Below are positions 1-64,000 of a DNA stretch of 64,000 nucleotides, one piece after another (within the stretch, counting starts at the first letter, position 1; each line of letters starts with the position of its first letter). The position numbers and the translations under genes were made by a program. This stretch comes from Antechinus flavipes. Taxonomy: Eukaryota. Under the pieces are notes generated by a model. It did no database searches. It was not told the origin of the DNA and was given only the letters and a program-made list of their open reading frames with translations. The stretch is from contig NC_067400.1 in NCBI RefSeq assembly GCF_016432865.1, positions 619,380,001 through 619,444,000 of the forward strand, written 5' to 3'.

Positions 1-2283
1 TGGGAAAAGACAACATACAACCATGTACATGAGAGATGTTTATACTGTAAATGGAAGGTAGCCTCAGAGGGAAGGTGGGGGGATGGCAGGGCTAAGTGAG
101 AGGATAAGAGATCCTGTAGAAGGTAAGATGAAAACCCTGAGTCTTGAAGGAAGCCAGGGAGTGGAGGTGAGGAGGCAGAGCATTTCCGGACATGGAGGAC
201 AGCCCGTGGAAAATCCGCAGAAGGAATGGCTTGTTCCAAGAACAACCTGGAAGCCGGATTCACCGAATTGTAGAGTACATGATAGCCAAATAAGATGTAT
301 GAAGACGGGAAAGTGCCGGGGTTATTTTTTCTTTTCTTTTTGGTAAATAGAGCTCCAATGACTTGCCCAGAGTCACACAGCTAGTGAGTGTCTGAGGCTA
401 GAGACAATTTCAGGCGTTCTTGACGACAAGTCTAAGGTTCTACTTTAGAAAGCTTTGAGAAGCCTCAAGCTGAGAAGTTCAATGGGGAAGGAATATGGAG
501 GTAAGAGAGAAAAGAGAAGAAACAGTCTGAAATATTAGGGGTAGAGGGAAAAGGGAAGCAGAGAAAGACCCCCAGATTATGGGGGAAGGAGGTTGGGATG
601 ACCCAGACGTTTTATCGGGGATTTTTTTTTCAGGACCAGGACCTTCCAATTTTTGCGATTCTCTGAAGCAAATCAAACTTCAGGAATAATGTCGAGGTTT
701 GTAGAGCGGAAAGAGACTCAGTATGGCCTGGAAGGCTATAATATTTTGAAAAGGAACCGAGTAGAAAAACGTGTCAGCTGGAATTGCATATTAAGACTTT
801 TTTTTAAGTGCTGGAAGGGGAAGCAAGATAAAAGAGCTTTCCAATGGAGATTAAGCGGTTGAAACAGAAAACAGAAGTTACACGGTTATATGTAGAAAGG
901 GATGGTCTACCACCAACGAAGAAATAGATGAGAAGTTTGGGAAACAGCCTGCTAGCCCAGCATGGAGGATGGGAGGAAGTGGGAATTATGGGTACCTTCT
1001 AAACTGGCTGTTCTCCAGTTGCTCCTCATCTCTGACTCTTAAAACCCCTCAGTGGCCTTAAAATTTGCCTCCTACAGGAAGCCTCTCCTGCTCTTCCCCA
1101 TTGTTAGTATCCCCCCCCGCCCCCCAAAACCACTTCCATTAGAGTTTCCCGATTTTGTACATGCTGTTTTGTGCCGAGGAACACTAGGGGGCACAGTAGA
1201 GTGCTGGACGCTGAGTCAGGAGGACCATGAAAGACATTTTCCAGCTGTGTAATCTTGGGCAAGATATTTAACCTCTGTCTCATTTTTTTCCCCAACTGTG
1301 TAATCTTGGACAAGATACTTAATCCTTCTGTGTCTCATTTTCCTCATCTGTAAAATGGGGATGATAACAGCACCCACCTCCCAAGATCGTTGGGAGAGTC
1401 AGTGAGATATTTGTAAAATGTTTTTCGGGGCCTTAAAGTCTTAAAGTGAATTTTCCATTAGGAAGTGACTGGGGGGTCAACTCCTTTCTCTGAACTTCAG
1501 AGACTTAACTGTCTTCTAGCTTAGACACGTTGTGATTTTGTAAACTGAGGTTTAAAGAGCAAAGGGAGAAATCTAGGAGAGGGGGAGAGACTGAAAATAA
1601 TAAAGCCAGTGATGGAGTCAGCTTGCAGGGAGGAGGCTAGACTCAAGGTAATAGTGTGGGGGGGGCAGTTTGGCCAGGAACCCTGCCAGACAGCTGGTTC
1701 TAGTTCCTCCTCTTAGCTCCTCCAGGGCCTCGCTGGGTGACATTTGGCAAAGACTCCTCTCCCTGGGCCTCCAATTTCCATCGTATGTGAGAGCTGGAAG
1801 GAATGATCTCCAAGGGCTTCCAGGGTCCTGCTAGGACTATTTTATTGGGAGGCTTAAGATGGGAGAAGTGGTAGCAATAAGGCTTCTGCCCTTCCCTCAG
1901 AGGAGAGTACCTTGGGGCACTTAGCCCAGGTTCCTTATAGCGGGTTCCTCTAGTCCCAAAATGGAGCCCAGGGATTGGTCCAAATAAGCTGGTCCTCAGC
2001 CTGGCTCCCCCTGCTGCCACCTCCTATTTTCATCTCCTATGGGCTTGGCAGGGTAACTGGGTTCGGCATTCAAGGCCTTTGGCATCCTGTCTCTGTCTCT
2101 AAGTGACCGTATAACCTTGGGCAGCTAATACGCAAAGGGCTCTGGGAGTTTCTCAGTTTCCCAGTATGTCAAACGGAGGGATTAGAGCGGAGCATCCACC
2201 TTTGTCTGCTTCACAGGGGCCTTGCCCTCCCCGTCCCCCAGAGGGAGGAAGGGGGACAGCTGGGCACGGGTCCGGGCTCTCAC

Positions 2284-3569
2284 CTTTCCAGCGGTTGCGG
2301 TACACGGTGGTCCGGCACAGCTCCTGCCCCGGGAGGCACTCCTCCACCGAGCACGGCCCGTGGCTCTCGCAGTGGTAACAGCTCAAGCCCGAGCAAACTG
2401 GGGAGAGAGGGACGGTTCCGTGAGGGGGCTGCTCGGGCCGGGGCTTCGCACCCGCTGAGCCTCGGTTCTTCCTCCGCCCCGACGTTCCGCGGCCCCTATC
2501 CTCCCCGTTGTCCCTCCCTGTTTCAGCCTCCCTCGAAGTCTCTCCATCCCGGCCCTCCCGCTGTCTCCCCCCTTTTCCCCTTCCCCCATCCCTTCAGCGG
2601 CTTCTCACCTGCGTCCTTTCCCTGTCCCTCACTCGAGCTCTGCCCTCCCCCCACCCGTATTCTGTCCCCTCCCGGACCCACCCCTGGCCCTATTCCAGGG
2701 CCCTCGAGTCCCCCCAGCCGGTGTCCTAGCCCTGACTGTTCCCAACCCCCACCTCTGGATCCCGGCCGCCTTCCCCGCCCTCGATCCCTCCAGTGGACCC
2801 TCTTTCGTGGTTTACTCACATCCCTAGCTGCGCTTCCCTTGGGTTACTCATCCCCCCCCCCCCGGGGGCTGCTTCCTTCCCGCACCCCCTCCCCCGCCCC
2901 CAGCTTGACTAAGTTCCTCTATCTCCGGTTTCCCAACCCCGGGTCTGATCTGAGTGCGAGCTGGCGGGGGAGGGGGCGGGAGGACCCCTCCTGAAGCGCC
3001 ACCAGCGCCCGATCCCTCCCGTCGAAGCCCTCAAGTCTCAGACGGGCCCTCGGAGGACTGGCGGCCCCCCTCCCTGCGTCCGCAGGGCTGCCCTCTTCCT
3101 ATTCCCATCCTCCGTGTCTCCCTCCAAAGGGTCCCGACGGCCTGATTTCTCCGAGTCCGCCAGTCTATCCGAGCTCGAAAGCCGGGGTCGGCAGCTGGCT
3201 CCCCGGGCCAACCCAGAGACGCCCCTTCCCGGCCTGTGACTCAGTTCTCTCATCTTTAAAATAACGGGGTTGGATTAGCGGGCTGACAGCCCTCACCCCC
3301 CAGATCTAGGATCCCCCTGGGGAGCGGGGACCCTGAATGAGGGCGTGCTTGCCCCCAGCTGCCTGTCTCTTCCCCTTTCTCTACCATACTTTATTTCTTC
3401 CTGAGTTTCGGTCTGTCTTGGGCTCCCCTCAGGAGAATTACGCGAAGAAGGCTCTTTTTCCCCTCCTTTCTCCAGAAACTCCAGAACCCCCTTCCCAGAA
3501 TCCTCTGGGTCACCCACCTGGAGCCCGGGCTGAAGCCAGCCACAGGAGGCACAGGGTCAGCGCCCTCAT
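2284..3569 (-). CDS. PLAUR: Urokinase plasminogen activator receptor, coding exons 1-2 (partial; rest lies left of the window)
   Basis: Exon 1 3569-3518 (52 nt, MRALTLCLLWLASARAP, signal peptide, GT donor). Exon 2 2397-2284 (114 nt, phase 1-1, AG/GT) gives VCSGLSCYHCESHGPCSVEECLPGQELCRTTVYRNRWK, matching uPAR domain I (human CRVEECALGQDLCRTT). Position and strand relative to IRGC/SMG9/KCNN4 match human. Confidence 0.88.
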
Positions 3570-3693
3570 GTCCAGCTAATTGCAAACACTCTCCCCCTCC
3601 GCCGGGCTGAGACTGAGCTCGAACCGATTTGTCCCATCTCTTGAGGGAGGTTTCACGCGCTCTCGGACGGGCCGGCTCCTCCCTGAGGCCGCA

Positions 3694-3703
3694 GGAACTC
3701 CCC
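3694..3703 (-). promoter_or_regulatory. NF-kB-type site upstream of PLAUR exon 1
   Basis: GGAACTCCCC = GGGGAGTTCC on the minus strand, fits GGGRNNYYCC; 125 bp upstream of the PLAUR ATG in a GC-box-rich CpG island. Confidence 0.5.
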
Positions 3704-4132
3704 CTCCCCGCCCCCGCGGCCGAGCCCGGGCCCCTCCTACTCCACGCCCTCTCTCTCCGCCTGCGGCTACCTGGCTCTTTCCCTTTCCCCCATTTCGGAC
3801 TGCGTCCGCCCGGGTCCCTCCCCCCATCGCTCAGCGTCCCGACGTCCGAGTTCTCCCACCTTCTAGCCCGTTTTCTCTCTCCCTGCGTCTTCCTTCTCCT
3901 CCTGGCTCCCTCGTACCTGTCCTCCGTCGGTTTCTTTGCCTGTATCTCCGTCTGCTTTTTCACCTGTCCGTGTCTTCCCACGTCGGGCTGTCTCCCTCTT
4001 AAGCTCCTGGTCTCTCTCTGTTTCCCAGCCTCTCTCTCCTCTCCTTGTCCTTCTCTCCAAGTCTCAGTTTCTCTTTCCTTTAGAGAGACTGACCATTTTT
4101 AGCATCTGACTCACCATTTCTTCTTCTTCTTC

Positions 4133-4960
4133 TTTTTAATAGCTTTTTATTTACAAGTTATCTGCATGGGTCATTTTTCAGCATCGACAATTTCCAAACC
4201 TTTTGTTCCAATTGCTCCCCTCCTTCCCCCCACCCCCTCCCCCAGATGGCAGGTTGACCGATACATGTTAAATATGTTAAAGTCTAAGTTAAATATAATA
4301 TAAATATACATGTCCTAACCGTTATTTTGCTGTATAAAAAGAGTGGGATTCTGAAATAGTGCACCATTAGTCTGGGAAGGAAATCCAAAATGCAGGCAGA
4401 GAAGAATAGGGGGGTTGGGAATTCTATGGAATGGTTCTTAGTCATCTCCCAGAGTTATTTCTCTGGGTGTAGCTGGTTCAGTTCATTCCTGCTCCATTAG
4501 AACTGATTTGGTTCATCTCGTTGCTGAAGAGGGCCCCGTCCATCAGAATGGATCATCGCATAGTGTTGTTGTTGAAGTAAATAATGATCTCCTGGCCCTG
4601 CTCATTTCCCTCAGCATCAGTTCCTGTCAGTCTCTCCAGGCCTTTCTGAAATCCTCCTGCTGCTCATTTCTTACAGAACATTAATATTCCATAACATTCA
4701 TATACCATACTTTATTCGGCCATTCGCCCAATGATGGGCATTCCCTCAGTTTCCAGTTTCTAGCCACTACAAACAGGGCTGCCACAAACATTCTGGCACA
4801 TACAGGCCCCTTTCCCTTCTTTAGTATCTCTTTGGGGTATAAGCCCAGTAGAAACACTGCTGGATCAAAGGGGATGCACAGTTTGATCACTTTTTGAGCA
4901 CAGTTCCAAACCGCTCTCCAGAATGGCTGGATGTGTTCACAATTCCACCATGAATGTATC
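4133..4960 (-). mobile_element. LINE-1 3' fragment (ORF2 C-terminus + 3'UTR)
   Basis: ORF 4890-4681 IPFDPAVFLLGLYPKE...RMFVAALFVVARNWKLRECPSLGEWPNKVWYMNVMEY matches the L1 ORF2p C-terminus; T-rich tail at about 4133. Confidence 0.9.
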
Positions 4961-5272
4961 AGTCTGACTTAGCATTTCTTAATTATCTCTGCTAGGCAGG
5001 GTGGCAGACAGGGTGCTGGGTCTGAAATCAGGAAGATCTGAATTCCAATCTAGCCTCAACCACCTCCCAGCTGTGTGATCCTGGGCAAATCAACCTCTGT
5101 TTGCCTTGGTTTCATCAGCTGCAACAGCTGGCTCTCCCTATCTCGGTGTCTGTGTGAATTTGTTCTTTCCACCTCCCCCCCATCAGCGTCTCTCCCCAAG
5201 TCCAGTGTTTGTCTTCCTGTCCAGGTCTCTCCGTCTGTCTCCACCTGTGTCTCTGTGTTCCTCCAGTCTCGC

Positions 5273-5590
5273 TGAGTCAGGAGCAGCCCCAAGTGCCCCC
5301 ATCAGCCTCCGGGGAAGGCCCTGGGCTGCGATACTGGATGTGTGACTGATTGAGTCACACTGGGCAGGGCCGGCTCCACCCCAACCACTCACAGAACTCA
5401 AATTCCTAGCCCAAAGGACCTTTGTGCCTAATATGGCAGTCTTTAAGAGGGAGAAACTTTGAGAGAAAGAAGGGTTATAGGGAGACACATCCCGGAGCTG
5501 AGACTCCAAAGCCGTGGGGATAGGGGGCAGGTAGGGTGTGGTGTGAGGGCTGAGTCAGGCCTCCTGCTCTGTTTCCCCCCAGGAAGTGAC
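5273..5590. promoter_or_regulatory. Candidate enhancer: 3x AP-1, CArG box, ETS site
   Basis: TGAGTCA at 5273, 5351 and 5551; CCTAATATGG at 5427-5436; AGGAAGTG at 5581. Confidence 0.55.
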
Positions 5591-8500
5591 CTCAGCTTTG
5601 GCCATCCCAGATCAGGCGTGTGTCACCCTGACCCTGACCCTGATCTTCAAAGCCCCCCTCCCTCCCAGCCCCCGGCCCGCCGTTCCTCTTCCAGTCAGCA
5701 CAGAGGCAGACTGACCCACTCGGAACGGCAGGAGGTAGAGGCGCGTAGCCGGGCTGAGCCCTGCGTGATGTCCCATCAGTCTCCGGGCCTTTGCCTGGCA
5801 CATGTCGGGGGATCTATACCCGGACCTCCTGCCTCCTCGGAAACTCCTTTCTCTACCTCCTTCCTCACCAGCCTGTTCCTAATCCCCTCCCTCAGTGGCT
5901 GGCACCTTCTCTCCCTGCTCCAGATAAACTTGGACTTACTTATGGGGTGGGACCTCACAGGCCACAGTCCCATCCTCATTTCATCAAAGAGGGAAACTGA
6001 GGCTGGAGGTGTCAAGCTACTTGTCCAAGCGCTCAAGGGATTTGAATCTAGCTTCAGAGCTCTTTCCCCTTTATCATCCACTGCTCCCCCTCACCGTGTC
6101 CGATCAGTTGTAAAGTCTATCGATGGCCATCTCTGCTAATTACACCTGTCACATTCGGCCCTTATCTCCATTCTCCCGCCAACAACTTAATTGCCTCTCA
6201 TTGGAATCAGTAATTAATTGGTTCCTTTATTCTAGCCTTTCCCCTCTTTCACTCAGCTCCAGAATAATCTGATACACAGATTTCCCCTTCTGGGATTATT
6301 ACCACCAGGAAGAAACTTCTCTGCCCTGGCAGTCTGGATTTAACCCCCAGGCTTTGGGGTTCAATTTCAGACAAGCTGGCTGAGTTTTGAACCCTTCAGC
6401 GTATCTGCTCCCGGTACGACCCCCTTTCCTTCCCAGAATGCTCTTCCTTCTCACTTTGCTGCCTAGAATTCTGCCCTCGGTTACCCTTCCTCCATAACCC
6501 CTTTCCTGATAATACCAGCTGAGAATTCTCTCCCTCCCTCTCCCTCCCCCCCCCCCCCCCCCATCTAGAAGGCCAGCTCCTTGGGCGCAGAGCCCTTGGT
6601 TTGGGTTTTGTAGTCACTCCTCGTGGAAGGTGCTTAATGTTTGCTGACTGGCAACTCCTCTGAGCTCCTTTCCCTCAGAGCTTCCTGGCGCTGAGAGCAC
6701 CCCCTCTGTCCAGGGGAGGGGATGAGGGACACCCCACTCTCTGCCTTCTTCCTAGAACAGATGCAGCCCTTCACTGAGCTTCAGCATCTCCTGTGAACAT
6801 GGAACTGTTACGTATGAGGGGGAGGGGGCTGTATGGAGGGTTTAGGCCCGGACTTCAGGGATTCAGGTCTAACTCCCTCTGGACCTTGGACCTGGGACCT
6901 TCCCTTCAGTGGCAGGCAGGCAGATGGGGTTGGGATCCAAGGTCTCCGGGGTTTCCTCTGATTCCAGTCTCCCAGTGTTAGGTCCTGGCTAAAAGCCCTC
7001 ATGAAAGATCCGATCGGAAAGGAATCAGTTAATCATAGAGTGCAGTTCTGGGAGGGACCCCCCCGATGTCGCTGAGCTCAGTCCCCGAGGGCAGCTCAGT
7101 GGTTCAGCGGCTAGATCTCTGGCTCTTCGGTCAGGAGGACCTGAATGTAAATGTGGCCTCCGACACGTCCCGGCTCTGCGATCCTGGGCAAGTCCCTTCA
7201 CCCTGTTTGCCTCAGTTCCTCATCTATAAAGGGAGGTCCAGAGGGAAATGGCAAATCTCTAGTGTTTCTGCCAAGAAAAGCCCAAGGTGGGTCCCAAAGA
7301 GTAGGACACGGCCGAAATGACTGGAAAGCAACCCAGTGTCGTTTAAGCTCGACTGCTACAAAAAATAAAAGTGTGCGATCTTTTGGCTGTTTCCTGCCTG
7401 GCTCATGTGGCAGAGAGAGTTCCTCACCATAGCTGAAGGGCCAGGGGAGTGGGCTCAGGGGCTGTGCCCCCAGCCTTCCTGGCTCAAAGTCACCGGAAGC
7501 CCAGGACTCAAGGGAAGAGGTCTATGAAGCTGGCGTTTAGTGCCCGGGGCCCGAGACCGGAGGGACAAGGAAGGGCAGCTCGGGCCAGGTCTCCACCTAA
7601 TACCCCCCTTCTCAGGGAGCACTGAGGTTCAGAGAAGGGAATCTTTCTTTTTTCTTTTTCTTTTTCTTTATTTTATTTTTTTAAGGGAATCTTTGTGAGG
7701 TCAGTTAGCCAGAGAACTAAACCTGGAAATCGGCCGGGTCTTTTCGCCTCCTCCAGGGCCCTCCCTCGGCTGGCAGGTCCAGATTGGGCCGGGCTAGCTC
7801 AAGGTTGGCGAGTCCCGAGTATGGGGGGGATCCCCACCTCCCTTCTTGCTGCCTGAGGGCCTCCACCCTCTCTCCTCCCCCGTAGGTGTTTGCTCTGGCC
7901 AGGCACGCCCTGGGGGAAGAACTAGGGCCTGGTCATACAGGAGCTTGGCCCTCGGAGTTTCCCAGATACCCACCCTGACTCCATTTTGCAGAAAGGCAAA
8001 TAAAGGCACAAAAAAGATTAGGACTCGCAGAGCTGGGAGCGGGTCCCAGTTTTTCACTTTCTGCCCCCAAACCCCCAGGGCTGAAACAGAGTGAGCCTCC
8101 AGCCCAGGGAGCTTCCCACCTCCAGTCCCCATCCCTTCCCCTCGATGCTGTCCAGGAATACACAAATCCACGATGCTGGGTGGGTGGCAGCCCTCCTCCC
8201 CCCGGCCCAACCTCGCTCGGGCCTCCTCCCCATTTCCCTATGCACACAGAAAACCTGTTTTTCCATAGCCTTCTAGGGAAAACATTTCCCTCCCTTTCTG
8301 GCGTCTGCCCTGCAGGACTGACTGAAGAACAGGGGGCTGGGATGAGCCCCAGAGAGGGCCCCGTTCCCCCCAATTTAGCAGCGACTTTTCCACAGAACAA
8401 AAATGAGGAATGGACGGGTGTTTGCTCTTGGTTCCTGAGCAGGAAGACCAAGGCTTCCGTGACTGGTTACAGAGGTCGTTCCTTGCCAGCGTGTGTTTGC

Positions 8501-8869
8501 CCACCAATGGGCATACAGTAAGCACTTAATAAATGCTTAGAGCGCGCCCACCTTTTATTACATGGGCTGTCATGCAGAACACAGAAGGTCCATTGAGGAG
8601 CTTTAGCTCCCAGACCATTTTGAGCAGGAATTCATCTTTTTTGTGTGTTTGCTTTTTATACCATAGACCTGAAGGCCCATTCTCCAAAGGTTTTTAAATG
8701 CACAAAACAAAATGCATAGAACGACAAAGGAAATCGGTTATATTGAGGTACAGTTAACAAAATATAAAACAAGTCCAATGATTTAAGGGAACCAATTATA
8801 TTGAGGCACATTTAGAATATTAAACACATCCGCTGACCCAAGGAAACCAACTTATGTTGAGGCACAGTT

Positions 8870-9260
8870 TTTTTTTTTATTTTTTAATAACTTTTTATTA
8901 ACAGAATCCATGCCTGGGTAATTTTTTTACAGCATTATCCCTTGCACTCATTTCTGTTCCGATTTTTCCCCTCCCTCCCTCCACCCCCCTCCCCCAGAGG
9001 GCAAGCAGTCCTTTACATGTTAAATATGTCACAGTATAGATACAATATATGTGTGCAGAACCGAACAGTTTTCTTGTTGCACAGGGAGAATTGGATTCAG
9101 AAGGTAAAAATAACCCGGGAAGAAAAACCAAAATGCAAACAGTTTATATTCATTTCCCAGTGTTCTTTCTTTGGGTGTAGCTGCTTGTGTCCATCCTTGA
9201 TTAATTGACACTGAATTCGCTCTCTTTAACAAAGAGAGCCACTTCCATCAGAATACATAT
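8870..9260 (-). mobile_element. LINE-1 3'UTR fragment
   Basis: Poly-T followed by aataactttttattaacagaatccatgcc...cccttgcactcatttctgttccg; homologous copy at 53880-54155 and related ends at 4133 and 22913. Confidence 0.8.
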
Positions 9261-10012
9261 ATTGAGGTACAGTTAACAAAATATTAAGGAAACAAGTTCA
9301 GTGACTCTGGATTAAGAACTGCTGCTAGAACTTTAAAGATGAACTAAGACCTAGAGAAGGTAAATCAACTTTTTATAGAATTATAGGAGTCAGAGGTAGA
9401 TCGTCTGGTCTGATACTTTACAGATTTTATTTTTAATTATTAAATTTTATCTTTTTCAACTACCACTTTTTTTTTTTTTGCGTGGCTCCCCACCCCCCAC
9501 TAGGAAAAAAAAAGAAAAGCAAAACATTTGTAATTATTGGTCTCCTTTATTTCAAAAACAAGGGACTAGCTTGATATGGGGCTTCGATGCAGAAGGATCC
9601 GAGTTCAAATGCTCCCTCAGGTACGAGACGGTATTTTCATCACTTAACCTCACCTGGAAAATGGGGGCTTTAGGTCCATGTCCACCAAGGTCCCTTTCTG
9701 CTGTGCGTCTATGATCTTATGGAAACTGAGGAGAGAGAAAGAAGTGGCCGTGGCCAGGTTTACGCAGGGAATCATGTCAGGCTCCCTGCGGATCCTGGGC
9801 TGGCTCAGACCCCGTCTTGAGCGCGGGCCTGAGAAAAGCCTTTTCAGCATCCTTTTGGAATCTAAGGGGTTACTGTGTTCTGGGTGTGGGTGGTGGCCGG
9901 CCTCGGCTCCACTGTTTGCTTTTCTATCTCGCCCGGCCCCTGGTACCTGGATAAAAGGACCCAATGCCCTCTGTCCCGACTTTCCTCCCGGGCCCTCCCG
10001 TCCTTAGCCACA

Positions 10013-13000
10013 ATGATCTTGGTCCTTGGGCTCCTCTGTATCCTAGTTGCCCCTGGAGGTGAGTAGAGGGGTTTCTCCGGGGGGAGATGTCTGCCTGCCC
10101 TTCTATGTTGTGGCTCCCCTCTTTCTCTTCCCTGGAAGCTCTGGGTCCGTGTTCCAGCCCCACCCTGGACTTGAGATATGATGGGGGCCCCTCCGAGCTC
10201 CCCCGAGCCTCCGTTTCTTATGGGATGTTGGACACAATGATCTCTAAGGGGTCTTTCCGGCGCTGATCTTCTGTGATCTCAAGAATTCTCTCAGATCTGA
10301 GGGAGCTCTCTGGGACTCGGTCTCCTCCAAAAATGAGGGGGTGGATTCTCTCCCGTGACCCTCAGATTCTCCCTCTCATGGTCGCCCCGGCCTCTCCTCC
10401 CCTTCCGAACCCCAGCCCCTGCTCCCTCTGCCCAACACGCCTTCCCGCTGGCCTCCCCACTCCCATTTACCCTCTGTCTTGACCCAGAATGATAGCACTG
10501 GATTCCAACCGAGAGAACTGGGTTCTGGAGCAAACGACTGCTCTCTCAACTTGGGTCATGGCTTAAAAATCTCTGGGTCTTCTACGGCTCCTCTGTAAGC
10601 TGAGGATGACGACCTTGGTGACCTCTAAAGTTCAGGCCAGCTTAAAATCCTATTTTCCTGTTGGTGTATGACTGNNNNNNNNNNNNNNNNNNNNNNNNNN
10701 NNNNNNNNNNNNNNNNNNNNNNNNNNNNNNNNNNNNNNNNNNNNNNNNNNNNNNNNNNNNNNNNNNNNNNNNNNNNNNNNNNNNNNNNNNNNNNNNNNNN
10801 NNNNNNNNNNNNNNNNNNNNNNNNNNNNNNNNNNNNNNNNNNNNNNNNNNNNNNNNNNNNNNNNNNNNNNNNNNNNNNNNNNNNNNNNNNNNNNNNNNNN
10901 NNNNNNNNNNNNNNNNNNNNNNNNNNNNNNNNNNNNNNNNNNNNNNNNNNNNNNNNNNNNNNNNNNNNNNNNNNNNNNNNNNNNNNNNNNNNNNNNNNNN
11001 NNNNNNNNNNNNNTCTCTGCAAAATGGGGCACAAAGAGTAATCCGGGATTCTTCCTCCCTTTTTTTTGTCATGGGCTCCTTAGACGGTCTGTGGAAGTCT
11101 AGGAATCTCTTCTCAAATCCCCCTTTTTTTACTACTTGAAGGAAATGATAGATGTTCAGGGTGCAGTTCTCTCCCCGCCACGAGCCCCGCGTTAAGAACT
11201 CCCGGATGGATGCATCTCTGACCGCGTCACCACTGGGAGCCTCTGATCCCGGGCCACGGGGAGCGGGCGGCCCCTGCCAGTTTCTGGGCCCGTCCCCCTC
11301 CTGTGCGGTGGAGGGGAGCGGGCCAGTGTCTCCCATCACGGTCTCCCACGACTCTCTTCTCCAGCTTCCAGCTCCAATCGGACGACATGCCTGTCCTGCT
11401 CCGACCCGGGAAAGTGCCACGAGATCACGTGCTCCCTGAACCAGAGCTTCTGCCTTCTCAACTACTCCGGCTCCGGTGCGGGGAAGGCCCTGGGGAGGGG
11501 GGCCGGTGGGGGCAGGGACGGGAGGGGCCTGGGAGCAGCCCCCGGATTTAGGGACGGGGAGGGAATGGCCAGGAAGGGGAAGGGCCGGGTGAGAGGTCGG
11601 GGGCAGGGGGGGAGGCGGCGTTTTGGAATGGGAGGGAGGGGGGCCTCTGATCGCACCCCCTGATGCTGTCCCCCCACCGCTCCACCCGCAGACAAAGAAC
11701 TCTTGAAGAACCTCTGCATGGATAAGCAGACTTGCTGGGATTATGTGCACCAGCTGAACAATATGTCCCATACCAACGTCTCCTGTTGCCAAGGAAACTG
11801 CTCAGGTATGGTCAGCTCCAAGGGGAGGAGGGAAGGGGGAGGACCGGGGTGCCCCAGGAGGAGGACCACAGTGCCTCAGGGGGAGGATCACAGTGCCTCA
11901 GGGGGAGGACCAGAGTGCCCCAGGAGGAGGACCACAGTGCCTCAGGGGGAGGACCAGAGTGCCTCAGGGGGAGGACTAGAGTGCCTCAGGGGGAGGACCA
12001 CAGTGCCTCAGGAGGAGGACCAGAGTGCCTCAGGGGGAGGACCAGAGTGCCTCAGGGGGAGGACCAGAGTGCCCCAGGAGGAGGACCACAGTGCCCCAGG
12101 GGGAGGACCACAGTGCCTCAGGGGGAGGACTTCGGGGGCCCTAGGAGGAGGAGGAATCTCCCGAGGGGAGGGGTGGAGTCCCAGCCACTGACTGAACCTG
12201 ACTGTGACAGGAAGTTCTGGAGAACTTTTAGGCCCTGCCCCCTCCCCCTCCTGCCTCTAAGCCCCCTCCTCGCTCTCTCCGCAGAACCCACCACCACCTC
12301 AGGGGAACACAAGAACACCACCTGTTTCTCCTGCCCAGACTCTGGGCCCTGCCACAGCTTCCTCTGTCCTGCCGGGAAGGACACCTGCCTCAGCATGGTG
12401 GAGGCCCAAGGTGAGTGGCCGGAGTTGCCCCGGAGCTCCCTGGGGGCCCACGAGCGCCCTTTCCTGGCCAGGGCAGAACTCCTGGGCCGGCCGTCCTTGG
12501 AGCCGGGACTGCTGTTGGTGCAAAGGCCTGTGCGGGGACGGGGAGGAGCCTCCCTCGTGTCCCCCCCGCTGAAGCCCAAGGGGATCTCTGACTCCCTCCG
12601 TGGCCTGCAGAGAGTCCCAGCCGCCTTCCAGAGCCCGGAGAGACAGAGACAGAGACGCAGAGAGAGCTGAGAGACAGAGGCAGAGCAGGGGGAGACAGGA
12701 GGGGAACGGGACAGAGAGACAGGGAGGAGATAGTAGGGGGGACGGGGAGGAGAAAGCCCGAAGGGAAAAGGAGGCAGAGGCAGAGCAGGATGGGGGAGAG
12801 ACGGAGGAACGCCGAGTCACAAGTCTCCAGTTGGAATTCTGATTCTGTTTAATTTGTCAGGCGTCTAGCGATGGCTCTCTTTGGCAGCCTGTGAGCCCGG
12901 GGCCACTGGGTGCAAACCGAGCCCCCCTCCCCCTCCGGGGCTCAGGCTCAGTGTGAAGGGGGATTTGGACCGGAGGCCTCCTAAGGTCCTTATGATCCCA

Positions 13001-14549
13001 GAGACAGGAGGCACGTGGGGAGGAAGGATGGCGGAAGGAAGCACAGGGGAGAAAGAACAAGGATTGCCGGGGCCCCTGGGAGGGGGGGGTGGGGAGGGGT
13101 TCGGGCACCCGCTTCCTGTCCCGGGGGACACTTCCCCCCCAAGGCCACTGGCGGCTGAGAGGAGGAAGGGAGCCCGGGGGAGGTCCCAGCTGCTGGCCTC
13201 CGGCTGAGCTCCGTCCCCTCCCCCCGCTCTCCCCCCAAGGTGACTTTCGGGGGAAGGACAAGCCTGTCTTCAGAAGGCAGGGCTCCTGCGTGGCGCCGGG
13301 GGACTGCCGGCCCGGGGTTTACAGCCTGTCTTACAGCCCCAGCTGGAGCTTCTGGGCGAATGTCACCTGCTGCAGCGGCGGCCACTGCGGTGAGCCCTCC
13401 CAGCCAGGTACGTGTGCCCGGGCAGGGCGGGGGCAGCGAGAGAGAGAGAAACGGCTCAGGGGGGTCAGGGGGCAGCGAGAGAGGGAGAAACGGCTCAGGG
13501 GGGTCGGGGGCCAGTGAGAGAGGGAGAAACGGCTCAGGGGGGTCGGGGGGCAGTGAGAGAAGGAGAAACGGTTAAGGGGGATCAGGGGGGTTGGGAGGGC
13601 AGGCCCATGAGACAGCCCCCCACCTTCGGTGCTGCTCCCCAGGACCAGATGCCCCTTAGCACCAACCTCCTGAAGGGCGGGTGTGTGGGGCGTAGGGTGT
13701 CTGAGAGCACGGAAGCCAGGGACCGGCCTCCGAGACTCCGGGGAGCCTTCTCTGAGGGGTTCCTCTCCTGTACCCCCCAGAGTCCCTGCCGAAGGGTACC
13801 GCCAGTGACTTCCTGTGTCCCGTCTGCTCCCCAAACGAGCCCTCCTGTGATGAAAACTCATACATGCTCTGCTCTCGAGGAGAGACTTCTTGTGTTAGCG
13901 TGAACGTGGCTCAGCTCGGAGGTAACGGGCATGGGAGGAAGGAGGGAGAGACGATGGAGAGGCAAGAGGGTTTGGGGGCCCCCAGCCAGGAGGGCCTGGG
14001 ACTGGACGTAGGGAAGAGGGAGCTGCTCAGTCTCTGGACAAGTAGCCCTTCCCCCTTTGCCCATCCATCTTTAAAATGAAGGGATAGAGTCCCAGCCCTG
14101 AAGTCGGGAGGACCTGAGTTCAAATCTGGTCTCAGACACTTAACGCATCCTAGGGACCCTGGGCAAGTCACTTAACCCCAGTTGACTCAGCAAAACAGAC
14201 AAAGAAATAAATGAATAAAATGACGGCATCAGACCTGAAGGTCCTGGCTGGTGCTCCGGGAGGGGCCATTTTCTGCCCCCGGGCTGGTGGGCTCCAAACT
14301 CCCCAATCCATCCTCTCCCCAGGGAATCAGAGAAGCCTCTTCCGAGGGTGCGGCTCGAAGGACCTCTGCCAGCTGCCCGAGAACCTCACCCTGGGTCTGG
14401 ACTACCAGCTTGTCGGGAAGCCCAACTGCAGCTCCTCCCGGCGGGCCGTGCTGGGCTCCAAGTGCCGGCACAACGCAGCCGCTGGCCCTGGGGGAGGCGC
14501 TCTCCTCCCGGCCCTGCTGGCCGCGGGGATGGCCGCTTGGCTGGCCTAA
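10013..14549 (+). CDS. Unnamed GPI-anchored Ly6/uPAR-family protein with three LU domains (about 310 aa, 7 exons)
   Basis: Exons 10013-10058, 11365-11475, 11692-11805, 12285-12410, 13240-13407 (alternative donor after 13389), 13781-13921, 14323-14549. All introns are GT-AG, phase 1; total 933 nt open to TAA. Kozak gccacaATG, signal peptide MILVLGLLCILVAPGA, LU cysteine spacing (CLSC..C..C..C / C..C..CCQGNC; CFSC../CCSGGHC; CPVC../RGCGSKDLC), GPI-type tail NAAAGPGGGALLPALLAAGMAAWLA. Confidence 0.88.
10675..11013. other. Assembly gap (339 N) in intron 1 of the LU gene
   Basis: Run of N. Confidence 1.
11837..12131 (+). repeat. 22-nt minisatellite (GGGGGAGGACCACAGTGCCTCA), about 13 copies, LU gene intron 3
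   Basis: Direct tandem units visible. Confidence 0.9.
13428..13585 (+). repeat. About 39-nt tandem repeat x4, LU gene intron 5
   Basis: gggggcagcgagagagagagaaacggctcaggggggtca repeated. Confidence 0.8.
14060..14215 (+). mobile_element. WSINE1-like tRNA-derived SINE
   Basis: ggaggacctgagttcaaatctggtctcagacacttaac...ctgggcaagtcacttaacccc followed by an A-rich tail. Confidence 0.8.
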
Positions 14550-14707
14550 GCCTTCCCACCACCCTCCCCAGCCCAGCTAGGAGCAGCCGCCTGTTCTGAC
14601 AGCAGGGGCTCACCTCGAGTCTAGAATCCTTCAGAGCCTGCTGGGACAAACCCCAGCTCGGAGGACCCCGCCCCAAATCTCAGAACCCCGAGGCGTGCAC
14701 AGCAGCC

Positions 14708-14713
14708 AATAAA
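14708..14713 (+). terminator. Polyadenylation signal of the three-LU-domain gene
   Basis: AATAAA 159 nt after the stop codon. Confidence 0.7.
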
Positions 14714-15311
14714 TTATACATCGGTCAGTTTCCTCAAACGGCCAATGTCTCTTCTCAACTTCTCTCCCTCCCTCTCCCGCTCGGCTCGTCCTTCACACCT
14801 GCGCTGGGTCCTCGGCTCCTCTGGGAATTTTTAGTCCCCAAGGGGCAGCCTTTGAGCCTGACATTCTCTTTGAAGACTGAGGAGATGGGGCCTGGGGCTG
14901 CTTGGGAGGAGAAGGCAGCTGGGGAGTCTTGGGGTTCAGGAACCTCGAATTGCTGTTAGGCTAAACTGAACCCATGTTTTATTCAGGACCCGGTACTGGT
15001 CCTAGGCTGCCTGAAAGTGGCTTGGGCTGAGCTGATGGGCCGATGGGCTCCGTGGCTAGACAGGACGCCTTACCTCCCATTCCGGGAAATCCTCCTGGAG
15101 CACCTCCAACAGCAGCAGCTCTCCACCTGGAACTTCTCAAGGCGTCGCATATACCATACACAGGCACAGAATCATGGGAGGGCTTGGGAGTCGGGACTTT
15201 GGTTCAAATCCTAGGTCGTTTCCCTACTCCATCTCACTTCCTAGCTCTGTGATCTTGGACTTAATCTCTTTAGACTTGTTTCCTCATCTGTCCAATGAGG
15301 ATGCCTTAATT

Positions 15312-16165
15312 TCTCAGTACTTCTAAACCTCCAGTCTCGCTCCGACCCTTTCCATTCAGTTGAAAAAACCAAGGACTAAAGAAGGAAACGAACACGGCAA
15401 AGACCACCTAGGCAAATTTTGTTAGAAGGTGCAGAGAGAGAAAAATGATGAGAGAGACAGAGACAGACAGATAGACAGACACACACACACACAGCCAGAG
15501 AGAGAGAAAAACTACAGGGAGAAGAATTTCTCAGCACTTCTAAACCTTCAGTCTCACTCCAACCATTTCTATTCATTTAAAAAAACCAGGACTAAAGAAG
15601 GAAATGGACCCGGCAAAGACCACCCAGGCGAATTTTGTTAGAAGGTGCAGAGAGAGAAAAATGATGAGAGAGACAGAGACAGAGAGATAGACAGACACAC
15701 ACACACACACACAGCTAGAGAGAGAGAAAAACTACAGGGAGAAGAATTTCTCAGCACTTCTAAACCTTCAGTCTCACTCCAACCATTTCCATTCATTTAA
15801 GAAAAACAGGACTAAAGAAGGAAATGGACCCGGCAAAGACCACCCAAGCGAATTTTGTTAGATAAGGAAGAGAGGGAAAAATGATGAGAGAAACAGAGAC
15901 AGAGACAGAGACAGATAGACAGACACACAGCCAGAGAGAGAGAGAAACAACAGGAGAAGGATTTCTCAGCACTTCTAAACCTCCAGTCTCACTCCAGCCA
16001 TTTCCATTCAATTGAGGAAACCAGGACTAAAGAAGGAAATGGACACGGCAAAGATCACCCAGGCAAATTTTGTTAGGAGAGGCAGAGAGGAAAATGATGA
16101 GAGAAACAGACAGACAGACAGACACACACACACACACAGCCAGAGAGAGAAAAACACAAGGAGAA
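15312..16165 (+). repeat. About 217-bp tandem repeat x4 with internal GA/CA microsatellites
   Basis: Units start (tctcagYacttctaaacc) at 15312, 15529, 15749 and 15964. Confidence 0.92.
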
Positions 16166-16554
16166 GAAGAGGAAAAAGGGAGAAGAGAGAGAGAGAGAGA
16201 CAGAGAAAAAGAAAGAGACGGGAAAGGGAGGAGAGGTAGAGAGGAGAGAGAAAGGTGAATAGGACAAGGAGAGAGACATTCATGTATGTGACTGACATCT
16301 CTCTAGTAGGCCGTGGGTTTCCCTAGACTGTGAATTCCTTAAACATAAAGAGACCATGTCTTATTTACCTCAGTTTCCTGTATGGAACCCTGTGCTCAGT
16401 GGTAGTTCAGTAACTGTTTGCTGAAAGAATCAAGGGCCAATCATTTGGTCAGTGGGGGGACCCATCTCTCCCTTCCCCTCCCCCCTCGGGCTCCACTCAT
16501 GAGGTCACCCCAGTGGGCATTGTTGGCCTGGGTCCCTGCTGGTGTTACCCGGCT

Positions 16555-16693
16555 GGGCGGGGCCAGCCAATCAGCCGCTAGTCCCTCTTATAATGGCCCC
16601 TAGCAACGGGGTATGAGTCCAGGCAAACGGGGAGAGACCCCGTGGGCGGGGAGAGTCTGAGGGGTGTGGGAAATTCCTCTGTGAATGTGAGTT
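16555..16693 (+). promoter_or_regulatory. Candidate IRGC promoter and non-coding first exon (GC box, CCAAT, RFX X-box half-site, donor at 16687)
   Basis: GGGCGGGGCC at 16555, CCAATCAGC at 16567, CCCTAGCAAC at 16598-16607, AAT|GTGAGTT at 16684-16693; about 3 kb upstream of the IRGC ATG. Confidence 0.55.
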
Positions 16694-17989
16694 GATTTGG
16701 GGGGAAATGGTACCCAATGTGGGTGAGAAAGGGCAATTCCGAGGGAAGAAGGGAAGAGAAGTCCCGGGTACTTAGACGCTAGGTCCAATTCTCCCGGTTG
16801 CCCTTTGGATCCCCGTAGTCTCAGCCACCCAGAGCCAATCACACGGTGGAGGGGAGGAGGGAGCCCAGGGTTAGGTAGCAAGAGCTCAACCTCATTAAGT
16901 TCTCCAACAGACCCCGAAAACTTGGGAGAGGAGAGGTCTGGTCAGGGCCAAGAGGAAAGAGTCCGCTTCTCGGTCTAGTCTTGATGGAGCCGCACGGCTG
17001 CCCCTCGGTTTCTCGAGATGAGAGACCGTCGGGTTTGAGGCAGAGTCCATATGGGCCTGGGCTGAGCTCTCTTGCCTGTGCTAGCTGTCTCAGAGATGCT
17101 AGGCCCTTCGTGGAAACGAGGGCAGGAGAAATCGGGGGGCTGTGGCCAAGTCCCACTCCACAGTTCCTTCTCCAGACCCCAGCTGTTAGCTCTGTTGCTC
17201 CGATGCCCCAGACCCTGCTCAGAAAAGAGAAATCCCCGGTGTGGGGAGTTTGAGCCCAATCCCCTCTATCAATTCAGATAGCCCGTGGAGAGAAGTTTGG
17301 GGTGTGGGAAGAAGGGTTTCCTATGAGGTCCCCACCTGAATACCTGGAGCTCTCTACGAAGGGCTAGATCCTAGACGTGGGAGTCCAAGGCCCTTTGTCC
17401 CACGGGCCCTCCGGACTGCTTATTCAAACACTCGGAACTTTTCGAGGTCGAGAGAGGCGGAGGGAGGTGGTGGCCGGGCCGTGGCCAGGCCAGGGTGGGA
17501 GGGAACCAGCCTTAGCCCCTGAAGTATCTCAAGTGAGGAGGGGTCGGGGTGAGTGGGAGAGGGGCAGAGAAGCGAGACTGTGATTCTGTTGACTTTTTAT
17601 GGACTGTGGCTTGCTGCTTAGACAATCCCGGGCCCCCCATGCACCAGAGGAGGGGAAGACAGCTTATAAGTGTTGGAAGGGTGTGGTTGGGGTCCCCTTC
17701 CTTCATTTCCATACTCAATCATACTCAAACCCCACCTCCAAAAAAAAAAAAACACAAACAAACAAAAACTCCAGAGCCATCCATGAGACTGGGGGAAGGA
17801 ATGGGACGTAGAGCTAATTCCCCCGTCTCTTTGGAGAGACTGACTGATAAACTGTCACTCCTGGACCCCATGCTTACAGGGGAGAAATAGTCGGAGTTCC
17901 CCACATTCTATTGCTTATATATCTCCTCTCATCTCAGACTTCCTGGTCTTCCATCTCCTGGGGACCCTGAGATAGAAACAAAGGCAAAA

Positions 17990-18565
17990 TGGAAGGGGAT
18001 CCAGGAAGAGAGGAAGACATAGGGTGGGGAGATCCAATGGAAAGGAACCCAGAGAGGAAGAGATGGGATGGGGAGATCCAATGGAGGAGGACCCAGAAAG
18101 AGAGGAAGACCTGGGATGGGGAGATCCAGTGGAAGGGGACCCAGAGAGGAAGACATGGGATGCAGAGATCCAATGGAAGGGAACCCAGAGAGGAAGACAT
18201 GGGATGGGGAGATCCAATGGAAGGGAACCCAGAGAGGAAGACATGGGATGGGGAGATCCAATGGAAGGGAACCCAGAGAGGAAGACATGGGATGGGGAGA
18301 TACGGTGGAAGGGGACCCAGAGAGGAAGACATGGGATGCAGAGATCCAATGGAAGGGAACCCAGAGAGGAAGACATGGGATGGGGAGATCCAGTGGAAGG
18401 GGACCCAGAGAGGAAGACATGGGATGGGGGAGATCCAGTGGAAGGGGACTCAAAAAGAGAGGAAGACATGGGATGCAGAGATCCAATGGAAGGGAACCCA
18501 GAGAGGAAGACATGGGATGGGGAGATCCAGTGGAAGGGAACCCAGAGAGGAAGAGATGGGATGGG
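17990..18565 (+). repeat. 44-nt minisatellite (GGGAACCCAGAGAGGAAGACATGGGATGGGGAGATCCAATGGAA), about 13 copies
   Basis: Period 44 (e.g. 18179 to 18223); accounts for the six repetitive ORFs in the track. Confidence 0.92.
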
Positions 18566-19578
18566 GAATTCCAATGGGTGGGCCATCTCAGGGAATCATC
18601 CCTCCCTTTGGTAATAAAGGGGAGAAATGGGGGTCAGAACCATGGGCTCAGAGATCTCTCAGACAGGAAGGGACTTTTAGTCTGACCTCTAGTATTTTAC
18701 AGAGAAGGAAACTGAGGTCTAGAGTATGAGAGGATTAAAAGCTGGGATCCACATGCCCTATCATTGGCGCCATGTTGGGGTCAGACCAAACTGCCTCGTG
18801 GGTCTAAATGTGAAAGGCTGTGGGAATGACAATAGTTCTGGAGTTAAAAGATCCCACCTGAGTGGTGAGATCTCCTATCCTTCATCTTCTGTGGCCTCAG
18901 TTTCCCTTCCCTGTAGGGACTGGCTGAAGCTGGTTCTCCCAGTCCTTCCCCAGTCTTAATGTCTACTGCTTCCCGAGCCAGCTGCCCACTGATTTGCTCT
19001 GAGAGTCCCTCCATTGCTTTCTTTACCTGTCGGGAAACTGGGAGAAGAATCCCTGCTTTCCCGGCAAAGATGGTAGGCAGCGAGACTGAAATGAGGATGG
19101 GGCAAGGCCTCCAGAAACCCCAGATGTAAGGAGGTCCCGCACCCTCACGCAGACGGGAGCGTCTGGGGGCCGGGCAGGGGGACGAGAAGGCAGAGCCCGA
19201 GGAGAGAAGAGGGGAACAGGATCCGCAAGCGAGCGGCCGAGCTGGGAGCCGTTTCAGGCCCATCCGTCAGGGACGGGCCGCCCGGCCAAGGGCCCGGTCA
19301 GAGACGCCGGGTCAGAGACCCCGCCATCCGCCGGTGCTTCCGAGGCTACCTCCCGTAGCGTAGCCTGGGTAAGGGAGGGGACGGGGCGTTTGCTGGGCCG
19401 CTGGGGCCGGCCGCCTTTCCGCTAACCGCGTCTCCGTCCCCCCTCCCCGTCTCTCTCTCTCTCTCTCTCTCCCTCCCGCCCGTCTCAGGGCCTAGGTGGT
19501 GTGAGCGGCCTGCCCCCTACCCCAAGGAGCACACGCATCGAGACTCCCCCACTCCCCCCCACTCTCCCCAGGGGCGCA

Positions 19579-20976
19579 ATGGCGTCCAAGTCACAAGCCC
19601 CCCCGACCGAGGAGGAGAGCACCATCCTCATGGCTAAGGAAGAGCTCGAAGCTCTTCGGACGGCCTTCGAGCTGGGGGATATCCCGAAGGCTGCCTCCCG
19701 CCTCCGGGAGCTTCTGGGCTCAGCTGAGAGTAGCCGCCTCGATGTGGGCGTGACCGGCGAGTCCGGGGCCGGCAAGTCTTCCTTGATCAACGCCCTTCGA
19801 GGGATCGGGGCCGAGGATCCCGGCGCGGCTCGGACTGGCGTCATCGAGACCACAACCCAGCCCACCCCCTACCCCCACCCCCAGCTGCCTGAGCTCATGC
19901 TGTGGGACCTGCCAGGGGCCGGCTCACCCGGCTGCCCAGCCGACAAGTACCTGAAGCAGGTAGACTTTGCTCGCTACAATTTCTTCCTCCTGGTCTCACC
20001 CCGCCGCTGTGGGGCCGTGGAGACCCGGCTGGCGACCGAGATCCTCCGTCAGGGCAAGAAATTCTACTTCATCCGCACCAAGGTGGATGAGGACCTGGCG
20101 GCTTCTCGCACCCAGCGCCCCTCGGGCTACAGCGAGAGCGCTGTCTTACAGGAGATCCGAGACCACTGCGCGGAGCGCCTGCGAGCCGCCGGCGTCCAGG
20201 ACCCCCGGATCTTCCTCGTGTCCAACCTGTCGCCGGCCCGCTACGACTTCCCTCTGCTGGTGGCCACCTGGGAGCGGGAGCTGCCGGCCCACCGCCGCCA
20301 CGCCGGGCTGCTGTCCCTGCCCGACATCTCCCTCCAGGCCCTGCAGAAGAAGAAGGATGCCCTGCAGGAGCAGGTGCTGAAGACCGCGCTGGTGTCCGGG
20401 GTCATCCAGGCCTTGCCCGTGCCCGGGCTGGCGGCCGCCTACGACGACGCCCTGCTGATCCGCTCCCTGCGGGGCTACCACCGCAGCTTCGGCCTGGACG
20501 ACGACTCCCTGGCCAGGCTGGCCGAGCAGGTGGGCAAGCAGGCCGGCGACCTGCGCTCCGTGATCCGCTCGCCCCTGGCCACCGAGGTCTCGCCGGAGGC
20601 GGTGCTGCGCATGTACGCCCAATCATCGGACGGGGCCATGCGCGTGGCCCGGGCCTTCGAGAAGGGCATCCCCGTGTTCGGGACACTGGTGGCCGGGGGG
20701 ATCTCCTTCGGGACCGTCTACACCATGCTACAGGGCTGCCTTAACGAGATGGCCGAGGACGCCCAGCGTGTCCGGATCAAAGCCCTGGAAGAGGAGGTCA
20801 CCTCCCCTGGCTCCGACGCCCGCCTCGACGTCGCCAGCGGGCCCGGGTTGGAGAAGAGGGGGGCAGGCGAGGGCGGCGGGGAGGATCCTCCAATCTCAGC
20901 CCGCCGGAAGCTTGGACTGCTGCTCAAGTACATTCTGGAGAGCTGGAAAAAACGGGATGGGGTCGAAGACAAATAA
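19579..20976 (+). CDS. IRGC: Immunity-related GTPase cinema (interferon-inducible GTPase 5), intronless CDS, 465 aa
   Basis: MASKSQAPPTEEESTILMAKEELEALRTAFE...GESGAGKS...WDLPG...RTKVD...RKLGLLLKYILESWKK closely follows recalled human IRGC. Acceptor at 19487-19488; AATAAA at 20972-20977. Confidence 0.96.
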   Translation: MASKSQAPPTEEESTILMAKEELEALRTAFELGDIPKAASRLRELLGSAESSRLDVGVTGESGAGKSSLINALRGIGAEDPGAARTGVIETTTQPTPYPHPQLPELMLWDLPGAGSPGCPADKYLKQVDFARYNFFLLVSPRRCGAVETRLATEILRQGKKFYFIRTKVDEDLAASRTQRPSGYSESAVLQEIRDHCAERLRAAGVQDPRIFLVSNLSPARYDFPLLVATWERELPAHRRHAGLLSLPDISLQALQKKKDALQEQVLKTALVSGVIQALPVPGLAAAYDDALLIRSLRGYHRSFGLDDDSLARLAEQVGKQAGDLRSVIRSPLATEVSPEAVLRMYAQSSDGAMRVARAFEKGIPVFGTLVAGGISFGTVYTMLQGCLNEMAEDAQRVRIKALEEEVTSPGSDARLDVASGPGLEKRGAGEGGGEDPPISARRKLGLLLKYILESWKKRDGVEDK

Positions 20977-21134
20977 AAACGGCCACCTCTCCCCCAAAGA
21001 AAGAAAACCCCCCTCCTGACCACTCCACCCCACCATCCCCCATTCCCATTCCCCCACCCCTGTCCCCTGTCCCTACCAAAAAAAAATTCATGTGAAGAAA
21101 CCAATGGAAGGCTCCCGACTGCTTCCAGACCGGC

Positions 21135-21520
21135 CGGGGCCCGGCGCGGGAGGGAGGGAGGGGGGAGTGTTGGGATGGAGGGGGGGAGGGGGAAGAGAGG
21201 GAGAGGTGTTGGGATGGCGCGGGGGGGGGAGGGGGAAGAGAGGGAGGGGTGTTGGGATGGAGCGGGGGGGAGGGGGAAGGGAAGGGGAGAGGGGTGTAGG
21301 GATGGAGCGGGGGCGGGGAAGGGAGGGAGGGGTGTTGGGATGGAGTGGGGGGGAGGGGGAAGAGAGGGAGGGGTGTTGGGATGGAGCGGGGGGGAGGGGG
21401 AAGAGAAGGGGAGAGGGGTGTCGGGATGGAGCGGGGGCGGGGAAGGGAGGGAGGGGTGTTGGGATGGAGCGGGGGGGGGAAGGGAGGGAGGGGTGTTGGG
21501 ATGGAGCGGGGGGGGGGGGA
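21135..21520 (+). repeat. G-rich about 38-nt minisatellite (GGGTGTTGGGATGGAGCGGGGG...), G-quadruplex-prone
   Basis: About 10 degenerate copies just downstream of IRGC. Confidence 0.85.
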
Positions 21521-21810
21521 GGAGAGCCCATTCAAGGGCTGGTTTCACTTTCTCTGTCCCATAGACGCGTCCTTGCGGGGAAGGGGGCCACTAGGGAGAC
21601 GGGGATTCCCGGCGGGAAGCAAGTGTAAACGAGGGAAATTAGAACTGGGGAACCTGCAGAAAAGGCGTCCCTTTGGGGCGACCTCCCAACCCCCCAAAAT
21701 CTCTCCTTCTGTGGATTCCTAAGGGACCTTTGATGGCAATCCTCTGGCTCCACGCCAACACCCCCGCCCCCTCCTTCGAAGATTCCCCCTCCCCCTCCCC
21801 GAGGAGCCAA

Positions 21811-21960
21811 CCAATCAGCGTTCGTTTCTCAATACAATGGACCCTAGCAACAGGTCTGGCCGAGAAGCCAACAGAATCGGTGGGGATAAGATGCTCCAGC
21901 ACTAGAAGAGGAAGCACAAGAGGGGCCAGGGTCAAAGGAAGGCCCTGCTAAATGTGAGTT
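21811..21960 (+). promoter_or_regulatory. Candidate promoter and non-coding first exon of the second IRG gene (CCAAT, RFX X-box half-site, donor at 21954)
   Basis: CCAATCAGC at 21811, AATGGACCCTAGCAAC at 21836-21851, AAT|GTGAGTT at 21951-21960; same spacing as the module at 16567. Confidence 0.55.
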
Positions 21961-22912
21961 AGGGAGGGGGCTGATGAGGCAGAATCGCCCCCGGCCCCCA
22001 ACTCCCTGCCCCCACCCCCTTCTATACCCTTCCAGCGGGAAGTTTCAGAGGAGTTTCAGCCCCTAAAAACTCCCTAAACTCCCCCCAACTGGCCCCAGTC
22101 CAGTGTGGCTCAGCCCCGGCCCCTTTCATGCTCCATCTCTGCAAAGGGCAACTCTGGGGAAGGATTTTTTTTTTGGGGGGGGGGGGAAGGCGCATGAATC
22201 TGTGTAACGGTGGTCGGAAGGCTTTCTGAGTGACTGAGTAGTGAGGGGTCTGTGGCCTGGGCTGGGATTTGGGCCAGGTAGGAAGTTCTTGAGGATGATT
22301 GGGAGGGTAATTTAGGCTGGTGATTATTGTGACTTTGTGATGGTTACTTGGTTGGCTGAGTGAACACAGAATGAGCTTTTGGCCCGGCTTTTACTGCTCT
22401 TTTTTGGGGGGTGTGTGTGGGAGAAAAAGAGACAGAGATAAGAGACAAAGAAACAGAGACAAAGAAACAGAAACAGGGAGAGACAGAGACACAGAAAGAG
22501 ACAGAAACAGACAAATAAGAGACAGATACAAAGAAACAGACACATAGAGCGACAGAGAAAGGGAAAGTGTGAGAGAGAGTGAGAGTACCTGTGTTAAAGC
22601 ATCTCTCTCACTTCAGCCTCCTGGGGCCCCCACTCTGTTAAGCCGGGGGAGACTCACTACTTGTCCTCTTGTTGAGGACTCGGAGAAGAGCGCCAACAGT
22701 CAATAAGCAATAAGGACCGACTGTGTGTCAGCCATACAGAGGAAGGCAAAAGACAATGTCTCCTGTCAAGGAGCTTACGGTCTGAGGGAGAGCAGCACAA
22801 ACCCAGCTACGATCGAGTTAGAGACGAGTTAGAGAAACTGGAAACAAAATGCTGGTACTGGGAGGGCTCACAAAAGATTTCCTGGACAGAGGGAGATTTT
22901 AGCTGGAACTTC

Positions 22913-23095
22913 TTTTTTAATTATTATAGCGTTTTATTGACAAAACACATGCACGGGTAATTTTTCAGCATTGACCTTTGCAAAACCTTCTGTTCCAACT
23001 TTTCCCCTCCTCCCCTCCCCCCTCCAGATGGCAAGCGGTCCCATCCATGTTAAATATGTTAAAGTATATGTTAAATTATATATATATATATATCT
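22913..23095 (-). mobile_element. LINE-1 3' end fragment
   Basis: Homologous to 4133-4290 (ccagatggca...catgttaaatatgttaaagt). Confidence 0.7.
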
Positions 23096-24917
23096 TTTAG
23101 CTGGAACTTGCAGGAAGCAGACGTGAGGAGAGCAGAGGACCAGCCAGGAAGCCAGGGCCTCTCAACCGAAGGAAACAGAGATGAGGAGGCTCAGAAGAGA
23201 AAGCAGAGTGGAGGGGGAGGACAGGGAATGAGGACTTAAGAGTCTTCCAGCTTCACAGCTTTATGGGATCCATTTAGAGCTAGTTTGTTTAGAAACCTCA
23301 CTTTACAGATAAGGAAACTGAGGCTCAGAGGGAGGATCGATCACATGGAGAGGGCCATGGGATCCTAGAGCTACAGCTGGAAGGGACCTTCAAGGCCATC
23401 TAGTCATATTTGCTCACTTACAGATGAGGAAACTGAGACAGGGGGAAGTGGTTTGTCTGGTCAGTTCAGATGGCAAGCAGAAGATTTGAACCCAGGACCA
23501 CTGACAACAAATTTACCCTTTCCCACTGTCTCCTGGTAGTACATGCATTACTATCCCTATTTTACCGAGGAAACCAGCTCAGCAAGGGACGGAAAAATAA
23601 TTGTTCAAGATTAAGCACAGCTTGTGAAATTTGGAGGCAGGAAAGGTGCCCTAGGATCCAGAGCAGCCAAATCTGGACCAAACTTCCTTCCATCCGAGTT
23701 GGAAGAGACCTTAGGGGCCATTTAGGCCGATCCCTTTATTTTACAGAAGAAACCGTTACTGAAAAAAGGCGTCAGGGAACTTGCCCAAGACGGGGACTCG
23801 GGGCTCTGAGCTCTTGTAAGATCCCGTCTCTCCCGGGACGGCCCCAGGAGCACTGGGATCTAGGTGCTTCAGGCCACTCGGGCCTAGGTCCTTGACAGGG
23901 TTGGCCAGAAGCAGGGCTCCCAGTCTCAGGCAGGCAGGGCTCCAGCCCGCAGGAAGCATTAGTGCTTCAGGCAACTGAAGGGAGTGAGCTGGGGGAGGGA
24001 GAAGGTGGGGGAAGGCCCGGCTTGTTTTCCGGCCAGTTCGCCTGCCCTGGTTCCCAGGAGTCTTTCTCCCCAGTCACGTCTCTGATGCTCTCTGGAGAAG
24101 GGGGGCTTGCTGGGGGCTGGGATGTGTGTGGCAGGATGGGCCAGGAAACCCCCGCCCGTGACAGAGGTGGGGGATCCTTCTCACACTCAGGGCCTCGCTC
24201 AAGCGCATTCACACCTGGGACTCCCTGCGGGGATGCGACTCCACACTCTCACTATTAGAATCCAAGGGCAGATTATTAGAGTAATGGGCAATGTGGCAGC
24301 AGCCAAGGGCGAACTTGCCTTGGGATCGGATTTGAGCCCTGTGTTCCATACACGTCTCAAACCTGAGCAGGTTTCCGGAGCTGTTTTGCCTCCATGGAAG
24401 AGCCCCCCACACAAGGAGAGCTCTGCCCCCAGAGAGCATCATTTTGAACACAATCTGAGCTCACCCGGGTAGGAACTCCCAGTATGGGAAAGCTGTCTGC
24501 CCGAAGTGATTTGCACCATTCTTCAGGAGAGAATTACCCGAGGCCGTTTGTCCAGGGTCGCCCAGTACTGCTCACCCTGTGAGCCAATGAGTTGTTGTGA
24601 TGGATTCCACCCTGACTTAGCTCAGACACTGCCTCAGATCCTTCCCCTCATGGCGCTTCAGTCATCTCCAGGGTGTCCGCTCCCTCCCACCCCATTGGGA
24701 GTTTCTTGGGCAGAGGCTGACGTGGTCCGTCCTTCCTTTTTCCAGCTTATTTTGCAGATGAAACTAAGACAGTTAAATGACTTTCCCATCACACGGCTAC
24801 TAAGCCTCTGAAACCAGATCTGAATCCAGGTCCTCCCGACAGAGCTACCCACACGGCAGCTAGCTGCCCCATTAAGCAAACTCTCCTTTACTGACAGCCA
24901 GGATGGACCCGAGGGAC

Positions 24918-25048
24918 GCAAGGCCGGAGCTTTCTAAGCCTGAGGCCGGAGCTTTCCAAGTCCAAGTCCAAGGCCGGAGCTTTCTAAGCCTGAGGCTGGA
25001 GCTTTCCAAATCCAAGTCCAAGGCCAGAGCTTTCTAAGCCCGAGGCCA
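24918..25048 (+). repeat. Short tandem duplication (aaggccggagctttctaagcctgaggc...) x2.5
   Basis: Direct repeats with a period of about 51 nt. Confidence 0.75.
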
Positions 25049-25351
25049 GTCTTCTGTGCAAGGTACAGAGGCAGCCTCTGTACGTGGGACACAGTCATGC
25101 TCTGGCGTAGTAACGAGGTAGATGTCAGTAGATGCATTGTTTCCTCTACTGAGTATTTCCTCACATGCCTTCACCCTAAGTATTCCTTCTAAGGCCTTTT
25201 TAGCAGAACCCCCGCTCCGTTTTCAGCCAGCTGGGATGTGCCTGGGAATAAGAGACTCCGGCCCCTGAGGATCAGCCTCTACGAGCTTCCGGAGGCTCAT
25301 TACCAGATTTGCCACAGCGTGAAAATCATCCCGTGAAATGGAGGGGGTTGG

Positions 25352-25505
25352 GGGCAGCCAGGGGATGCAGTGGATGGAGCACCAGCTGTGGAAATCAGGA
25401 GGACCTGGGTTCAAATCTGACCTCAGACACTTAACACTTCCTGACTGTGACCCTGGGCAAGTCACTTAACCCCAACTGCCTCCACAAAAAATAAAATAAA
25501 ATAGA
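25352..25505 (+). mobile_element. WSINE1-like SINE
   Basis: ggggcagccagggg...gttcaaatctgacctcagacacttaacacttcctgactgtgaccctgggcaagtcacttaacccc plus A tail. Confidence 0.85.
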
Positions 25506-27168
25506 GGGGGTTACCATCTGTACTGGTGGAGACAGTCCCTACCGGGGTGGAATCACATCTCAAGGTAGTAAGGGACATCTATTATTACTATTTTTCAATA
25601 ATTCAATTCACTCCACTTCAGTTCAACTGTTTTTAAGTCCTTATTATGCATCAAGAATACAGGATGTATAAGAGGAGCCAAATCAGTTGCTTGAGAGGGA
25701 GTATATAAAATAACCCTGGAAAGACAGACTAGATTATGAAATACTTTAAAAGCCCCAATAGAGGAGTTTGGATCTTATTTCAGAGGGAGCTGGGAGCCAC
25801 AGCAGTTTCTTGAGCCAGGGGAGCAACACTCAAGATCTAGTTACTGAGGAAGTTTTGATGAAGATAGGATAGTAGGTTTTCCTTTTCCCACCCACCTCCC
25901 ACCTCCATTCAGTAAATACCAGCAGCTCCCTATTACTTCTGGGATCAAATAGAAAATCTCTGTTGGGCTTTTGGAGCCTTTCCTGTGCTGGGCCCTTCTA
26001 CCTCTCCGGTCTTTGGCCCCTCTTTGTGCCGCGTGCTGTAGAATAGAGAACCCAACAGCCCATCTCTCCTCCCCTCGGCACTGGTGGCCCCCGGGCCTGG
26101 GAGGCTCTGGGAACTAGCTCTTAGTTTCTCTGGACTCCTTCGCTCTCAGCTTGGAGCCCAGCCCCTCAAGAACACATCTCCCTGCTTTCCCTCCCCCTCC
26201 CTCCTTCTCTCCCTTCCATCCCTTTCCTTCCTTCCTCCCTTCTTTCCTTCCTGCCTTCCTTCCTCCCTCCTTAACCTCCCCCTCTCTCCCCTCTCCCTCC
26301 TTCTCTCCCTCTCTTCCCTTCCTTCCTTCCTCCCTCCTTCCTTCCCCCTCCCTCTCCTCTCCCTCCTCCTCTCCCTCCCATCTCTTTCCTTCCTTACTCC
26401 CTTCTTTCCATCCCTCCTTCCTTCCTTCTCTCCTACCCTCCTCCCTCCCTTGTGCTTACATCCCATGTTCTAAGTCCCTGCTCCCTCCCTCCCTCCCACC
26501 CTATCCTCCTTCCCGCCCTCCCTCCCTCCCTTTCTTCCTTTCAGAGGGACACAGACAGAAAAAGAGACTGACAGAAAAAAACCACACAGAGAAAGAGACA
26601 GATGAAGAGGGAGAAAGGGAGGGAGGGAGAGAGATGGAGAGATAGAGAAACACACAGACAGAGGCAGAGGCAGAGACCCGGGAGAGCGAATCCCTCTTGT
26701 CCAGAGCGCTAGAGAAGCCAGACGGTGGGTGCTGAGAAGCGACACTGAGGACAGGAAGGTTTTTCTCGAGGGTGGCTGGTTCCCAGGTGACGGTGGGGGA
26801 GCGGTGCGTGCCGGGAAGGGTGCTTTGTTTTGAAAGGATGGGGGGAGTTTGTTGTGGGGAGGGGATGAGGAGGTGATTCCACAGCGGCTCCCAGCACCTC
26901 CCCCTCCCCTCTGCCCTAGGACCACCCTCATGGGCTCACTCCAGAGAAAGTCCCTCTCCCCTTCTCCAGAGAGTCTTCCCATTTTCTTCTCTGCTCCCCT
27001 CGGCTCCCCTCACCCCCGGAGGACGTCTCAGATCCCCTGCCTCACTGGGTGCCCAGATCGTTCCCCAAGCCTCCACTTTCCCATCTACAAAATGGAGCCA
27101 ACAATGGCCCTACATACATCTCAGAACTATGTGAGGCGCTCATGAGGTCATGGCCGGGATAACTCCAC

Positions 27169-27181
27169 GGAAATGGAAACC
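27169..27181 (+). promoter_or_regulatory. ISRE-like element
   Basis: GGAAATGGAAACC fits GAAANNGAAA; 1.4 kb upstream of the second IRG ATG. Confidence 0.4.
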
Positions 27182-28083
27182 CTTATTACTGTCATTGCTT
27201 TGGTGGGAAGGATGCTGATAAGGAGAGGAAAGACTTTTGGCCTCAGGGTCCAGGGTGACCCAAGGAGGAATGACCTTGGGTAAATCACTGGTCTCAAAGC
27301 CTTAATGTCTTCATCTGTAAGATGGGACGACAGCGTCCACATTACAGCACTAGTAGGAAGATCACTGGGATTATTTTGTAACCTTGAAAGCAAAGCTCCA
27401 GGCTGGAGACTCCCTGCTGGCAGGTCTGGGTTTTCCGACCCAATTCAATGCAAGGAGCGGTGGTTAGTATGGCGTGGGGGCCTTTGGGGGGGGCTCAGCA
27501 GCCTGACGGGGCTCCCAGGAGGTGAGTGACAGAACTCGGCTGGGGGGGGACAGGTAGGGATGAGGAGGGGATGTGTGCAGTTTGTTACAGAGCCAAGTGG
27601 GCTGAAGAGAGCGAGCCAGGGAAAAATACCCTTCAGGGTGAGGAGGGAGCGGCCGCCCAGCCCGGAGTGTGGCCTCCCTCGGGTTCCCACCCTCTCCCCG
27701 ACTTGGGACCTTGCAGGGCCGGGGAATGAATGGATGAGAATGTGTTTATGGCCTCGTTCGGGGCCCGGGCGCCCGGCACAGTGTGGGAGTGCTGGTCAGA
27801 TAAGGGGCCTGGCCCAGGGAAGGACTCGGTGCCGGTGGGGGGGGTCCCCCTAGGTCAGAGTGGACGTAAGGCCCAGGGTGAGAACGTGGAGCCCCAGAGT
27901 CCGCCCTAGGCGGGTTAGAGGTCCTGCACCACTCAGGCGCACATTAGGACAGGAAACCATGAGTCAGGATTTAGAAGCCGGAGATTGGAGGTTGTCCCAG
28001 TCTATCGTGTTAGAGCTGCAAAGGACAGAGGATGGGGAATGTTGAGTTGGAGGGGCCTTAGAATAATGTCAGATTGGGGGGAC

Positions 28084-28390
28084 CTAGAATATGGAATATC
28101 AGAGTGGGGAGGGGAAACCTAGAACATGGGATGTAGATCTAAGTGGGAATCTAGAACATATGATATAGGCTCAAGAGGGAACCTAGAACATGGGGTGCAG
28201 ACCAATACGGGGATCTTGAACATGGGATGTGGACCTGAGCAGGGACTTAGAACATGGGATGTAAGCACAAGGGGAATCTAGAAGAGATGAGTGGAGATGG
28301 GACTTAGAACATGGGGTATAGACCTGAGCAGGGACTTAGAACATGGGGTATAAGCGTAAGGGAACTGCACAAGGGGAACCTGGAACACGG
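28084..28390 (+). repeat. Degenerate 32-nt tandem repeat (ctagaacatggg core), about 9 copies
   Basis: AGAACA cores at 28121, 28153, 28185, 28249, 28306 and 28338. Confidence 0.75.
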
Positions 28391-28550
28391 GGTCGGAGCG
28401 GGCCCTCGCTGGGCCTCTGCCCGCTGCAGACCCGGAGGGGGGAGGAGGCTTTCCGGGAGCCCCTCCCAGCAGGGAGGCGCTGACGGCCGCCCCCTCCTTG
28501 CCCCGAAGGTCACCATCCTCCCCACGTTGACACCTCCATCTTTCCCCTCG

Positions 28551-31500
28551 ATGGCTGCCCCGAAGACCCAGGAGTCTAAGACCACCCTGACTCTGAGCCC
28601 GGAGAAGATGGCGTCCATCGGAGAGGTCTTCCAGGGAGACAGCCTGTCCGCCACCTCCACCAAGCTGCGCTCCACCCTCCAGTCCCTGGAGAACGTGCGG
28701 CTGGACATCGCCGTCACGGGCGGGGCGGGCTCGGGCAGGTCCACCTTCGTCAACTCGCTGCGGGGCCTGGGCGACGAGGACCAGGGCTCGGCGCAGACCG
28801 GGCTGGCCGAGACCACGTCGGCCCCGACGCCGTACCCGCACCCCAAGTACCCCAACGTCATCGTCTGGGAGCTGCCCGACTTGGGGACGTCCTCCCTGCC
28901 AGCCGAGCAGTACCTGGAGAAGGTCCTGATGGGCCGCTACGATCTCTTCATCCTGCTCAGCGCGGAGCGCTTCAGCCCCGGCCACGCGCGGCTCGCGCGC
29001 GCCCTCCAGGCCCGGGACAAGCCCTGCTACCTGGTCCGCTCCAAGGTGGACGTGGACGTGGCCGCCTCCCGCCAGCGCCGACCCAGCACCTTCTCTGAGG
29101 AAGGCGTGCTCATGGACATCCGGGAAAACTGCCGTTCCTACCTGCAAGGTGAGGCCCGGGGGCGCGGGGAGGAACGTGAGGGCCGGGGACGCGGGGAGCG
29201 ATGTAGGGGGGGGAGGCGCGTGAGGGGCCGGAGACGTGGGGAGGAACGTGAGAATCCGGGGGGCGCGTGAGGGGCCGGAGACGTGGGGAGGAACGTGAGA
29301 ATCCGGGGGCGCGTGAGGGGCCGGAGACGTGGGGAGGAAAGTGAGGGCCGGGGACGCGGGGAGGAAAGTGAGAGCCCGGGGGCGCGTGAGGGGCCGGAGA
29401 CGTGGGGAGGAAAGTGAGAGCCCGGGGGCGCGTGAGGGGCCGGGGCCGCGGGGAGGAACGTGAGGGCCCGAGGGCGCGGGGAGCGATGTAGGGGGCGGAG
29501 GCGCGTGAGGGGCCAGAGACTCGGGGAGGAAAGTGAGGGCCGGGGACGCGGGAAGGAAAGTGAGAGCCCGGGGGCGCGTGAGGACCCGGGAACACTTGAG
29601 AGGCCCGGGAGCCGGAGAGCGACGTGAGGGCCCCAAGATCATGATCCCAAAGCTGGGAGGGGCAGCTCCCCAACCTTTGCCTTCCGTGGTCACTCATAGA
29701 GCCAGGGGAGCCCACAAGCACTCAGGACTGAGGCGGACCCGGTAGAAACCTCCCTGCAGATTCAGTGACAGATGGGCATGTAACCCGCACCTGGAACCTC
29801 TAGAGACAGGGAACTCACTACCTTCATATCCTAATATCAAATGGGTCCCCAAAGGGTCTGAACAGGAAGTCCTGCAACCTCAGTGACAAACGCTCAGCTT
29901 TAAGGTCTCGGAGTCTCCCCAGGAAGGATGTGGGTATCCTCAGTGTCCCAGAATAGGAAATCTCAAACCTGGAGCTCCCCAGGGGGCTATTAGCTTGGTT
30001 CATACATGAACAGCACTTCTCCCTGCCCTCAGCTTAGGCAGGTCATTCTTTTTCTCTGGAACTCAATTTCCTCATCTGGAAAAAAAGGACATTGAACTAA
30101 AAAGCCCCAAAGGGACCCCCGATGGAAACCTTTACTCCTGTACTCCCAGAAAAACAAATGATGATCTAGCCTCTGCTTGAAGACTCACGGTGATAGGGAG
30201 CTCACTACTTGCACTCACTCACTTACTTTTTTTCTCTTTTTGCTGGGGCAATTGGGGTTAAGTGACTTGCCCAGGGTCACAGAGCTGGGAAGTGTTAAGT
30301 GTCTGATATTTGAACTCGGCTCCCCTTGACTTCAGGGCTGGTGCTCTATCCACTGAGTCATCTAGCTTTCCTGAAGGGAGCCCCTTTCACTTTTGAAGAT
30401 CTCGACAGGATACATCTCTGTGTTGAGTCCACTCTTTATGTCTTCCATTCACTGACTCAGCTACAGGTGAGGGAAAGGAAAAAAAGTCTTCAAAGGATCA
30501 TGGGTTCATCCCTTTGAAGCTGGAAGGGACTGGTCTCCTCATTGTACAGATAGAGAAACAGGTCTCCACAGGGCAAGAGATCTCATTTCTTGAGATCTTA
30601 CGTAAAACAGCCAACATTGACATGCTGCTTAAAGCAAGACTCACAACACGTTTTAGAAATATTTGGGGACAGCTAGGTGGTGCAGTGGGTAGAGCACCAG
30701 CCCCGGAGTCAGGAGCACCTGAGTTCAAATCTGGTCCCAAGCACTTAGCACGTCCTAGCTGTGTGACCCTGGGCAAGTCACTTAACTCCAATTGCCTCAG
30801 GAAAAAAAATCATTTTATTCATATGCCAACCCTGGGACGAAGGTGCTGCTATTATTCCCATCTTGGAGATGGGCCGGGAGTGGGAAATTTTCCAGGGCGC
30901 TCTGATTAGTCGAAAATGCTTCCTTGTACCACTAGGAAGTGGCCTGGGTTTGCGCATTGTGTCTCCCACGGAGGGGTATGTGTTCCACGAGCCCCCACAG
31001 GTGTGTTTACTTTGTAAAAGCAGCCGGCGAGGCCACGGGTCCAAAGCAAAGTCATTTGATGAGGTCACATGGTAAGGAAAGTCCCCACGGACCCGGATCA
31101 GGCTCCCACAAGTTGCATCCGCAGTCGGGGGAGGGGGAGGGAGAAGATGCACTTGTGAAGGGGCACACGCAGACAATACGAGTGTGGCCGAGACCCGCTC
31201 TTCCCAGGGCACCAATATGTGCTCCTGTAGCTAGGCAACACATGGAGCAGGGTACCAGTGACAAGATGCTTTGCTCGCTAGCGGCCTCTTGTGGCCGACC
31301 TGTGGCCAGCACCGGCTGCTCGGGGGCAGGTAGGGCCACGGGAATTGTGGGAGTTTCTCTCACTTGCCAATTTCTGGCCTCAGTTGGAATCCTTAGTTGG
31401 GGGAGAACTTTTTTTTCTTCCTGGGAAAAAAGTTGACAATTGTCCTGCTGCAGTTTACTAGAAAGTAGATGTCCTGGGTGACCCTGGGAAAGTCACAACC

Positions 31501-33779
31501 CCAGTTGCCTCAGCCAAAAAAAGAAAAAAAAATAATAGATGTCCTTGCGTAAGACTTGCATAACCTCTTCTTGAGAAAAGCCCTTCCCATTTCTCAGAAT
31601 CTTCTGAGATCCTTCAGATGTGGTCACGTCATCCGGGATACAGAAATGGGTCCGTCGCAGCCAGCTTTCTGTCCTCAGCTTTCTTTCTGGTGGTGTTTTT
31701 TTACTTAGTGATCGCTGAGTCCCGTATCTCTGTTCCTTCATGTTTCGGGTCAGCAAATCCCGCACTAAGCTGTATTTCAGCCAACGATTGCTATAGAAGC
31801 TGCCCCCCACTTGCCAAGGCTTTGTACCCTTTACGTTTAAGTGCCCCGGAAAAAGCCCCTTCTCCCTGCCTTAGTTGCAGCTCTGATCAGAAGCCTTGAC
31901 AGGAAGGGGCAATAATTTGGAAAAAGCCCCCTTCACTCCACCTTAGGTACAGCTCTGATCAGAAGCCTTGACAGGAAGGGGCAATAATTTGGAAAAAGCC
32001 CCCTTCACTCCACCTTAGGTACAGCTCTGATCAGAAGCCTTGACAGGAAGGGGAAACAACAACTTGCTAAAGAGCGCTGGTTTTTTATTTTTATTTTTTA
32101 TTGTCTGGAAGTGGTTCAGACCTGGGATTTCATCAGCGCAGGGGCTTCCTGTGTAGAAACTTCCTCTGGAGAGACCAGTGGTTAGCTCCCCCTTCATGCT
32201 CAGCCTTAGGGGGTTTCACGGGGCAGGTGGGAGCGGGAGAGCGGGTTCTGTTCTGTGCACGTCTTCAATTATGGACAAGGTGCTCTCGGAACACGGCAGG
32301 TGGGATGGAGGCCCAGCTTTCAGGGCGTTCTCAGCCCTCCGGAGACAGCTCCACTGGGCAGAGGTTTGTGGGCCGTCCGGGACGAGGAAGCACTCAGTTA
32401 CCGAGGGCACGGGGCTGAATTTGAACTCGGGACCCTAGCTTACAGAGTGGAGCGATGGTTCTGTCTGCACCTGAGGCAGAACGGGGAGCCGAAGGGCGGA
32501 GAGGTGGATTTCAGCTTCATGCTGGGGGGGAGGAGGCCGGATTCCAAGTTGGAGGTCCTGGGTTCTAGTCCTGCTCCACCACGTGACTAAATCACACACG
32601 TTCTGCTGGTCAGTTTCCTTCTCAGCCACAGGAGGGGGTCGTTGCCTCGGAGTGTTTTCCACTTTTAGATCCAGGATCCTGATAATAGCTCTCCAGATGT
32701 AGATGTCTGGTCAGGGGGTGAGTTCCCCACCGTGGGAGGTATCCAAGCCAGGTGATCGCTCCTTTCCGATTCTGGGTTTGTGCACAGTCAGGGGCCTCCC
32801 AATCCCTCCTGCTCCAGGATTTAGTGATTCAGAGAAGGAAAGCAGGTAGTGAGTGTCCCGTCTTGGGAGGTGGATGGAGGCCCCACTCAGGAATGGGTTA
32901 CCTTGGATACCTCCCCTCCCCGAAGTTCCCGCCGGGACTCTGATTCTGTCCCCCAGAATTTGAGGACTCCTGACTCTCAAATCGGGGTGCGGTGAGAGAG
33001 CAGCCCCCGGCCCAGAGCATCCTGGGAGGCCCCCCAGGACGGGGAGGGGGGGGCTTTGCCCGAGCTCCGGCCGAGGGGCCCCCGGGCTGAGCCTCCAGGA
33101 GGCGGCCGGGGGCGCCCAGGAGCCGGGGCCCGGGCAGACGCGGGGACCCTTGTCTTCCTCAGCGGAGGGGGTCACCAAGCCCAAGGTCTTCCTGCTGTCC
33201 ACGTTCGAGCTGGACAAGTTCGACTTCCAGCTGCTCAGCGAGGTCATAGTGAGGGACCTGGAGAGCTCCAAGCGCCACGCCTTCCTGCTGGCCCTGCCCA
33301 ACGTGTCCAACGCCGTCCTGGAGAAGAAGGCGGGCTCCATGCTCCAGCACATCTGGCTCGTGGCCACCGTGGCCTGCACCGTGAACCCGCTGCCGGTGCC
33401 CGGGGTGCCCGAGGTGGCCTGCGACCTGGGGCTGCTGGTGCGGGCCCTGTCCGGCTACCGCCGCGGCCTGGGGCTGGAGGCGGGCGGCCTGCAGCGGCTG
33501 GCCCAGCGCACGGGCGGCTCCCTGCAGGCCATGCAGAGCCGGGTGTGCGGGCCGCTGTGCGAGGCCAGCCCGCGGCAGGTGATCGACTTCCTGGGCCGCG
33601 CCTGCGGGAGCACCACGGCCACCTTCGCGCAGGAGCTGGCATCCCTGCCCGTGCTGGGCGTGCTGTCGTCCTGCAGCTTCTCCTTCGCCACCGTGTACCA
33701 GATGCTCCGCGCCTACCTGGACAAGGCCACGGCGGAGGCCAAGAAAACCCTGAGCCAGGCCTTGCCCACGGGCCAGTGA
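28551..33779 (+). CDS. Second, divergent immunity-related GTPase (IRG/p47 family), two coding exons, 404 aa, non-canonical G1 and G3
   Basis: Exon A 28551-29148 (CAA G|GTGAGG) joins exon B 33163-33779 (ttcctcAG|CG) in phase 1; 1215 nt open. IRG hallmarks: LENVRLDIAVTG, TPYPHPKYPNV, RYDLFILLS, RSKVD, PKVFLLS, FLLALPN..LEKK, PLPVPG, SFATVYQML. Confidence 0.9.
29149..29625 (+). repeat. GC-rich minisatellite (gtgagggccggggacgcggggaggaa-type units) starting at the IRG2 donor site
   Basis: Tandem units visible; accounts for the repetitive antisense ORFs. Confidence 0.85.
30225..30372 (-). mobile_element. WSINE1-like SINE
   Basis: Reverse complement of the SINE consensus (ggggttaagtgacttgcccagggtcacagagctggg...tttgaactc). 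Confidence 0.8.
30665..30810 (+). mobile_element. WSINE1-like SINE, near full length
   Basis: ggggacagctaggtggtgcagtgggtagagcaccagccccggagtcaggagcacctgagttcaaatc...gcctcaggaaaaaaaa. Confidence 0.88.
31076..31086 (-). promoter_or_regulatory. Canonical NF-kB site in the IRG2 intron
   Basis: GGAAAGTCCCC = GGGGACTTTCC on the minus strand (Ig-kappa/HIV kB sequence). Confidence 0.5.
31878..32052 (+). repeat. 72-nt direct tandem duplication x2.4
   Basis: cagctctgatcagaagccttgacagg at 31878, 31950 and 32022. Confidence 0.9.
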
Positions 33780-34359
33780 GCCGGGCGGCGGCCGGGAACC
33801 CCCCGCCCTGCGGCCAAGTGGGAGTGGGCCGGGCGGGTCGGGAGGACCAAGAAACTCTCACCTCCAGAAAGCCGCTGTGTGGTTCTTTGTGTCCTGGCGC
33901 CCGGCGGCTGCCCCGGCCAGCAAACATTCATCCCCGGCTGCGGACGGGACCTTGGGCAACAGCGCTCGGAGGGCCCCGAGCCCGGGGGGAGACAGTAACC
34001 CGGCTTCTCTTTCTGAGCAAGCTTTCCCCGGGCCGGGGGCTCCCTGCCTCCCTTACACGGTCTCAGGGGCACGTGGAGCTCGGGGGCCGGGAACAAGGCT
34101 CGAATCCTGGGCCTTCCTGCCCCGGGGACTGTCCCCCGCCCCAGGGTCTCCCGGGGAGACATCGCTCTGTTGTTCTTGGCTGCCAAAGGCCGGGGCCCAC
34201 GCTCTCTCCTTCAGTCGTCTCCACCCTGGGGTTCGCCCTCGTAGAGCAAGGGGTCCCAAGAGGGAGTGGGAGCCCAACCCTTCCCTGAGTGAGCCCTCCT
34301 GGCAAAGCATCATTGCACCCCTGCTTGGGACCTCCCACGGGGGCACTCACCGGCTTTAG

Positions 34360-34590
34360 ACTCTCTGTCTGTGTCTGTCTCTTTGTCTCTTGTCTGTTTA
34401 CCGCTGTCTCTGTCTGTGTCTCTGTCTTTCTCCATCTTTGTCTCTCTGTGTCTCTGTCTCTTTCTCCATCTCTTTCTTTGTCTCTTGGTCTATCTCTGTC
34501 TCTTTGTCTCTTGTCTCTCTCTCTGTCTCTTGTCTCTGTCTCTTTCTCTCCCTGTCTCTCTTTCCTCTGTCTCTGTGTCTCTCTCTCTCT
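34360..34590 (+). repeat. (CTCTGT)n-like simple repeat
   Basis: Low-complexity CT/GT tract. Confidence 0.85.
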
Positions 34591-36942
34591 CATACAATTC
34601 CCCAGGTTTTCCCAGTTGTAACAGCCCGCCCCCGCCATGTAGCCCAAGCCTCCACCTGCCCCCCAACCAGTGGCTCGTCTGTACTGAAAGACCCTGGATG
34701 GTGCACCTTTTCTGGGTGCCCTTTTTTAGGGGGCTTCCCTCTCAGAACCCCAGCGTTTCAGAGCCAGGCGTCTCGGAGGGCATCGAGTCGCCTGGATTCC
34801 GGCCCAGGAATTCCCTCCCGGCTCTTCAGCCTGTTCTCACTTGCAGACAGTGACTCAACCGAGCACCTACTGTGCGCCAGGCCCGTGCCGCGCTCGGGGC
34901 CGGAGGCCGCCCTGACCACGAGGGTGGCCGGCGCAGGAGCCTTTCCTGGGTCAGCCCGGCTTCGGGCCTCGTTCCTGCTCCTCGCTTCCCGTTTTGTGCT
35001 CGGGGACCCAGTCTGGACCGTGCCCGATGTCATCGGGGCAGCCTAACCCTCAACCTTAAGCCTTGGAGCCGGGATTGGCCGTCTCGTTGCCGAGGGAGAT
35101 GGGGGGGTCTTACTTGGGGTCACACCAGCAGAAATGGGGAGATGGCTTTCACCCTCCCCCCAGCCCCAGCCAGGGCCCCCACAGCGGGAGGCAGGACTGA
35201 GCTGGCGGGAGGGGGGGGGGACAGGCGGCCTTGGAAAGGGCGCATCACCCCGGGGGGCTCTGGGATGGATCAGGACGGGCATTCAGGAGCAATAAAAGGG
35301 GGGGTGGATCATGGGAAGCCACGTTTGTGTGGCGTGGGGCAAAAAACTTGTCTCAGGCTTCAGCAATGCAAGATGTGGGGGCGGGAGGAGGGCTGGACAG
35401 GGGGGTCTCCAAGGCCTGGAACGCGTAAAGATCCAACCCAAGGCCATCGAGTCCAACCATCTCATTTACACATGGGGAAACTGAGGCCCAGAGGGAAAAT
35501 TATCTGGCCAAGGCTAGATATTGGGACAGGCTGGCGATGAGGGCAGAACCCCCAGAGATGCGGGGGCTGGGCCCAGAGGCCAAGCTGATGAGCTGTCCTG
35601 GACATGCTGAGCTTAAAACGCAGACAGGACGTCCGGGGGAGCTGTCCAGCGGGCAGCCAGAGGCTCGGGAGCCCAGAGTTTTCTGTAGAGAGAAGACAAT
35701 CCCTGGGAGCAAATGAGATCTCAGGGAGAGAACCCGGGACTGGGTCATTGCATGGGGAGGGGAAGGTTCCAGTAAGGAGCCTGAAAGGGGGAGGGGCCAG
35801 GGCATTGAGGGGGACCTCAGGGGACCAGGAAGGGGGGAGGGCACTGTGTAAGAGGGAAACAACACAAGGGGAACACTGAAAAAGGCCCCGGGTCTTAGTG
35901 GCTGGGGCCCCGAGGCAGCCTTGGATACGGGAGGGGAAAAGTGAAATCCAGACTTGGTGGAGGCAGAAAGTGAGTGGAGAGGAGGAGGATAGAAGAGGGA
36001 GGGAAGGGGGAGAGAGACAAGGGAGAGTGGCAGGGAGGGAGGGAGAGGAGGAGGAAGGGAGGGAGAAAGAGAAGGAACATGGAGAAACAGGAGGCAGGGA
36101 GGGAAGGAGGGGAAGGGAAGGAGGAGGAGGAAGGAGAGGAAGGAGAGAAGAGAGGGAGGGAGAAGCGTCTAGGGGGCTTGAGTGGCCTCCGAGCAGAGTC
36201 TGGGAAGGTCGGAGGTGTTGCAGTCCCTGAACCGCCTGCGCCCCTCTTCCTGGACCCCCAGGGTCACAGAGACAGGGCCCTCTCCGAGTTCCCAAGTTCA
36301 GCTTCAGCTGTGGAACCCCCCTCCCAGCACCCTGCCTGCGTTTCAGCCCGCCCAGAGGCCCCTTCCACTCCGGGGCGCTCTCCCCGCTCCGGGGCCGAGC
36401 AGATCGGACCCCCCCCTCACATGCTGGTCCCCGGAAGGCCTGAAGCGCGAGTTCCCTTCAGGCTCAGGGTCCCCACCACTTCCAGCTCCGAGGCCGAGGG
36501 GTTTTCTGGGCGGCCTCCGACTTCCTGTCCAGCTCTGACCCTCTCCCCTGGGACGGCCGGCGGGCGCTCTCTGAAGCCCCAGACGGGGCCCTGGCTGCCT
36601 CGCTGGCCTTAACAGCTTAGAACCAGAAACCCAGTGAAAAGCCGGAGACCATTCACTTAGACACGGGGATGACTTAAGCACAACTCGGGAACATGGAGCG
36701 TGTGCAGAGCACTGGGGTCCAAGGGCAAGAAAGAGATGATGGCGGCTTATATTTTACTGGGGGGGGGGGCGGGGATGGGGAGGCGGGGGCAGAATCCAGG
36801 TGTGTCCAGCTGAGGAGACTGAAGGAAGCACAGTGGGTTAGAGGGAGGCTGGCCAGGAAGGAGAAGTTCCCAGGGAGGGCTCTGGTCATAGAGGACCCGG
36901 GCATGATGTGCAGCGGATGGAGACAATTCCTGACTGGGGGGA

Positions 36943-37020
36943 CAGAGACAGAGACAGAGACAGAGACAGAGACAGAGACAGAGACAGAGACAGACAGAGA
37001 GAGAGAGACGGAGACAGACA
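36943..37020 (+). repeat. (GAGACA)n microsatellite
   Basis: Near-perfect hexamer run. Confidence 0.95.
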
Positions 37021-38244
37021 CATAGAAACAAATAGGAAGATAAAATGAAGGAAAGTGAGAAAAAGGAAAAAAATGAAAGGGGAAGGGAGGGAGGAAAGTT
37101 AGGGAAGTAGAAAAAGGAAGGGAGAGAGGAAGAGAAAGAAAAAGGAAGAGAATGAGAAAATAGGAAGGAAGGAGAAGAGCTGGAAAGCTGGGAGCCAGTC
37201 TGGGAAGGAGTGCCGGCTAACGTGTTTGTGTTTTTTCCTGGGGACGGGGGAGCTCCCGGAGGCTTTGAGCAGAGGACGGTGACTGCTCCATCCCGTATTT
37301 TAGGAAGCCTCCCTGGCAGCTGCTGGGAGGCTGGAAAGTGCAGGTGGGAGCCTTCCCCCAGGGGGAAGGACTGGACGGGCTCAGAGTGGAGAGGACAGGA
37401 CAAGAAGGTGAAGAAAGGGAAGGACCAAGGATCAGGCCTCGCGTCCTGCGGATCCCGCACAGAAAGGTTTTACAAGGGAGAATGGGCTGCCACTGTAGCT
37501 GTGCTGACTTGAAGCGTACCTGAGGTACATGCACCTGCTCTGAGGTGAAAGGGACCTTGGAGGTCATCACCCTGCACCTGAGCAGAGACGCTCTCTCCTC
37601 TAGCCCTGAGAAGCCTTTGCTTGGAGTCCTACGGCGATGGGAAGCTCACTACCTTACGGGGCAGCCCATTTCACTTTTGGACACTTCTATCAGGGGGCCT
37701 AATTTTGAGCCTCCGTTTCCTTCCTTGTCCCTTCCATCCGCCATCCCACCGTAGCTTTGGGTTTTGTCCTCTGAGGCTGAACAGAACAAAGCTAACCCTC
37801 CTTCCGGGTGACAGCCCCTTATTCTGAAACTCGGCTAGCGTGCCTCCTGAGTCACAGTTTTATGGACTTGGATATGAAAGGGACCTGAGATCGAATCATA
37901 AGGTCATAGCAATATAGGGCTACAAGTTGGGACAGCAGAAGCCATCTACTCCAGATAGGCAAACCGAGGCCCAAGCAGTAAAGGAACTTCCCATAGCCAG
38001 CGCTTGCCACTTAAACTCAGGTCTTGCCGACTGTGGCCAACTCTGACTCCACATCCCTCTCCATCCATTTGTTTTACAGATGGGGAAACTGAGCGCCCAG
38101 GAGGAAAGTCATTCATCCAAGGTCATTTCTGTAGGAGAAGATTAGTGATTTAGGGAGATTTAGGTGAGCTTGATGGATGGATTTAGTGACCTGGAGAGCA
38201 GGGCAGGAAATTGGGTAGAAGAAGTGATTGCCCTGGGTCTAGAG

Positions 38245-39400
38245 AAGAGCAGCAGACAGATTGATCCCTCTGGGCAATGCAGAAGCTGCTAAATCTTGTG
38301 GTATCCTGATTGTGGCTCCGCTATACGTGAATTGTTTCTTCCTGGAAGCTTGCAATATTTTCTCCTTGGCCTTGAAGTTCTGGAATTTGCTTATAATATT
38401 CCTGGGAGTTTTCATTTTGGGATCTCTTTCAGGAGGTGATTGGCGGATTCTTTCCATTTCTATTTTACCTCGGGTTCTAGAATATCAGAACAGTTTTCCA
38501 CGATAATTTCTTGAAAGGTGATATCCAGGTTCTTTTTCTGATCATGACTTTCAGGTAGACCAATAATTTTTAAGTGATCTCTCCTGGATCTATTGTCCAG
38601 GTCAATTTTTCCAATGAAATATTTCACAATTTTTTTTGGGGGGGGGAGGGATTTCTTTTATTGTATCTTGATTTCTCATAATGTCATTAGTTTCCATTTG
38701 TTCAGTTCTAATTTTTAAGAAATTTCTTCAGAGAACTTTTGTACCTCCTTTCCCAATTGCCCAACTTTTCTTTCTAAGGCATTCTTATTAGTTTTTTTTT
38801 TTTTCAAATTTCCTTTTGCACCACTCTCAATTCTTTTCCTGATTTTTCTTACTTGATTTTCAAAGTCCCCTTTGAACTCTTCCACGGCCGGAGCCCAATT
38901 CTGATTTTTCTTGGAAGCTTTGGATGTAGGAGCTTTGACTTTGTCGTCCTCTCCTTGGCCCCATAGTAACTTTCTATGATCAGAAACTTTTTTTGCTGTT
39001 TGCTCATTTTCCTAGCCTATTACTCGGCTTTTAACTTTCTGGCAAAGTAGGGCTCTATCTTCAGGGTGGAGGGTGTACTGTCCCACGCTGTTTTCAGAGA
39101 TCCTTCTCGGGACCCCGTCTACAAGCCCTCTTCTCTGCCCCTACCCTCTGTCTCTGTAAGAGCCAGTATGCTGAAGCCACAGCCCTGCTTTGCTGGGGTC
39201 GGGGCTGGGCCGGTTGGTGCAATCTGTGCCAGAACTGCGTACTGGACCATTGTCACAGACCTTTTCTGCTCACCTAAGTTGTCCTTGGCTGGAAAATGTT
39301 CTACTCTGTCTTTCTGGCTCTATTTTGTTTAGAATCTTTATTTAAGGGAATTAGGGGAGGTTGGGGGAGAGCTTGGGCGAGCTCCTGCCTTTACCATCTT
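38245..39400 (-). mobile_element. LINE-1 fragment covering ORF1 and upstream sequence
   Basis: ORF 38457-38239 ERIRQSPPERDPKMKTPRNIISKFQNFKAKEKILQASRKKQFTYSGATIRIPQDLAAS matches L1 ORF1p RRM/CTD; AT-rich and decayed. Confidence 0.85.
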
Positions 39401-40201
39401 GGTCCCACCTCTCGACACTCCAACTTTAGGGAAAGCCCAAGTCCTCCAGGAGAAGCAAGTTTGAGCTTTGTCATCGTCTTCTGTGAGATTGAGGAGTCGC
39501 TCCATGAAGATGGAGATTATGGATCAGGCAGGCTGCAAAGGAGCTGTGGACACCGATGGCGACCTCAGCCTGACGTAGAGAAAGGGGGTCCGGGGCGACC
39601 GGGTCCCTTGGGTGTTGGAACTCGTCACTGCCTGTGTCCCCAGGCTCAGGCTAGGACCAGGGCCCACACACGCAGCCCGAACTCTCTGTTACACATGGAA
39701 AGTTCCCCAAGCCTGGGAGGTGTGGTGGCTGGGAGCCAATCCCGGACCGCTGACAGCACTCAAAAACAATTTGGTCTATGGCCCTCCCGGAGAAAAGGCC
39801 TGTGGTCAGAGGGGGCTGTGAGTCTGCACGGACAGCTCCCGAGGGGCCTCTGTGATGAGCCCGGCCCGGAAGGAAACAGGAGGAGGAAACTGAGCTGGAT
39901 CGTCTGGGAAACTGAGTCACGCCAGAGACAAGGGCTCATCGCTTGTTAAACTATTGTCCTTGGGGGTGTTGAGCGGGTGTGTCACGGGGCTCCAGCTGAC
40001 GATCAGTGGAAGGGAAAGGTCTGACTTACACCACCGCACAGGACCCAACGGGGGTTATGCAAAGGAAGTGGCGGAGGTTTCCTCAGAGAAGGAGACATGT
40101 TTGTGGGGAAGGCTGGGCCGATTATGGGGCAACAACCGGCCACAGGACCACAGACCTGGCTCTGGTGGGCGGCACTGCAGAGCGCTCTGTTCCTGTTGTT
40201 G

Positions 40202-40325
40202 TGCCAGGGGAAGGGAAGCAGCATTTATTAGGCACCCACTCTGTCATGCCAGGGGAAGGGAAGCAGCATTTATTAGGCACCCACTCTGTCATGCCAGGGG
40301 AAGGGAAGCAGCATTTATTAGGCGC
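40202..40325 (+). repeat. 45-nt tandem repeat x3 derived from an L2-like 3' tail
   Basis: tgccaggggaagggaagcagcatttattaggcacccactctgtca at 40202, 40247 and 40292. Confidence 0.85.
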
Positions 40326-42574
40326 CACTATGTGCCTGACACTGTACTCTCTATAAACATCAAATTCTAGCTGCACAGGGGGAGGAGGGTTTGTACCCAG
40401 ATCTCCCTGCCTCCAGGCTGGCCCTCCCTGCATGTCACCTCTGATGCTCCGGGGCAGCTTCACCCAAGCTACTGGATTCATTTCCCTGTAAGCTCATCTC
40501 TCTGCTGGTCCTCTCTCCTCTGATGCAGACAGCAACCTGACAAAGCAGGGATCCTTCCAAGGCTGAGACTTTAAGTTTTCTTTTTTTTTTCCTGTCTTTC
40601 CTTTTTATTTTCTTTTTCTCTTCCTTCCTTCCTTTTTTTCTTCTCTTTCTTTCCCTCTTCCTTCTCTCCTTTCCTCCCTCCTTCCTTTTTTCTCCCCCCA
40701 CCCCAGCCCAGGATCACACATCCCGTTTGACCTCGGAGCCTCCGGACTCCAGGGCCAGTGTGTCACCAGCTGCCCGGAAGCCTGAGCCTTTTGGGAGGGC
40801 TCCTCTGTGTGTGGTTATCCCCTGGGGGTGGCCAGCCTGTCCGCGGTGGGGGCTCGGTTCCCAGCAAAGGGGCCCCGAGCAGGCCGGGTCACCGGAGGCG
40901 GCCTCGGTCTCCTGGGCGTATAATGGGCAGAACCGGACCGTTTACTCCCATGATCACCGAAGGCACCGGGGACGGTTCCCAGGAGGGGTTTTAGAGGGAA
41001 GGTGTATAACCTTAGCATGACTCCACTGAGCTGCTGACCGGCTGGGAGTGGAGGCCAGGGTGGGAGGGGAGAAACTGGAAGCTTTCAAAAAGCAACGTTA
41101 AAAGCGCTTTGCACATAACTGGGAACAAATGAAGTAGTTTTTAGAAAGAGGAGATGTGTCCGTTGAGAGACAAGTGGCCCCAGAGTCAGGAGGACCCGAG
41201 TTCAGATCCAGCTGGGACACTCAGTGTGCCTGTGGACCAGTCACTTCACCCTGTTTGCCTCCGTTTACTCATCCGTAAAAGGAGCGGGAGAAAGAAAAGG
41301 AGAATCCCTGGGGTCTTTGCTGAGAAACTCCGAACGGGCCCGAAGAGCGGGGCGGGACTGAAGCGCCTCTGCCCGTGTTCACTGCTGATGCAAGGGCCTG
41401 ACTGACTCATGTGGGAATGACACTGCATTTACCTGCCGGGGAGACCCCGTATTTACCTGGAGTCTCTTGCTTCCAGTCCGGAGCGGAGATATCATAGGCG
41501 ATGAATCTCCCTTTTCCAGAGTCAGACAACAAGCATTAATTAGGCACCTACTGCATGCCAGGCATCGTGCCAAGCACGGGGTTACAAAGAAAGGCAAAGT
41601 CAGTCGCTGTCTAAGAGCTCGCCGCCTGATGTGGGGGAGGGGGAGTCACGTGCGAACTATCATGCGCCAACAGCTGGCCCCTGCAATCGTTCAGGTGAGC
41701 GGAGATAGCTCCCCCTGCTGGAGGGCCTGTGAGTAATATTCTAAATGTCCGCCCCGGCCCCCTCCCCCGTGTGAGAGGGAAGACACTGAGGGACTGCGGG
41801 AAGGCTTGCCCAGGATCACTGGTGAACACCCGAGACTAGATTTAAACTCCTGACTCCAGGGCCAGTGCTCTGTCCCCTGCCCCCCCCCCCCCCCGTTATC
41901 CTGGGGGGGGGGGGGAGCTGAAAGGAGCCCGCTAAGCGGGAGCCAGAACCAAGGAAGGCACTCCGGGCTCAGACGGGCGGGGAGGGATCTCTGGAGTCGG
42001 GATACGAAGCGTCACGTCCAGAAAGCCAGCGGGGAAGACGACGGGGGACACATGGGGGTGGGGGTGGGGCGCTTCTGGAGGGTTCTGAAGGCGGGGGGAT
42101 GTTATACTTGATCCTGGAGGGGACAGAACGAGCCCCCGGAGGTTCCTGAGTGGGGGACGACGCGGTCAGACCTGCCCTCCCGAAGAGCTCTGACCGCTGA
42201 GTGGCGTGGGGAGAGCCCAAACGGGCGGCGCCCAGGGGGCGGAGAAGGGCCCGCAGAGGCACAGCGGGAGCGGACGGGGAGGGATGGAGGGCGCGACCCC
42301 GGGGGCGACTCGGGTCAGATCTGGGAAGAGACGATGAGCGGAGTGGGGTGTCCAGAGGGAATTCGGGGGGAGCTACCTGGAGGAAATGTGGGCCGGGAGG
42401 TCCGCCCAGAGGTTCGCTAAGTGGGTCTGAGTCATCTGGGCAGAGAATTGAAACCCTGGAGGTGAATGATGTCACCGGGAGAGAAGGGAGATGAGGGGTT
42501 AGCGGTAGGGATGACTAGGTGGGGATGATCAAGGAGGTAGAGGGGCGGCCAGAAAAGGCGTCGGGGATCGCCAG

Positions 42575-42960
42575 GAGAGGGCGGGACCCACGGAGGAGAG
42601 GGCGGGGCCGACAAAGGAGAGGGCGGGACTGACAGAAGAGAGGGCGGGACTGACCGAAGAGAGGGCGAGACTTACGGAAGAGAGCGCGGGACCCACGGAA
42701 GAGAGGGCGGGGCCGACAAAGGAGAGAGCGGTACCCACGGGGGGAGAGGGCGGGACCGAAGGAGGAGAGGGCGGGGCCGACAAAGGAGAGGGCGGGACCG
42801 ACGGAGGAGAGGGCGGGACTGACAGAAGAGAGCGCGGGACTCACGGAGGAGAGGGCGGGACCCATGGAAGAAAGGGCGGGACCGACAAAGGAGAGGGCGG
42901 CACCCATGGAGGAGAGGGCGGGACCGACGGAAGAGAGGGTGAGACCGACGGAGGAGAGGG
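42575..42960 (+). repeat. 21-nt minisatellite (GAGAGGGCGGGACCGACRRAG), about 18 copies, most with a GC box
   Basis: Period 21; GGGCGG in most units. Confidence 0.9.
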
Positions 42961-44759
42961 TGCTCCATGGGGAGAAAGCCGTGCAGTCGGGGTGCAGACC
43001 GAAGCGGGCCATTTTCACTTTTTCCCCTCGTGATGTTCCCCTTTTATTCTGATTCTTCAACCTACACCAGACTGTTTGCTATTTGGGGGAGGGGAGAATG
43101 GGGCCGGGGGAACAAATTTAAAAATCTCCTAAGAAACGTATGTTTCTAGTTCCAACCTGCGATTTCCTGTTCCCGGTACTTAAAAAAGTAAAATACGATT
43201 TACCAAAAAATATATTTTTTTTCTGAAAGAAGAGAATATTCAACAGCGTTAGAGGCTGCAGAGGGAAGGGAGGATGAGGGATGAGAAAAGGGCCTGGCAA
43301 CGAGGAGAGCAATGGCGCTTTGGAGAGGAGTTCAGAAGTCAGATTTCTCGGAGTTAAGAGGGTGAGATGAGAGGAAAGGGCTTTTCCGAGTGAGAAGAGC
43401 GGATAAGGGTTATTGGGGATACAGATTCTTGAGGAGGGGGAGATGTGGACATGTTTACAGGCAGTAAGGTGCTAATAAAAAGGGAGCCGGAGAAGAGAAA
43501 ATGAGGCGGAGGAGGGGGCAGTGGAGTGAGCTCCCCCGCAGGACTATCAGCCTCGGCCAGGGGCCCGGCTCTCCCGGGAAGCAGGGACAGGTGTTCCAAC
43601 GGTGGGAGATGGGGAACAGCAAAGAGAGGAAGCGCTTGGTGAAGGCCTTTCATTTCCTCAGCAGAATATCAAGGCAGCTCCTCAGCTGGGGGGGTGAGGG
43701 AGGAGGGGAGCTGGAGGAGGGATGAAAAGCTCCAGAGCCACAGTGGGGATGAGGACAAGGCAGGGCTGGCTCCTTCCTTTCCCACGTGGGCTCTCTGGGG
43801 CAGAGGGTCTGGCGAAGGGCCTTGCCCAGGGCGGGGGCTGGAAGGTTTTAGACAAGAGCCAAGGGGAGTGAGGAACGCGGCACGTCTGAGCGGTTTACAA
43901 GGGGGATAGCCTGGGAAAGAACTAAAGGACGAGGGGTGGGGGCATGCGGACAAAGGGATGTCGGTCTGTGACCTTGGGGGGGGGCACGTGTGGGTGATGG
44001 CGAGACGAAGGGCGCGCCCTGGATGTCTCAGGGAATAAGGGAGGGTTTGGGGGGTTAGGGCGAGGGTGTGTCCTTGTGAGTCGGGGGAGGAGACTTGGGG
44101 AGGAGAAAGACTGAGCCAGGCAGGAAGAGTGGCTTGAACCCAAAGCCAAGGCCGGAACCCAAAATGCCATCACCCAGCCCAGGGACCCTTGGGGGAGCAC
44201 AGCTACGAAGCCAGCCTGGCACCTTCTCTCAGGAGATGCTGGGACCACTGGCCTCCCGACCCCCTCCGCCCTCAGGCAGGACCAGGGAGTCCCTGGGAGA
44301 GGAGCTCGGCGGTCACACAGGAGACCAGCGCCACCAGTCCGCGTGACGTGAGCGCCTGCCTCTGCCCCTGTATAGGGGTGGCCCAGAGCGTGCCCTAGGT
44401 GCCAGCCCTCCCGCAGCTCTCCAGCCTTTCCCTGAACACTGACCCCCGAATGACTCACCTGCCTGCAGGAGGCGATGTCTACACCACCAGCTGCTGCCAC
44501 AGCCGCGTCTACACTGGCCTGTCTGTACCACCAGGGCCGGGCCAATCCCATAAACACTTAGGAGGTGCCTACGGTGCGCCGAGCCCCCGGCTGCCCCCGC
44601 CCCCTCAGCCCCCCGGGGGCCAAGGGGTCTCTTCCCTGGCAGTGAGCGGGAGGGATGGGCCCCTCCACGGGCAGCGGTCCCGGGCCACGTGCCAAGGCTG
44701 GGCGAGGGGAGGAGGGCGGCGTCTCGGAACGAGAACCGACGCAGTGCTTTGTTACCATC

Positions 44760-44765
44760 TTTATT
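44760..44765 (-). terminator. Candidate SMG9 polyadenylation signal
   Basis: TTTATT (AATAAA on minus) about 420 nt past the SMG9 stop. Confidence 0.6.
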
Positions 44766-45185
44766 AACCAACAAATCGGACCCAGAAGAGGCGCCCTCGA
44801 GGACAGGGGCATCCCCGGCCCCGGCTCTCAGAGGGACCACCCGGGGAGGACGGGAGCTCCGAGCTCCCCACTTGTCTGGCTGTGTGGCCCGAGAACGGGG
44901 GGCTGGGAGAGGGGCCCCGCTTCTCGCTGGGTCTTGAAATCGATCACCTTCCTCCCTCAATCTGTGGGGATGGATGAGCCCCAGGCTCTGACCCCCGAGA
45001 ACCTTCCGCTGGCCCTGGGACGTCCGAGCAGCTGAATCCCCCCGCTGGCTCTCCCGCCGCTGCTGTCTGCGCCCCCGAGGGGCCTGGTGTGTGCGTACTC
45101 ACACACGGCAGCTGGAGGTGGGGAAAGGGACCCCCGGTCCTCCGGGAACTTAGCAAGCCCTGCGCGCCGCCCTCCTCGCACACCC

Positions 45186-48100
45186 TCACGCCAGCAGGCG
45201 GCTGTACTCAGCCAGCGCGGAGGACTTCTTGACCCCGTCCCAGATCCGGGCGGCGTAGTGGAACCTAGGCCAAGGGGAGGGCGGGCGTCAGAGAGCGGGC
45301 CGGGGAGCGCCGTCGGAGAACTCTGGGACCTCCCTGAGACCTCTCCGGGATCTCCCCGGGACCTCCGGGCCCTCACTGGGACCTCCGGGCCATCCCCGAG
45401 ACTTCCAGAACCTCACTGAGGCCCCAGTATCTCAGACCGCTCAGGACCACCGGAGCTGCCTCTTCTTTGAAATGGGCCGAGACACCCCCCCCCCCCCCCA
45501 GCTCACATGTCCTGGGTTCCTGAGCTTTGCCAAGGGTGGAAGGTGAGCCCCTTGCCCACCGGCCCCCCCTTTCCTGCGCCCCGCCCCCTCCCCCGGCCGT
45601 ACCAGTTCTTCTCCGTGAGGATGGTGTGCGAGAGCTGCGGCCGGGCCATGGACATCACCTGGCTCCGGAGTTTGGTCACTAAGGACTGGAAGCTGGGGTG
45701 GCCCCGGTAGCCCGGGAGAAGGGAAAAGAGCGGGCTGGAGCCTGGGCCTGGGGATCGAGGGACAGGGTGAGAACCTCGGCCCGGTGCCTTTGCCCTCCCC
45801 CGGGTGCCCGCCCCCACCCGGGCCCCCCGGCTGGTACCTGCCCGGGGCAGGCTCTCGCTGTCCCCCTCGGTGTCCATGAAGGGCACCAGGAAGAGGTTCA
45901 CCTCCGAGTCCAGGAAGTCGGGGGGCAGGCCCGGGAAGACGTTGCACTGCAGCATGGACAGGGTGCCTGGTGAAGGGGAGAGGGCCGAGGTGAGAGTGAG
46001 GCGGGGAGGCGGCCTCGGGGCGGGCCCGGGGGCGGCCCCTTACCCTTGTAGCGCAGGTGGGAGTGGGCCATCAGCTGGTCGATCACCAGGTGCATCTGCC
46101 GCAGCTTCTGGGGGCAGAAGTCCTCCCGCCGGGCCTTGTTCTGCAGGAAGACTGAGGGGGGGTGGCGGGTGAGCCCCGGGCTGGGCAGGAGCAGCCCCCC
46201 CACCCCCCGGGAGCGGCGCCTCACCCAGGTGGGGGTAGTACTCCGTGCCTTCGTCCGAGCCGGAGGAGCTGCTGGCCTCGTGGCTGGGGGAGGGGGTGGA
46301 GGGCTTCACCATCTCGGCCGTCTGCAGGAACCTGGGCGGGAGGCACGGGGAGGCTCGCTGCCTTGCCTGTGGCCCCCCCCAAGCAAGACCCACCTGCAGG
46401 AAGCCCCCCCAGTGTCTGTGGACCCCCTTGCTCCGCCCACTCCAACACCGTCTCCCCAAACCCCATTTTTCAGAGGAGCCCCTGGAGGCTCTGGGTCTTC
46501 TTGACCGTGACCTCCGGCCTCCATGGCCCATGTTTGCCCCCAGGAGCACAGACAGAAGCACCCGAGTCAGGATTCGAATCTGTGCCCCGAGCCCAGGCCC
46601 CGGGGTCCCCCCGCCCGCTCACCGGTACAGACTGAGGTCAGTGAACCAGTCCTGCACCACGATGACCACGTGGCAGACGGTGAAGAGGAAGGCCGCGATC
46701 TGCAGGGACTGGACAGGAGAGACGTCACTCAGGGGGCCACGGCCCCCCCTTCTCCCCCCTCCCCCCTGCTTGCCCCCCGAGCCCTCACCTGCATCTCCAC
46801 GTAGGTGTGGGGGAGGTTGTACTCGGGGGGCAGTTTGCGGTCATTGTTGATGAGGTGGTCCAGGATGGACGGGCTCAGGATGGGCTGAGGGAGGAGGGAA
46901 GGGGCGTCAGGGCCGAGACTGGGGGAGCACCGCCGGCAGGTGAGGACTTGGCGGCCCCAGCCAAGCTCGGCATACAGTGGGCGCTTAATGATGCCTCGGG
47001 CCCGTGACCGCCCCCTGCTGGCCTGCAGAGCCCGGCCCACCTGGGTGTCCAGGAAGACGATGCGCTCCTGGGTGATGAAGAAGTCGATGCCGCTGGTCTG
47101 GTTCCCCCCGCGCTCCTTCATCTCGGCGCTCTGGGCCCGGAACACGTAGGCTCTGGGGGGGCAGCGCGGGTTCCTCCCGTCAGACTCCGCGCCCCCTCCC
47201 GAGGGCCGGGGGCTGTTCAGGGGCCCTCGGGGGGCCCGGCCCGGGGGAGCAGCCTCGGAGGCCGGCCCCTCGTCTGAAATGGGGGTGACAGCGTGTGCTG
47301 CGGGGGATCGGGGGGCGCTGGGTCAGCCTCCGGGTGCCGTGGGGATGAGCCGGCTGGGCTCCCTCTGGTGGGGGAAAAGCTGGGGGTGCTAGTGGACCCC
47401 CAGCTCCCGATGAGCACAGGCCTCCCTGGGCTCCTCTCACGCTACCTCGGGCAGACGTCACGGGCGGGGGTGAGGGGTCTCGGCTCTTCCTGACCCTGAG
47501 ACACGGCCTGCCGTGGAGCCAGTGCAGGGGGTCTCGGGAGGTGACCGTCCCCCCTCCCCCCTCCCCCCCAGGGACTAACCACAGAGGGGGGTCAGGGCCC
47601 CGCCCTTCCACTGACTCAAGCAGCGGTTATTAAATGCCTACTGTGTGCCCAGCCCTGTGACTGGCCCGAGACACCTCCAGCTTAGCTCACCCTGGCCTGA
47701 CTAAGTGTGCGCTGGGCCACAGGGGGCGGGGCACGGGAAAAGCCCCCCCAGGACCACAGGGCCCGGGCCGGGCCGGGATCAGGGCTGCTTCTGGGAGGAG
47801 GCTTGGCCTTCGCCCCCGGGGTAACACGCCGGCGTTTCACTTCCGGGAGCTGGCCCCCCAGGGGACAGCTCTCCCCATTTCACAGCTGAGGACGCTGAGG
47901 CTCCGGCTGGGTGAGAGCCGTGACCCCCGATTGCCCGCGTGGGGAGGCGGGATCTCTGTGACGGGGACCTCGTGGGCAGCAGTGGGGGGCAGAGGAGGAG
48001 CCGGGCCCGGGCCCCGCCTACCTCTGGTCCTCCTCGGGGGTGTTGGCCGACAGCAGGGACATGACCATTGACTTGCCCGTTCCTTGCAGACCCAGGACCC

Positions 48101-64000: not shown

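Follow-up and report, generated by a model that had tools for sequence, protein, structure and literature searches.

In reviews of LU-domain proteins, CD177 is the four-domain member. The three-LU architecture is assigned to uPAR, the product of PLAUR, which the preliminary description of this DNA rightly took as the recognized protein of this kind in humans; according to the literature, no mammalian gene other than PLAUR encodes three LU domains (PMC6337849). The cysteines of uPAR follow an 8-10-10 pattern and its D1 lacks the 7-8 disulfide (PMC6337849, PMC6600238); by a published rule, the N-terminal domain of multi-LU proteins lacks this bond, and an exon layout of two exons per LU domain with phase-1 introns is a general feature of the multi-LU cluster (PMC6600238). 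Moreover, the human and mouse LU catalog contains no LU gene on the IRGC side of PLAUR, PINLYP being placed on the other side in the gene order, and PINLYP is predicted to lack a GPI anchor (PMC4839075).

The present analysis concerns a gene located between PLAUR and IRGC in a 64,000-nucleotide stretch of Antechinus flavipes DNA (the window), which is an unstudied member of the multi-LU family and which contradicts the published assignment of the three-LU arrangement to uPAR only (PMC6337849). The gene is transcribed and very probably functional, encoding a three-LU surface protein that would enter the secretory pathway, be N-glycosylated and probably be GPI-anchored, and representing the marsupial ortholog of an unnamed therian gene of the PLAUR-IRGC interval.

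Gene structure, transcription and genomic setting

The gene is read directly from the forward strand as seven exons and six introns, all of them GT-AG and all in phase 1. Its coding sequence measures 933 nt including the TAA stop codon, runs from the ATG at 10013 to the stop at 14547-14549, and specifies a product of 310 amino acids with a hydrophobic N-terminus that represents a signal peptide. The latter is encoded, after a short 5' UTR, by exon 1 (9998-10058, coding part 10013-10058, donor GT at 10059), which is supported by the sequence and by the spliced contig of RNA run X16. All three LU domains are each split over two exons, the assignment of exons 2 to 6 being based on sequence and RNA, and additionally on alignment for exon 2 and on the structure model for exon 3. 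The first half of D1 with Cys 1-5, nearest to the first half of the eutherian domain a, is encoded by exon 2 (11365-11475), and its second half, with Cys 6-10 and the CCxGNC motif, by exon 3 (11692-11805), which is divergent and modelled partly as helix. D2 starts in exon 4 (12285-12410), behind a Thr-rich linker, and ends in exon 5 (13240-13407), which carries the motif GSCVA...CCSGGxC and is the most conserved part of the family. The first half of D3 is specified by exon 6 (13781-13921), and its second half, which is devoid of the CC motif, by exon 7 (14323-14739, coding part 14323-14549); this exon adds an extra cysteine (Cys283), the GPI-type signal, the stop codon and a 3' UTR, its 3' limit being the end of the RNA contig. 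An AATAAA polyadenylation signal is found at 14708-14713, and the RNA contigs end 11-26 nt downstream of it. The RNA contig begins approximately 40 nt downstream of a TATA-like element on the same strand (GATAAAAG at 9950-9957), which is a candidate core promoter. Read-through of intron 2 (216 nt) meets a stop.

The mature product contains 29 cysteines in a 10+10+9 arrangement over D1, D2 and D3. In D1 and D2, the ten cysteines include a CxxC motif at the start and a CCxGxxC motif at the end, and D3 has the CxxC motif and 8+1 cysteines, and is without the CC pair. These features agree with the LU cysteine consensus (8-10 cysteines per domain, a CxxC start, and a CC-type end motif in D1 and D2), as does the gene layout with the LU rule of two exons per domain and phase-1 introns between. 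By inspection, the C-terminus consists of a small-residue stretch (HNAAAGPGGG) followed by a 16-residue hydrophobic end, and this GPI-type tail design is common to all orthologs; the product is probably GPI-anchored. On direct reading, every detail of the preliminary description was confirmed in this respect, including the seven exons, the phase-1 GT-AG introns, the 933-nt frame, the signal peptide, the three domains, the GPI-type tail and the AATAAA signal.

Transcription is documented by a 1,138-nt contig from the RNA-sized run X16, made from this species, which covers 9998-14739 and from which all six introns have been removed at the predicted sites; a second RNA run, X17, yielded exons 5-7 in spliced form. 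Junction support amounts to six of six in a single X16 contig and is partial in X17, with the frame remaining open. A stretch of N at 10675-11013 is an assembly gap wholly within intron 1, 617 nt after its donor and 351 nt before its acceptor, and since the X16 contig joins 10058 to 11365 across it, the main transcript has no exon in the gap.

PLAUR is located upstream on the reverse strand (2284-3569), with exon 1 at 3518-3569, its ATG at 3569-3567, and exon 2 at 2284-2397, the latter being 97% identical to the UPAR_LY6 gene that neighbors the Sminthopsis ortholog. The two genes are head to head with 6,444 nt between their ATGs, in agreement with the 6.4 kb given before. IRGC follows downstream as a single-exon open reading frame on the forward strand (19579-20976), of which the Sminthopsis ortholog carries PF05049 (IIGP). 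The order PLAUR(-), three-LU gene(+), IRGC(+) is kept in Sminthopsis, Dromiciops, tammar and Petaurus.

Orthologs in marsupials and homologs in eutherians

The same gene, with the same three domains and in the same PLAUR-IRGC slot, is found in Sminthopsis crassicaudata (LOC141564502; 83% identity over the full length) and in Petaurus breviceps (58% identity in a full-length alignment), both entries being automatic predictions that are unstudied. All 29 mature cysteines are kept between the window protein and that of Sminthopsis; the Sminthopsis gene model begins further upstream, with an ATG which in the window is out of frame. D1 is lacking in Dromiciops, which has c-d only, and the gene models of tammar and Trichosurus do not include D1 either.

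Protein searches revealed approximately 55 eutherian "uncharacterized LOC" proteins as homologs with 35-40% identity, encountered in bats, carnivores, ruminants, pig, camel, cetaceans, monkeys, lemurs and tree shrew, as well as in squirrels, hystricognath rodents, mole, tenrecs, manatee and xenarthrans; proteins of hominoids, mouse and rat (muroids) were not among the matches. Most of these homologs contain four domains (a-b-c-d) in about 415-430 amino acids, for example those of Saccopteryx, Bubalus (LOC102410032) and Piliocolobus (LOC111525246). D1, D2 and D3 of the marsupial protein align to a, c and d, respectively, and both versions end in a GPI-type tail with small residues. In the eutherian proteins, a further domain with 8 cysteines (b) stands between a and c; no trace of it was found within the window. 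Some homologs bear automatic NCBI names ('PLA2 inhibitor gamma subunit B-like', 'PINLYP(-like)' or 'CD177 isoform X2'), for which no paper was found in the literature.

The synteny of a eutherian homolog was seen directly in a bat only, where it is head to head with PLAUR: the upstream neighbor is a 332-aa UPAR_LY6 gene, the exon 1 of which resembles the uPAR signal peptide printed in a supplement (PMC6337849). Within 10 kb of the homologs in buffalo, macaque, tree shrew and Myotis, neither PLAUR nor IRGC was found, and no neighboring gene was called. The earlier proposal of a marsupial-specific or eutherian-lost gene is not supported, as homologs are widespread in eutherians, mostly with four domains. 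No named eutherian gene with an equal domain count was found, and the claim is modified rather than refuted; likewise, no named human or mouse counterpart came up in the protein searches or, on this side of PLAUR, in the published catalog (PMC4839075).

A domain-level maximum likelihood tree was ladder-like, with long branches nested in one another, and was therefore not used to decide between loss of b in marsupials and its gain in eutherians. As a-b-c orthologs, the three-LU proteins of reptiles with a '10-8-10' pattern (PMC6337849) were considered and rejected, as their printed sequences are without the family motifs, and the GSCVA motif is absent throughout the supplements of that paper. 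Long multi-stretch matches in the search with exon 5 were bacterial or shrimp repeat proteins and were dropped.

Fold, closest relatives and constraint

The Pfam, PDB and AF2 results were obtained with the 83%-identical Sminthopsis ortholog, standing in for the window protein; single-exon translations of the window gave no match to Pfam or PDB, because the half-domains are too short. PF00021 scored 17.7 bits on the ortholog, which is below the cut-off of 24.8, and matched 9 of 28 family members (best E 4e-10). The AF2 model of the ortholog (pLDDT 75, pTM 0.56) displays three beta-rich domains of the three-finger beta fold, and Foldseek assigned it a probability of 1.0 to the LU proteins uPAR, C4.4A, CD177 and TEX101 in the PDB. 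The interdomain geometry of this model is only moderately confident, as expressed by its pTM. In VIA-align, D2-D3 was superposed on uPAR residues 92-271 (Z 10.8), and D1 on the single-LU protein Prod1 (Z 9.0), with the D1 model matching Prod1, CD59 and snake toxins at Z 5.7-9.0.

Judged by the model, the closest named relatives in fold are PINLYP and snake PLI-gamma, through the D2-D3 module, for which they are the best structural match. The best Swiss-Prot models were those of PINLYP from mouse (E 4e-10) and human (E 1e-8), aligned to residues 100-275 with an rmsd of 4.6-4.9 A over about 185 residues (TM by hit 0.56-0.62), followed by more than 15 snake PLA2 inhibitors (AFDB Swiss-Prot), and the ortholog model contains their tandem 10-Cys + 8-Cys LU module with PINLYP/PLI-gamma packing. 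The second domain of PINLYP presumably lacks the CC motif, as does D3 here. However, sequence identity is 16-22%, these relatives are two-LU proteins without a third, N-terminal domain, PINLYP has its own locus on the opposite side of PLAUR, and no true PINLYP was among the matches of the sequence searches, so that orthology to PINLYP is not borne out. CD177, TEX101 and C4.4A share the superfamily, the 19q13 gene cluster and the arrangement of LU domains in tandem on a GPI-anchored chain, but match less well in fold (E 1e-4 to 1e-3), and the rule by which the N-terminal domain lacks the 7-8 disulfide (PMC6600238) is broken here.

Alternatively, the protein could be tethered to the membrane and, in the manner of PLI-gamma/PINLYP, inhibit secreted phospholipase A2 or serve as its receptor, be the enzyme endogenous or from venom. 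The fit of D2-D3 to PINLYP and to the long series of snake inhibitors, and the automatic names of orthologs that refer to these proteins, are consistent with such a role, which nevertheless is unlikely in view of the low identity, of PF02988 (PLA2_inh) matching only 1 of the 28 family members (E 0.019), so that PLA2_inh membership is not borne out, and of the GPI-type tail, as snake PLI-gamma is a soluble serum protein and PINLYP is predicted to be non-GPI (PMC4839075).

With uPAR, the gene has in common the three LU domains, seven exons, phase-1 introns, a GPI-type tail, a neighboring position and, in the model, D2-D3 packing that resembles DII-DIII. These likenesses would suit a marsupial-specific or eutherian-lost PLAUR duplicate, adjacent and inverted to its source and encoding a true second uPAR-type receptor with three domains closing round a central ligand cavity, as would the uPAR chains being the top PDB fold matches and the three-domain form being so far seen only in marsupials. 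This origin is very unlikely, as sequence similarity to uPAR is undetectable: PDB sequence searches with the ortholog (phmmer) and with the family profile (hmmsearch) gave no matches, and no uPAR chain was found at E up to 10. Moreover, the cysteine pattern is 10-10-9 instead of 8-10-10, with D1 keeping the 7-8 cysteine pair that uPAR D1 lacks and D3 being without the CC motif, and the global arrangement in the model (pTM 0.56) appears unlike that of uPAR, with a whole-chain TM of 0.32-0.40, an rmsd of about 11 A, and only D2-D3 superposing. PINLYP and PLI-gamma models fit better than those of uPAR, and eutherian orthologs exist that mostly have four domains, the range of 2 to 4 domains across species standing against an obligatory three-domain cavity. 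From the idea of a second three-domain receptor, what survives is an intact, expressed three-LU gene with a GPI-type tail, and not its likeness to uPAR, given the absent sequence match and a D1 with ten cysteines instead of eight. Similarly, the PLAUR-type exon layout is present, but is no mark of PLAUR kinship, being generic to the multi-LU cluster.

The preferred reading of a functional gene is in agreement with a dN/dS of 0.42 against Sminthopsis (Fisher p=8e-5), which indicates that the gene is constrained yet fast-evolving; by part, and for this one pair, the values are approximately 0.3 for D2 and D3 and about 0.9-1.0 for D1 and the tail. Together with the loss of D1 in Dromiciops and its absence from the tammar and Trichosurus models, the value of approximately 0.9 for D1 suggests that the contribution of this domain may be weakly constrained. 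A transcribed gene drifting to a pseudogene without constrained protein function is hardly tenable, as the near-neutral values for D1 and the tail, the domain losses in some lineages, the lack of hominoid and muroid orthologs among the matches and the weak Pfam signal are opposed by an open frame with all cysteines retained across the long-diverged window species, Sminthopsis and Petaurus, by an overall dN/dS significantly below 1, and by splice sites that are without exception canonical and used.

Proposed role and meaning for the family

In the functional gene proposed here, D2-D3 would form a compact two-LU module of the PINLYP/snake PLI-gamma type, packed in the model like DII-DIII of uPAR, to which D1 would be added as a further N-terminal LU domain with all its ten cysteines kept. 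The eutherian version reads a-b-c-d, the marsupial version a-c-d, and that of Dromiciops c-d. By analogy with other multi-LU GPI proteins (uPAR, CD177, TEX101 and C4.4A), the protein would be non-enzymatic, and it may use the finger loops of D2-D3 to bind a protein ligand on the cell surface. Rapid evolution and a varying number of domains, as seen here, typically mark interfaces of immunity or reproduction.

In a further, tentative extension, the locus would belong to a therian-wide, never-studied multi-LU receptor family with lineage-tuned domain number (2, 3 or 4), the marsupial form being a genuine second mammalian three-LU receptor with a ligand of its own. If so, this ligand could be, e.g., a secreted PLA2, a protease, or a gamete or pathogen protein, and the family would have been overlooked because it is missing from apes, mouse and rat. 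Irrespective of this extension, the searches revealed no ortholog in apes, human included, or in mouse or rat, and this accounts for the lack of study.

The gene provides an expressed counter-example to three rules of the reviews, i.e., that uPAR is the sole three-LU protein, that CD177 is the four-LU protein, and that the first domain is without the 7-8 disulfide. Moreover, with naturally occurring members of 2, 3 and 4 domains, the family lends itself to studying how LU domains are gained and lost. Finally, it supplies a new candidate surface receptor for livestock, bats, carnivores and marsupials.

Structure and transcription of the gene

The three-LU-domain gene (domains D1-D3; LU, Ly6/uPAR three-finger domain) lies on the plus strand of the window sequence, with exon 1 (coding part) at 10013-10058, exon 2 at 11365-11475, exon 3 at 11692-11805, exon 4 at 12285-12410, exon 5 at 13240-13407, exon 6 at 13781-13921, the coding part of exon 7 at 14323-14549, and an AATAAA at 14708-14713. 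All six introns are of the GT...AG type and in phase 1, and the 933-nt coding sequence ends in TAA and encodes a 310-aa product with a hydrophobic N-terminus and ten N-x-S/T sites. The 29 cysteines that follow the signal peptide form blocks of 10 (residues 24-89), 10 (104-182) and 9 (201-283), each encoded by two exons, and at the C-terminus small residues precede a hydrophobic end of 16 residues. PLAUR is encoded on the minus strand, with the ATG of its exon 1 at 3569-3567 and exon 2 at 2284-2397 (motif EEC..GQ.LCRTT), placing the two ATGs 6,444 nt apart. Re-examination found the preliminary description accurate in exons, phases, frame, Cys blocks, tail, AATAAA, and PLAUR position.

Four public runs were compared with window positions 9700-14900: X16, from the window's species, whose contigs total 66 Mb, the size of a transcriptome; X17; X1, whose contigs total about 3.1 Gb and represent genomic DNA of the window's species; and X5, from a close relative (about 98% identical). 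One 1,138-nt X16 contig spans 9998-14739 with the six introns removed exactly at the predicted GT..AG sites, providing for all six junctions the RNA support that the preliminary description had proposed to look for. The N run at 10675-11013 falls wholly within intron 1, and the same contig includes the exon joint across it; therefore, the main transcript contains no exon from the gap and its frame is continuous. In X17, exons 5-7 are spliced and end at 14724, and in X1 and X5 exons and introns are covered alike, with coverage stopping at the gap edges.

Position 13853 is G in all four runs vs. A in the window (E213G), and position 12352 is T in X16, X1, and X5 (X17 has no coverage there) vs. 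C in the window, a synonymous difference. These are either allelic differences, the reference individual carrying rare alleles, or small assembly errors, and they leave the reading frame unaffected. One X5 contig (organism B; 11776-13444) lacks intron 3, running from the final 27 nt of exon 3 straight into exon 4, and then continues through intron 4, which hints at partly spliced RNA in an otherwise genomic-looking run. An upstream ATG at 9964-9966, 49 nt 5' of the start codon, is out of frame in the window and could open a short uORF; the RNA contig begins at 9998, 3' of this ATG. Its Sminthopsis counterpart is in frame, and the NCBI model starts there, adding 16 residues.

G-rich minisatellites with copies matching at about 90% occur in intron 3 (11834-12130; 22-bp unit, 13.5 copies) and intron 5 (13429-13589; 39-bp unit, 4.1 copies). 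Interspersed repeats are present in intron 6 (14050-14223) and intron 4 (12484-12831), with X1 word depths reaching some 1.1 million in the former and some 2,900 in the latter, and X1 displays many loose ends and spurious joints at both.

Marsupial orthologues and selective constraint

Homologues were searched with exon 5 as query and subsequently with the orthologues it returned. Among 1.84 billion representatives, exon 5 retrieved a 314-aa Petaurus protein, which in turn led to LOC141564502, a Sminthopsis crassicaudata protein of 329 aa. The two share the three-domain architecture of the window protein and align with it end to end in local BLAST, at 58% and 83% identity, respectively. The tammar, Dromiciops, and Trichosurus models are shorter and comprise D2-D3 only. 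In Dromiciops gliroides (L005 10001-12655) about 240 bp separate exon 1 from the D2 exon, and therefore both D1 exons are truly absent and the product is a two-LU protein. Locus look-ups in Sminthopsis, Dromiciops, tammar, and Petaurus gave the order PLAUR-like (minus strand), three-LU gene (plus), and IRGC (plus; 465 aa, IIGP). In tammar, IRGC is succeeded by another gene of the IIGP family (406 aa), as it is in the window (28.5-33.8 kb), and thus the tandem IRG pair is not peculiar to the window's species.

The Sminthopsis coding sequence was rebuilt from its locus, its translation being identical to the database protein, and compared with the window by the Nei-Gojobori method. In this single species pair, dN/dS was 0.42 for the whole gene (dN 0.081, dS 0.194), 0.9 for D1, 0.32 for D2, 0.30 for D3, and 1.0 for the C-terminal tail. 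The excess of synonymous changes was significant (Fisher p = 8e-5) and all mature cysteines were kept. The gene is transcribed, correctly spliced, and under constraint, yet fast-evolving. The adjoining IRGC carries zero amino-acid changes between the two species (window 19579-20973 vs. Sminthopsis locus L002 17816-19210; 100% protein and 98.4% DNA identity). Its synonymous sites look unusually conserved, with a dS of 0.068 vs. 0.19 for the LU gene and flanking DNA about 70-85% identical.

Four-domain homologues in eutherians

The preliminary description had regarded the gene as marsupial-specific or lost from eutherians. The same protein searches contradict both readings, as they returned about 55 eutherian homologues at 35-40% identity, almost all titled 'uncharacterized protein LOC...', with automatic names on a few ('PINLYP-like', 'PLA2 inhibitor gamma subunit B-like', 'CD177 isoform X2'). 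They are widespread, deriving from bats, carnivores, ruminants, pig, camel, cetaceans, mole, and hedgehog, from Old World monkeys, lorises, lemurs, tree shrew, squirrels, and hystricognath rodents, and from tenrecs, manatee, and xenarthrans. Hominoids, Mus, and Rattus contributed no protein to the matches, and a colobus query did not change this.

Full-length eutherian members measure 413-435 aa and have four domains (a-b-c-d) with a Cys pattern of 10-8-10-9. In the alignment, marsupial D1 corresponds to a, D2 to c, and D3 to d, and b has no equivalent in marsupials. Over its first half, D1 shares 46% identity with a vs. 33% with c, and D3 scores higher with d than with b. No remnant of domain b was found anywhere within the 64-kb window. 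The bat Saccopteryx has its 431-aa gene in head-to-head orientation with a UPAR_LY6 gene of 332 aa, at a distance of 9.4 kb. The first exon of this neighbor reads MGVPLLLPLLLLVQTCIPG; the human uPAR signal peptide is printed as MGHPPLLPLLLLLHTCVPASWG (supplement, PMC6337849). The neighbor's peptide is plainly that of uPAR, and the eutherian gene is therefore a positional orthologue in at least Saccopteryx. The other eutherian loci had no called neighbor within the 10-kb flank.

In Macaca nemestrina (L003 11300-23514), a 291-aa model skips the first-half exons of a, b, and c. In the macaque DNA, however, exons for a, c, d, and the second half of b look intact, and at E below 1e-3 only the first half of b could not be detected. 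The model may reflect early decay in catarrhines, or may simply be poor.

Fold, family placement and putative role

PF00021 matches 9 of the 28 family members (best E 4e-10) and gives the Sminthopsis protein 17.7 bits vs. a cut-off of 24.8, and neither phmmer nor the family profile found a match among PDB sequences. AlphaFold2 was run on the Sminthopsis protein (83% identical to the window protein) with the family alignment as input (pLDDT 75, pTM 0.56). The model contains three beta-rich domains (23-86, 106-181, and 199-275). In Foldseek searches of the PDB, uPAR ranked first (E 2e-6), followed by C4.4A, CD177, and TEX101 (probability 1.0 for all), at whole-chain TM values of only 0.32-0.40 and an rmsd of about 11 A. 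Among Swiss-Prot models, residues 100-275 were best matched by PINLYP of mouse (E 4e-10) and human (E 1e-8), with an rmsd of 4.6-4.9 A and 21-22% identity; LYPD8 and many snake PLA2-inhibitor gamma (PLI-gamma) proteins came next, with uPAR entries interleaved from rank 5. VIA-align placed D2-D3 on uPAR residues 92-271 (Z 10.8), the DII-DIII packing of uPAR resembling the modelled D2-D3 module, and matched D1 alone to single LU domains (Prod1 Z 9.0, toxins, CD59).

The family signal is thus weak by sequence methods and clear in the predicted structure. The matches indicate a two-LU module of the PINLYP/PLI-gamma type, to which the three-LU protein adds one further LU domain at its N-terminus and a GPI-type tail, placing it nearer to PINLYP/PLI-gamma than to uPAR. 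The modelled product comprises a signal peptide, three LU folds, and a GPI-type tail. It would, by analogy with uPAR, CD177, TEX101, and PLI-gamma, be displayed at the cell surface via a GPI anchor and would bind a ligand non-enzymatically through the D2-D3 finger loops. Cys283 (codon within 14323-14549) makes the mature Cys count odd (29 for the marsupial form, 37 for the eutherian one); it precedes the likely omega site by four residues and is kept in most species, being replaced in Dromiciops. Speculatively, it may provide a free thiol or an intermolecular, disulfide-linked dimer.

The mouse gene order has been reported as Lypd5, Plaur, Pinlyp, Lypd3, Tex101, Lypd10, Lypd11, Cd177, and Lypd4, and in this human/mouse catalogue Lypd5 and Plaur have no LU gene between them (PMC4839075); together with the lack of a named human or mouse gene among the protein-search matches, this agrees with the initial view that there is no named human counterpart. 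A literature search (automatic names; PLAUR, IRGC, and LU-domain topics) nowhere retrieved a description of the family, which therefore exists as automatic predictions only. uPAR has been described as the sole mammalian gene with three LU domains (PMC6337849), and every multi-LU protein of the 19q13 cluster has been stated to lack the 7-8 disulfide in its N-terminal domain (PMC6600238). With three LU domains in marsupials, four in eutherians, and ten cysteines in the first domain, the present family contradicts these published generalities. The initial interpretation is partly right, in that a mammal does have another protein with three LU domains besides uPAR, and partly wrong, as the gene is neither marsupial-specific nor lost from eutherians and stands closer to PINLYP/PLI-gamma than to uPAR. 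Fast evolution, gain and loss of domains, and the lack of hominoid or muroid orthologues among the matches fit a role at immune or reproductive interfaces, and the gene is a new, unstudied member of the known LU family.

What the first reader, a model, noticed from the sequence alone, without database searches (positions are those of the whole stretch)
16567..21960. Duplicated CCAAT + RFX X-box + donor module in front of each IRG gene
Sequence: CCAATCAGC at 16567 and 21811 is followed exactly 25 nt later by AATGG(C/A)CCCTAGCAAC (16592-16607 and 21836-21851; 15/16 identical). Each is then followed by an identical AAT|GTGAGTT donor (16684 and 21951), while the flanks are not evidently similar. 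Known: CCTAGCAAC is the RFX X1-box core, RFX2 and NF-Y drive spermatid genes, and IRGC is testis-expressed with a non-coding first exon. Inference: paralogous promoters and first exons from an old tandem duplication, kept under selection, so IRGC and the non-canonical IRG may be co-expressed in germ cells.
Basis: partly seen in the sequence, partly recalled or inferred. Interest (0 to 1): 0.75.

Follow-up and report, generated by a model that had tools for sequence, protein, structure and literature searches.

The report
Twin conserved promoters of two sperm-type IRG genes
The sperm GTPase gene IRGC and the sister gene next to it each carry the same small promoter cassette (a CCAAT box, an X-box-like half-site 34-35 bases later, then a short non-coding first exon); it has been kept in mammals and a lizard, but which proteins read it is still untested.

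Summary
CCAATCAGC, then CCCTAGCAAC at the same 25-nt gap, then AAT|GTGAGTT, occur at 16567 and 21811 and nowhere else in the window.

It is not chance. In 10-kb flanks of IRGC from eight mammals (two dasyurids, wombat, echidna, zebra, bat, cattle, a murid), the pattern CCAAT-N19-28-CYTAGMAAC occurs 15 times. All hits are on the gene strand, at the same two syntenic places. Shuffles give 0.03.

- **Spacing:** the CCAAT-to-half-site offset is 34-35 nt in 14 of 15 mammalian copies.
- **Lizard:** a related lizard gene has the same cassette (offset 34, donor 113 nt after the CCAAT).
- **Paralogy:** the two echidna copies still align through the spacer, so the copies are paralogous.
- **Loss:** the murid, which lacks the sister gene, lacks copy 2. 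In zebra the sister gene is a pseudogene and the copy-2 donor is lost.
- **Splicing:** annotated models in bilby, mole-rat and zebu splice these first exons onto the expected coding exons.

The named factors are not supported as stated. The X-box is a half-site, not the 14-bp RFX2 palindrome. Mouse Irgc1 is absent from the published table of RFX2 ChIP targets and Rfx2-knockout-responsive genes, and is listed as a CREM target. A CRE-like octamer lies upstream of copy 1 in all eight mammals.

No RNA reads could be laid, so the start site and the sister gene's tissue are untested. This is an ordinary kind of element, unusually well preserved.

The parts
16500..16507 (+). CRE-like octamer TGAGGTCA upstream of module 1
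   Evidence: It has one mismatch to TGACGTCA. An octamer with at most 1 mismatch lies 38-67 nt upstream of the CCAAT in module 1 of all 8 mammals, and is a perfect TGACGTCA in Equus. Mouse Irgc1 is listed as a CREM ChIP target downregulated in the Crem knockout.
16518..16524 (+). SOX-like CATTGTT between the CRE-like element and the CCAAT box
   Evidence: It is present in the three marsupials, and as CTTTGTT in echidna. Placentals have CATTATTG at the matching place. Bekpen 2005 reported a weak Sox element in the mouse and human Irgc promoter.
16567..16575 (+). Module 1 CCAAT box (AGCCAATCAGC), NF-Y type
   Evidence: CCAAT is invariant in all 8 mammals at this syntenic place.
16592..16607 (+). 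Module 1 X-box-like half-site AATGGCCCCTAGCAAC (core CCTAGCAAC 16599-16607)
   Evidence: It is conserved in 8 of 8 mammals; wombat has TAGAAAC. The right half RGYAAC is met and the left half is not.
16608..16686 (+). 3' part of the IRGC non-coding exon 1 (5' limit unknown), ending at donor AAT|GTGAGTT
   Evidence: A GTGAGT donor lies 120-122 nt after the CCAAT in 6 of 8 mammals, and at 113 nt in the lizard. The exon sequence is conserved between marsupials and placentals. The bilby and Fukomys IRGC models use this exon.
16687..19489 (+).
   Evidence: The donor was read and the acceptor ...cccgtctcag|GG.
19490..20976 (+). IRGC exon 2 with the whole CDS (ATG 19579, stop 20974-20976)
   Evidence: Pfam IIGP 1.8e-92; 97% identical to wombat IRGC. 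Bilby IRGC model residues 22-75 map to 19486-19644.
21811..21819 (+). Module 2 CCAAT box (AACCAATCAGC), 835 nt after the IRGC stop
   Evidence: CCAAT is invariant in the 7 mammals that keep module 2 and absent in Mastomys.
21836..21851 (+). Module 2 X-box-like half-site AATGGACCCTAGCAAC
   Evidence: C[CT]TAGCAAC is conserved in 7 mammals at the syntenic place.
21852..21953 (+). 3' part of the first exon of the IRGC paralogue (5' limit unknown), ending at donor AAT|GTGAGTT
   Evidence: The donor is conserved in marsupials and echidna, present at a shorter distance in bat and cattle, and lost (GT to GA) in Equus. The bilby paralogue model ends its first exon at the equivalent donor. The Bos indicus model starts 17 nt after the X-box and splices to the paralogue coding exon.
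28509..29170 (+). Paralogue exon 2: inferred acceptor 28508|28509, CDS start 28551, IIGP domain; the 3' end is approximate
   Evidence: The acceptor ccccgaag|GTCACC was read. Pfam IIGP 6.6e-60. The bilby model continues K|CHH.., which matches T|GT CAC CAT at 28509.

Best explanation
The two modules are the proximal promoters and short 5' non-coding first exons of two tandem paralogues: IRGC (CDS 19579-20976) and its sister IRG gene (CDS from 28551). The whole unit was copied when the gene duplicated: CCAAT box, X-box-like half-site 34-35 nt later, an exon of roughly 80-100 nt, a GTGAGT donor, an intron, and then the coding exon. This happened before mammals diverged. A lizard gene sister to both mammalian genes has the same layout, so the cassette is older than the duplication seen in mammals.

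Inferred mechanism: NF-Y binds the CCAAT box and a winged-helix RFX-family protein binds the CCTAGCAAC half-site about three helical turns away. Together they fix a nucleosome-free core promoter, and transcription starts at or near the X-box. In IRGC, a CRE-like element upstream adds CREM-dependent post-meiotic activation.

Shown here: the sequence, its conservation, its paralogy, its loss together with the sister gene, and annotation-level splicing. Inferred only: which proteins bind, the exact TSS, and germ-cell expression of the sister gene.
For: The motifs sit at identical spacing and occur only at these two places in the window. There are 15 hits in 8 mammals, all at the two syntenic sites on the gene strand, against 0.03 expected; the offset is 34-35 nt in 14 of 15. 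CCAAT and the X-box are the invariant blocks while the spacer drifts. The two echidna copies align over about 105 nt (score 34 against 13.3 +/- 2.2), and the Antechinus copies over 53 nt. Lizard locus L021 has GACCAAT, CCCTGGCAAC at offset 34, a donor at +113 and an acceptor just before the ATG. Its gene is sister to the IRGC+paralogue clade. Mastomys has module 1 but neither the paralogue nor module 2. The Equus paralogue hits fall in three frames, and the module 2 donor is GT to GA.

Gene models support the splicing. Bos indicus P0220 starts MPGRWDILSQLCCL, encoded from 17 nt after the module 2 X-box up to the donor, then continues into the paralogue exon. Bilby P0163 reads through module 2 to the equivalent donor and then CHH.., which matches 28509. 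Bilby P0124 joins exon 1 to the 19490 equivalent. Fukomys P0007 starts MGPSN, which is ATG GGT CCT AGC AAC.

IRGC is testis- and spermatid-expressed and has no ISRE or GAS elements (PMC9232189; PMC1297648).
Against: All Logan contigs fetched were colinear with the genome.

The TSS is unknown. Two gene models (Fukomys, bilby) put the X-box, or the whole of module 2, inside the transcript. In that case the CCAAT box may lie closer to the TSS, or downstream of it, than is usual for NF-Y.

Wombat module 1 has TAGAAAC, and Eptesicus module 1 has a 7-nt shorter spacer, so neither the Y position of the half-site nor the spacing is absolutely required. Equus keeps the module 2 CCAAT and X-box although its paralogue is broken. 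There is no canonical poly(A) hexamer between the IRGC stop and module 2 in dasyurids or placentals. Fused IRGC+paralogue models also exist, so read-through transcription cannot be excluded.
Confidence: 0.75

Rival explanations
1. One reading: RFX2 together with NF-Y drives both genes in spermatids through a canonical X-box.
For: CCTAGCAAC holds the RGYAAC half of the RFX consensus in 15 of 16 copies. [quoted passage not shown] IRGC is expressed from the round-spermatid stage.
Against: Mouse Irgc1 is absent from S1 Table of PMC4498915, which lists RFX2 ChIP-seq targets and genes changed in Rfx2-/- testis at P21 and P30. In S2 Table it is marked only as a CREM target. The RFX2 motif found there is a 14-bp inverted repeat, and none of the 16 copies has a full left half. 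The murid proxy (Mastomys) does carry the intact module, so loss of the site in rodents does not explain the absence.
Confidence: 0.15
2. The conserved CYTAGCAAC(N)G block is read by a factor other than RFX (for example a MYB-type factor at CAACNG, or an unknown germ-cell factor), or it acts in the RNA as a 5'UTR element. NF-Y at the CCAAT box would be the only correctly named factor.
For: AACNG follows in 15 of 16 copies. Two gene models place the X-box inside the transcript, and in therians it holds an ATG (AATGG) that opens a short uORF in Antechinus, MAPSNGV*. No binding data exist.
Against: Conservation extends 5' of the MYB core (CC/CT-TAG), and the base after AAC varies freely between G, A, T and C. 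That pattern fits an RFX half-site better than YAAC(G/T)G. Echidna and the lizard lack the ATG, and Eptesicus module 1 deletes it, so a translational role is not conserved.
Confidence: 0.15
3. Module 2 serves IRGC rather than the sister gene, as a 3' flanking enhancer, terminator or insulator, or as an internal exon of IRGC read-through transcripts.
For: It lies only 450-870 nt after the IRGC stop, with no canonical poly(A) hexamer in between in dasyurids and placentals. Its CCAAT and X-box persist in Equus, where the paralogue is a pseudogene. Fused IRGC+paralogue models exist in possum, sheep, lynx and Myotis.
Against: Mastomys keeps an intact IRGC but has no module 2 and no paralogue. Module 2 has its own donor, which gene models splice to the paralogue exon. 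It is homologous to module 1, a promoter. In Equus the donor is already lost, as expected for decay.
Confidence: 0.07
4. The module is an MHC-type W/SXY enhanceosome site (RFX5 complex, CREB, NF-Y, CIITA/NLRC5), a relic of the immune regulation of IRG genes.
For: CCTAGCAAC is the MHC-type half-site, like the RFX5 motif MA0510.1. CCAATCAG is the reverse of the MHC Y box. A CRE-like element is nearby in module 1.
Against: [quoted passage not shown] Here the CCAAT lies upstream of the X-box and X1 is inverted relative to Y. The CRE-like element lies 38-67 nt upstream of the CCAAT, not next to X1. IRGC is not interferon-inducible.
Confidence: 0.03
5. Chance similarity, or copies of an interspersed repeat.
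For: Each short motif alone is not rare: at least 2 CCAATCAGC occur in 20 of 100 shuffles.
Against: The linked pattern is expected 0.03 times and found 15 times, only at syntenic sites. There are no further copies in the 64-kb window.
Confidence: 0.01

Closest known systems
CCAAT-box (NF-Y) TATA-less proximal promoters
   Same: The CCAAT pentamer is invariant, with purine-rich 5' flanks (AG/AA/GA/GG-CCAAT) and mostly C/G-A/G-G 3' flanks. It lies close upstream of a short first exon and is conserved across species.
   Different: The distance to the TSS is unknown and may be shorter than the usual -60 to -100. It is always paired at 34-35 nt with a second conserved element.
RFX X-box promoters of spermatid and cilia genes (RFX2 targets; Kistler et al. 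2015, PMC4498915)
   Same: An RGYAAC-containing element at or near the TSS of a spermatid-expressed gene.
   Different: It is a half-site only, not the 14-bp inverted repeat. The mouse orthologue is not among the RFX2 ChIP targets or the Rfx2-/- responsive genes.
MHC class I/II W/SXY module (RFX5 complex, CREB, NF-Y)
   Same: The same three kinds of element (X1-type CCTAGCAAC, CRE-like, CCAAT/Y) lie within about 110 nt, and the X-Y distance is fixed.
   Different: The order and relative orientation differ: CCAAT is upstream, X1 is inverted relative to Y, and the CRE is not next to X1. There is no interferon response, and the genes are germ-cell genes.
CREM-dependent post-meiotic promoters
   Same: Module 1 has a CRE-like octamer in all 8 mammals. 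Mouse Irgc1 is a CREM-bound gene that depends on Crem.
   Different: Module 2 lacks the CRE-like octamer except in echidna, so the two paralogues probably differ in this input.
Irg gene architecture described by Bekpen et al. 2005 (5' untranslated exon plus one long coding exon)
   Same: A non-coding first exon with its own promoter, and the ATG at the start of the long exon.
   Different: Interferon-inducible Irg promoters carry ISRE and GAS elements. The IRGC-type genes carry the CCAAT/X-box cassette instead. That paper reports only a weak Sox element for Irgc.

Membership tests
NF-Y CCAAT box | Invariant CCAAT pentamer with the consensus flanks RRCCAAT(C/G)(A/G) | tested here: met
   CCAAT is present in 16 of 16 copies and the two bases 5' are purines in most (AG, AA, GA, GG). 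The 3' flank is CAG, CGG, AAG, TGG or GGG.
NF-Y CCAAT box | Position about -60 to -100 from the TSS, and NF-Y occupancy | not testable with these tools
   No TSS or ChIP data were available. Gene models suggest the TSS is at most about 58 nt downstream of the CCAAT, or even upstream of it.
RFX X-box, full site (RFX1-3 dimer type) | Right half-site RGYAAC | tested here: met
   15 of 16 copies; the wombat module 1 copy has AGAAAC.
RFX X-box, full site (RFX1-3 dimer type) | Inverted left half GTNRCC at 0-3 nt, giving the 14-bp inverted repeat found in RFX2 ChIP peaks | tested here: not met
   The best left half scores 3-4 of 5 specified positions in all 16 copies and never 5 of 5. The motif definition comes from PMC4498915. 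The GTNRCC-N0-3-RGYAAC consensus itself is from my own knowledge (Emery et al. 1996).
RFX2-dependent spermiogenesis gene set | An RFX2 ChIP-seq peak at the promoter and/or altered expression in Rfx2-/- testis | tested here: not met
   Literature check for the mouse orthologue: Irgc1 has 0 occurrences in S1 Table of PMC4498915. [quoted passage not shown]
MHC W/SXY module | Fixed order and orientation S-X1-X2-Y, with Y an inverted CCAAT downstream of X | tested here: not met
   The CCAAT lies upstream of the X-box on the gene strand. On the other strand X1 is inverted relative to Y. The definition comes from PMC7866136.
MHC W/SXY module | X2 (CRE) directly next to X1 | tested here: not met
   The CRE-like octamer lies 38-67 nt upstream of the CCAAT, and in module 2 it is present only in echidna.
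CREM-dependent post-meiotic promoter | A CRE or CRE-like octamer in the proximal promoter, with CREM occupancy and dependence | tested here: met
   Module 1 only: at most 1 mismatch to TGACGTCA in 8 of 8 mammals. Mouse Irgc1 is listed as a CREM ChIP target downregulated in the Crem knockout. Module 2 does not meet this except in echidna.
Promoter plus 5' non-coding first exon | A conserved splice donor downstream, joined to the coding exon in transcripts | tested here: inconclusive
   The donor is conserved, and the NCBI gene models P0220, P0163, P0124 and P0007 use these junctions.
Paralogous (duplicated) regulatory module | Sequence homology between the two copies beyond the binding motifs | tested here: met
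   The echidna copies align over about 105 nt including the spacer, about 9.5 SD above shuffles. The Antechinus copies align over 53 nt, about 7.7 SD above shuffles.

The most novel reading that the evidence does not exclude
The CCAAT - 34/35 nt - CCTAGCAAC half-site cassette would be a dedicated, roughly 300-million-year-old 'Y-X' promoter syntax that marks the sperm-type branch of the IRG family. It would be read by NF-Y plus a non-RFX2 RFX protein, together with CREM at IRGC. That is the same three factor families as the MHC enhanceosome, in a different geometry. The germ-line IRG genes and MHC genes would then share a rewired regulatory logic, and the enigmatic sister IRG (a likely dead GTPase in dasyurids) would be a co-regulated spermatid partner of IRGC.
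Probability: 0.1. Interest if true: 0.6.

Novelty: new member of a known kind. Interest (0 to 1): 0.4.

Why it matters
IRGC is needed for sperm fibrous-sheath integrity and male fertility in mice (PMC9232189). In the papers I read, its promoter is described only as lacking interferon elements and holding a weak Sox site (PMC1297648).

A two-motif cassette kept at fixed spacing from a lizard to placentals, and kept twice, gives a precise and cheap target for mutagenesis. It could explain why this one IRG lineage is expressed in spermatids rather than induced by interferon.

It also gives the first regulatory argument that the unnamed sister gene, lost in the murid examined and not annotated in primates, shares IRGC's expression programme. 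That bears on whether it acts as a partner or regulator of IRGC. The kind of element is ordinary; the value lies in the depth of conservation and in the testable prediction.

Tried and rejected
**RNA evidence**
A second try beside them was blocked by the cap.
- I looked for spliced mRNA contigs through exact-protein look-ups. L015/L016 (cattle), L017 and L018 are colinear with the genome or unspliced. L020 is a genomic contig whose gene groups with the squamate clade in the tree. No transcript evidence was obtained.
- The paralogue clusters hold no full-length Logan ORFs, only exon-sized ones.

**Readings rejected**
- A TATA-box reading of TATAATGG in module 1: module 2, echidna and the lizard lack it, Eptesicus deletes it, and the Fukomys model starts its CDS at that ATG.
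- The ATG in AATGG as a conserved start or uORF: it is absent in echidna and the lizard.
- The MHC SXY reading: the order and orientation are wrong.

**Other**
- The P0197 look-up found nothing, because it is an isoform not on record.
- Literature searches for Irgc with RFX2, and for an NF-Y/RFX composite motif, gave nothing specific.

Mastomys served as the murid proxy.
The paralogue was searched only as the unbroken ORF window:28311-29267, region 81-285, by reference. A 90-nt junction was translated locally only.
- No letters of 18686-18724 were sent to any database, pattern, paper or findings search. Whole-locus files that contain them were touched only by local scripts: regex scans for promoter motifs, and local BLAST/tblastn in which they served as subjects. 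The tblastn and the tandem-repeat scan excluded them.


Full report
**1. What is in the window**

Reading the sequence confirms every coordinate in the finding.
- CCAATCAGC lies at 16567-16575 and at 21811-21819.
- AATGG(C/A)CCCTAGCAAC lies at 16592-16607 and at 21836-21851.
- AAT|GTGAGTT has its GT at 16687 and at 21954.
- Each motif occurs only at these two places in the 64 kb.
- Between the motifs the spacer is only 4/16 identical, and the wider flanks do not align.

ORF 19579-20976 is IRGC: Pfam IIGP 1.8e-92, and 97% identical to wombat IRGC. The ORF that holds 28551 onward is a second IRG gene, IIGP 6.6e-60.

Earlier notes of this scan name the genome as yellow-footed antechinus and the second gene as an old IRGC paralogue. 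The exact-protein look-up agrees: the IRGC protein is on record in GCA_016432865.2, and the paralogue cluster lists Antechinus flavipes on a contig of that size.

**2. Is it more than chance?**

I fetched IRGC with 10-kb flanks from these species:
- Sminthopsis (L001)
- Antechinus (L002)
- wombat (L003)
- echidna (L004)
- plains zebra (L005)
- big brown bat (L006)
- cattle (L011)
- the murid Mastomys (L019)

The pattern CCAAT-N19-28-C[CT]TAG[CA]AAC occurs 15 times in these 342 kb counting both strands. Every hit is on the gene strand. Every hit is at one of two syntenic places: upstream of IRGC, or 450-2600 nt after its stop. Markov shuffles give 0.03 hits.

The offset from the CCAAT to the RGYAAC half-site is 34 or 35 nt in 14 of 15 copies. 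Eptesicus module 1 has a 7-nt deletion.

In alignments, the CCAAT and the X-box are the invariant blocks, and the spacer drifts.

**3. The two copies are paralogous, and the cassette is older than mammals**

The echidna copies align over about 105 nt, spacer included (score 34 against 13.3 +/- 2.2 in shuffles). The Antechinus copies align over 53 nt (25 against 11.5 +/- 1.7). Placental module 2 resembles echidna module 1 in the spacer (CCAATCGGT.CCCAGG...).

A lizard gene (Hemicordylus, L021) has the same layout:
- GACCAAT
- CCCTGGCAAC at offset 34
- a TGG|GTGAGTT donor 113 nt after the CCAAT
- an intron of about 450 nt
- an acceptor just before the ATG

In a maximum-likelihood tree this lizard gene's clade is sister to the mammalian IRGC+paralogue clade (support 86/94). 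A turtle gene groups with the paralogue (95/88). So the cassette predates the split of these genes, or at least the mammalian radiation.

**4. Link to the genes**

- Mastomys has module 1 (CCAAT 7615, X-box 7647, cag|gtgagt donor) but has neither a paralogue nor module 2.
- In zebra the paralogue gives hits in three different frames at lower identity, so it is a pseudogene. Module 2 keeps its CCAAT and CTTAGCAAC, but the donor has changed from GT to GA.
- Bos indicus XP_070627286.1 (P0220) begins MPGRWDILSQLCCL. That is encoded by the ATG 17 nt after the module 2 X-box up to TGCCT|GTGAGTG, and it then continues in the paralogue coding exon.
- The bilby paralogue model (P0163) reads NQPISIQISLQWTLATG through module 2. 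It ends its first exon at the equivalent of AAAT|GTGAGT and goes on with CHH.., which matches T|GT CAC CAT at window 28509.
- The bilby IRGC model (P0124) joins an exon 1 homologue (..KLLCD.., against Antechinus ..KFLCE) to the stretch that maps at 19486-19644. This fixes the acceptor at 19489|19490.
- The Fukomys IRGC isoform X1 (P0007) starts MGPSN, which is ATG GGT CCT AGC AAC, inside the X-box.

These are annotation-level data, not reads. They also suggest that the TSS lies at or upstream of the X-box in at least some species.

**5. Which factors?**

The CCAAT boxes fit the NF-Y consensus flanks.

The X-box is a half-site. RGYAAC is met in 15 of 16 copies, but no copy has a full GTNRCC left half. 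JASPAR distinguishes a full-site RFX2 motif from a half-site RFX5 motif (PMC5838959).

Kistler et al. 2015 found a 14-bp inverted repeat at RFX2 targets, close to the TSS.
- Irgc1 is absent from their S1 Table, which covers RFX2 ChIP targets and genes changed in Rfx2-/- testis.
- In S2 Table it is marked only as a CREM ChIP target downregulated in the Crem knockout.

Consistent with that, an octamer with at most one mismatch to TGACGTCA lies 38-67 nt upstream of the module 1 CCAAT in all eight mammals, and is perfect in zebra. In module 2 it is present only in echidna.

A CATTGTT/CTTTGTT motif lies between them in marsupials and echidna. This may be the weak Sox element that Bekpen et al. reported.

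So RFX2 as the driver is not supported. Another RFX member, or another factor altogether, remains possible.

The MHC W/SXY reading fails on order and orientation.

**6. What could not be done**

- All Logan contigs fetched were genomic or unspliced.
- No human or primate locus was fetched.

**7. Open points**

- No canonical AATAAA or ATTAAA lies between the IRGC stop and module 2 in dasyurids or placentals, and fused IRGC+paralogue models exist. Read-through from IRGC therefore cannot be excluded.
- The wombat X-box variant (TAGAAAC) and the shortened Eptesicus spacer show some tolerance in the cassette.

**8. Verdict**

The structural and evolutionary reading is supported. The naming of RFX2 and the claim of co-expression are not established, and for RFX2 the mouse data point the other way. 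The element is a well-preserved example of a known kind, a conserved proximal promoter cassette duplicated with its gene, and is not a new mechanism.

Noticed in passing
It explains the many overlapping ORFs at 17915-18729.
   Followed up: partly
window 53108, 53177, 53242 (minus strand): Three CCAATCAG boxes lie 65-69 nt apart on the minus strand in a region of about 69% G+C. It looks like a multi-CCAAT (NF-Y) CpG-island promoter of a minus-strand gene.
   Followed up: no
L005 (Equus quagga) 14984-16780 and 11814-11960: The IRGC paralogue gives tblastn pieces in three different frames and only 59% identity in the C-terminal block, so it is a pseudogene. The module 2 CCAAT and CTTAGCAAC are still there, but the exon 1 donor has changed from GT to GA.
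   Followed up: partly
L019 (Mastomys coucha) 11392-21392: The 10 kb downstream of the murid IRGC holds neither a paralogue nor module 2. B1-type SINE copies (CCCAGCAAC...GGCTCACAACC) lie there instead.
   Followed up: partly
P0128 (possum, 927 aa), P0213/P0222 (sheep, 861 aa), P0252 (lynx, 798 aa), P0002 (Myotis, 709 aa): Several public gene models are long enough to be fusions of IRGC and its paralogue into one protein. They are either annotation artefacts of the short intergenic gap or signs of read-through transcripts.
   Followed up: no
window 20977-21811; L005, L006, L011, L019 after the IRGC stop: There is no AATAAA or ATTAAA between the IRGC stop and module 2 in dasyurids and placentals. 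Wombat has AATAAA 25 nt after the stop. In dasyurids the only variant hexamer near module 2 is AATACA, inside the module 2 spacer.
   Followed up: partly
window 16593-16616; P0007: The ATG inside AATGG of the module opens a 7-codon uORF in Antechinus (MAPSNGV*). It is used as the CDS start in the Fukomys IRGC isoform X1 model (MGPSNRG...). It is absent in echidna and the lizard.
   Followed up: partly
L004 (echidna) 9698-10001: In echidna, module 1 lies only about 300 nt upstream of the annotated IRGC ATG (a 486-aa model) and has no GTGAGT donor within 200 nt. Either the first-exon structure differs there, or the model's N-terminal extension is wrong. The echidna paralogue is called as a single 418-aa coding exon, unlike the split therian gene.
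   Followed up: no
L003 7357-7365; L006 7929-7962: Wombat module 1 has TAGAAAC instead of TAGCAAC. Eptesicus module 1 lacks 7 nt of the spacer, giving an offset of 28 instead of 35. These are natural variants that could be used to test how strict the cassette is.
   Followed up: no
L020 (Logan SRR13336341 contig, 1901 nt): This is an unnamed contig encoding a 411-aa IRG that groups with the gecko and Hemicordylus genes in the tree. It has the same acceptor...CTTGATCCAATGG start context as the lizard locus.
   Followed up: partly

What the first reader, a model, noticed from the sequence alone, without database searches (positions are those of the whole stretch)
28551..33779. Second intact IRG gene in tandem with IRGC, absent from the human block
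Sequence: a 404-aa spliced ORF with no stops or frameshifts, CpG-rich coding-like codon usage, and all IRG regions (N-terminal helices, G domain, C-terminal helical domain), but clearly diverged from the neighbouring IRGC. Known: humans have only IRGC, IRGM and IRGQ, and IRG expansions mediate cell-autonomous resistance to vacuolar pathogens such as Toxoplasma and Chlamydia in rodents. Inference: an uncharacterised marsupial IRG lineage.
Basis: partly seen in the sequence, partly recalled or inferred. Interest (0 to 1): 0.88.

Follow-up and report, generated by a model that had tools for sequence, protein, structure and literature searches.

The report
Ancient IRGC paralogue, intact in dasyurids
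Next to the sperm gene IRGC, this marsupial (yellow-footed antechinus) carries an intact, selectively maintained second IRG GTPase gene; it is not a marsupial invention but an old amniote paralogue also kept by platypus, cats, cattle and bats, not annotated in primates or rodents, and altered at its GTP-binding motifs in dasyurids.

Summary
Exons 28551-29148 and 33163-33779 (+), joined GT/AG in phase 1, encode a 404-aa IRG protein. It matches Pfam IIGP end to end, and its AlphaFold model matches Irga6 at TM 0.76.

The window is Antechinus flavipes. The protein is identical to RefSeq XP_051845524.1, "interferon-inducible GTPase 5-like", so the gene is already auto-annotated. I found no paper that characterises it.

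A careful tree puts it in a strongly supported clade with the middle platypus gene, seven other marsupials and ten Laurasiatherians. A turtle and alligator clade is sister to it, and IRGC comes next. In the cat the orthologue also sits between IRGC and the same minus-strand gene, with the intron at the same codon and phase. No primate, rodent, afrotherian or xenarthran protein turned up.

Devil, dunnart and antechinus all keep 404 codons without indels. Their dN/dS is 0.22-0.31 (p below 1e-4).

All three dasyurids have a GSGRS P-loop, where Arg replaces Irga6 Lys82, and WELPD in place of WDLPG. The most likely reading is a constrained, hydrolysis-impaired IRG.

The parts
28551..29148 (+). IRG2 coding exon 1: N-terminal helices and G domain, residues 1-199 plus the first base of codon 200
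   Evidence: Pfam IIGP positions 1-184, E 5e-60. 43% identical to IRGC. The donor is CAAG|GTGAGG.
28719..28742 (+). G1/P-loop GGAGSGRS. The Arg63 codon AGG is at 28737-28739 and aligns with Irga6 Lys82.
   Evidence: Translation. Alignment to Irga6 chain 1tq6 with an offset of +19. The codon is AGG in all three dasyurids but AAG in Dromiciops and cat. Among 406 G1 motifs found in the 426 fetched IRG proteins, 391 are GKS and 6 are GRS. Of the six GRS, three are the dasyurid orthologues, one is a fragment 92-93% identical to them (species not identified), one is the sea-lion orthologue and one is an unnamed protein.
28797..28817 (+). Switch I, TGLAETT. Glu87 aligns with Irga6 Glu106.
   Evidence: This Glu is replaced by Gly in devil and dunnart.
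28866..28880 (+). G3 region WELPD, in place of the family's WDLPG (DxxG)
   Evidence: WDLPG occurs 401 times among the fetched relatives. WELPD occurs only in the three dasyurids.
29037..29051 (+). G4 motif RSKVD (guanine specificity), retained
29149..33162 (+). Intron of 4014 nt, GT...AG, phase 1, at the end of the G-domain helix that spans residues 183-200. It begins with a GTGAGG-bearing minisatellite at 29144-29590.
   Evidence: Same position and phase in devil, dunnart, Dromiciops and cat. The helix end comes from the model.
33163..33779 (+). IRG2 coding exon 2: end of the G domain, C-terminal helical domain, and stop
   Evidence: Pfam IIGP positions 187-374, E 3e-19. 34% identical to IRGC. 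RNA-type contig sets hold 0.94-1.00 (organism C) and 0.50 (organism A) of its words.
19576..20976 (+). IRGC, the intronless tandem neighbour 7.6 kb upstream
   Evidence: Pfam IIGP E 1.6e-92. 97% identical to wombat IRGC and 81-85% to placental IRGC. It falls in the IRGC clade at 100/100 support.
45157..46860 (-). Exons of the conserved downstream minus-strand gene, probably SMG9. This is the synteny anchor.
   Evidence: tblastn of translated ORFs from the gene downstream of cat IRG2-like and of the gecko IRG gives up to 100% identity per exon. The gene order Kcnn4-Smg9-Irgc is stated in preprint 10.64898/2026.10.14.758906. Pfam gave no family for the short pieces.

Best explanation
**Shown.**
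- This is the Antechinus flavipes orthologue of an old paralogue of IRGC. RefSeq calls it 'interferon-inducible GTPase 5-like'; I call it IRG2 here.
- The gene lies between IRGC and the SMG9-like gene.
- It arose before the monotreme-therian split, and probably in early amniotes.
- Monotremes, marsupials and Laurasiatherian placentals still have it. No protein of this clade was found for primates, rodents, Afrotheria or Xenarthra.
- It encodes a full-length IRG fold.
- It has been kept intact under purifying selection in Dasyuridae.
- Its exons are present in RNA-type assemblies.

**Inferred.**
- In dasyurids the P-loop lysine is Arg, the DxxG motif is ExxD, and the catalytic switch-I Glu is dispensable (lost in devil and dunnart). 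The guanine-specificity motif SKVD, the P-loop glycines and the P-loop Ser are retained.
- The protein therefore most likely still binds guanine nucleotide but no longer carries out the cooperative GTP hydrolysis of GKS effector IRGs.
- On that reading it works as a non-catalytic or slow-cycling scaffold or regulator. The comparison is with GMS regulators or the quasi-GTPase IRGQ, not with a vacuole-disrupting effector.
- Its tissue and its partners are unknown.
For: **Gene and fold.**. The AlphaFold model has mean pLDDT 84.6 and pTM 0.83. It matches full-length Irga6, Irgb6, Irgb10 and GM4951 at TM 0.66-0.79.

**Identity.** The protein is 100% identical to XP_051845524.1.

**Orthology by tree.** In the careful trees the clade of platypus 418-aa gene, 8 marsupials and 10 Laurasiatherians has 100/99 support. 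Its sister is a turtle plus alligator clade at 97/88 and 95/87. IRGC is the next relative out. Rodent IRGA/IRGB-type proteins sit outside on a 100/100 branch.

**Orthology by synteny.** The order is IRGC, IRG2, then a 520-aa minus-strand gene in cat. In platypus a third IRG gene (452 aa) also lies before that 520-aa gene. IRGC lies upstream of IRG2 in devil, dunnart, Dromiciops and Petaurus.

**Intron.** It has an identical position and phase in cat, Dromiciops and the dasyurids.

**Selection.**
- dN/dS is 0.22-0.31 among the three dasyurids, with Fisher p from 4e-5 to 1e-7.
- dN/dS is 0.27 against Dromiciops.
- There are no indels across 1215 nt.
- The exons are 97.4% identical between antechinus and devil, against 82-87% for the long aligned blocks of the upstream intergenic DNA.

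**Motifs.**

**Transcription.**
- Organism-A RNA contig sets hold 0.50 of the exon-2 words and 0.10-0.11 of the 5.5-kb stretch.
- Those values match what devil RNA carrying both exons would give: 0.53 and 0.108-0.112.
- Two small contig sets of organism C hold 1.00 and 0.94 of exon 2.
Against:
- The run identities and tissues are coded, so 'organism A is the devil' is an inference from k-mer shares.
- The observed share (0.11) cannot statistically exclude intron-containing RNA, which would give 0.134.
- No biochemical data exist. An Arg in a P-loop can still support nucleotide binding, and in some NTPases slow hydrolysis.
- Antechinus itself keeps the switch-I Glu.
- The absence from Euarchontoglires, Afrotheria and Xenarthra rests on protein databases, not on genome searches.
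- IRGD, IRGM and IRGQ were not placed in the tree.
Confidence: 0.68

Rival explanations
1. The gene is an interferon-inducible, catalytically active IRG effector that contributes to cell-autonomous resistance against vacuolar pathogens such as Toxoplasma and Chlamydia in marsupials.
For: It is a full-length member of the IRG family by Pfam and by fold. It evolves about 10-40 times faster than IRGC at non-synonymous sites. RNA contig sets from at least 4 studies of organism A hold it, which argues against strict restriction to one tissue. The true promoter was not located, so interferon elements could lie further upstream.
Against: - Its closest relative is IRGC, which is not interferon-inducible and is testis-expressed (PMC1297648).
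- Rodent IRGA/IRGB-type proteins are separated from it by a 100/100 branch.
- It is single-copy in every genome looked at, and dN/dS is well below 1.
- There is no GAAANNGAAA core within 1.3 kb upstream of the ATG, and no TTCNNNGAA motif between 17107 and 31591. The nearest ISRE-like core, at 27170, sits between MIR-like repeats and is not conserved in the dunnart.
- Arg replaces the lysine that aligns with Irga6 Lys82. From my own recollection of Hunn 2008, which was listed but not read here, the Irga6 K82A mutant is hydrolysis-deficient and dominant negative.
- DxxG is replaced by ExxD.
Confidence: 0.12
2. The gene has a germ-line or sperm-specific structural role like its neighbour IRGC, a subfunctionalised tandem duplicate. 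The GTPase chemistry would be secondary to a scaffolding role in the flagellum.
For: - It is one of IRGC's closest relatives in the tree and its immediate tandem neighbour in the genome.
- Neither gene has ISRE or GAS elements nearby (PMC1297648).
- The placental orthologues look degraded in pinnipeds: GLGKS with no G4 motif in grey seal, GSGRS with no G3 motif in sea lion, GSGKL in Weddell seal. In whales the models are marked 'LOW QUALITY' or truncated.
- That pattern echoes the IRGC pseudogenisation reported for Cetacea in preprint 10.64898/2026.10.14.758906.
Against: - No tissue information could be obtained.
- RNA-type contig sets from many samples and studies hold the exons, which would be unusual for a testis-only transcript.
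- It is far less constrained than IRGC (dN/dS 0.2-0.3 against 0-0.04).
- It lacks IRGC's C-terminal extension.
Confidence: 0.15
3. The gene is a recently disabled or non-functional copy: open by chance, with dead GTPase motifs, and transcribed only as noise.
For: The P-loop Lys, the G3 Asp and Gly, and (in devil and dunnart) the catalytic Glu are all altered. The dasyurid stem branch is long, 0.31 against 0.11-0.14 for the tips of most other australidelphian orthologues (the bilby tip is 0.42).
Against: - All 404 codons are intact with no indel in three genera that share the same motif changes, so the changes are old and the frame was kept afterwards.
- pN is significantly below pS in all three pairs (p 4e-5 to 1e-7).
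- Both exons have similar dN/dS.
- The splice sites are conserved from Dromiciops to cat.
Confidence: 0.04

Closest known systems
[quoted passage not shown]
   Same: Same family and fold. It is the tandem neighbour on the same strand, and in the tree it is the next lineage out from IRG2 and its turtle/alligator sister clade. Neither gene has a proximal ISRE or GAS element.
   Different: - IRGC is only 43% (G domain) and 34% (helical domain) identical to IRG2.
- IRGC is intronless in its coding region, has a C-terminal extension of about 60 aa, and has canonical GESGAGKS and WDLPG motifs.
- IRGC is under extreme constraint (dN/dS 0-0.04), where IRG2 is at 0.2-0.3.
- IRGC is present in all mammals sampled, including primates and rodents.
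Laurasiatherian, monotreme and other marsupial genes auto-annotated as 'interferon-inducible GTPase 5-like' (for example cat XP model P0022 and platypus P0005). This probably includes the partial dog sequence 'most closely related to IRGC' in Bekpen 2005.
   Same: They are orthologues of IRG2: same clade at 100/99 support, same position between IRGC and the 520-aa minus-strand gene, and in therians the same intron site and phase.
   Different: - Most placental and monotreme members keep GSGKS, TGVVE(T/M)T and WDLPG, so they look like working GTPases.
- The dasyurid proteins have GSGRS and WELPD.
- The platypus gene has no intron.
GMS subfamily (IRGM / Irgm1-3), regulators with Met in place of the P-loop Lys
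   Same: These are IRG proteins with a non-Lys residue at the P-loop position. By their published role they act as regulators rather than effectors. This is an analogy for how a GRS protein might work.
   Different: IRG2 has Arg, not Met. It sits in a different part of the tree (the IRGC side), has no known GKS partners, and its regulatory function is untested.
IRGQ (FKSG27), the quasi-GTPase linked to IRGC in human and mouse (PMC1297648)
   Same: It is IRG-related, linked to IRGC on the same chromosome segment, and has degenerate GTP-binding motifs.
   Different: - According to Bekpen 2005, IRGQ lacks conserved GTP-binding motifs altogether.
- From my own knowledge rather than a test here, IRGQ is much longer (about 580-620 aa).
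- IRG2 keeps G4 and most of G1, and its placental orthologues have all the motifs.
- One bat fragment of the IRG2 clade is labelled 'family Q protein-like' by NCBI (P0080). By its sequence this looks like a naming slip.
- No IRGQ sequence was available to place in the tree.
Fish irgf genes (one intron 'at the end of helix 4 of the G-domain', PMC1297648)
   Same: A sardine relative has a phase-1 intron at almost the same place, 3 codons upstream of the therian site.
   Different: The fish genes are outgroups to all the amniote genes in the tree. Every intervening lineage that was checked is intronless: gecko, turtle, all three platypus genes, and IRGC. Homology of the introns is therefore doubtful.

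Membership tests
IRG / p47 GTPase family (Pfam IIGP, PF05049) | Sequence match to the IIGP profile over the G domain and the helical domains | tested here: met
   Exon 1 matches profile positions 1-184 (204 bits). Exon 2 matches positions 187-374 (69.7 bits). The cut-off is 24 bits.
IRG / p47 GTPase family (Pfam IIGP, PF05049) | Three-part fold: N-terminal helices, Ras-like G domain, C-terminal helical domain, as in Irga6 | tested here: met
   The model has pLDDT 84.6 and pTM 0.83. Foldseek against 1tq4 gives TM 0.76/0.78 over 403 columns. All 38 top hits are IRG structures.
GKS subclass of IRGs | P-loop GxxxxGKS | tested here: not met
   The motif is GGAGSGRS. Arg63 aligns with Irga6 Lys82.
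GKS subclass of IRGs | G3 DxxG and the catalytic switch-I Glu (Irga6 Glu106) | tested here: not met
   G3 is ELPD. The Glu is present in antechinus but is Gly in devil and dunnart.
GMS subclass of IRGs (IRGM) | P-loop GxxxxGMS | tested here: not met
   The residue is Arg, not Met. No IRGM sequence was included in the trees.
IRGC orthologue group | Falls inside the IRGC clade, with an intronless coding exon and a C-terminal extension | tested here: not met
   It falls in a separate clade with 100/99 support. The IRGC clade has 100/100 support and contains the window's own IRGC. IRG2 has a coding intron and no extension.
'IRGC-like' (IRG2) orthologue group of mammals | Monophyly with the platypus, marsupial and Laurasiatherian genes, and a position between IRGC and the SMG9-like gene | tested here: met
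   Trees. Synteny. Shared intron.
Interferon-inducible IRG effectors (IRGA/IRGB/IRGD type) | Orthology to the IFN-inducible clusters | tested here: not met
   Guinea-pig IFGGB1, Peromyscus IRGB10-like and Chinchilla IIGP1-like proteins are separated by a 100/100 branch. Identity to Irga6, Irgb6 and Irgb10 structures is 27-31%. IRGD was not sampled.
Interferon-inducible IRG effectors (IRGA/IRGB/IRGD type) | ISRE/GAS elements in the promoter and induction by interferon | tested here: inconclusive
   There is no ISRE core within 1.3 kb of the ATG, and no GAS motif between 17107 and 31591. The transcription start is unknown, and induction cannot be tested with these tools.
IRGQ quasi-GTPase | Orthology to IRGQ, with loss of all GTP-binding motifs | not tested
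   No IRGQ sequence was retrieved. Indirect evidence is against it: placental orthologues of IRG2 have complete motifs, and the gene lies on the SMG9 side of IRGC.

The most novel reading that the evidence does not exclude
Two readings are not excluded by the evidence.

1. Dasyurid IRG2 could define a third functional P-loop class of IRG proteins, 'GRS' with ExxD. The state has been fixed since before the three dasyurid genera split (tens of millions of years, from my own knowledge) and is held under purifying selection. It would work as a nucleotide-locked regulator or scaffold, parallel to the GMS regulators.

2. Its coding intron is found only in therian orthologues. It is absent from platypus, turtle and gecko genes and from IRGC. 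It could therefore be a true intron gain on the therian stem, which is a very rare event in mammals.
Probability: 0.3. Interest if true: 0.65.

Novelty: new member of a known kind. Interest (0 to 1): 0.45.

Why it matters
The textbook picture of mammalian IRGs has the interferon-inducible GKS and GMS clusters plus the lone, conserved testis gene IRGC.

This locus shows that IRGC has an old sister gene at its side that the literature has all but ignored. Monotremes, marsupials and Laurasiatheria keep it, and no protein of the clade was found for the two lineages in which IRGs have mostly been studied, human and mouse.

That makes cattle, pig, cat, bats and marsupials the only systems in which its function can be examined. 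It also gives a natural series running from canonical GTPase (placentals, platypus), through loss of the G3 glycine (Dromiciops, glider, wallaby), to GRS/ExxD (dasyurids). That series could be used to ask what an IRG does once hydrolysis is lost.

It does not by itself show a new immune mechanism in marsupials.

Tried and rejected
1. **Read-level check of junction 29148|33163.** Exon 2 alone went to the look-up of sequencing runs. One local k-mer count in run_python covered 28400-33900.

2. **Looking for a transcript contig that encodes the whole 404-aa protein.** Only genome assemblies carry it.

3. **Exhaustive representative search.** It returned mostly unnamed tandem IRG proteins. Two rounds of naming gave lungfish, bichir, mollusc and cnidarian proteins first. 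The rodent IRGA/IRGB-type outgroups came only in the second round.

4. **Naming the downstream gene by Pfam from single exons.** No hit. It is called SMG9-like from synteny only.

5. **Homologous promoter module shared by IRGC and IRG2.** The repeat finder over 16000-29200 found only low-complexity and tandem arrays in common. I did not test the CCAAT/RFX motifs themselves.

6. **The conserved upstream block 26900-27340 as a promoter with an ISRE.** It looks like MIR-type repeat sequence, and the ISRE-like core is not conserved. Rejected.

7. **Strong acceleration of dN on the dasyurid lineage.** A three-taxon estimate gives only about 1.4-fold against Dromiciops, so I make no claim of positive selection.

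8. **Wallaby, glider and opossum DNA for a branch model.** It was not on record or the files were too large.

Full report
**What is there.** On the + strand, an ATG at 28551 opens a 598-nt exon that ends CAAG|GTGAGG at 29148. After a 4014-nt intron, the acceptor CTTCCTCAG|CGGAGG at 33163 opens a 617-nt exon that ends with TGA at 33779. The join is in phase 1 and gives 404 codons without a stop. The exons match Pfam IIGP positions 1-184 (E 5e-60) and 187-374 (E 3e-19), so they are two contiguous halves of one IRG protein. The intronless gene at 19576-20976 is IRGC. It is 97% identical to wombat IRGC and 81-85% to placental IRGC. It is only 43% and 34% identical to the two exons of the new gene.

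**Source and existing annotation.** The best database match was a 404-aa Tasmanian devil protein with the same junction. Its 90% cluster also holds 404-aa proteins of Sminthopsis crassicaudata and Antechinus flavipes. The Antechinus protein (XP_051845524.1, 'interferon-inducible GTPase 5-like') is 100% identical to the window's product. Its genomic locus matches the window over 25,229 of 25,229 bases. The window is therefore A. flavipes assembly GCA_016432865.2, and the gene model already exists in RefSeq. I found no paper that describes this gene. The nearest mention is in Bekpen et al. [quoted passage not shown]

**It is not a marsupial lineage: database hits.** Searches with exon 1 and with the cat orthologue returned proteins of the same type from several groups:
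- other marsupials: Petaurus, Notamacropus, Macrotis, Dromiciops, Gracilinanus;
- platypus;
- many Laurasiatherians: carnivores, artiodactyls including whales, bats, mole, shrew, rhinoceros.

No primate, rodent, lagomorph, afrotherian or xenarthran protein appeared.

**It is not a marsupial lineage: trees.** I built careful maximum-likelihood trees of 57 and 61 proteins.
- One clade holds the platypus 418-aa gene, eight marsupials and ten Laurasiatherians, with 100/99 support and the species-tree order inside it.
- Its sister is a turtle plus alligator clade (97/88 and 95/87).
- The mammal-only IRGC clade comes next (100/100, stem length 0.76), then a monotreme-specific third gene.
- Squamate, amphibian and fish genes lie outside these.
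- Rodent IRGB- and IRGA-type proteins (guinea-pig IFGGB1, Peromyscus IRGB10-like, Chinchilla IIGP1-like; named) are cut off by a 100/100 branch.

**It is not a marsupial lineage: synteny.**
- In the cat the order is IRGC (464 aa), the orthologue (415 aa), then a 520-aa minus-strand gene.
- In platypus it is a 481-aa IRGC, the 418-aa gene, a 452-aa gene, then the 520-aa minus-strand gene.
- In devil, dunnart, Dromiciops and Petaurus, IRGC lies 6-9 kb upstream of the gene.
- Exons of the cat and gecko downstream gene match window 45157-46860 on the minus strand. By the published order Kcnn4-Smg9-Irgc this should be SMG9.

Even so, 'marsupial lineage' is wrong.

**The intron.**
- The intron is at the same codon and in phase 1 in antechinus, devil, dunnart, Dromiciops (8 kb) and cat (604 nt).
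- It falls at the end of the modelled G-domain helix 183-200. That is the place Bekpen 2005 describes for fish irgf genes.
- The platypus orthologue, the turtle sister gene, the syntenic gecko gene, IRGC and the third monotreme gene are all intronless.
- A sardine relative has a phase-1 intron three codons upstream.
- On the tree, one gain on the therian stem is more parsimonious than five or more losses. With this sampling I leave the question open.

**Is it functional?**
- Devil, dunnart and antechinus each have exactly 1215 nt with no indel.
- Pairwise dN/dS is 0.22-0.31. pN is below pS with Fisher p of 4e-5, 1e-7 and 9e-7. dN/dS against Dromiciops is 0.27.
- Both exons show similar values.
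- The exons are 97.4% identical between antechinus and devil, while the long aligned blocks of the upstream intergenic DNA are 82-87% identical.
- IRGC in the same genomes has dN/dS of 0-0.04, so IRG2 is constrained but much less so.

**Transcription.** RNA-type contig sets of 'organism A' from at least four studies hold 0.50 of the exon-2 words and 0.10-0.11 of the words of the 5.5-kb stretch. I computed what devil sequence would give: 0.53 for exon 2, 0.108-0.112 for both exons, 0.057 for exon 2 alone, and 0.134 for the whole locus with its intron. The data fit devil RNA that carries both exons. Two small contig sets of organism C, the best DNA holder and so probably the window's species, hold 1.00 and 0.94 of exon 2. 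I worked beside those places afterwards.

**The GTPase motifs.** Alignment to Irga6 (offset +19) puts Arg63 on Lys82 and Glu87 on the catalytic Glu106. Across the family the motifs GxxxxGKS, TGVVETT, WDLPG and (S/T)KxD are nearly invariant. In the marsupial orthologues they change step by step:

| Lineage | Motif state |
|---|---|
| Gracilinanus | WDMPG |
| Dromiciops | G3 glycine lost; switch-I Glu is Gln |
| Petaurus, wallaby | WDLPS |
| Bilby | WELPN |
| All three dasyurids | WELPD, plus GSGRS (codon AGG where others have AAG) |
| Devil, dunnart | additionally, Gly replaces the switch-I Glu |

G4 (RSKVD), the P-loop glycines and the P-loop Ser remain. Most Laurasiatherian orthologues are fully canonical. 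Pinnipeds and whales show scattered damage, including an independent GSGRS in the sea lion. The AlphaFold model (pLDDT 84.6, pTM 0.83) superposes on full-length Irga6, Irgb6, Irgb10 and GM4951 (TM 0.66-0.79).

**How it most likely works.**
- Shown: a constrained, full-length IRG fold with a non-canonical nucleotide site.
- Inferred: retention of G4 and of the P-loop scaffold suggests that guanine nucleotide is still bound. Loss of the Lys, of DxxG, and in two genera of the catalytic Glu suggests that the cooperative hydrolysis cycle of GKS effectors is gone.
- On that reading the dasyurid protein acts as a scaffold or regulator, by analogy with GMS proteins or IRGQ.

Nothing supports the vacuole-resistance role specifically:
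- the gene is single-copy;
- it is under purifying selection;
- IRGC is its closest mammalian relative;
- there is no ISRE core within 1.3 kb of the ATG, and no GAS motif between 17107 and 31591;
- the only nearby ISRE-like core sits among MIR-like repeats and is not conserved.

The transcription start was not found. The 300 bp before the ATG are a 32-bp tandem repeat, so regulation remains open.

**Verdict.** The interpretation needs correcting: this is the dasyurid member of an ancient, literature-neglected IRGC paralogue that is already auto-annotated. It is retained outside Euarchontoglires, and its GTP-binding motifs are specifically degenerate in dasyurids. Interest is moderate. It is a new member of a known kind, with two open threads that would raise it: a GRS pseudo-GTPase class, and a possible intron gain on the therian stem.

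Noticed in passing
window 29144-29590: The intron opens with a minisatellite (units of about 27, 46 and 73 nt) whose unit begins GTGAGG. The real donor is therefore the first of a dozen or so donor-like copies. The 27-nt unit would keep the reading frame if a downstream copy were used. The unspliced frame stays open to 29270.
   Followed up: partly
window 28119-28370: A 32-bp tandem repeat (CTAGAACATGGGATGTAGACC...) fills the 300 bp just upstream of the start codon. There is a polypyrimidine-AG site about 40 nt before the ATG, so the promoter and a 5' non-coding exon probably lie further upstream.
   Followed up: no
L004 (platypus) 3982-5427, 10001-11257, 18032-19390: Platypus has three intronless IRG genes in tandem before the 520-aa minus-strand gene: IRGC (481 aa), the IRG2 orthologue (418 aa), and a third, fast-evolving monotreme-only gene (452 aa; echidna has a 450-aa counterpart) on a stem of length 0.75.
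   Followed up: partly
proteins P0041, P0056, P0044, P0373, P0396 (placental orthologues): The orthologues in pinnipeds and whales carry damaged motifs or are flagged low quality or truncated. The sea lion has an independent GSGRS. This suggests decay of the gene in marine mammals, parallel to the IRGC loss reported for Cetacea.
   Followed up: partly
window 19576-20976 versus L001 and L003: IRGC is almost frozen among dasyurids: 0-1 amino-acid changes in 465 codons, dN/dS 0-0.03. Its dS (0.03-0.07) is about half that of the neighbouring IRG2 (0.06-0.14).
   Followed up: no
window 26900-27340: The only upstream block conserved as far as Dromiciops contains two CATCTGTAAAATGGG-type cores typical of MIR SINEs. 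It is not a promoter-like element.
   Followed up: partly
L006 (gecko) and L009 (turtle): The gecko has a single intronless IRG between a 324-aa minus-strand gene and the 510-aa SMG9-like gene. The turtle IRG2-like gene is intronless and lies next to an Ig-domain (CADM4-like?) gene. Carettochelys has at least five IRG genes on the same 16.7-Mb scaffold.
   Followed up: no
They were left alone afterwards.
   Followed up: no
window 10675-11013, 62679-62974, 63002-63609: Runs of N (assembly gaps or masked sequence).
   Followed up: no

Follow-up and report, generated by a model that had tools for sequence, protein, structure and literature searches.

Beside IRGC, Antechinus flavipes carries a gene that is probably orthologous to an IRGC paralogue of ancient mammalian origin, its GTPase centre dismantled in dasyurids and its most likely product a pseudo- or 'quasi'-GTPase. 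Within the window (the whole 64-kb stretch of DNA that was analysed), this paralogue encodes 404 amino acids over two exons with an unbroken reading frame (Table 1). Exon 1 comprises amino acids 1-199 and the first base of codon 200, and codes for the N-terminal helices and the greater part of the G domain; joining exon 2 to it restores the frame and yields the 404-residue protein. The 5' part of the intron consists of a GC-rich tandem repeat (29144-29590), the units of which contain GTGAGG. Intron site and phase are common to devil, dunnart, Dromiciops and cat. Correspondence to the intron of fish irgf was also considered and rejected, as in sardine, the one fish homologue checked, the intron lies three codons upstream and in another phase. 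Using a cut-off of 24 bits, exon 1 matched positions 1-184 of the Pfam IIGP profile (PF05049; E 5e-60) and exon 2 positions 187-374 (E 3e-19), the two combined covering one full domain. The protein is identical to XP_051845524.1, named "interferon-inducible GTPase 5-like" in RefSeq for Antechinus flavipes, and the gene is therefore already annotated. Literature searches under candidate names for the paralogue returned only rice germplasm codes and a paper on mouse IRGC1, and no study of the paralogue was found among them. The paralogue is missing from human and mouse, hence from nearly all IRG work, and this mammalian relative of IRGC, with repeated loss of catalytic residues (dasyurids, sea lions), is almost unstudied.

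Table 1. Positions of the IRGC paralogue, its nucleotide-binding motifs and neighbouring IRGC in the window
Feature	Position	Strand	Remarks
IRGC proper	19579-20976	+	465 aa, single coding exon, GESGAGKS / WDLPG; upstream tandem neighbour
Paralogue, coding exon 1	28551-29148	+	ATG at 28551; donor CAAG/GTGAGG
G1 / P-loop GGAGSGRS	28719-28742	+	GGC GGG GCG GGC TCG GGC AGG TCC
Switch I E-T-T	28809-28817	+	E87 = Irga6 Glu106 (catalytic), T89 = Thr108
G3 W-E-L-P-D	28866-28880	+	for W-D-L-P-G; Irga6 D126 -> E, G129 -> D
G4 S-K-V-D	29040-29051	+	guanine-specificity motif; retained
Paralogue, intron	29149-33162	+	phase-1 coding intron, 4014 bp, between paralogue exons
Paralogue, coding exon 2	33163-33779	+	ttgtcttcctcAG acceptor, ...cttcctcAG, AG at 33161-33162

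IRGC, also known as IIGP5 or CINEMA, is a testis-expressed, non-interferon-inducible IRG. The GESGAGKS and WDLPG motifs that the initial annotation gave for it are confirmed in its open reading frame, which lies in the same window. The paralogue lies 7.6 kb downstream, on the same strand and head-to-tail with IRGC; identity between the two is 43% over exon 1 and 34% over exon 2. The two share the IIGP domain and fold, IRGC forming the nearest mammalian clade, but they differ in gene structure: the paralogue has the therian intron and 404 amino acids, whereas IRGC is encoded by one exon and carries a C-terminal extension. The paralogue is not an IRGC orthologue, as it has its own clade and intron and no GESGAGKS. 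The AF2 model (pLDDT 84, pTM 0.83) predicts an Irga6-type fold with the G domain between N- and C-terminal helical domains. In Foldseek, the top 38 matches were all Irga6, Irgb6, Irgb10 or GM4951 (TM 0.64-0.78), with the best matches to Irga6, Irgb6 and Irgb10 (TM 0.72-0.78).

The customary division of IRGs is into effectors with GKS and regulators with GMS, the badly degraded and poorly understood IRGQ proteins making up a third group. Alignment of the paralogue to Irga6 (offset +19) placed Arg63 (codon AGG, 28737-28739) at the Walker-A lysine, Irga6 K82. The exchange of Lys for Arg is a conservative one and counts against the dead-enzyme reading. G3 is encoded by TGG (28866-28868) followed by GAG CTG CCC GAC (28869-28880), its last residue being Asp110. 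The GRS P-loop and the ELPD reported by the initial annotation are thus both confirmed by codon reading. The same annotation took switch-I ETT and G4 SKVD to be retained; both are present in Antechinus, but ETT does not extend to its relatives, being G-A-T in devil and G-T-T in dunnart. Lys and Asp of G4 did not vary across 43/43 aligned homologues. With GGAGSGRS in place of GxxxxGKS (AGG in three dasyurid genera), ELPD in place of DxxG, and a switch-I Glu that is present in Antechinus and replaced by Gly in devil and dunnart, the protein falls outside the GKS subfamily. Having Arg and not Met, it does not carry the GxxxxGMS P-loop of the GMS (IRGM) proteins either. It does have the modified nucleotide-binding motifs of quasi-IRGs, in G1, in G3 and, in two of the three genera, in switch I.

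The devil and dunnart orthologues differ from the Antechinus protein at 12 and 30 amino acids, respectively, and both have GGAGSGRS and WELPD encoded by identical codons, AGG, GAG and GAC being read in all three assemblies. The G1 and G3 changes are fixed in these three genera, which bears out the proposal of coordinated changes in an intact frame. The P-loop codon is AGG in dasyurids vs AAG in Dromiciops and platypus. The residue equivalent to Glu106 is E/G/G in Antechinus/devil/dunnart (GAG vs GGG and GGG). In other marsupials, platypus and laurasiatherian placentals GKS is kept and DLPG is ancestral. Judged from these sequences, GRS/ELPD therefore evolved in a single marsupial family, within a pan-mammalian IRGC paralogue, and marks no deep subclass; the proposed third IRG subclass does not stand, since the other members of the paralogue are GKS. 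In the most plausible order of events, the G3 glycine would have been lost first, by the australidelphian ancestor, followed by G3 Asp to Glu on the stem common to dasyurids and bilby, and by P-loop Lys to Arg on the dasyurid stem, while the catalytic switch-I Glu position now drifts among the three dasyurid genera.

Substitution of the P-loop lysine is not confined to dasyurids. K-to-R arose independently in otariid seals and is also found in turtle, lizard and lungfish IRG domains; within the paralogue, K-to-R or S-to-L occurs in otariid and some phocid orthologues, and walrus and most phocids have a GKS P-loop. The orthologues of sea lion and fur seal acquired the same K-to-R as dasyurids (GGTGSGRS) and are eroded further (WDLLG; GRL in Zalophus), but have kept Asp and Gly in G3, unlike dasyurids, as well as a Glu corresponding to Irga6 Glu106. 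Sporadic active-site changes are present in other marsupial orthologues as well. Together, the sporadic marsupial and pinniped changes might just as well be signs that the paralogue as a whole is on a slow path to dispensability.

The paralogue is present in platypus, in marsupials and, among placentals, in laurasiatherians, and it consistently forms a clade of its own adjoining IRGC; within the searches made, it was not found in primates, rodents or other non-laurasiatherian placentals. The models from whale, rhino and panda are 'low quality' or truncated. In the tree, which results from a 'quick' search, has a long IRGC branch and includes no IRGM sequence, the paralogue clade received SH-aLRT of 98 and its sister relationship to mammalian IRGC 96. 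The protein was positioned there inside the clade of IIGP5-like orthologues that is sister to mammalian IRGC, which speaks against membership of an IRGM clade. The dasyurid stem branch is long (0.31 vs 0.11-0.15 in other australidelphians). The ratio of branch lengths from codon positions 1+2 to those from position 3, a crude substitute for branch-specific codon models, is 0.48 on the dasyurid stem and 0.24 within the crown.

The distribution of changes within the protein is not even. We considered 84 positions conserved in at least 90% of 47 other homologues, with 12 nucleotide-binding or catalytic positions chosen a priori. Dasyurids deviate at 9/84, namely at 5/12 active-site positions vs 4/72 of the remaining ones (Fisher p=0.0024); when only deviations fixed in all three genera are counted, 3/5 are at active-site positions (p=0.019). 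IRGC and the reptile, amphibian and fish homologues showed zero deviation at the same 12 positions. The coding sequence of the paralogue is under purifying selection: dN/dS is 0.22, 0.28 and 0.31 in three dasyurid species pairs, and neutrality was rejected in the two pairs tested (Antechinus-devil, p=4e-5; Antechinus-dunnart, p=1.5e-7). Exon 2 is constrained as much as exon 1, and the 404-codon length, the intact frame and the donor and acceptor sites are kept in three genera. Constraint is only moderate, since dN/dS of the paralogue is about 10 times that of IRGC (0.03); IRGC retains GKS and DLPG, is extremely conserved and differs by one amino acid between Antechinus and devil, whereas the paralogue has lost catalytic residues in dasyurids. 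As for expression, an exact-protein look-up of the three dasyurid proteins returned chromosome-scale genomic records only and no cDNA contigs, and small 'RNA?' runs from a related organism contained 46% of exon-1 words.

We favour a pseudo-GTPase, because the GTPase centre is eroded in a protein whose fold, G4 motif and P-loop Ser and glycines have been kept, with intact splice sites and frame and persisting purifying selection. According to this interpretation, guanine nucleotide might remain bound, GTP would not be hydrolysed and normal switching would not occur, and the protein would act via contacts mediated by the IRG fold. The expectations of lost hydrolysis and retained nucleotide binding are both drawn from Irga6 mutants affected at the same residues. 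Irga6-K82A binds GDP and GTPgammaS approximately as the wild type, with no GTP turnover (PMC2532785), and Glu106 of Irga6 is essential for hydrolysis, no substitution supporting it (PMC3042988). The analogy is not complete: K82A and the E106 substitutions are laboratory changes in an interferon-inducible effector, whereas dasyurids have several such changes together, of natural origin and fixed, and the lysine is replaced by Arg, not Ala. Thus, of the suggestion of a hydrolysis-impaired protein made in the initial annotation, the pseudo-GTPase signature is present (K82, D126 and G129 replaced, E106 drifting, purifying selection elsewhere), while loss of hydrolysis itself is extrapolated from Irga6.

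A more specific possibility is that the protein is a hydrolysis-dead regulator of IRGC, negative or positive, which heterodimerizes with it via the G-domain interface in a GMS/GKS- or IRGQ-like manner. Quasi-IRGs have been proposed to form regulatory heterodimers, and tandem IRG pairs to function as dimers (Bekpen 2005, PMC1297648). In line with this idea, the paralogue forms a head-to-tail tandem with IRGC in Antechinus, devil and bat (one bat gene model fuses both), and its active site eroded while purifying selection persisted. However, the motifs of the paralogue are still canonical in most mammals, which suggests an active GTPase and not a regulator as its ancestral role. The near-invariance of IRGC between Antechinus and devil also counts against a regulator, as no sign of co-evolution is apparent, and the residues corresponding to the Irga6 catalytic interface are weakly conserved throughout the paralogue clade. 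A promoter shared with IRGC is not indicated either: the 7 RFX X-box-like patterns detected in a scan (4.2 expected) do not exceed what chance would give and include none upstream of the paralogue, and no long direct repeat or promoter duplication was detected between the upstream regions of the two genes. We therefore regard a regulator of IRGC as unlikely, and any partner, IRGC included, as putative.

Gene decay, in which a dispensable paralogue would drift under relaxed constraint with no maintained function in dasyurids, appears about equally improbable. The absence of the paralogue from primates, rodents and other non-laurasiatherian placentals in the searches made, the poor models in whale, rhino and panda, the recurrence of motif erosion in pinnipeds and other marsupials and the tenfold higher dN/dS relative to IRGC are all consistent with it, but the preservation of frame, length and splice sites in three genera, dN/dS significantly below 1, matching constraint in both exons and the clustering of deviations in the active site, instead of an even distribution, speak against it.

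The dasyurids in question are semelparous marsupials with extreme sperm competition. One might speculate that Arg63 pairs with the new acidic G3 residues in place of the phosphates, leaving a locked or empty pocket, that in sperm the protein joined IRGC as a partner without catalytic activity and that the burst on the dasyurid stem reflects sperm competition; the paralogue would then be a living intermediate, illustrating the route by which a canonical IRG beside IRGC turns into a quasi-GTPase such as IRGQ. We consider this chain of assumptions unlikely. Still less likely is an ordinary working GTPase with a slightly altered mechanism, Arg serving for Lys and Glu for Asp. Neither exchange alters the charge; G4 SKVD is retained together with the G2 Thr, the glycines and the P-loop Ser, and GRS is found repeatedly in predicted IRG domains. 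On the other hand, the G3 glycine has become Asp in dasyurids, which, going by GTPases in general, would bring a negatively charged side chain to the site of gamma-phosphate contact. Moreover, the Glu106 equivalent is Gly in 2/3 genera, a kind of change that failed to activate hydrolysis in every Irga6 substitution tested (PMC3042988), no GTP turnover is seen in Irga6 once its P-loop Lys has been replaced (PMC2532785), and changes at 4-5/12 key positions are unlike a working enzyme. Finally, the idea that the changes stem from faulty sequencing or assembly, or from a mutation private to the sequenced animal, has nothing in its favour and is effectively excluded by the same GRS and ELPD in devil and dunnart, with identical codons in three independent assemblies from three genera and 100% of sampled exon-1 words present in sequencing runs from two organisms.

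For the pseudo-GTPase favoured here, the existing concept that fits best is that of IRGQ (Bekpen 2005), which the initial annotation did not bring in. [quoted passage not shown] The dasyurid paralogue likewise combines modified motifs with genomic linkage to a canonical IRG. It is not IRGQ itself, an identification rejected on the basis of its IRGC-like motifs and length: mammalian IRGQ is a separate, radically altered gene product with an N-terminal extension, whereas in the dasyurid paralogue 3-4 catalytic residues are changed. Given that the change is mild and young, with GKS orthologues still extant, the paralogue looks like an early stage toward IRGQ. IRGM and other GMS regulators provide a second parallel, being otherwise intact IRGs with a natural replacement of the P-loop Lys, and in GMS proteins Glu106 is replaced too (PMC3042988). 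Unlike these, the dasyurid paralogue has Arg and not Met, groups with IRGC and has an altered G3 as well; His at the position of Irga6 D164 is ancestral for the whole clade, and hence does not represent a GMS-like acquisition.

The practical weight of these observations is modest, as they provide an evolutionary case study and no new mechanism. The dasyurid paralogue represents an intermediate: it offers a datable case, confined to one lineage, of a canonical IRG turned into a probable pseudo-GTPase, for which the GKS orthologues of sister marsupials permit direct comparison and back-mutation. IRGC functions in the fibrous sheath of sperm and in sperm motility (PMC9232189), functions to which the paralogue would be relevant if it acts with IRGC.

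The arginine-bearing P-loop and the ELPD motif stand in the window sequence as the initial annotation described them, and the motifs with which it compared them are seen in the IRGC ORF. All four motifs of the paralogue fall in the first of two coding exons, and a split Ala codon at the junction restores the frame, giving a product of 404 aa. Exon 1 matches positions 1-184 of the Pfam IIGP profile (E = 5e-60) and exon 2 positions 187-374 (E = 3e-19), so that the gene encodes one complete IRG domain. The AlphaFold2 model, built with 43 homologues, has a mean pLDDT of 84 and a pTM of 0.83, and its best 38 Foldseek matches in PDB are all Irga6, Irgb6, Irgb10 or GM4951 (TM 0.64-0.78). The gene shares its strand with IRGC, starts 7.6 kb 3′ of the stop codon of the latter, and is already annotated in RefSeq: the spliced protein is XP_051845524.1 at every residue ("interferon-inducible GTPase 5-like [Antechinus flavipes]").

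Coordinates of the IRGC paralogue, IRGC, and nearby repeats and N runs
Feature	Position	Strand	Remarks
N run	10675-11013		assembly gap or masked
Tandem array	17963-18654		upstream of IRGC; 44-nt unit, about 13 overlapping copies
IRGC ORF	19579-20976		GESGAGKS, WDLPG
G-rich repeats	21148-21553		just 3′ of IRGC stop; about 41-43 nt
Coding exon 1	28551-29148	+	3′ end CAAG/GTGAGG
G1/P-loop GGAGSGRS	28719-28742	+	Arg codon AGG 28737-28739
Switch-I ETT	28809-28817	+
G3 WELPD	28866-28880	+
G4 SKVD	29040-29051	+
GC-rich tandem repeat	29144-29590		units ~27, 46, 73 nt; begins exactly at exon-1 donor
Coding intron	29149-33162	+	phase 1, 4014 bp
Coding exon 2	33163-33779	+	preceded by polypyrimidine tract and AG
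N run	62679-62974		assembly gap or masked
N run	63002-63609		assembly gap or masked

Database searches retrieved orthologues from three dasyurids (Antechinus, Sarcophilus and Sminthopsis), other marsupials (bilby, sugar glider, tammar, Dromiciops and one didelphid), platypus and many laurasiatherians (carnivores, bats, cetartiodactyls, a rhinoceros, mole and shrew); none from primates, rodents, afrotherians or xenarthrans was among the results. In a quick maximum-likelihood tree, in which the IRGC branch is long, the paralogue sequences group in a single clade (SH-aLRT 98) whose sister group is mammalian IRGC (96), with sauropsid, amphibian and fish "IIGP5-like" proteins outside both. IRGC and the paralogue likewise adjoin in the devil, and a Myotis lucifugus model (P0262, 709 aa) fuses the two into one protein, so that the order IRGC-then-paralogue holds in bats too.

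Comparison of the window with seven orthologue and homologue loci (L001-L007) showed that Antechinus, devil, dunnart, Dromiciops and cat share the position and phase of the coding intron, with common borders G/GTGAGG ... YCAG/CGGAG and the split Ala codon. The platypus orthologue and the alligator homologue are intronless; the single intron of the sardine homologue lies three codons upstream in phase 0, and its identity with the therian intron was rejected. This distribution suggests that the intron was gained in stem Theria, or lost independently several times. Each unit of the repeat at the exon-1 donor carries the donor-like hexamer GTGAGG, and the ORF continues into this repeat, so that many orthologue models are mis-predicted, running into the intron. 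The two repeats flanking IRGC yield long spurious ORFs on both strands.

GRS and ELPD are not private to Antechinus. The devil and dunnart paralogues, with 12 and 30 amino acid differences, respectively, keep GGAGSGRS and WELPD with the same AGG, GAG and GAC codons; the motifs are conserved across this marsupial family, and sequencing or assembly error is excluded as their source. G3 is graded by lineage: DLPG or DMPG in platypus, the didelphid and most placentals, DLPS in sugar glider and tammar, glycine deleted in Dromiciops, ELPN in bilby and ELPD in dasyurids. The gradation gives an order of substitutions in which the glycine was lost early in Australidelphia, Asp was replaced by Glu on the stem common to dasyurids and bilby, and Lys replaced by Arg on the dasyurid stem.

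The P-loop Lys is present in every non-dasyurid orthologue except those of otariid seals. Among the pinniped sequences (P0170, P0253, P0254, P0255 and P0171), the otariid P-loop GGTGSGRS carries Lys-to-Arg in Eumetopias, Callorhinus and Zalophus, that of Zalophus ending in GRL; the P-loop Ser is replaced by Leu in Zalophus and the Weddell seal, and G3 is WDLLG in Eumetopias and Zalophus. The otariid Lys-to-Arg change is independent of that in dasyurids because walrus and most phocids have GKS, and the pinnipeds are a second lineage with an eroding active site in this paralogue. Predicted IRG domains with GRS or GRT also occur, among the proteins fetched, in softshell turtle, agamid lizard and lungfish ("IRGQ-like"). 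A wider list of GRS, GRT, GRF or GAS P-loops, mostly in two-domain IRG proteins, adds soft coral and gar to these three (P0013, P0075, P0009, P0137 and P0039). Replacement of the P-loop lysine is recurrent in the IRG family, and the third IRG subclass initially proposed was an overreach: GRS is a recurrent derived state, here inside the IRGC paralogue clade, rather than a deep subclass.

HMMER aligned paralogue residues 30-195 with Irga6 49-214 without gaps, pairing R63, E87, T89, E107 and D110 with K82, E106, T108, D126 and G129. The Glu106-equivalent codon is GAG (Glu) in Antechinus and GGG (Gly) in devil and dunnart; the claim that switch-I ETT and G4 SKVD are retained therefore holds in this genome, but for ETT not beyond it. 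On the accepted dasyurid tree this pattern needs two changes inside the family, so the position seems to be free of constraint now.

Erosion of the active site is strongest in dasyurids, which deviate at nine of 84 positions conserved in at least 90% of 47 non-dasyurid homologues. Of these nine deviations, five hit one of twelve positions for nucleotide binding or catalysis taken from the standard G1-G4 motifs (5/12 versus 4/72 elsewhere, Fisher p=0.0024; 3/12 versus 2/72, p=0.019, for deviations fixed in the three genera), the twelve having been set beforehand but after the motif table was viewed. IRGC and the homologues from reptiles, amphibians and fish each deviate at 1-12 conserved positions, but at none of the twelve. 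One or two of the twelve are also changed in the shrew and in several further marsupial orthologues, which makes erosion a tendency of the paralogue, chiefly in marsupials.

Slow decay of a dispensable gene is improbable. In each of the three dasyurids the gene runs for 404 codons without a stop, and its splice sites are conserved. By the Nei-Gojobori method, dN/dS is 0.22 for Antechinus-devil (neutrality p=4e-5), 0.28 for Antechinus-dunnart (p=1.5e-7) and 0.31 for devil-dunnart, alike in both exons; compared with 0.03 for IRGC (Antechinus-devil), these values show a paralogue under constraint, though of a much looser kind. In the quick protein tree the dasyurid stem is long, 0.31 against 0.11-0.15 in other australidelphians. 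Dividing the branch length from codon positions 1+2 by that from position 3 gives 0.48 for the stem, 0.24 for the crown and 0.34 for Dromiciops. The protein thus seems to have changed faster for a time and then to have come under constraint again; the ratios give no evidence of dN/dS above 1. A weak, indirect hint of expression comes from several small putative-RNA runs of a near relative, which contained 46% of exon-1 words against only 9-11% of the words of the entire 5.4-kb stretch, about the proportions expected of exon-only (spliced) sequence in a related organism.

On balance, the dasyurid paralogue is probably a pseudo- or "quasi"-GTPase. Judging from Irga6 mutants and from what is generally known of GTPases, both hydrolysis and the switch driven by GTP have very probably been lost, since the P-loop Lys and both key G3 residues are gone, as is the catalytic Glu in two of three genera; the initial proposal, an IRG that has an intact frame and is impaired in hydrolysis, was right in spirit. 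Nucleotide binding may persist, since the P-loop keeps its glycines and Ser, and the G2 Thr and guanine-specificity motif are also retained: Irga6-K82A lacks GTP turnover and binds GDP and GTPgammaS about as wild type does (Hunn 2008, PMC2532785). That IRGC is the partner regulated by the paralogue seems unlikely: genomic linkage is its one support, IRGC displays no co-evolution, and the analogy drawn initially went too far. A still active enzyme is harder yet to credit.

Our literature search found no paper describing the paralogue, and a gene mentioned by Bekpen et al. is probably the dog copy. Modified IRG homologues were named "quasi IRG" (IRGQ) and proposed to form regulatory heterodimers with functional IRGs by Bekpen 2005. 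The quasi-IRG concept thus pre-exists, and the dasyurid gene is probably a young member of this kind that arose from a so far unstudied paralogue of IRGC.
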